This document shows positions 1 through 25,187 of a stretch of 25,187 nucleotides of DNA, in pieces. The stretch comes from Oculatellaceae cyanobacterium bins.114 (GTDB taxonomy: Bacteria > Cyanobacteriota > Cyanobacteriia > Elainellales > Elainellaceae), in the NCBI GenBank assembly GCA_033764315.1, contig JANRJA010000124.1, positions 1 to 25,187 on the forward strand, given 5' to 3'. The translations under genes and the position numbers were made by a program. Position 1 is the stretch's first letter; every line of letters begins with the position of its first letter. The notes beneath the pieces were generated by a model, which was given only the letters and a program-made list of their open reading frames with translations, was not told the DNA's origin and did no database searches.

Positions 1-165
1 CGCATCCCTAGCCTCAGCTACAGCCACATCTACAGCTACACCCACAACCCAAGCCACAACAAAAGCCACAGCTACAGCCGCAGCCTTAGCTCCAGCCCCA
101 GTCTCACCCCCAGTCCCAGTCGCAGTCCCAGCCACAGTCCCAGTCACAACCCAAGCCACAGTCAA
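1..165 (-). repeat. 6-nt periodic low-complexity coding repeat (VA/AV/GT dipeptides)
   Basis: Minus strand reads GTGGCT/GGGACT/GTAGCT units, encoding TVAWVVTGTVAGTATGTGG...AVAVAFVVAWVVGVAV. Confidence 0.7.
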
Positions 166-1213
166 AATCCATAGCCACCAAGGAGCAACCGTGAAAGAAA
201 GAACACTACCTATAACGGTATATCCCAATATAGAGAAAGCTAACCACCGCCAAGGTAAACGTCTCCAGGGGAATTGATGAGGTTGCCTCTGCTGTGAAGA
301 CGCATACTTACTAGGTAAAGATGCGTATAGAATTGAGGCAGATTGTTGATTCTGTTGTCGTTCTAATGCTTGCTGTAGTTCTTGGTGAAATCTTGCCTGT
401 TCTGCTTCCCGTTTTTCTTGCTCTCGCTTCTGTTGCCGCTCCCGTTCAATCTGGCGTAATCTTTCCTGCTCTGCTACTTGACGTTGTCCCTCTAATTCTT
501 CTTTTTCAGCTTGTATACGCGCAACGATCGCCCCTTCAATTTGCTCTACATCGCGATCGCTCAATCCCGAATCTACTTGTAACCGTTGCCTAGCCGTCTC
601 ATCTAAGGGAAAGCCGTGTTGGGCGATCGCCTGTTCAAATGCTTGCAAATAGTTGAGACGTTGTTGCTCCCTCTCTTCAGCTTGTCGTTCCAACTCTAGC
701 CGTCGTTGTCGTTCCTCTTCAGCTTTTTGAGCAGCGATTTTGGCTTCTTGCTGTTTGCGTCGTTCATCTAGCAATCTTTCTACGACTTCCCAAGACATCA
801 GCATATGCCTCATCCTCATCTCGGTAGCTAGAGATTGGTTTAGCTCCAGTTGGGAGAACTTGTAATTTGCTAAAGGGCAAATCAGAGACATTCCAGAGGC
901 AAGACTTCAAGATGACTGGAATGACATGGGCTTTCCCGACGTTGTGGCGATCGATCGCCCGTTTTAACTCAGTTTCAGAGCAATAGTCAGATGCCAAAAA
1001 CCTTGCACTGACCAACAGCAAAATAATGTCGGAAGTCTCCAATTTCTCTAGCAGCGTTTTCTCCCACTCGCTACCGGGTTCGAGTTGCAGATCGCACCAG
1101 GTCACGATCTTGCCACTGCGTCTCAAATGAGACAGGTGATCGTCCAAGCGATCGCGCATCTCTCGATCTTGACGAGAATAGGAGTAAAACACGCGAATGG
1201 CTGGGTCTGTCAC
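1..1213 (-). pseudogene. TIR domain + coiled-coil + membrane protein, frameshifted near 793; 3' end runs off the window
   Basis: GTG at 1213 with GGAGG RBS. TIR motifs VFYSYSRQD, SDIILLLVSARFLASDYC-E, VIPVIL. The frame stops at 764, but a shifted frame is open from 792 to 1 (WEVVERLLDERRKQQEAK..., E/Q/R-rich coiled coil, then hydrophobic WRWLAFSILGY...). Confidence 0.75.
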
Positions 1214-1302
1214 CTGCTCCTCCGACGGGATGTGGATAATCCTTTTGCCCTATTCTAATCGTCTCACCAGAGGTTAAGGGAATTTTTCCTTGAAGGCGAT
1301 CG

Positions 1303-1566
1303 CTATTCATCTGGTTCGTCGTCATCGGGCAACGTTTCCATCTCGTTAGCAATCAACTCCTGAAAGTCGTGATCACAATGAACATGCAGATGAATCGTAG
1401 CAGACAGAAGTTCGGCTAAGATTTCGGCTTGTTGTGTTGCGGTTAAGTGTGGCAACTGAAGTTGATTGATTAAAGCCGTGACGTTACGGCATTCGTTGCC
1501 CAACTCGTTAATTAACCCCTTCAAGGTAGGATTTGTAATTGCAATGGGGCGATTGCTAACTTGCAT
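1303..1566 (-). CDS. Hypothetical protein with acidic C-terminus, second gene of a small pair
   Basis: 87-aa ORF, GGAGG RBS within the end of the upstream gene, 3-nt gap to 1570-1755. Confidence 0.7.
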   Translation of the reverse strand: MQVSNRPIAITNPTLKGLINELGNECRNVTALINQLQLPHLTATQQAEILAELLSATIHLHVHCDHDFQELIANEMETLPDDDEPDE

Positions 1567-1569
1567 CTT

Positions 1570-1755
1570 TTACCTCCCTAACCGTTTTTGAGCTTGCTGA
1601 ATACCCTTTTCAAACGCGCGAATTTCCTTTTCCCAGTGTGCAATCAATCCCTCATCGGGGTTGTCCTTTTCATATTCCAATCTAATCTTTTCTTGATGTT
1701 CAGCAATCCGTTGAGTCAAGCTACGGATTGCTTTTTTGTGATTCTTTTTACCCAT
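1570..1755 (-). CDS. Small basic helical hypothetical protein
   Basis: 61-aa ORF with IAEHQEKI...PDEGLIAHWEKEI; tightly linked to the next ORF. Confidence 0.7.
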   Translation of the reverse strand: MGKKNHKKAIRSLTQRIAEHQEKIRLEYEKDNPDEGLIAHWEKEIRAFEKGIQQAQKRLGR

Positions 1756-1815
1756 TCAGTTAAAAATTACCCTTAAAAAGATTGTAATCGAGGTTAAGAG
1801 GATGGTAATGCTTGA

Positions 1816-2327
1816 TATGCGTTGTGTCATGCCAACCCAGAGTTACAGCTAGAACGCACCGCAAAAGGAGAGCTGATTATTGTGCCACCTGTGGGAGGAG
1901 AGGGCGGCAACCGAGAAGCAAACCTGATCACAGATTTGGGGATCTGGAATCGACAGACGGGTTTAGGCAAAGTGTTTAGCTCTTCTACCATTTTTAGCCT
2001 GCCAAATGGAGCCGATCGATCGCCCGATGCGGCTTGGGTTCGGTTAGACCGATGGCATGCGCTGACTCCAGAACAGCAGCAAGGTTTCCGCCGATTTGTC
2101 CTGATTTTGTGATTGAGTTACGCTCTCCCAGCGATCGCCTGAAGCCGTTGCAAGACAAAATGCAAGAGTACCTGGACAATGGCTTGCAGTTGGGCTGGTT
2201 GATTAATCCTCAAGGTAAGCAGGTTGAAATCTATCGCATGAACCAACCTGTTGAAGTGGTTGCAATGCCAGTGATCTTGTCTGGAGAGGGAGTTCTGTCA
2301 GGTTTCACGATGGCAGTGGACGAGTAG
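1816..2327 (+). pseudogene. Uma2 (DUF820) family endonuclease, 5' truncated and frameshifted
   Basis: LCHANPELQLERTAKGELIIVPP...RSPDAAWV in one frame and PPICPDFVIELRSPSD...LGWLINP in another; about 1 nt lost at ggtttccgccg (2083-2093). An in-frame TGA lies just upstream of YALCH. Confidence 0.85.
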
Positions 2328-2387
2328 GGCGATCGCTTGAGACACACCGATTAGAATAAAGAGATTCTTCAAGAGAACCCTCCTGCT

Positions 2388-2571
2388 ATGTTTGCCCTCG
2401 TTTCTCCTGAAAAGATTCAATTGCCACCAGGTTCTGTGGTGCGATTGCCCGCCACTTGGGATGAGTATCAAGCTCTAAACAGCCATCGCTCGCTGCATCC
2501 AATTGGCGTACGATCGCAACACGAGTACTGCCATTCGTGATTTAAAGCAGCAATTGCGTGATGGCAACTAA
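2388..2571 (+). pseudogene. Second Uma2-family gene remnant with a large internal deletion
   Basis: N-terminus MFALVSPEKIQLPPGSVVRLPATWDEYQAL is joined out of frame to AIARCIQLAYDRNTSTAIRDLKQQLRDGN*; both resemble the ends of cyanobacterial Uma2 proteins. Confidence 0.65.
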
Positions 2572-2690
2572 CAGGCGATGAGCGTAGGATAGGCAAACAC
2601 CAGCCACCACAGGGCGATCGCCAAAACTAATGCACACAGTTGCACAACTGTTTCTAATGTTGGGCTAGGGCGTATCACTGTGGCAAACAT
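2568..2690 (-). CDS. Putative 40-aa single-pass membrane protein
   Basis: ATG at 2690 preceded by GGGAGGGAG; MFATVIRPSPTLETVVQLCALVLAIALWWLVFAYPTLIAC*. Confidence 0.45.
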   Translation of the reverse strand: MFATVIRPSPTLETVVQLCALVLAIALWWLVFAYPTLIAC

Positions 2691-3086
2691 AACTCCCTCC
2701 CTATTCCATTTACAAAAGGATGTTCAGCTTGCCTCAAGCATTGCGGGGTGAGGGTTAGAACATCTTTACTATGCTTTTATTGTCGCTCTAAATTCAGGGG
2801 GCAATCGCTAATTTTTGCAACATTGAGACAGCCCACAGGCATGTTTGACACTGCAATAGAGCAATGACTACAGGTTCATTCATCAAGCAGGCTTGGCGTG
2901 AGCGTAATCGGATCACCCCATTTCGCAAAAACTATTGAGAATCTTTAAATCAGATAGAGAAACCATCCCGTAGAATTAGTGTTTTACACGCTTGAAGGAC
3001 ATCCAAAATGACTGAGTCAGTGCTGGAGTTCTGCAAGGCACTGATGCTCAAAGGGTTTGGGGTCTTGGCTGTTGGAGAGTAAACGA

Positions 3087-4412
3087 ATGAAGAAAATATT
3101 TGTCCTCGATACCAATGTGTTGTTACATGATCCAACGGCAATGCTGAGGTTTGAAGACAATGATGTGGTGTTGCCCATTACAGTGATTGAGGAACTCGAT
3201 CGCTTTAAAAAGCAACCCGAAGTGACAGGTCGCAACGCTCGTCAGGTTTCCCGCAGTCTCGATATGTTGCGTCAACATGGGCACCTGACCGATGGGATTG
3301 AGATGAGAGGAGGCGGCACCCTGCGCGTTGCCTTATGCCATCGGCAAACCCTCCAAGAACTGCCCACTGAGTTAGAAGGCGATCGCGGAGATAACTCAAT
3401 CCTGGCACTCGCGTTAGAACTCAAGCGGCAATGTGACTGTCCGGTGGTGATGGTCAGCAAAGACACTAATTTGCGCATTAAAGCGGATGCATTGGGCTTG
3501 TCTGCTCAAGATTATGAGAGCGACAAGGTGGATGTAGATGAGCTGTATACAGGAACAGCTGAGGCTTTAGTGTCACCAGAGGCGATCGCCCAATTTTATC
3601 AACAGGGGTCTGTCAAGCTAGATGGGGAGTTTTTAGCCAACGAAGCATTGACGCTGGTGGATGCGACCAATCCTTCACACACCGCACTGGGAATCGTAGA
3701 TGGAGTGACTCACCAGGTCATCTCGTTGAACCAACAACCCTCGTCTGGGGTTTCTCGCATTCGTGCCCGCAATCGTGAACAAAAGTTTGCGCTGGAGTTA
3801 TTGCTGCGGGATTCCATTCAATTGGTGACGCTGGTAGGCAAAGCCGGAACAGGTAAGACCCTATTGGCGATCGCGGCTGGGCTTCACAAAGTGGCAGATG
3901 AGAGGCTTTATAGTCGTTTGTTAATTTCTCGTCCGGTAGTGCCAATGGGTCGTGATTTGGGCTTTTTGCCCGGTGATGTCAATGAGAAGCTGACTCCGTG
4001 GATGCAACCACTGTATGACAATTTTGATTTGATTTTGGGGACACAAGACCAGTCTGATAAACCTCGTTATCACCGTCGAGGCTATGAGGAACTGATGGAG
4101 ATGGGGTTTCTGCAAATTGAGCCGTTGACCTACATTCGCGGACGCACCATTCCCAAGCAGTTTTTGATTGTAGATGAAGCCCAAAACCTCACTCCCCATG
4201 AAGCCAAAACCATTTTGACGCGAGCCGGTGAAGGCACAAAAATCATTCTTACTGGCGATTTAGAGCAAATTGACAACCCCTATGTCGATGCAGCCAGTAA
4301 TGGCTTAACTTATGTCATCGAACGTTTTAAAGGAGAAGCTTTAGCGGGTCATATAACTCTCTCTAAAGGAGAGCGATCGCCCCTGGCAGAAAGAGCAGCG
4401 ACCTTGCTCTAA
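3087..4412 (+). CDS. PIN-domain PhoH-family ATPase (PhoH2/YlaK-like)
   Basis: PIN start FVLDTNVLLHDP, Walker A GKAGTGKT, YIRGRT, DEAQN, GDLEQID. Probable ATG at 3087 after GGAGAG. Confidence 0.93.
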   Translation: MKKIFVLDTNVLLHDPTAMLRFEDNDVVLPITVIEELDRFKKQPEVTGRNARQVSRSLDMLRQHGHLTDGIEMRGGGTLRVALCHRQTLQELPTELEGDRGDNSILALALELKRQCDCPVVMVSKDTNLRIKADALGLSAQDYESDKVDVDELYTGTAEALVSPEAIAQFYQQGSVKLDGEFLANEALTLVDATNPSHTALGIVDGVTHQVISLNQQPSSGVSRIRARNREQKFALELLLRDSIQLVTLVGKAGTGKTLLAIAAGLHKVADERLYSRLLISRPVVPMGRDLGFLPGDVNEKLTPWMQPLYDNFDLILGTQDQSDKPRYHRRGYEELMEMGFLQIEPLTYIRGRTIPKQFLIVDEAQNLTPHEAKTILTRAGEGTKIILTGDLEQIDNPYVDAASNGLTYVIERFKGEALAGHITLSKGERSPLAERAATLL

Positions 4413-4482
4413 ACTAGTTCTGCTTTCAAGGAGTTTGTCGCTATAGTCAAATAACGACACTGTTCAATCGCTAGTCTTGTCC

Positions 4483-5205
4483 ATGACTCAAGAGGCACTA
4501 CCTCTATACCTCCAGATTGCCAACGAGCTTCGACGCAACATTGCAGACGCGATTTATCAGTTGGGCGATCAACTCCCCACTGAAGCTGAGTTGAGCATTC
4601 GTTTTGGGGTCAATCGTCACACACTACGACGAGCCATTGAGATTTTGCGCAATGAAGGACTGGTGCGCATCGATCGTGGGCGAGGCACCTTTGTTGCTTC
4701 TGCTCCCATTACCTACCCCATTGGTAAGCGAGTCCGATATAACGAGGCCCTCAAGGCTCAAGGCTTAAATGTGAGCCGCAAAGTGTTATATGTAGCTGAG
4801 ATTTTTGCTGATTCGTCGCTTGTCAAGCGTCTAGAGTTGGGCTTGGGGGATGGGGTGATTTTGCTAGAACGGTTAAGTTTGGCAGATGAGCGACCCATTA
4901 GTGTGAGTACCAGTTACTTTCCATCGGCTCGATTTCCTCACTTTGCCGAACATTGCCAGTCTTATCACTCCATCTCAAAACTGTTGCAACATGAATATGG
5001 CTGTGACCACATTCGTCGCAGCACCCGCATTTCTGCCCGCACGGTGCAACCCAAAGATGCCAAGTTGCTAGAACTGCCCCTCAACGCCCCCATTTTGTTA
5101 ACCGAATCGGTCAATGTCGATCAACAGGGTCAGGTGATTGAATATGGGGTGACGCGCTTTCGGGGCGATCGCATGGAGTTAGTATTTGACAATGAAGTCA
5201 ACTAA
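4483..5205 (+). CDS. phnF: Phosphonate regulator PhnF (GntR/HutC family, UTRA domain)
   Basis: LPTEAELSIRFGVNRHTLRRA HTH, YPIGKRVRY, TRFRGDR; directly upstream of phnC. Confidence 0.92.
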   Translation: MTQEALPLYLQIANELRRNIADAIYQLGDQLPTEAELSIRFGVNRHTLRRAIEILRNEGLVRIDRGRGTFVASAPITYPIGKRVRYNEALKAQGLNVSRKVLYVAEIFADSSLVKRLELGLGDGVILLERLSLADERPISVSTSYFPSARFPHFAEHCQSYHSISKLLQHEYGCDHIRRSTRISARTVQPKDAKLLELPLNAPILLTESVNVDQQGQVIEYGVTRFRGDRMELVFDNEVN

Positions 5206-5224
5206 TTCACCTCATTGGAGGAAG

Positions 5225-5265
5225 CTTGAGAAAAGCTTAACCTGAACTTTCTTCCTACTTAAGAT
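5225..5265 (+). promoter_or_regulatory. Pho box (SphR-type repeats)
   Basis: CTTGAGAA, CTTAACCT, CTTTCTTC and CTTAAGAT start at 5225, 5236, 5247 and 5258, an exact 11-bp period. CTTAACCT matches the cyanobacterial PyTTAAPyPy(T/A) box. Confidence 0.75.
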
Positions 5266-5295
5266 ACATGCCAGAGGATATTAGCAATGCAATAA

Positions 5296-5327
5296 GTCCA
5301 GATGTCTAGATATTTCAGATGTCTGGA
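5296..5327. promoter_or_regulatory. Putative PhnF operator upstream of phnC
   Basis: GTCCAGATGTCTAGATA...AGATGTCTGGA; the AGATGTCTAGA core is identical to the site upstream of phnG. Confidence 0.65.
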
Positions 5328-5398
5328 GATCGTGCAGATTGATCACACCTTAATGATTTGGTTTTCTGACCCCAGAAAAACCGTGAGCACAGCAGGTT

Positions 5399-6223
5399 AT
5401 GCAAGACCAACTAACACCCAATGCAGTTGAAATCAGAGATTTAACAAAGTCATTTAAGGTGCAATCGGCGGCCAAGATTGATGTCCTTAAGAAAGTCAGC
5501 TTTTCAGTCGCACGAGGAGAGAGGGTTGCTTTAGTTGGAGCATCTGGTTCCGGTAAATCTACTCTGCTCCGAATTCTCAATGGTCTTCACCAGGCTGATA
5601 GTGGCACAGTTGAGATTTTTGGCATGCCCATTCAAGCCGAGGGCAAGATGCACTCTAAGGTCAGACGACTGCGGAGCCAGATTGGCTTTATCTTTCAACA
5701 GTTCAATCTGGTGAGCCGTCTAACCGTGATTGAGAATGTGTTAGTTGGTAATCTCGCTAATGTTTCTCCAGTGCAATCCATTTTTCGGTGGTTTTCTAAA
5801 GAAGACAGAGAGAGAGCACTGTCGGCATTAGAGCGAGTCGGCATTTTGAATCAGGCTTATAAACGCGCCTCAGCGTTGTCGGGGGGGCAACAACAACGGG
5901 TGGCGATCGCTCGTTGTCTCATGCAAGGAGCCGAGATTATTCTGGCAGACGAGCCCATTGCCTCCCTCGATCCAGAATCCGCTCGCAAAGTGATGGAGTT
6001 GTTGGTCTATCTCAACCGTGAGCATGGCATTACGGTGATTACATCGCTGCATCAGGTGCAAATGGTGCGGCACTACTTCGACCGGGCGATCGCCTTACAA
6101 GGGGGCGAAGTACGGTTTGATGGCAAAACAACCGACCTAGACAACACCCGACTCAATGAGATTTATGGCTCAGCGGCTGAGGAATTAGTGCTATCTGGAC
6201 ACAGTGAAGCCTTAGTTCACTAA
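5399..6223 (+). CDS. phnC: Phosphonate ABC transporter ATP-binding protein
   Basis: GASGSGKST, IFQQFNLV, LSGGQQQRVAIAR, ILADEPIASLDP. Confidence 0.95.
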   Translation: MQDQLTPNAVEIRDLTKSFKVQSAAKIDVLKKVSFSVARGERVALVGASGSGKSTLLRILNGLHQADSGTVEIFGMPIQAEGKMHSKVRRLRSQIGFIFQQFNLVSRLTVIENVLVGNLANVSPVQSIFRWFSKEDRERALSALERVGILNQAYKRASALSGGQQQRVAIARCLMQGAEIILADEPIASLDPESARKVMELLVYLNREHGITVITSLHQVQMVRHYFDRAIALQGGEVRFDGKTTDLDNTRLNEIYGSAAEELVLSGHSEALVH

Positions 6224-6319
6224 AAGCATCGATTCGCTCTAGTCCTGACGCCTTGACAGAGTTCGCATGGCTCACACGACGTTGATTATTTAGTCTCAGT
6301 TATTCACGAGAGGAACGTT

Positions 6320-7372
6320 ATGTTGAAACGACTGTTTACAAAATCGACTGCGGCTGCAACTGTTGCCCTGATTGCTGCAAACTTACTCGCCAGTTGCACA
6401 ATTCCACCTCAAGAAACCAGTTCGGCTGATTCTGCTAGCCCTGCCGCTGAAGGTGCAGCGTGTGCAGCTGAGATTCCTGAAATCGAATTTGGCATTATCT
6501 CAACTGAGTCTCAAGAAAACCTGAAGACTCAGTGGGAACCATTTTTAGATGCGATGGAAGCTGAAATTGGTCGTCCTGTAACCGGGTTTTATGCCACAGA
6601 CTACGCAGGCGTGATTGAGGCAATGGGCGCAGGCAAACTACAAATCGCCTGGTATGGCGGCAAGTCTTATGTCACAGCCGCAGAGCGGTCTAACGCCGAA
6701 GTGTTTGCTCAAACGGTTAACTCTGATGGCACTCAAGGCTACTACTCCTATCTAATCACTAATGTCGATAACCCAATTTTGAAAGAAATCGACGTTCAGA
6801 AAGGCGATGGCGATCAATACGTGGTTAAGAATGCAGCTAATTTGACCTTTGCTTTCAACGACCCCGAATCAACCTCTGGATTCTTGGTTCCCAGCTACTA
6901 CGTTTTTGCCCAAAATAACGTTAACCCCAATGAAGCTTTCAAAGAGTTGATCTTTGCTGGAAGCCACGAAGCAACGGCTCAAGCGGTTGCTAACAATCAG
7001 GTTGATGTTGCCACCAACAACAGTGAATCGTTGGCCAAGTTGGAAGAGTCAGACGCCGCAGCGCGAGCAAAAATTCAGGTCATCTGGACTTCTCCTATCA
7101 TCCCCAGTGACCCGATCGCCTATCGCAATGACTTGCCCGACTGTCTCAAAGAAGATATTCGTGAGTTTTTCTATAGCTACAACGATGCAGCGGTATTAGA
7201 ACCTCTGGGTTGGTCTAAGTTTGTTGAAGCAGAAGATTCACAATGGGACACTATTCGCGAGTTAAACATTGCGAAAGAAATTCTGGAAGTGCAGAATGAT
7301 GCAAACCTCAGTGAAGCTGACAAACAAGCTCGTCTAGATGAACTCAACACACAACTAGAAGCGTTGAAATAG
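6320..7372 (+). CDS. phnD: Phosphonate ABC transporter substrate-binding lipoprotein
   Basis: Lipobox LLASC, FGIISTES, ATDYAGVIEAM, STSGFLVP, GSHE, IPSDP. Confidence 0.93.
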   Translation: MLKRLFTKSTAAATVALIAANLLASCTIPPQETSSADSASPAAEGAACAAEIPEIEFGIISTESQENLKTQWEPFLDAMEAEIGRPVTGFYATDYAGVIEAMGAGKLQIAWYGGKSYVTAAERSNAEVFAQTVNSDGTQGYYSYLITNVDNPILKEIDVQKGDGDQYVVKNAANLTFAFNDPESTSGFLVPSYYVFAQNNVNPNEAFKELIFAGSHEATAQAVANNQVDVATNNSESLAKLEESDAAARAKIQVIWTSPIIPSDPIAYRNDLPDCLKEDIREFFYSYNDAAVLEPLGWSKFVEAEDSQWDTIRELNIAKEILEVQNDANLSEADKQARLDELNTQLEALK

Positions 7373-7443
7373 TCTTAACCGCTCAACTATTGCGACTTAA
7401 AAATCGTGATTGAAGTGTTCACGCTCGACCGTTGGTAGTTCAC

Positions 7444-7504
7444 AGTCAATGGTCATTAGTCAGCGGTTCGTTGAACTAGATTGGCTATGACCATTGGCTT
7501 TTTT
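7444..7504 (+). terminator. Long stem-loop plus T-run between phnD and phnE
   Basis: AGTCAATGGTCATTAGTCAG...TTGGCTATGACCATTGGCT pairs (with G-U pairs), followed by a T-run. Confidence 0.6.
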
Positions 7505-7618
7505 AGGTAGGAAGGCAGGATTTTTGAATAGCCATGCTATGGTCTCAAACCATAGATCTGCAAGCATTCAATCTACAAGATTTCTAATTTATTGCGTCCG
7601 ATCTCGTCGCCTAAAGCT

Positions 7619-8452
7619 ATGCAAGACAAAAAACCCTTAACATCGCCCAATGCCTCTTCATCGCTAACGGTGCAAGACATGTTAGATCGAGAGGAGAAAC
7701 TGGTTACCCCCATCCGCATTGGTTATCTCATCGTCGCGATCGCCCTTCTAATCTATGCTGGCTTCAAAAGTGACCTGAGCTTTGGCGAACTGTTTGAGGG
7801 TGGGGGAAATATGGCAGAGTACATCACTCGCTATTTTCCACCCAATTTCACGAACTGGCGGCTTTATTTACAAGACACCATTGAGACCATTTCGATGGGG
7901 GTATGGGGAACGTTGTTAGCGGCGATCGTCGGGGTGCCTCTATCCATCCTGGCTTCAGAAAATATCTGCCCCAACTGGATTGTGTTTCCAATCCGTCGGC
8001 TTCTAGATGCGATGCGGGCGATTAATGAAGTGGTGTTTGCGTTAATCTTTGTCATTGCAGTCGGTCTAGGGCCGTTTGCAGGAGTGTTAGCTCTGTTTGT
8101 CCACACCGCCGGAACCCTGGGTAAGCTGTTTTCAGAGGCGATCGAAGCGATCGAACCAGGGCAGGTCGAGGGCATTCGGGCGACGGGAGCCAGCAAATTG
8201 CAGGAAATTGTGTTTGGGGTGATTCCTCAAGTCTTACCTCTGTGGACTTCATTTACACTCTACCGATTTGAGGCAAATGTGCGCTCTGCCTCAGTTTTGG
8301 GAATTGTTGGGGCAGGGGGCATCGGCGTTTCGCTATATCAAAGTTTCCGCTCGTTTAAATATCCCCAGGTCTGCGCGATTTTGATTATCTTGATCGTGTC
8401 TGTTTCGTTGATTGACACCCTTTCTGCCAAAATTCGCCAGAAGCTAGTTTAG
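7619..8452 (+). CDS. phnE: Phosphonate ABC transporter permease
   Basis: GLGPFAGVLAL, GKLFSEAIE, YRFEANVRSASVLGIVGAGGIG. Probable ATG at 7619. Confidence 0.94.
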   Translation: MQDKKPLTSPNASSSLTVQDMLDREEKLVTPIRIGYLIVAIALLIYAGFKSDLSFGELFEGGGNMAEYITRYFPPNFTNWRLYLQDTIETISMGVWGTLLAAIVGVPLSILASENICPNWIVFPIRRLLDAMRAINEVVFALIFVIAVGLGPFAGVLALFVHTAGTLGKLFSEAIEAIEPGQVEGIRATGASKLQEIVFGVIPQVLPLWTSFTLYRFEANVRSASVLGIVGAGGIGVSLYQSFRSFKYPQVCAILIILIVSVSLIDTLSAKIRQKLV

Positions 8453-9091
8453 GTAAATGGCTTCAACCACCATCAACTCCCATAGCCACCCAAAACGCAC
8501 TTTTTGCGATCGCACGATTTGAAACTGATTTGAGGTCAATAGGGTATGGAGTTCTGCCTGGGTATAACACTGCTTGTGAGCCGGGTCGAACCACTGCAAC
8601 ACCCAATCGCACATCTGACACACCCAAGAGTCTCGGCACCAATCGAGCAATAGCAGTTTGCCATTGGGTTTGAGCACCCGTTGCATCTCTTGCAAAACAG
8701 TGTCTGGTTGGTCGAAATAGTGAAACGAATTTGCTGAGAGCACTACATCAAATTGACAACTTTGAAATGGTAGCGATCGCGCTGTTGCAACTTGAAATGC
8801 AATATTTGGAAAACTTTTTAGTTTCTGCTGGGCTTGTCTCAACATTTCATCAGAGATATCTACACCCGTGATGGATTGTTGTGGATTTTGAGTGAGTAAT
8901 AATCGCTCTAGTTCTCCAGTGCCACAGGCAATATCGAGCACGATCGCACTCGGAGCTAACTGCATCCAGTCTTTAAAGAACACCAGTGTATTCGTGATGT
9001 ATTGTTGCCAGCGGCGATCGTATTGCGTTGCCAATTGATTATATTGCTGCCGAACAGTGGCTTCTATCTGGCTTTCAACATGTTGAGTCAT
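8444..9091 (-). CDS. Class I SAM-dependent methyltransferase
   Basis: VLDIACGTG, GVDIS, RVLKPNG; 3' end overlaps phnE by 9 nt convergently. Confidence 0.88.
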   Translation of the reverse strand: MTQHVESQIEATVRQQYNQLATQYDRRWQQYITNTLVFFKDWMQLAPSAIVLDIACGTGELERLLLTQNPQQSITGVDISDEMLRQAQQKLKSFPNIAFQVATARSLPFQSCQFDVVLSANSFHYFDQPDTVLQEMQRVLKPNGKLLLLDWCRDSWVCQMCDWVLQWFDPAHKQCYTQAELHTLLTSNQFQIVRSQKVRFGWLWELMVVEAIYLN

Positions 9092-9119
9092 AGATGAGTC
9101 ATAGAGTTGATGAGATGGG

Positions 9120-9794
9120 TTAAATTTTGGATGGCAAATGCCATCGCTCTGGTTGAAAATGGTTCAGTGAAGTCAAAATCTCATCGGCTTCTTGTAACAA
9201 GGCTCGATCAACATAGGTTGCAGGAACGGCCACCACTGACATGCCAGCCCGTTTTGCAGCCGTCACTCCAGCGATCGAGTCTTCAAACACTAAACACTGC
9301 TCTGGGGCTGCCCCTAACCGCTCCGCCGCAATCAAAAAACAGTCAGGCTCAGGTTTGCCCTGAGGCGATTTAGGGTCATCACTCAACACCACACACTCAA
9401 ATAGCTTTAGCCACTCGTGATGATGCGTGATTTTTGCTTGAAAGGGTCGCTGAGTCGAACTAGAAGCGATCGCCTGAGGAATGCCATGTTGATGAAAATG
9501 GTGAGTTAACTCCATCGCACCCGCCATCGGACGCGCCAGAGAATACTGATCATAAATCAGAGCATTCTTTTGAGTCACATAGTCCTGCACCGTCAACGGC
9601 AACTCCAACAAATCAATAATAATCCGAGCCGAATCAGCCGCCATCCGACCAATCACTTTGCTTTGAATCGAGGTGTCAAACACCTTGCCATATTGACTGG
9701 CGATCGCTTGATTCACTTGAGCATGAATAAACTCAGTGTCCAGTAACAATCCATCTAAGTCGTAAATGATGTGGGTGATAGTGTAATCAGGCAT
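9120..9794 (-). CDS. HAD-IA family phosphatase (HDHD1/pseudouridine-5'-phosphatase/GPP-like)
   Basis: YDLDGLLLDTE, IASSS, GKPEPDCF, CLVFEDS. Confidence 0.9.
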   Translation of the reverse strand: MPDYTITHIIYDLDGLLLDTEFIHAQVNQAIASQYGKVFDTSIQSKVIGRMAADSARIIIDLLELPLTVQDYVTQKNALIYDQYSLARPMAGAMELTHHFHQHGIPQAIASSSTQRPFQAKITHHHEWLKLFECVVLSDDPKSPQGKPEPDCFLIAAERLGAAPEQCLVFEDSIAGVTAAKRAGMSVVAVPATYVDRALLQEADEILTSLNHFQPERWHLPSKI

Positions 9795-9848
9795 GGGAAA
9801 AAAAGAAGAGAAAAGAGTGAAAAAAAAGAAAGAAGAGTAAAAAAAGGA
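9795..9848. repeat. A/G-rich low-complexity tract abutting the HAD start codon
   Basis: gggaaaaaaagaagagaaaagagtgaaaaaaaagaaagaagag... Confidence 0.7.
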
Positions 9849-9871
9849 CGTGAGTTATGAGTACATTATGT

Positions 9872-10324
9872 CTACAACAAGCAACTAAAACTCCAACCGT
9901 GTTGTTTAAATCCAAGCGACTCATAAAAGGCATGGGCGCGATCGCGCTTCACATTCGATGACAGCGTGACTTTATAACAACCTGCTTCCTGACTTAATTG
10001 CAATGCCTTTTGCATCATTGCTTTACCAATTCCCTGACTGCGATAGTCAGGGTGAACCGTCACCGAATCCAAAATGGCAGATTTGTGAAACCCCCGGTGC
10101 ATCATTGTCGGTGTCAACAATAAACTAAAAGTACCAACAGGTTCTAGATTGGGTTGATCTGCCAGATGTGCAAGATAGATGGAGTAATCAGGAACTCGGG
10201 CGATCGCTGCAAAGATCTCTGCTATTTGAGGCTCAGGCAGTAATGGCTTGTCATCCATCGCCGCATAGAGAAAGTTTAACAGAGGCAGATCGGTGGAGGT
10301 GGCTATGCGATAGACCAGGTTCAT
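9872..10324 (-). CDS. GNAT N-acetyltransferase (PhnO-like by context)
   Basis: VTVHPDYRSQGIGK acetyl-CoA motif, GCYKVTLSSN, AHAFYESLGF; ATGA overlap with the HD gene. Confidence 0.85.
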   Translation of the reverse strand: MNLVYRIATSTDLPLLNFLYAAMDDKPLLPEPQIAEIFAAIARVPDYSIYLAHLADQPNLEPVGTFSLLLTPTMMHRGFHKSAILDSVTVHPDYRSQGIGKAMMQKALQLSQEAGCYKVTLSSNVKRDRAHAFYESLGFKQHGWSFSCLL

Positions 10325-10866
10325 AACAGACACTGCTTGAGAATCGGCACAAAATGCTCTAGGTCAGGTGTTGGAGCTTGAGGAGTCTTAGCGCGATCAT
10401 CCCACACCCGCAACTGTACTGCCTCTTTAGCATAGGGTTGATGAATAAATTCCTCTGCAGCTTCGGGTAAAAATATCCCACCTTGAAGCTCTAAGCTGTG
10501 CTTTGAGACTGGAGAGAGGGAATCCCAATAGGTTGGGTCAACCACACAGAGATATCGTTTTGCCTCGACATGCAACCGAATCGGCTCTGTCACCGCAGGG
10601 CTAAAGAGTGTTTCCAACACTGGAATCGCCCGATATTCGTGGCGATCGTCAATGTTGCGGTCGGCAACATCTTCTCCTAAGTCATGGATGAGATGACCCA
10701 AATCATGCAGTAAACAGGCGGCAATCAGTTCAGCACTGCGATTGGCAGATTCCGCTAATGTGGCACATTGCAGCGCATGTTCCAGTTGGCTCACCGCTTC
10801 ACGACCATATTGTGCACTACCTTTAGTCGTTAGAATATCCAGAATCGTGTTCAGAGAGATGTTCAT
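10321..10866 (-). CDS. phnZ: Phosphonate-degradation HD-domain protein (PhnZ-like)
   Basis: YGREAVSQLEHALQCA, LLHDLGH, DDRHE, IRLHVEAKRYL, WDDRAK. Probable ATG at 10866 after AAAGGA. Confidence 0.8.
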   Translation of the reverse strand: MNISLNTILDILTTKGSAQYGREAVSQLEHALQCATLAESANRSAELIAACLLHDLGHLIHDLGEDVADRNIDDRHEYRAIPVLETLFSPAVTEPIRLHVEAKRYLCVVDPTYWDSLSPVSKHSLELQGGIFLPEAAEEFIHQPYAKEAVQLRVWDDRAKTPQAPTPDLEHFVPILKQCLL

Positions 10867-10917
10867 CGTAGTAGTTCCTTTGGGGAATAGGGAATAGCGG
10901 AGTGGGAAATTTTGAGT

Positions 10918-10967
10918 ATTAACAATTGACCATTGACCATTAACCATTAACCATTAACCATTGACCA
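10918..10967. repeat. Heptamer tandem repeat (STRR-like), ATT(A/G)ACC x7
   Basis: attaaca attgacc attgacc attaacc attaacc attaacc attgacc; overlaps the 2H gene stop. Confidence 0.85.
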
Positions 10968-11489
10968 GCCTTGATGACATGTCCAGGTGTGGTCAATATG
11001 CCGCTGATAAAAGCGCAACTCCCACTGCACGGGCAATTTCATATCAATATACGTATGAGCCAGGTGAGCCAGTTTCTCGGCATGTTCTGAGGCAAGCTCA
11101 TAGGCGAGGCTGAGGTGCAACCAATCCTTCAGTCGTAGCGGTTCCTGTCGAGTAGGAGAAATCGCCAATTGAGCAACGTTAGTGATAACCTGCTTCAACC
11201 AATCAGATTGAAGCTCTAACCCATGCCAGTCTGGGCGAAAGGTCATCCCCGTAATGGTGATCACGGGATCAGGTGGTGGTGGTGCTTGAGTAAGGGATTG
11301 GGCGATCGCCTCTACATAAATTGGGACTGCGGTTTCGTCATCCTTAAAGAAACCAGTCAAGGTGCAATGAGGCATGTAGTTGTGCGCGGCATTGCGACCG
11401 CAGAGGCGGAGGCTGTGTTCAAAATAGCGGTCGAGTTGTTCGGCTAAATCTCCAAGGGGGCAGGCATAGATGATGAATTGGCTGGACAT
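10947..11489 (-). CDS. 2H phosphoesterase superfamily protein (putative cyclic phosphodiesterase)
   Basis: Two H-x-T/S motifs: PHCTL and LHLSL. Confidence 0.8.
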   Translation of the reverse strand: MSSQFIIYACPLGDLAEQLDRYFEHSLRLCGRNAAHNYMPHCTLTGFFKDDETAVPIYVEAIAQSLTQAPPPPDPVITITGMTFRPDWHGLELQSDWLKQVITNVAQLAISPTRQEPLRLKDWLHLSLAYELASEHAEKLAHLAHTYIDMKLPVQWELRFYQRHIDHTWTCHQGWSMVNG

Positions 11490-11548
11490 AACAGGGTGAA
11501 GTTCTTTAAATAGAGCAATTAGGGACTAACCCGTTTTAGAGTAAATTT

Positions 11549-12187
11549 ATGTCTGTTCAATACTTCCAAAAAATTTATCCCAGTGGATACTTATCTCGGC
11601 TTTCAGACTTAATTGAAGAACGCCTCACACCGGGAGCCGATAAAGAGCAAATTGATGCTCGTATTTGGGATTTGTTTGGTGAACACTGGGCAGTGTTATT
11701 CACCGACTTATCAGGGTTTTCGCGATTTGTCGCAGAATTTGGCATCATTCATTTTCTACAAATCATCTATGAATCTCAACGCATCTTTTCTCCGTGTATC
11801 GACAAATACGATGGCATTTTAATCAAGATGGAAGGGGACAGTATGTTGATTCTCTTTCGTCAGCCCATTAAAGCCCTTCAGTGTGCGATCGACATGCAAC
11901 GGACGGCTAAAGCTTACAACCAAGACAGAATTGATGCTGAAAAAATCCTCCTGTGTGTGGGCATTGGCTATGGCAGAATCTTGACGATCGGAGAACAGGA
12001 TGTGTTTGGGGCAGAGGTGAACGCCGCCAGCAAATTGGGTGAAGACACGGCAAAAGCCTGGGAAATTTTAGTCACCGATTCGGTAGCAGAACAGTTGCAA
12101 GGCGTTCCAGATATTGGTTTAGATAGGGTTGAGACGATTCCTCCGGGTGCAAAAGGCGCGTTCAAAGTCAGTTATCTGCTGGATTAG
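11549..12187 (+). CDS. Stand-alone class III adenylate/guanylate cyclase
   Basis: AVLFTDLSGFS, IKMEGDS, VGIGYG, DVFGAEVNAASKL. Confidence 0.88.
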   Translation: MSVQYFQKIYPSGYLSRLSDLIEERLTPGADKEQIDARIWDLFGEHWAVLFTDLSGFSRFVAEFGIIHFLQIIYESQRIFSPCIDKYDGILIKMEGDSMLILFRQPIKALQCAIDMQRTAKAYNQDRIDAEKILLCVGIGYGRILTIGEQDVFGAEVNAASKLGEDTAKAWEILVTDSVAEQLQGVPDIGLDRVETIPPGAKGAFKVSYLLD

Positions 12188-12207
12188 CGATCGCGGCTCT
12201 GAGCCAC

Positions 12208-13374
12208 TCATGACCCATATTTGGCAACCTCCTGTCCTTGGATATAAACCGATGCGATCGCAGACGGCAGTGAACAGGTCGGCTTGACCAGCAGAAAGTC
12301 AGCATCGAGTCCAGTTGTTATGGCACCTTTGCGATCGCCAATACCCGCTGCGTGAGCAGGATGGGTAGACACCATTTGCCAAGCCGTTTCAAAAGGCATT
12401 AAACCAAGGTCTGCCAGTTTAAAGGGTGCGTTGAACAACGAGGGATAGTGATAATCCGAACAGAGGCAATCCACGACACCCGCCTGAGCTGCGTCTGCCA
12501 CACTCATATAGCCGACATGTGACCCACCTCGAACGAGATTAGGAGCACCCATCAATACGGCTGCCCCATAGTCTTGCGATCGCGCCGCCAAAGGAATCGA
12601 TGCTGGAAATTCAGCGATCGCCACTCCTCGTTTTTGACTCAACGCCACATCTGCCTCCGTTTCATCATCGTGTGATGCCACTGGAATCTGGTTTTGATGA
12701 GCGATCGCAACAAGCCGATCGAGTTGTTGCAATCCTTCGTCTTGTTGCTCTACGGCGGCTGTAATGAGTGCTCGAATCTCTGCATCCGACAATTTGACCC
12801 GCTGCCGCAATCCTTTGGTGTAGCGGGCTAGTGTCTCATCGTCTAGTGTAGGAGGCAAGTGATTATTGAGAGATAACAGGTGAATCTTGCCATTCTTTAA
12901 CCAGTCACACAGTTCCTCATGATCAGCCGTATTTCCTTGTTCATGGCGCACATGAATGCGACTATCGACTTGCAATCGAGTGGGGTCGTTCAACACAAGC
13001 TCAATCACCTGGCGTACCGTGTCTCGACTCCGCAAACCCGGTTCAAAAGAATCAGTAATGGAGTAGAAAAAAGTCGTAATACCCGCTGCTAACAGGGTGC
13101 GATCGTTCTCAGCGATCGCCATCTCCAGCGGAAAGCTCACCCCCGGTCGAGGGCAAATCATCCGCTCAAAGGCATCCCCATGAATATCAACAATCCCTGG
13201 CAGCATATTGAATCCCGTCACATCGATCGCCACATAGCCACTGGGTTTGGTTTGTTGATCAACACTGACAAAGCGACCTTGATCGATTAAAACGGTGGCA
13301 TCCGGGAGCCATCCTGTTGGCGTTAAGACGTTTGCGCCTTGCAAAGCAAGTTTGATGGGCGTAGTTTTGTGCAT
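12208..13374 (-). CDS. phnM: Second PhnM-like amidohydrolase (ribose 1-methylphosphonate 5-triphosphate diphosphatase family)
   Basis: LPGIVDIHGDAFER, ASHDD, AEFP, MGAPNLVRGGSH, CSDYHY. Confidence 0.8.
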   Translation of the reverse strand: MHKTTPIKLALQGANVLTPTGWLPDATVLIDQGRFVSVDQQTKPSGYVAIDVTGFNMLPGIVDIHGDAFERMICPRPGVSFPLEMAIAENDRTLLAAGITTFFYSITDSFEPGLRSRDTVRQVIELVLNDPTRLQVDSRIHVRHEQGNTADHEELCDWLKNGKIHLLSLNNHLPPTLDDETLARYTKGLRQRVKLSDAEIRALITAAVEQQDEGLQQLDRLVAIAHQNQIPVASHDDETEADVALSQKRGVAIAEFPASIPLAARSQDYGAAVLMGAPNLVRGGSHVGYMSVADAAQAGVVDCLCSDYHYPSLFNAPFKLADLGLMPFETAWQMVSTHPAHAAGIGDRKGAITTGLDADFLLVKPTCSLPSAIASVYIQGQEVAKYGS

Positions 13375-13383
13375 GATAGATCC

Positions 13384-14520
13384 TTAGGCTACTCGTTGTC
13401 CTGTTCTGACCACTGAGGTTAATCGGGGAACAATGCCATCATCATGAACGGTAATGAAATCAGCTCGTTTACCGACTTCTAAACTACCGCGATCGCCCTC
13501 TAAACCAATAGCCTTAGCTGAATTCAACGTAAATAATTTAGCGGCTTCATAGAGGGGTTTTTGTGTTTGACGAGTGATTAAAAACATCGCTTGTAATAAG
13601 CTTTGGGGTACGTAATCAGACGAAAAAATATCCACTAAATCCAGTTCTGCTAATTCCAATGCAGAGACATTACCAGAATGAGAACCACCTAACACTAGGT
13701 TAGGAGCACCCATCAACACCTGCAACCCATGTTGCCGAGAAGCTTTTGCCGCATCCAATGTGGTGGGAAATTCAGCAATCACCGCTCCATCAGCGATCGC
13801 TTCTTGCACATGCTCTACTGTCGCGTCATCATGACTTGCCAGCGGAATATTTTGAGTTTGCATTAACTCAACTAATCCTCTTCGGTTAAGTTGAACATAG
13901 TTTTGCTGGGCTTCGATGCGAGATTGAATAAACGCATCAATTTCTGCTTCTGAAATTTGATGTTTACCCATGTAATATTCGCGATATTTTTGCACGTTAG
14001 CAAATTGTCGCTGCCCCGGTGTGTGATCCATCAAAGACACTAGGGCTAATAGTGGATGATCAACAAATTCCTCAGTGACCTGACAAACATGCTCATATGC
14101 CAATTCACACCGCAAATGGAGGCGGTGATCTGCACTTAAACGCCCCTGTTCTTGAGCGTCTGTAATGGCATGGATCATGGGTCCAAATTGGGTCAATCGC
14201 ATCGAGGTGGGAGTAATATCTCCAACGGCGATCGCATCACATACAGTCGTCACCCCTGCACTGACTAATTCGCGATCGTGATACACTACGGCTGCTTCAA
14301 AAGGCCATCGCACTTTAGGACGAGGAGAAATGCATTGTTCCAAGTTATCGGTATGCAATTCAATCAATCCGGGTAGAAGGTAGTCGCCTCCCCCGTTTTG
14401 CCCATGAGCCACAACCCCCAACTGAATATCAGCAATCATTCCATTACGAACCACCAACGTACCCAAAATTTCTTGATCGGGGAGTTGCAGGCGATAGTTT
14501 GTGTAAATGTGTTCATTCAT
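13384..14520 (-). CDS. phnM: Ribose 1-methylphosphonate 5-triphosphate diphosphatase
   Basis: LPGLIELHTDNLE, HLRCE, MDHTPGQRQF, ASHDD, SSDYVP. Start at 14520 or 14529. Confidence 0.93.
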   Translation of the reverse strand: MNEHIYTNYRLQLPDQEILGTLVVRNGMIADIQLGVVAHGQNGGGDYLLPGLIELHTDNLEQCISPRPKVRWPFEAAVVYHDRELVSAGVTTVCDAIAVGDITPTSMRLTQFGPMIHAITDAQEQGRLSADHRLHLRCELAYEHVCQVTEEFVDHPLLALVSLMDHTPGQRQFANVQKYREYYMGKHQISEAEIDAFIQSRIEAQQNYVQLNRRGLVELMQTQNIPLASHDDATVEHVQEAIADGAVIAEFPTTLDAAKASRQHGLQVLMGAPNLVLGGSHSGNVSALELAELDLVDIFSSDYVPQSLLQAMFLITRQTQKPLYEAAKLFTLNSAKAIGLEGDRGSLEVGKRADFITVHDDGIVPRLTSVVRTGQRVA

Positions 14521-14546
14521 GTGAGCCATGAGAGTGAGGAATGACC

Positions 14547-15317
14547 TTAATTATCACTACCAAAGATTAACGTTCGATTACAAATGCGATCGCGCACTTC
14601 ATCATCGTGAAAGATGCCAATCATGGCGCATCCTTGGGCTTTACGCTCTTCGATCAACTGCATCACCACCTCTCGATTGGTTGTGTCTAATGCAGAGGTG
14701 GGTTCATCTAATAACAGAATGGGATAGGGCACTGAGAAGGCACGAGCGATATTCACCCGTTGTTTTTCACCTCCTGAAAATGTAGTGGGAGAGAGACTCC
14801 ATAGCGGTTCAGCCAGGTTGAGCCGAGTGAATAATTCTCGAACGCGATCGCGTGCATTTTCAAGTGTCATACCCAACTCCATCAGAGGTTCTGCGGCGAC
14901 ATCTAACGCCGACACACGAGGAATCACTCGCAAGAATTGACTGACATATCCTATTGTTTTTTGTCGCACCTCAATTAACTCATGGGGTTGCAATTGTGGC
15001 AGATCCACCCAATGGTGTTGATGCTTGACCCAAATCGAACCCCGATCAATACGGTAGTTGCCATAGAGCGATCGCATAAAGGTTGATTTACCAGAGCCAG
15101 AGGCACCAACCAAGGCAACACATTCACCGATTGCCACACGTAATGATGTGCCATGCAATACGTCTAGTTGAATGCTTCCCTGAGCGTGTAGCACAAAGCT
15201 TTTGTAAAGGGAGTCAGCATATAACCGAGTGTTGTCATCCAGGTTGAGCAGCGATCGCTTGTTGTCCAGTTGGGTTGGGTCAGGGGCGATCGGAATGATT
15301 AAATTGTTGCTTGCCAT
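14547..15317 (-). CDS. phnL: C-P lyase system ABC ATPase PhnL
   Basis: KSFVLHAQG, YGNY, VSQFLRVIPRV, PTTFSGGEKQRVNIAR. Confidence 0.93.
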   Translation of the reverse strand: MASNNLIIPIAPDPTQLDNKRSLLNLDDNTRLYADSLYKSFVLHAQGSIQLDVLHGTSLRVAIGECVALVGASGSGKSTFMRSLYGNYRIDRGSIWVKHQHHWVDLPQLQPHELIEVRQKTIGYVSQFLRVIPRVSALDVAAEPLMELGMTLENARDRVRELFTRLNLAEPLWSLSPTTFSGGEKQRVNIARAFSVPYPILLLDEPTSALDTTNREVVMQLIEERKAQGCAMIGIFHDDEVRDRICNRTLIFGSDN

Positions 15318-15342
15318 TGTGTTCTTACTTTTCTGCTAAAAG

Positions 15343-15470
15343 TACTGATACCAATTGAAATAGTGACCAATTTGGTTGAACCAAGCCTTGGAGGAAGGTT
15401 CCCCCAAGCCCCCTCCCTGAGGGACGCGTCTCGTCCCTCAGACTCCCTCCGAAGAGGTTTAGGAACAGTA
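15343..15470. mobile_element. Probable MITE/REP-like element between phnK and phnL
   Basis: Imperfect terminal IR TACTGATACCAA / TTAGGAACAGTA; internal perfect hairpin CTGAGGGACG-n5-CGTCCCTCAG. Confidence 0.5.
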
Positions 15471-15569
15471 GTAAGGCGCGCTTCGCATTAGTCCCAAGTG
15501 CGGTTGTCTCTGTTTTTAAGGGAGGCTTGACCATTGACGATGAACCATTGATCAATCAGGATGAATCTC

Positions 15570-16340
15570 TTACGGCACCAACGTTGCATTGACTAATTGC
15601 TGAGTGTAGGGATGCCGTGGGTCGTCTAGCACCTGATCCGTGAGTCCAGCTTCGACTACCTGACCGTGTTGCATCACCAACAACCGATGGGCTAACAACC
15701 GCACGACGCCAATATCATGGGTGACTAAAACGACACTGAGATGCAGGGTTCGCACGAGCGATCGCATCAGGTCTAACAAACGGGCTTGTACGGATACATC
15801 CAATCCTCCGGTCGGTTCATCCATCAAAATCAAACGAGGTTGCGTCACCAGGACTCGCGCCAATTGCAGACGTTGCTGCATTCCCCCCGAAAAAGTAGTG
15901 GGGAGCATATCCATGCGATCGCGCGTGATCTCAACTTGACTGAGCCAGTCGGCTGCTGCACTGCGAATGTTGCCATAGTGTCGAGAACCAACATTCATCA
16001 GTCGTTCGGCGATATTGGCTCCAGCTGTGACATTCATCCGCAACCCATCTCTGGGGTTCTGATGCACAAAGCCCCATTCGGTTCGCAATAGCGATCGCCG
16101 CTGTGATTCAGCAATGGTTCTCAAATCCAGCAGTGACCCAGATGAACAACGATAAGTTAACTGTCCGTCGTCAATCGGCAGGTTTCCGGCGATCGCGTGT
16201 AACAGCGTCGATTTACCCGATCCTGATTCGCCAATCACACCCAGCACTTGCCCCGGATAGAGGTCAAAGGAGATGCGATCGCAGGCTTGAATCGTGCCGT
16301 AGGTTTTGCTGAGATTGTTAACAATGAGTAGAGGTTGCAT
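15570..16340 (-). CDS. phnK: C-P lyase system protein PhnK
   Basis: GESGSGKST, RTEWGFVHQNPRDGL, FSGGMQQRLQ, LTDQVLDDP. ATG at 16340 overlaps the end of phnJ. Confidence 0.95.
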   Translation of the reverse strand: MQPLLIVNNLSKTYGTIQACDRISFDLYPGQVLGVIGESGSGKSTLLHAIAGNLPIDDGQLTYRCSSGSLLDLRTIAESQRRSLLRTEWGFVHQNPRDGLRMNVTAGANIAERLMNVGSRHYGNIRSAAADWLSQVEITRDRMDMLPTTFSGGMQQRLQLARVLVTQPRLILMDEPTGGLDVSVQARLLDLMRSLVRTLHLSVVLVTHDIGVVRLLAHRLLVMQHGQVVEAGLTDQVLDDPRHPYTQQLVNATLVP

Positions 16341-17316
16341 CTGCCTGTCTCTGATTACAGTAATGAGTATCTGAACAAATCCACATGCGATCGCCCTGGT
16401 CATTGGTGACCACTTCGTCTAAATAGCTCTCAGTGGAACCGCAAAATTCGCAAGCTTTATCCCATTTCTCAACGGTGAAGGGGTGATCTTCAAAGTCTAG
16501 ACTCTTAACCTTGGTGTAGGGTGGAACAGCATAGATCCGTTTTTCTCGTCCGGCTCCAAACAATTGCAGCGCAGGACTCATATCCAGTTTGGGGTTATCA
16601 AACCGAGGAATCGGGCTGGGACGCATCATGTAGCGATCGTGCACCATCACGGGGTAATCGTAAGCAGTGGCAATCTGCCCAAACTGAGTGATGTCTTCAT
16701 ACAGCCGGACATACATCGAACCGTACTCTTCTAGCGCGTGCATTTTGCGAGTTTCAACTTCAGAGGGTTCAATCCACCGCAACGGCTCTGGAATGGGTAC
16801 TTGATACACCATGATTTGCCCCTCCTGTAGAGGCGTTTCGGGAATGCGGTGGCGTGTTTGAATCAGAGTGGCTTGCTCTGTTTGTTCGGTCGTCTCAACC
16901 CCACACACTTTCTTAAAGAAACGTCGAATGTTCACCGCATTCGTGGTGTCATCTGCGCCTTGATCAATCACCTTCAACACATCGTCTTGCCCAATCACCG
17001 ATGCAGTGACTTGAATCCCTCCAGTGCCCCACCCATAAGACATCGGCATCTCACGAGAACTAAAAGGGATCTGGTGTCCTGGAATGGCAACCGCTTTGAG
17101 CAACGCCCGTCGAATCGATCGCTTGGTTTGTTCGTCGAGGTAGGCAAAGTTGAAACCCAGTTCGATCGGGTTGAGTTGAGAAGAGACGCGATTAATCGCG
17201 TCTGTATTGGATAAGTGTTGAGAAGAGATATGATTAATCGCATCTGTACTGGATGAGTGCTGACGATTAATCGCGTCTGTACTGGATGAGTGCTGAGTGA
17301 GAGGGATATCTGTCAT
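16318..17316 (-). CDS. phnJ: Radical SAM C-P lyase PhnJ
   Basis: FNFAYLDEQTKR, GWGTGG, KVIDQGADD, CEFC...CSDTHYC. Confidence 0.96.
   Translation of the reverse strand: MTDIPLTQHSSSTDAINRQHSSSTDAINHISSQHLSNTDAINRVSSQLNPIELGFNFAYLDEQTKRSIRRALLKAVAIPGHQIPFSSREMPMSYGWGTGGIQVTASVIGQDDVLKVIDQGADDTTNAVNIRRFFKKVCGVETTEQTEQATLIQTRHRIPETPLQEGQIMVYQVPIPEPLRWIEPSEVETRKMHALEEYGSMYVRLYEDITQFGQIATAYDYPVMVHDRYMMRPSPIPRFDNPKLDMSPALQLFGAGREKRIYAVPPYTKVKSLDFEDHPFTVEKWDKACEFCGSTESYLDEVVTNDQGDRMWICSDTHYCNQRQADATSTHC
17175..17295. repeat. Three REP-like palindromic units inside the 5' end of phnJ
   Basis: Perfect palindrome AGACGCGATTAATCGCGTCT (17184-17203) plus two degenerate copies; translated as QHxSxTDAIN three times. 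Confidence 0.85.
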
Positions 17317-18488
17317 ACTGTTACCTCCTCAAAGGATTGACCATCCATCACTGGCGATTGACCATCCATCACTGACGATCGCCCCTCCTCATACTTCTGG
17401 CGCATCTTGCGGACTAAGTTGAGTTCAGCTTGAAAGTCAATGTAATGCGGTAATTTCAAATGTTGCACAAAGCCTTGGGCTTCAACATTATCGGAGTGAT
17501 AGAGCACAAACTCTTCGTCTTGAGCCGGACCCACAATTTCTTCACCAAACTCTTTGGCTCTAAGGGAGCGATCGACCAGTGCCATCGCCATCGCCTTGCG
17601 TTCGTTATAACCAAACGTCAATCCATAGCCGCGAGTGAACTGGGGCGGTATTTCTTGGCTACCCTTAAACTGGTTCACCATTTGCACTTCAGTCACAGTG
17701 ATGTCAGCGATCGCCACCTCAAACCCCAGTTCCTCTGGGCAGATCACCACTTCGACATCACCTACTCGAATCTCTCCCGCAAAAGGATGGTTTTTGCCAT
17801 AGCCGCGTTGTGTGGAGTACGCCATGCCCAACAAAAAGCCCTCATCGGCACGGGTCAGGTTTTGCAATCGGGCATCTCGTCCTGTGGGAATGCTAAGCGG
17901 TTGGCGAGTCAGGTCAAATGGAGAGAGGTGAGCATCAGCCGAAGGCAAAGGAGGAGCTGTGAGTGGGGCATGGCTTGACTTTTCTTCCTGAATTAATCCT
18001 TCCTGTCCCAAGGTGTCGATCACACGGGGCACGCTTTCTGAGTTGACTGCGGCCACGGGTGCAACAAAGGCGTTGTTTTCTGCTGCTAATTTAAAGTCGA
18101 GTAATCGATGAATATAGTCGTAGGTTGCTCCTAGACGCTGTCCTCCTGGCACATCCTTGAAAATAGAAGAAATACGGCGTTGCAAGCGCATCTGGCTGGT
18201 ATCGATCGGTTGACTGTAATAGAGTCGGGGCAACGTTGTGCGATAGGCTCTGAGCAAAAAGATCGCTTCTACCAAGTCGCCCCAGGATTGCTTAATTGCC
18301 AATGCTGCTAAGTCAGGGTCATACAAACTACCTTCAGCCATAACACGTGCGATCGCCAATGTCATTTGTTGTTTGATCTGCTCTAACGACAACTCTGGCA
18401 CTTCTGGATCGCCTCGACGCATGGCTTTCAATAGAGCTTCTGCATTTTGAATAGCCTGTTCACCGCCTTTAACTGCAACGTATGCCAT
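17313..18488 (-). CDS. phnI: C-P lyase subunit PhnI
   Basis: YVAVKGGEQAI, EGSLYDP, LRAYRTTLP, HLKLPHYIDFQ. Confidence 0.96.
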   Translation of the reverse strand: MAYVAVKGGEQAIQNAEALLKAMRRGDPEVPELSLEQIKQQMTLAIARVMAEGSLYDPDLAALAIKQSWGDLVEAIFLLRAYRTTLPRLYYSQPIDTSQMRLQRRISSIFKDVPGGQRLGATYDYIHRLLDFKLAAENNAFVAPVAAVNSESVPRVIDTLGQEGLIQEEKSSHAPLTAPPLPSADAHLSPFDLTRQPLSIPTGRDARLQNLTRADEGFLLGMAYSTQRGYGKNHPFAGEIRVGDVEVVICPEELGFEVAIADITVTEVQMVNQFKGSQEIPPQFTRGYGLTFGYNERKAMAMALVDRSLRAKEFGEEIVGPAQDEEFVLYHSDNVEAQGFVQHLKLPHYIDFQAELNLVRKMRQKYEEGRSSVMDGQSPVMDGQSFEEVTV

Positions 18489-18558
18489 AGGAAAGAAAAA
18501 AAGAAAGAAGAGAGAAAAAGAAAAGAGAAGAGAAAAAGAAGAGATAAAAAAGAAAAAA
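18489..18558. repeat. A/G-rich low-complexity tract abutting the phnI start codon
   Basis: aggaaagaaaaaagaaagaagagagaaaaagaaaagagaag... Confidence 0.7.
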
Positions 18559-18578
18559 TTATGAATAATACATCACTA

Positions 18579-19199
18579 TCAACAAGTGGCAGATGTCGTT
18601 CGCGGTAAACCGATCACAGCGTTTTGACTAAACAGCACCACATCAACCCCCAAGGGATAGGAGGCATGGTTGGTTTGCCATTGCTGCCAAAATTGTGGGG
18701 AAAGAGGAGGAGCGATGCCTTGTGATCCACAGATTCCCGGTCCAGTCAGAACAACGGGAGTTCCTCCGTGCAGCGACTCCAGTTGCAGCAATAGCGTGGT
18801 AGACAATTCAGGATATTCCGCCGTGCCCTGATGAAATGTCGTGAGGTCAGGCATCGCAGCAGCATCCCAAATGAGAGCAAAGGTCGCTTGTTGTGGATGG
18901 GAAACGAGTCGGCACCCTGTGTGAAACACGAGCCAATCCGCAACAGGTGCATCCCATCCGGGCTGAAGCCATACCTGTGTTTCTAAATCAAACAACGTCA
19001 AACAAGTAGCGGCACAAGCAGGCATCAAGCCGGAGGGTGATGTGGCATCAGCAGCGATCGCCCCAGAGAGGGACCCAGAGGGGGAAGTGCTTCGCATCAC
19101 CTCGACTCGTCCAGGACGAGCTAGAGCGTCTAAGACCGTTCTAAAGGTGCGTTGAGCGTCATGAACCGCATCTGCAAATCCCGGCAATGAGGTAATCAT
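18579..19199 (-). CDS. phnH: C-P lyase subunit PhnH
   Basis: GFADAVHDAQRTFR, FHTG, GTAEYPELSTTL, LTGPGI, YPLGVD, GLPRTT. Confidence 0.94.
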   Translation of the reverse strand: MITSLPGFADAVHDAQRTFRTVLDALARPGRVEVMRSTSPSGSLSGAIAADATSPSGLMPACAATCLTLFDLETQVWLQPGWDAPVADWLVFHTGCRLVSHPQQATFALIWDAAAMPDLTTFHQGTAEYPELSTTLLLQLESLHGGTPVVLTGPGICGSQGIAPPLSPQFWQQWQTNHASYPLGVDVVLFSQNAVIGLPRTTSATC

Positions 19200-19669
19200 G
19201 ACTCCCCTCGCAGCATCGTAAAAAAGTTGACTCGTGTAGCTTCAACCTGTTGTTGTTGTTGCTTATGGTGCTCTTGGGCTACCTGATTCAACGGCTCAAT
19301 CACAGTGGATTGCACAGCCTCGTGCCAAGTAGGGTGCTGCAACAACGCATCACACAAAGCCGCCAGTTCTGCATGACGGTGCGATCGCCCAGCAACATAA
19401 CCAAATCCGGCAATGGCCTCTGACTCACCTTGGAGTTGCAAACGCACTACACAGCGAGTTAGGGTCATCTCCCCCAGGTAAAAGGGTTGCCCTGTGCCAC
19501 CAGCCCGCCCTTGCACCATTGCCAGCCCAATCTCTGGAGCACGTAATCTCTCATAAGGTGGCAGTTCCCCTAATAAAGTCACCTGATGCTCTAACTGGGA
19601 AAAAGCGGCTTTCGCTAACGTTGACATCCAAGACTGGCGTCGCCGTTGGTCTTGTGTCTGGTCTTGCAT
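19196..19669 (-). CDS. phnG: C-P lyase subunit PhnG
   Basis: RQSWMSTLAKA, GRAGGTGQPFYLGEMTLTRC, ATRVNFFTMLRGE. Confidence 0.94.
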   Translation of the reverse strand: MQDQTQDQRRRQSWMSTLAKAAFSQLEHQVTLLGELPPYERLRAPEIGLAMVQGRAGGTGQPFYLGEMTLTRCVVRLQLQGESEAIAGFGYVAGRSHRHAELAALCDALLQHPTWHEAVQSTVIEPLNQVAQEHHKQQQQQVEATRVNFFTMLRGES

Positions 19670-19695
19670 GAGCACCGTTTAACAAATCCTTAATC

Positions 19696-19715
19696 TTGTA
19701 TAGATGTCTAGACAA
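19696..19715. promoter_or_regulatory. Putative PhnF operator upstream of phnG
   Basis: TTGTATAGATGTCTAGACAA contains the palindrome TGTCTAGACA, which fits the HutC/GntR GTNTANAC pattern. Confidence 0.7.
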
Positions 19716-19746
19716 ATTATAAGATGGGAGGCTTGAGTTCTGTCAA
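19716..19746 (-). promoter_or_regulatory. Sigma70-type promoter of the phnG operon
   Basis: Minus strand TTGACA (19746-19741), 19-nt spacer, TATAAT (19721-19716). Confidence 0.6.
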
Positions 19747-19811
19747 GTGCGGTAGAACACTAACCAATCCCTTGAGAGAGATGAGAAGTGATATATTGGC
19801 AGTTCTAAATT

Positions 19812-19976
19812 AACGTGAATTCGGGATAAGGATTTTGGCGGTTGAAACCGCAACTACAGGAGCAAAAACGACCTGCGTCGGTTCACTCAACCCTTGATTC
19901 TCCGTAGTTCGCGAAGGCGAACTTCGCTCTGATAGCTGCGAATTTATTCGCTAGGCTCTTAAACCGAACTGACGTT
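19812..19976. mobile_element. 165-bp MITE with terminal inverted repeats and a 5-bp direct repeat
   Basis: AACGTGAATTCGGGATAAG...CTTAAACCGAACTGACGTT, flanked by AAATT on both sides; several internal hairpins. Confidence 0.75.
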
Positions 19977-20147
19977 AAATTATTTGTAAAAATTGGTCAT
20001 GGGTCATGGATCGTTGATCCTATGCGCGACTGTTTCAGATCCATTTCAGATCCCCTGTTTCCAGGGATATAACGAGGCACCTTGAGTCAGTTCCAACGAG
20101 AAACCGGGGGATCTAAACCTCTAAATTACACATCGCACCATTCAAAT

Positions 20148-20174
20148 AAAAAAGTACGGCGATCGCACCGTACT
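20148..20174 (-). terminator. Intrinsic terminator downstream of hemJ
   Basis: Minus strand AGTACGG-loop-CCGTACT followed by a T-run. Confidence 0.65.
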
Positions 20175-20224
20175 CTCAGAAGTTATCGAATTCTCTACTC
20201 AAAACAAAGGAAACCGTACACAAG

Positions 20225-20827
20225 TTACGACGTAGACCCACTAATCTCTGCTTCGCTCACACTAGCCTCAAGCGTAGCTGCCTGACGCTCTTTATCTAAT
20301 CGACGCTTACGAGCATATAACTGAATAATCGCAGCCATTGCCACAATGAGAGCTAGTGTGCCCCAAGCTGTGATGTCAGTCGGCAAGTTATTTTTGAAAA
20401 CAGCCAGCAGAACAATGATAACCAAGAAAACTGTTGGAACCTCATTGAGTCCTCGCAATTGCTGACCACTCCAAGCAAACTTCCCATCTGCCATCTGTTT
20501 CATCAAGCGACCACAATAGTGGTGATATCCGATAGTCGCAACAACAAAGGCTAATTTGGCGTGGAGCCACCAATCTTTGAGTAAATCTGGAGCCACGATT
20601 AAGAGGGCGATCGCCATGATAACCGTTAGCACCATTCCAGGCGTTGTAATGAGATTGTAGAGACGTTTTTCCATCAGTTGATATTGCTGTTGCAATATCG
20701 TCCGCGCAGGCTCTGGCTGTTCATTTGCCTCGACATGATACACAAATAGACGCACCAAATAAAACAAGCCTGCAAACCAGACTACGACCCCAATAATGTG
20801 AAATGCTTTGAACCACAAATAGCTCAT
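20225..20827 (-). CDS. hemJ: Protoporphyrinogen IX oxidase HemJ
   Basis: YLWFKAFHIIGVVVWFAGLFYLVRLFVYH, MEKRLY, WLHAKL, NEVPT. Confidence 0.95.
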   Translation of the reverse strand: MSYLWFKAFHIIGVVVWFAGLFYLVRLFVYHVEANEQPEPARTILQQQYQLMEKRLYNLITTPGMVLTVIMAIALLIVAPDLLKDWWLHAKLAFVVATIGYHHYCGRLMKQMADGKFAWSGQQLRGLNEVPTVFLVIIVLLAVFKNNLPTDITAWGTLALIVAMAAIIQLYARKRRLDKERQAATLEASVSEAEISGSTS

Positions 20828-20901
20828 CGCCTTAACCCTCTACAGTCCAAACCCGATCTTACCAAAGCAATGATTCTCCGATCTGAGTATTAAGTTTTGG
20901 A

Positions 20902-21126
20902 TCAAACAGCGTGCTTAAACAGCGTATCTAAATAAACCCGTGCGGCTCGGCGGTAGCTCCGAGATGCATCTGGCGTATCACTGCTGCCATTTTGCAACAG
21001 GAAGAGTGACAATGCTGCACAAAATACACGGTCTTGATCCCAGTCAGGATGACCAGTCAAATAACCTTGTAAGGATTCGTGCAGTTCTTCAGGAATCTCC
21101 GCCAAGATGCTAACAGTTGCGTGCAT
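20902..21126 (-). CDS. DUF2811 family protein
   Basis: SILAEIPEELH...HPDWDQDRVFCAALSLFLLQNG; ATG at 21126 after GAGG. Confidence 0.85.
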   Translation of the reverse strand: MHATVSILAEIPEELHESLQGYLTGHPDWDQDRVFCAALSLFLLQNGSSDTPDASRSYRRAARVYLDTLFKHAV

Positions 21127-21601
21127 GAGGACCTCTCGATACCAAGTTAATAAATCGAATAGACTGAAAAAAGCCGACACCATTCTGCTTCTCACGCCTT
21201 GATGAAGAATCCGGTGGATCTCACGACAGCCTGAGAAGGCTCGAAGTAGTGTTTACATTAAATGCTGTTTGACAGCAAAGCTTAGCGACAGTCTGACCGA
21301 GATGAAACTCACTAGAACCCTCAAACTCACAATGGGATGAGTTGCGAGGAGAAGTAGAACGTCTCGAATCAGATCGCTTTCATGGGTTGGTCGCATCATT
21401 GTGCGTCAGGAGGGGGTGGTGTTGTCAATGCGGCTCAACCAGATGCCAATCTTTAGGAAAACTATAGATTTACGAGGGAATCAGGGTTTTCATCCAATTT
21501 TTGTTACCCAACTTTACACAAAATCAGATTTTCTCATAATTCTCCCCCCTTTTCTATAATCCCCAATTAAGTCTGCAACCCCTGATTGTTGCGTTTACCC
21601 C

Positions 21602-21686
21602 TGTGGATAACTTGGATGAGGTTGTGGAAAACTAAAACTATTTTGTGGAAACCGTGTGGAATCTCTGGGGAAAATCCTCTGAAAAA
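21602..21686. promoter_or_regulatory. Cluster of DnaA-box-like 9-mers
   Basis: TGTGGATAA 21602, TGTGGAAAA 21623, TGTGGAAAC 21644, TGTGGAATC 21655, TGGGGAAAA 21666. Confidence 0.65.
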
Positions 21687-21847
21687 ATAAGAATTGCAAA
21701 CCGGGCAAAAAGTCAGAGATTGATGAATCTTGCTCGCCCTACAATTTGATCCCCACACCCATCAAAAGCCGTCAAAGCATTACAGAATAAGACTTTCAAG
21801 GATTTATCAGGTTTAATCGAGATCGATAAGCCAAAGTAATGGTTTGG

Positions 21848-24151
21848 TTAATCAGATTCTTGTTCGGTTAACAAACGAGTTGCTGATTCACTGTCGAGGG
21901 GTTTTGAGAAGAGATAGCCCTGCCCATATTCACAATTCATCAACAGCAGTTGCGAGGCTTGTTCTGTGGTTTCTACCCCTTCAGCGGTGACATCCATACC
22001 CAAATTATGAGCGAGAGCCAAAATGGTTCTCACAATCTCTAAGCCATCATTGCTCGTTCCCATTTTCATCACAAAAGACCGATCAACCTTCAGCGTGTTG
22101 ATGGGAAACCGGGGTAAATAACTGAGGGAGGAATAGCCTGTGCCAAAGTCATCGATCGCCAGTTGAATGCCAAGCGATCGCATTTGCCGCAACACAGCAA
22201 CCACCGATGAGGCGTTGTCCATCACCATGCTTTCAGTCAGTTCTAATTTAAGACTGGCTGGATCCAACTGAGTTTCTTCTAAAATTTGCCGCGTTTGCTC
22301 AGTCAAGCCAGACATAGCAAACTGTCGGCTAGAGAGATTGACGTTAATGGTCAGGGGCGTTTGCTCCGCATCCCGCAGGGGTAATCGCTGAGCCAGTTGG
22401 GTGTGCCAAGCCCGCATTTGATAACAGGCTTCGCGTAACACCCACCAGCCCAGCGGCACAATCAGTCCGGTTTCCTCTGCCATTGGAATAAACCGGACAG
22501 GAGAAATAAACCCATGTTCAGGATGATGCCAGCGCAACAACGCCTCAAAGCCAGTGATTTTTGCAGTCGCTAAGTGCACAATCGGTTGGTAATAGAGCAT
22601 CAACTCTTGACGATCGCCTTCACTGTTGCTCGTCGCGGCGATCGCCCGTCGCAGGTCGTTCTCGAGTTGCAGGCGTTCCAGCAGGCGTTGATGCATTGCA
22701 GCATCAAACACCTGATATCTAGCTCGACCTGACGCTTTAGCCCGGTGCATTGCTGTATCTGCATCTCGCATGAGATGCTCTGGGCGTTGATAGAGCGAAG
22801 AACTCAGAGCAATGCCAATGCTGACCGTGGTAAACACCTCATGTCCATGCAAGTTAAACGGCAGTGCCAGCAATTGTTGAACGTGATCTGCGGTGCGAGT
22901 GGCATCACTGAGATCGCGAATCTGGTTTAGCAAAATCACAAATTCATCGCCACTAATGCGGGCGATCACATTTTCGGCAGGCAAAAACGACCGGAGGCGT
23001 TGCGCCGCAGACACCAACAAGCGATCGCCAATCTCTCCTCCCAGGCTATTGTTGACAACTTTGAAGTGATCTAAATCTAGCCATAACACCGCAAATGCCA
23101 CACTGGGATATTGCTGACTAACGGCGATCGCTTCTCGCAACCGTTCTATAAATAACGCCCGATTGGGCAACCCCGTTAAGACATCATAAAAAGCATTGCG
23201 ATGTAACTTATCATCGGCTTCTTTGCGAGCCGTCACGTCCATTTGACACCCTGCCAAACGATCGGCTTCCCCAGCCGCATTTCGCACCGCCAATGCTTGA
23301 CTGAGAATCCACCGATAGGTGCCATCTTCGTGGCGCATCCGATACTCCCGCTCAAAGCGGTCTGTTTTGCCCTCTAGATGAAGGCTAATCGCCTCCTTGA
23401 GCGACTGGATATCATCGGGATGCACCCGACTAAACCAGGCTTGAGACGACAGGGCAATCGAGGGAGGTCGGGCAACCGTCGTGGGCGATATGCTGACTTG
23501 CCCATCCAAAGACTCGCTCACAGGGCTATCACAGCCCAACAGGGCTAACCAGCGAGGAGACACATAAAACAGGTCATTCTTAAAGTGCCAATCCCACAAT
23601 CCTTGATTTGCCGCTTGAATCGCTAAGGTATATCGCTCTTCGCTCTGCTGAAGCTGCTGAATGGTGTCTTGCAGTGTGCGGTATTGCTCTGCGATCAACG
23701 CCACCCCCGAAGTCAGTGCCAGCACAATCAAAGGAGCCGCCGTTGGCAACCAATAGCCATTGTAAAACGCCAACAGACTCAAGCTGACCCAGGCGATCGA
23801 AGCCGTAAACCAAGCAATCCATTGGCGATCGCGCGGCACCGAAGTTAACCAAAAACTAAACGTCAAACCCATGCTGCCTAACAACACAGGCAACCAACCC
23901 GGTTGACTCCTATCGCTCAGTAGGCGGCTCCCCCAATGAGCCAAAGCGGTCGCATCGCCCAGCGGCAATCGGTGGCAAATCTCTAGCCATGCAGCGTATG
24001 CCAGAGCCTCAAGGGGATACCACACCCCCAAAAACAATACACTAATCACGACCAAAGCCGCGATCGCCCCTGGTAGGAGCCGCCATCCTAATGGATGGAT
24101 AGCAAAAGATTGAAAGCTAACCCGTGAAAGCAACCCTTGACCCAAGTTCAA
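21848..24151 (-). CDS. Membrane PAS-GGDEF-EAL c-di-GMP enzyme
   Basis: TM helices, PAS/PAC ([22 protein letters not shown]), [29 protein letters not shown]. Confidence 0.92.
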
Positions 24152-24330
24152 CCCGTTTCACCTCGTTCTAAAGGGGATGTCAAAAATGCACACCCACTGT
24201 TGACGTTGACTCAAGCATTCACCCTCAAATAGCGATGAAAGCCTGATAGTTGATGAACCCTGTTGAGTGGTAGACACCGATGTGGCAATTAGCTTTCCCT
24301 ATTATGGTCTGCAAGCGATCGGATTGGCGA

Positions 24331-24411
24331 GAGTGGAGGGTAGATAGGTAGATGGGTGAGAGGGCAGATGAGTGAGAGGGTAGATGAGTGGGAGGGTAGA
24401 TGGGTGAGGGG
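24331..24411. repeat. G-rich tandem repeat of about 16 nt
   Basis: About four copies of GAGGGTAGATG(A/G)GTG(A/G). Confidence 0.75.
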
Positions 24412-24457
24412 ATAAAGTTTGTTTCTATCTATCTGCCTTTCATCCTTTAGCCCTTAG

Positions 24458-24505
24458 CCTTTTTCTTTTTTCTCTCTTCTTTTTTCTCTCTTCCTTTTTC
24501 CCCTT
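24458..24505. repeat. C/T-only tract upstream of the rhomboid gene
   Basis: cctttttctttttt ctctcttcttttttctctcttcctttttccccttg region. Confidence 0.7.
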
Positions 24506-24538
24506 GATATCATGGCTTTATGAACCTAGAGGTCATCC

Positions 24539-25132
24539 ATGCGTAACGAAGCCAAGGAAATTGCCCGTGAATTGCGAACCCAGATTGTGACGTTGGGTGG
24601 TTTAATCACACTGATGTGGGTCTTGGAAATTGTCGATCAACTCACAGGCAGGGCACTAGATCAATGGGGCATTATTCCTCGGACAATCATTGGGCTAAGA
24701 GGCATTTTGTTTGCTCCGCTGTTGCATGGCAGTTTCACTCATTTGTTAGCCAACACGATTCCATTTCTGACGCTGGGATGGTTTGTTATGTTGCGCCGCA
24801 CTAGCGACTTTTGGATCGTCAGCGCGATCGCCATGTTAGTCGGGGGATTAGGCACCTGGTTGATCGGTGCTCCGTTTACAGTTCACATTGGTGCGAGTGG
24901 CGTGATTTTTGGCTATTTAGGGTTTCTCTTATTTCGGGGTTATTTTGAGCGCAGTTTTATCTCAATTCTGCTCTCAGTTGGGGTTGGTGTATTGTATGGC
25001 GGATTGATTTGGGGTGTGCTTCCCGGTCGCATTGGTGTCTCGTGGGAAGGGCATTTGTTTGGCTTTATTGGAGGGGCGATCGCGGCTCGATTATTAGCTG
25101 AGCGCAAACCAACAGAACCCACGGCTATTTAA
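24539..25132 (+). CDS. Rhomboid family intramembrane serine protease
   Basis: LHGSFTHLLAN, HIGASG, SWEGHLFGFIGG. Confidence 0.93.
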   Translation: MRNEAKEIARELRTQIVTLGGLITLMWVLEIVDQLTGRALDQWGIIPRTIIGLRGILFAPLLHGSFTHLLANTIPFLTLGWFVMLRRTSDFWIVSAIAMLVGGLGTWLIGAPFTVHIGASGVIFGYLGFLLFRGYFERSFISILLSVGVGVLYGGLIWGVLPGRIGVSWEGHLFGFIGGAIAARLLAERKPTEPTAI

Positions 25133-25147
25133 AAGCAACTCAAAAGA

Positions 25148-25187
25148 CTATAGCAATCCTAAATGGGTTGTGAGAGTCGCACCCCGG
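25148..25187. mobile_element. Possible end of a cyanobacterial MITE/IS, cut by the window edge
   Basis: CTATAGCAATCCTAAATGGGTTGTGAGA resembles repeat termini recalled from cyanobacterial genomes; no partner end is visible. Confidence 0.3.

Follow-up and report, generated by a model that had tools for sequence, protein, structure and literature searches.

We analysed a 25,187-nucleotide stretch of the genome of Oculatellaceae cyanobacterium bins.114 (contig JANRJA010000124.1 of assembly GCA_033764315.1; hereafter, the window). The best explanation, to which we give about even chances, is an intact C-P lyase regulon carrying a mosaic of accessory genes with no single pathway uniting them, one of which encodes a 2H phosphoesterase as a candidate for opening 5-phosphoribosyl 1,2-cyclic phosphate (PRcP). 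The genes were called by ORF listing and then by Pfam and NCBIfam profile scans (Table 1). The regulon consists of phnF-CDE on one strand and phnGHIJKLM with phnM2 on the other, and all seven genes of the core, PhnGHIJKLM, were found by the ORF listing, Pfam, and NCBIfam to be present, intact, and in one operon. The product of phnM2 scored 317 bits against TIGR02318, which is under the cut-off, passed the threshold of the NF011987 subfamily, and was 33% identical to that of phnM with the motifs retained. Comparison with a genome of the same genus (G262) gave dN/dS values of 0.016-0.12 for 13 of the 13 genes compared, including 0.016-0.099 for the five core genes phnG, H, J, L, and M, indicating that these 13 are true genes rather than open frames that arose by chance.

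Table 1. Genes of the window, with the evidence on which their assignments are based.
Gene or product	Coordinates	Strand	Evidence
phnF, GntR/UTRA regulator	4477..5205	+	TIGR02325, 228 bits vs cut-off 157
phnC, ABC ATPase	5399..6223	+	TIGR02315, 295 bits
phnD, phosphonate-binding protein	6320..7372	+	TIGR03431, 324 bits
phnE, permease	7592..8452	+	TIGR01097, 314 bits
Class I SAM methyltransferase	8444..9091	-	Methyltransf_25/11, E 1e-26; no NCBIfam equivalog above cut-off
HAD-IA phosphatase, HDHD1A/pseudouridine-5'-phosphatase-like	9120..9794	-	HAD_2, E 1e-24
GNAT acetyltransferase, possible PhnO analogue	9872..10333	-	Acetyltransf_1, E 2e-16
PhnZ/TmpB-type HD-domain oxygenase	10321..10947	-	TIGR03276, 233.1 bits vs cut-off 214.6
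2H phosphoesterase, 180 aa, candidate PRcP phosphodiesterase	10947..11489	-	Motifs, model, homologues
Small stand-alone class III nucleotidyl cyclase, 212 aa	11549..12187	+	Guanylate_cyc, E 3e-12
phnM2, second PhnM-like amidohydrolase	12208..13374	-	NF011987 subfamily, 527 bits vs 253
phnM	13384..14529	-	TIGR02318, 499 bits vs cut-off 391 (390.55)
phnL	14547..15317	-	TIGR02324, 329 bits
phnK	15570..16403	-	TIGR02323, 371 bits
phnJ	16318..17316	-	PF06007, 506 bits
phnI	17313..18488	-	PF05861, 534 bits
phnH	18579..19199	-	TIGR03292, 198 bits
phnG	19196..19675	-	TIGR03293, 175 bits

A first-pass annotation of this DNA had described the core and phnM2 as followed on the same strand by 2H, HD, GNAT, HAD, and methyltransferase genes. 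That order stands, but the run is interrupted after phnM2, where an overlooked gene of opposite orientation precedes the 2H gene. Its product also matched Ma1120-type cyclases (E 4e-14), and the gene was 91% conserved in G262 with a dN/dS of 0.057, whereas tblastn gave no match in the 80 loci of the 2H family or in relatives' loci beyond G262; this class III cyclase gene is a genus-specific insertion.

The step for which the 2H protein is a candidate is catalyzed in E. coli by PhnP, which converts PRcP to ribose 1,5-bisphosphate, from which PhnN forms PRPP (PMC10574752). PhnP has a metallo-beta-lactamase fold and PhnN is a ribose 1,5-bisphosphokinase, and these folds are unrelated to those of the proposed 2H and HAD replacements. 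As the first-pass annotation had stated, none of the scanned ORFs of the window corresponded to either protein. A search of the host genome, which is 90.7% complete, agreed: the best scores were 35 bits for PhnP (TIGR03307; cut-off, 272) and 62 bits for PhnN (TIGR02322; cut-off, 156), and DUF1045 (PF06299) had no match there, as it had none in the control genomes. Furthermore, neither PhnP nor PhnN exceeded its cut-off in any of the 301 cyanobacterial genomes sampled, a set that includes 42 with PhnJ.

The 2H ORF itself fell under every Pfam and NCBIfam threshold, the best being 2_5_RNA_ligase2 (15.8 bits vs 27), with LigT_PEase at 13.7 bits (gathering score, 23.3); 23 of its 27 homologues matched 2_5_RNA_ligase2 at E<=1, the best at 3.7e-6. 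The protein has two H-x-T/S-x motifs, HCTL at residues 41-44 and HLSL at residues 125-128, in which H41, C42, L44, H125, L126, and S127 are invariant across the 27 homologues and T43 is kept in at least 90% of them. The AlphaFold (AF2) model had a pLDDT of 94.1 and a pTM of 0.87, and the Foldseek matches listed at E<=0.02 were all 2H enzymes or 2H-fold domains (CPDase, YjcG, Usb1, AKAP18, LigT, and ASCC1), with Arabidopsis 1fsi (E 2e-4, TM 0.59) and YjcG (TM 0.65) as the top structures. Because of the two motifs with invariant histidines, the model, and these matches, the ORF is, as judged from sequence and modelled structure, a genuine 2H phosphoesterase with the pseudo-twofold alpha+beta 2H fold, as had been proposed, and it is predicted to have cyclic phosphodiesterase activity. 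The best Foldseek match, 1fsi, is the Arabidopsis Appr>p cyclic phosphodiesterase, but its sequence identity is just 13-14%, and it belongs to the metabolism of eukaryotic tRNA-splicing by-products, unlike the phn-linked 2H protein. The substrate of the Arabidopsis enzyme, ADP-ribose 1'',2''-cyclic phosphate, and PRcP have a ribose 1,2-cyclic phosphate group in common. Outside bacteria, the protein closest in sequence to the 2H protein is the PDE (2H) domain of animal UBASH3/Sts/TULA proteins, which is 32-35% identical across about 88% of the protein, with both HxT/S motifs conserved, profile E values of 1e-22 to 1e-26, and a BLASTP E value of 3e-18. The animal domain is one part of a UBA-2H-SH3-histidine phosphatase signalling protein, whereas the cyanobacterial protein stands alone and is linked to phnM.

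Membership in DUF1045 was ruled out, none of the 27 family members matching PF06299 at E<=1. The 2H model resembles CPDase, YjcG, and LigT, whereas 2fsq, a DUF1045 structure, ranked only 32nd in Foldseek (TM 0.34). By these sequence comparisons, the protein is a member of a previously undescribed, cyanobacteria-centred, UBASH3/Sts-PDE-like family distinct from DUF1045. RcsF/DUF1045 2H proteins in proteobacterial phn operons without phnP have been proposed as PRcP hydrolases (PMC3840354, PMC10574752); the present protein shares with them the 2H type, a C-P lyase cluster without phnP, the proposed role, and the genomic logic. It differs in its sequence family, its cyanobacterial centre, and its frequent lack of linkage to phn genes. 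The 2H enzyme probably takes over the job of PhnP, opening PRcP to give a ribose bisphosphate, and is the leading candidate for this missing reaction.

The distribution of the family is consistent with such a role. The 2H family was found in 27/42 PhnJ-positive and 13/259 PhnJ-negative genomes, and at the genus level in 17/25 and 5/124, respectively (counted from genome listings), and its enrichment by rate in PhnJ- and PhnM-positive genomes was about 13-fold. It tracked PhnM slightly better than PhnJ, being found in 31/48 PhnM-positive and 9/253 PhnM-negative genomes, which counts against the role. Within one genus (g9), one genome had both 2H and PhnJ and another had neither, and in genus g71 the two genomes with PhnJ were the only ones with a strong 2H orthologue. 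Core phn genes occurred in 24 of the 80 2H-family loci, and in 19 of those 24, from several clades, 2H is the next gene after phnM or phnM2, with the same orientation and at a spacing typical of operons; the remaining 56 loci had no phn gene in the flanks examined. The linkage extends over several cyanobacterial clades and two loci from Chloroflexota MAGs (L055 and L075), and on a quick tree of the family, the phn-linked label requires nine changes, at least four of them forced by well-supported branches. Also in favour of the role, PhnJ coexists with an unlinked 2H copy in one Trichodesmium MAG and one Okeania genome. The association is incomplete in both directions: 13 of the 40 2H-bearing genomes (three of them with weak matches) have no PhnJ, and 15 of the 42 PhnJ-positive genomes have no 2H family member. 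Broken copies only, fragmentary or with stops, were found in five PhnJ-positive genomes (G053, G161, G288, G202, and G204), and all five genomes of genus g56 that have PhnJ lacked an intact 2H gene. Because it is absent or broken in these PhnJ-positive genomes, the 2H protein is not universally needed for C-P lyase.

The 2H genes without PhnJ also bear on an alternative that we consider unlikely, namely, that the 2H protein, together with HAD where present, is a general enzyme of phosphorus starvation that scavenges phosphorus from cyclic phosphodiesters, 2',3'-cyclic nucleotides or others, lying near phn genes only because both answer starvation. It would account for the 2H-HAD-PstS-like arrangement of six Planktothrix-type loci, some with a CHAD gene upstream, which was present in three Planktothrix genomes in which PhnJ was absent, and for the Nostocales loci in which 2H adjoins large PBP_like_2/DUF4912 proteins. 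In addition, the PDE domain of Sts-1 is a 2',3'-cyclic nucleotide phosphodiesterase (PMC10218301). The activity of this nearest characterised sequence relative counts against a PRcP role. A scavenging enzyme would not, however, be expected from the tight operonic position after phnM or phnM2 or from the enrichment with PhnJ and PhnM, and the Okeania/Trichodesmium and Halomicronema contexts of 2H showed no phosphorus-related neighbours. PhnP, too, has 2',3'-cyclic nucleotide activity in vitro, and therefore such activity cannot discriminate between the PRcP and scavenging readings.

Of the five accessory genes, relatives beyond G262 and L009 keep only 2H-HD, and the conserved core of the accessory region is phnM(2)-2H-HD. 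The HD protein is no phosphatase or phosphohydrolase serving an exit route, as the model it passes, TIGR03276, is that of the 'phosphonate degradation HD-domain oxygenase', and the protein aligns with the HD diiron oxygenases TmpB (6npa, E 1e-33) and PhnZ (4mlm, E 6e-23); it belongs to the C-P-cleaving PhnZ/TmpB/PhnZ1 type. It may provide a second, oxidative cleavage, putatively of 1-hydroxyalkylphosphonates. Known pathways pair such an oxygenase with a PhnY/TmpA-type 2-oxoglutarate hydroxylase (PMC10574752). In contrast, Pfam scans found no such partner in the window, where phnM and 2H are the recurrent neighbours, and the single TauD-family gene of the host genome is clavaminate-synthase-like (TmpA model, 28.8 bits vs 400).

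The phnM-2H-HD genes also occur where the rest of the C-P lyase does not. Six of the 301 genomes (G246, G297, G299, G096, G267, and G059; 94-99% complete and from the four families f1, f9, f17, and f40) have PhnM at 460-487 bits against TIGR02318, above its cut-off, without PhnJ, and PhnI was absent in 5/5 tested. The 2H family was present in five of the six, and HD adjoined phnM in four. A phnM-2H arrangement without PhnJ was also found in Hyella (L018) and two Pleurocapsales/Xenococcaceae MAG genomes. Between G246 and G297, at a dS of 0.2-0.3, the dN/dS was 0.06 for phnM, 0.19 for HD, and 0.31 for 2H, which shows that these core-less genes are under purifying selection, as measured in one genus. 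The island that contains them in G246 also encodes a DAO-type oxidase, a HAD, a phnF-like regulator, a PF01663 enzyme, and a binding protein. It is thus conceivable, albeit improbable in our judgment, that phnM, the UBASH3-like 2H, and the PhnZ-like HD make up a selectively maintained catabolic module that works on its own, without PhnGHIJKL, a reading for which the lack of a hydroxylase partner in the host genome also speaks. The module would simply be joined to the C-P lyase operon in the window, and the 2H enzyme could therefore act on something other than PRcP. The same genes could, however, be 3' remnants after deletion of phnG-L, as those retained are exactly the promoter-distal ones; in genus g27, the retained part is a separate phnCDE-phnM operon. 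Moreover, the 2H copy of genus g13 is unusually divergent (46-48% identity vs 60-65% among other members), its dN/dS being the most relaxed of the trio, the known reaction of PhnM depends on the PhnI product, and one apparent case (G115) was an assembly gap with phnL at the contig end.

The preferred reading, a C-P lyase regulon with a variable set of additions, leaves the other accessory genes as a mosaic downstream of phnM2 that would differ from locus to locus. The closest solved relative of the HAD protein is HDHD1A/pseudouridine-5'-phosphatase (3l5k/9m7l; E 2.5e-53 across residues 2-222), and the HAD protein scored 119 bits against the beta-PGM/YqaB subfamily TIGR02009, below the cut-off of 153. 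It could conceivably free Pi from ribose bisphosphate in place of the PhnN route; the latter ends in PRPP, whereas a phosphatase exit would give Pi and ribose phosphate. A non-orthologous replacement of PhnP with the same outcome as this 2H and HAD route is reportedly found in Eggerthella lenta, for which Ghodge et al. are said to have described in 2013 a PHP-family cyclic phosphate dihydrolase yielding ribose 5-phosphate and Pi; unlike the 2H and HAD pair, it is reportedly a single PHP-fold enzyme performing both hydrolyses, with no sequence relation. The first-pass annotation had called for a test of whether 2H and HAD are conserved next to phnJ across cyanobacteria; linkage to phn clusters and co-occurrence with PhnJ held for 2H. 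In favour of the 2H and HAD route, such pairs recur in phn clusters (L009, L010, L035, and L053) and beside PstS-like genes. HAD adjoined 2H in just 4 of the 24 phn-linked loci, however, and its orthologue, found in 16/42 PhnJ-positive and 25/259 PhnJ-negative genomes, tracks lineage more than PhnJ, so that the HAD link is weak. The GNAT protein was rejected as a PhnO member (NF007530, 31.7 bits vs cut-off 142) and is a generic GNAT, which might possibly acetylate aminoalkylphosphonates as PhnO does. The methyltransferase gene also occurs in the phn-linked loci L009, L015, and L045 and, 7.4 kb away, in L018.

The full earlier proposal, in which the five genes together make up a single exit route dedicated to the products of C-P lyase, is in our view highly improbable. 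They do lie on one strand in an order kept in G262, all five are under purifying selection (dN/dS of 0.044 for HAD and 0.076 for the methyltransferase), and L009 likewise has all five, with GNAT placed elsewhere. The complete set, however, is confined to the window, G262, and L009, the HD protein belongs to an oxygenase family, and HAD, GNAT, and the methyltransferase vary independently of each other across loci. The earlier interpretation as a whole is thus partly supported.

If the autonomous module were real, the accessory genes of the window would represent another pathway attached to C-P lyase and not an exit route, PhnM and 2H would have a substrate chain of their own, and this could offer a small-molecule lead to what the Sts/UBASH3 PDE domain acts on in animals. 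The idea that a 2H enzyme stands in for PhnP has already been published for RcsF/DUF1045; what is new here is the 2H family in cyanobacterial phn loci.

The C-P lyase regulon was found to be complete in the window, based on the ORF list and on Pfam and NCBIfam searches. The first-pass annotation, which had described a C-P lyase locus with its own five-enzyme accessory module, proved right in its gene list except for one omission, the gene of a class III nucleotidyl cyclase. The product of phnM2, a second phnM-like gene, was 33% identical to that of phnM, with conserved motifs retained. The cyclase gene leaves gaps of only 20 bp to the phnM2 stop codon and 59 bp to the first codon of the 180-aa ORF (2H gene). 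Because it splits these two on the opposite strand, the accessory genes are either transcribed through antisense to it or served by a promoter inside it. A consensus scan for promoters and terminators over 8300-20400 gave fewer sites than in shuffles, and a Pho box scan, using a three-repeat consensus that may be wrong, gave 0 matches at ≤3 mismatches.

Positions of genes and other features in the window
Feature	Position (nt)	Strand	Remarks
TIR-domain protein	764-1213	-	149 aa
Uma2 endonuclease family, two ORFs	1822-2112 and 2034-2327	+	overlapping; match N- and C-terminal halves; probably one frameshifted gene (1822-2327)
PIN-PhoH fusion protein	3057-4412	+	directly upstream of phnF
phnF	4477-5205	+	
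phnC, phnD, phnE	5399-8452	+	
Class I SAM methyltransferase	8444-9091	-	
HAD phosphatase	9120-9794	-	
GNAT	9872-10333	-	
HD protein	10321-10947	-	
2H candidate	10947-11489	-	180-aa ORF
Class III nucleotidyl cyclase	11549-12187	+	stand-alone, 212 aa; between phnM2 and 180-aa ORF
phnM2, PhnM-like amidohydrolase	12208-13374	-	passes NF011987 subfamily (527 bits); below PhnM equivalog cut-off
phnG, H, I, J, K, L, M	19675 down to 13384	-	strong model scores for all
PAS-GGDEF-EAL protein	21848-24151	-	~2 kb past phnG; second nucleotide-signalling gene near the locus besides the cyclase

PhnP opens 5-phosphoribosyl 1,2-cyclic phosphate (PRcP), and PhnN then leads to PRPP. A genome-wide search for both and for DUF1045, the check proposed with the first-pass annotation, was performed on the window's genome (6.64 Mb, 251 contigs, 90.7% complete). 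The best match was 35 bits for PhnP against a cut-off of 272 and 62 bits for PhnN against a cut-off of 156; DUF1045 had no match, and control genomes likewise gave none. PhnJ was present in 42 of the 301 sampled genomes of the class, and neither PhnP nor PhnN was over its cut-off in any of the 301, indicating that the gap is general to cyanobacteria. This agrees with a 2023 review, according to which methylphosphonate supports growth of cyanobacteria such as Trichodesmium, with methane release, in the absence of PhnN, PhnO and PhnP (PMC10574752).

The 180-aa ORF reached no Pfam or NCBIfam model at threshold, and its assignment as a 2H enzyme has three other supports: motifs, predicted fold and structural matches. 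It carries the motifs HCTL (41-44) and HLSL (125-128), in which the His and most adjacent residues did not vary among 27 aligned homologues, and the AlphaFold model from this alignment had a pLDDT of 94.1 and a pTM of 0.87. In a Foldseek search against the PDB, the top matches were 2H enzymes or 2H-fold domains, with the Arabidopsis Appr>p cyclic phosphodiesterase 1fsi first (E 2e-4, TM 0.59), followed by YjcG (TM 0.65), Usb1, AKAP18 and LigT. A profile search of solved structures gave only a non-significant match, to the viral 2H protein 4z5v (E 1.1). The model 2_5_RNA_ligase2 was weakly matched by 23 of the 27 family members. The replacement of PhnP by a 2H enzyme has already been proposed for RcsF/DUF1045 in proteobacteria, as excerpts of several papers indicate (PMC3840354, citing Huang 2005; PMC10574752, citing Podzelinska 2009; PMC11893972). 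None of the 27 members matched PF06299 at E≤1; judged by sequence, the window's 2H family is not DUF1045/RcsF. A search among longer proteins identified the 2H/PDE domains of animal UBASH3/Sts ("ecdysteroid-phosphate phosphatase") as the nearest non-bacterial relatives (32-35% identity, profile E 1e-22 to 1e-26, BLASTP E 3e-18), a kinship that accounts for the JGI label "ubiquitin-associated SH3 domain-containing protein". A metagenomic protein of 397 aa (P0122) was also observed that joins a hexapeptide-repeat (LbH) transferase domain to a 2H domain with 47% identity to that of the window; as the sole such protein, on one contig of 3.4 kb, it could be a gene-calling artefact.

To map the context of the 2H gene, we used the best 80 of 180 confirmed related loci, in which the window's proteins were located by tblastn. 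Genes of the phn core were found in 24 of these 80. Four further loci (L041, L049, L066 and L080) were reclassified as unlinked, their only matches being ABC-ATPase cross-matches of 21-32% identity. In 19 of the 24 phn-linked loci, the 2H gene directly followed phnM or phnM2 on the same strand, with gaps from an overlap to ~260 bp. The linked loci of the window's own clade have the order phnGHIJKLM-M2-2H-HD and those of Pleurocapsales/Xenococcaceae/Spirulinaceae the order phnM-2H; others belong to single Planktothrix and other MAGs, and to two MAGs labelled Chloroflexota (L055 and L075). phnM2 adjoined the 2H gene in 11 of the 24, L055 among them. On a quick tree, the phn-linked state changed 9 times, at least 4 of which were forced by well-supported branches. 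Among the 301 genomes, 40 had the 2H family, namely 27/42 PhnJ-positive versus 13/259 PhnJ-negative genomes, and we claim no P value for this comparison as related genomes are not independent; counted from listings, the genus-level co-occurrence was 17/25 versus 5/124. In genera g9 and g71, 2H and PhnJ were present together or absent together. Ten genomes that carry an orphan 2H locus were split evenly: PhnJ was present elsewhere in five (a Trichodesmium MAG, Okeania, Plectonema, Leptolyngbya and Oscillatoria) and absent from five (three Planktothrix, Rivularia and Halomicronema).

Against a strictly PhnP-like role, the 2H family was missing from 15 of the 42 PhnJ-positive genomes, the gene was a fragment or contained stops in five more (G053, G161, G288, G202 and G204), and in genus g56 all five PhnJ-positive genomes were without an intact copy. 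The remaining 56 of the best 80 loci had no phn neighbour, and their contexts were clade-specific: 2H-HAD followed by a PstS-like gene, in some with a CHAD gene upstream, in six Planktothrix-type loci; an FHA-GAF-cyclase gene directly upstream on the same strand and a large PBP_like_2/DUF4912 protein downstream in four Nostocales-type loci (L023, L027, L030 and L032); a response regulator and an EamA transporter in Okeania and Trichodesmium; and a prepilin peptidase and a WHD protein in Halomicronema. The phosphate-related neighbours in the Planktothrix-type and Nostocales-type loci fit a broader role of the family in phosphate scavenging. Two unrelated contexts place a class III cyclase gene beside the 2H gene, antisense in the window's genus and on the same strand in the Nostocales-type loci. 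The window's cyclase gene is 91% conserved in G262, a genome of the same genus, with a dN/dS of 0.057. This adjacency may reflect chance, cNMP control of phosphate-starvation genes or transcriptional interference. The 2H enzyme as the cNMP-signalling partner of the adjoining cyclase was rejected as the main reading because no 2H enzyme is known to hydrolyse 3',5'-cNMP.

The proposed five-enzyme module turned out to be a lineage-specific mosaic. The complete gene order, with the antisense cyclase gene, was found only in G262; the related locus L009 has all five genes with GNAT elsewhere, and other members of the family keep only M2-2H-HD. Between the window and G262, dN/dS was 0.016-0.12 for all 13 genes compared, at a dS of 0.95-1.6, which is near saturation. 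The HD protein passed TIGR03276 ("phosphonate degradation HD-domain oxygenase"; 233 bits versus 214.6) and aligned with TmpB (E 1e-33) and PhnZ (E 6e-23), indicating a C-P-cleaving oxygenase type and not a phosphohydrolase. Oxygenases of the PhnZ/TmpB type are paired in known pathways with a PhnY/TmpA-type hydroxylase, as described in part of a review (PMC10574752). No such partner was found in the window's genome by a PF02668 search, the sole TauD-family gene being clavaminate-synthase-like. The closest solved relative of the HAD protein was human HDHD1A/pseudouridine-5'-phosphatase (E 2.5e-53). HAD orthologues (≥47% identity) were present in 41/301 genomes, 16/42 PhnJ-positive and 25/259 PhnJ-negative, and follow lineage. 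The HAD gene adjoined the 2H gene in only 4 of the 24 phn-linked loci and in the six of Planktothrix type; in G204, it directly follows phnM. GNAT failed the PhnO model, and the methyltransferase is generic; a reading as ArsM was rejected, its match being confined to the SAM-binding core. In the Hyella locus L018, a type I restriction-modification system (10721-16734) is inserted between phnM-2H and a methyltransferase-GNAT pair, which is 49% and 59% identical to the window's. An ancestral arrangement phnM-2H-...-MT-GNAT is suggested by this.

PhnM, called at E≤1e-40, was present in 48/301 genomes, and the 2H family tracked it slightly better than PhnJ (31/48 versus 9/253, three of the nine being weak matches). 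PhnM occurred without PhnJ in seven genomes, from which G115 was excluded for an assembly gap, with phnL at a contig end. The other six, 94-99% complete and of four families, have phnM-2H-HD (G246 and G297), phnM-2H-permease (G299), phnCDE-TauE-phnM (G096), phnCDE-phnM-HD (G267) and phnM-HD (G059); PhnI was searched for in the five that carry 2H and was absent from all of these. The G246 island also includes a LysR regulator, a DAO-type oxidase, HAD, a phnF-like regulator, a PF01663 enzyme and a binding protein. Hyella (L018) and two Pleurocapsales/Xenococcaceae MAG genomes, whose completeness is not known, likewise have phnM-2H without PhnJ. At the locus level, phnM is kept with 2H and/or a PhnZ-like HD gene, sometimes with phnCDE, in the PhnJ-less genomes of L099, L100, L101, L102, L104, L106 and L018. 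Between G246 and G297, which are of one genus (dS 0.2-0.3), dN/dS was 0.06 for phnM, 0.19 for HD and 0.31 for 2H. Either recent deletions have left only the 3' ends of operons as these core-less sets, or the phnM/2H/HD trio works without the C-P lyase core. The sets were unexpected and suggest a role of PhnM outside canonical C-P lyase.

Taken together, the observation in the first-pass annotation was confirmed, and its interpretation stands in part: the 2H enzyme stands as a credible analogue of PhnP that comes from a different family, the five genes form a lineage-specific mosaic, and a HAD step in the exit route is plausible, if weakly supported. Every functional step is inferred. An excerpt of an earlier report describes cyanobacterial clusters of phnC-E and phnG-M with "accessory/hypothetical" genes (PMC5955973). 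We found no description of the cyanobacterial 2H family or of core-less phnM-2H-HD sets in the literature on phosphonate metabolism, which is weak evidence with most subscription journals outside the search. According to one report, the PDE domain of Sts-1 is a phosphodiesterase of 2',3'-cyclic nucleotides with no known physiological substrate (PMC10218301), and the kinship of the 2H family to it offers a prokaryotic model for this domain. The recovery of phosphorus from PhnJ-derived PRcP belongs to a pathway that is important for ocean methane and phosphorus cycling, and the candidate 2H family, which can be tested by assay and complementation, would close this step.
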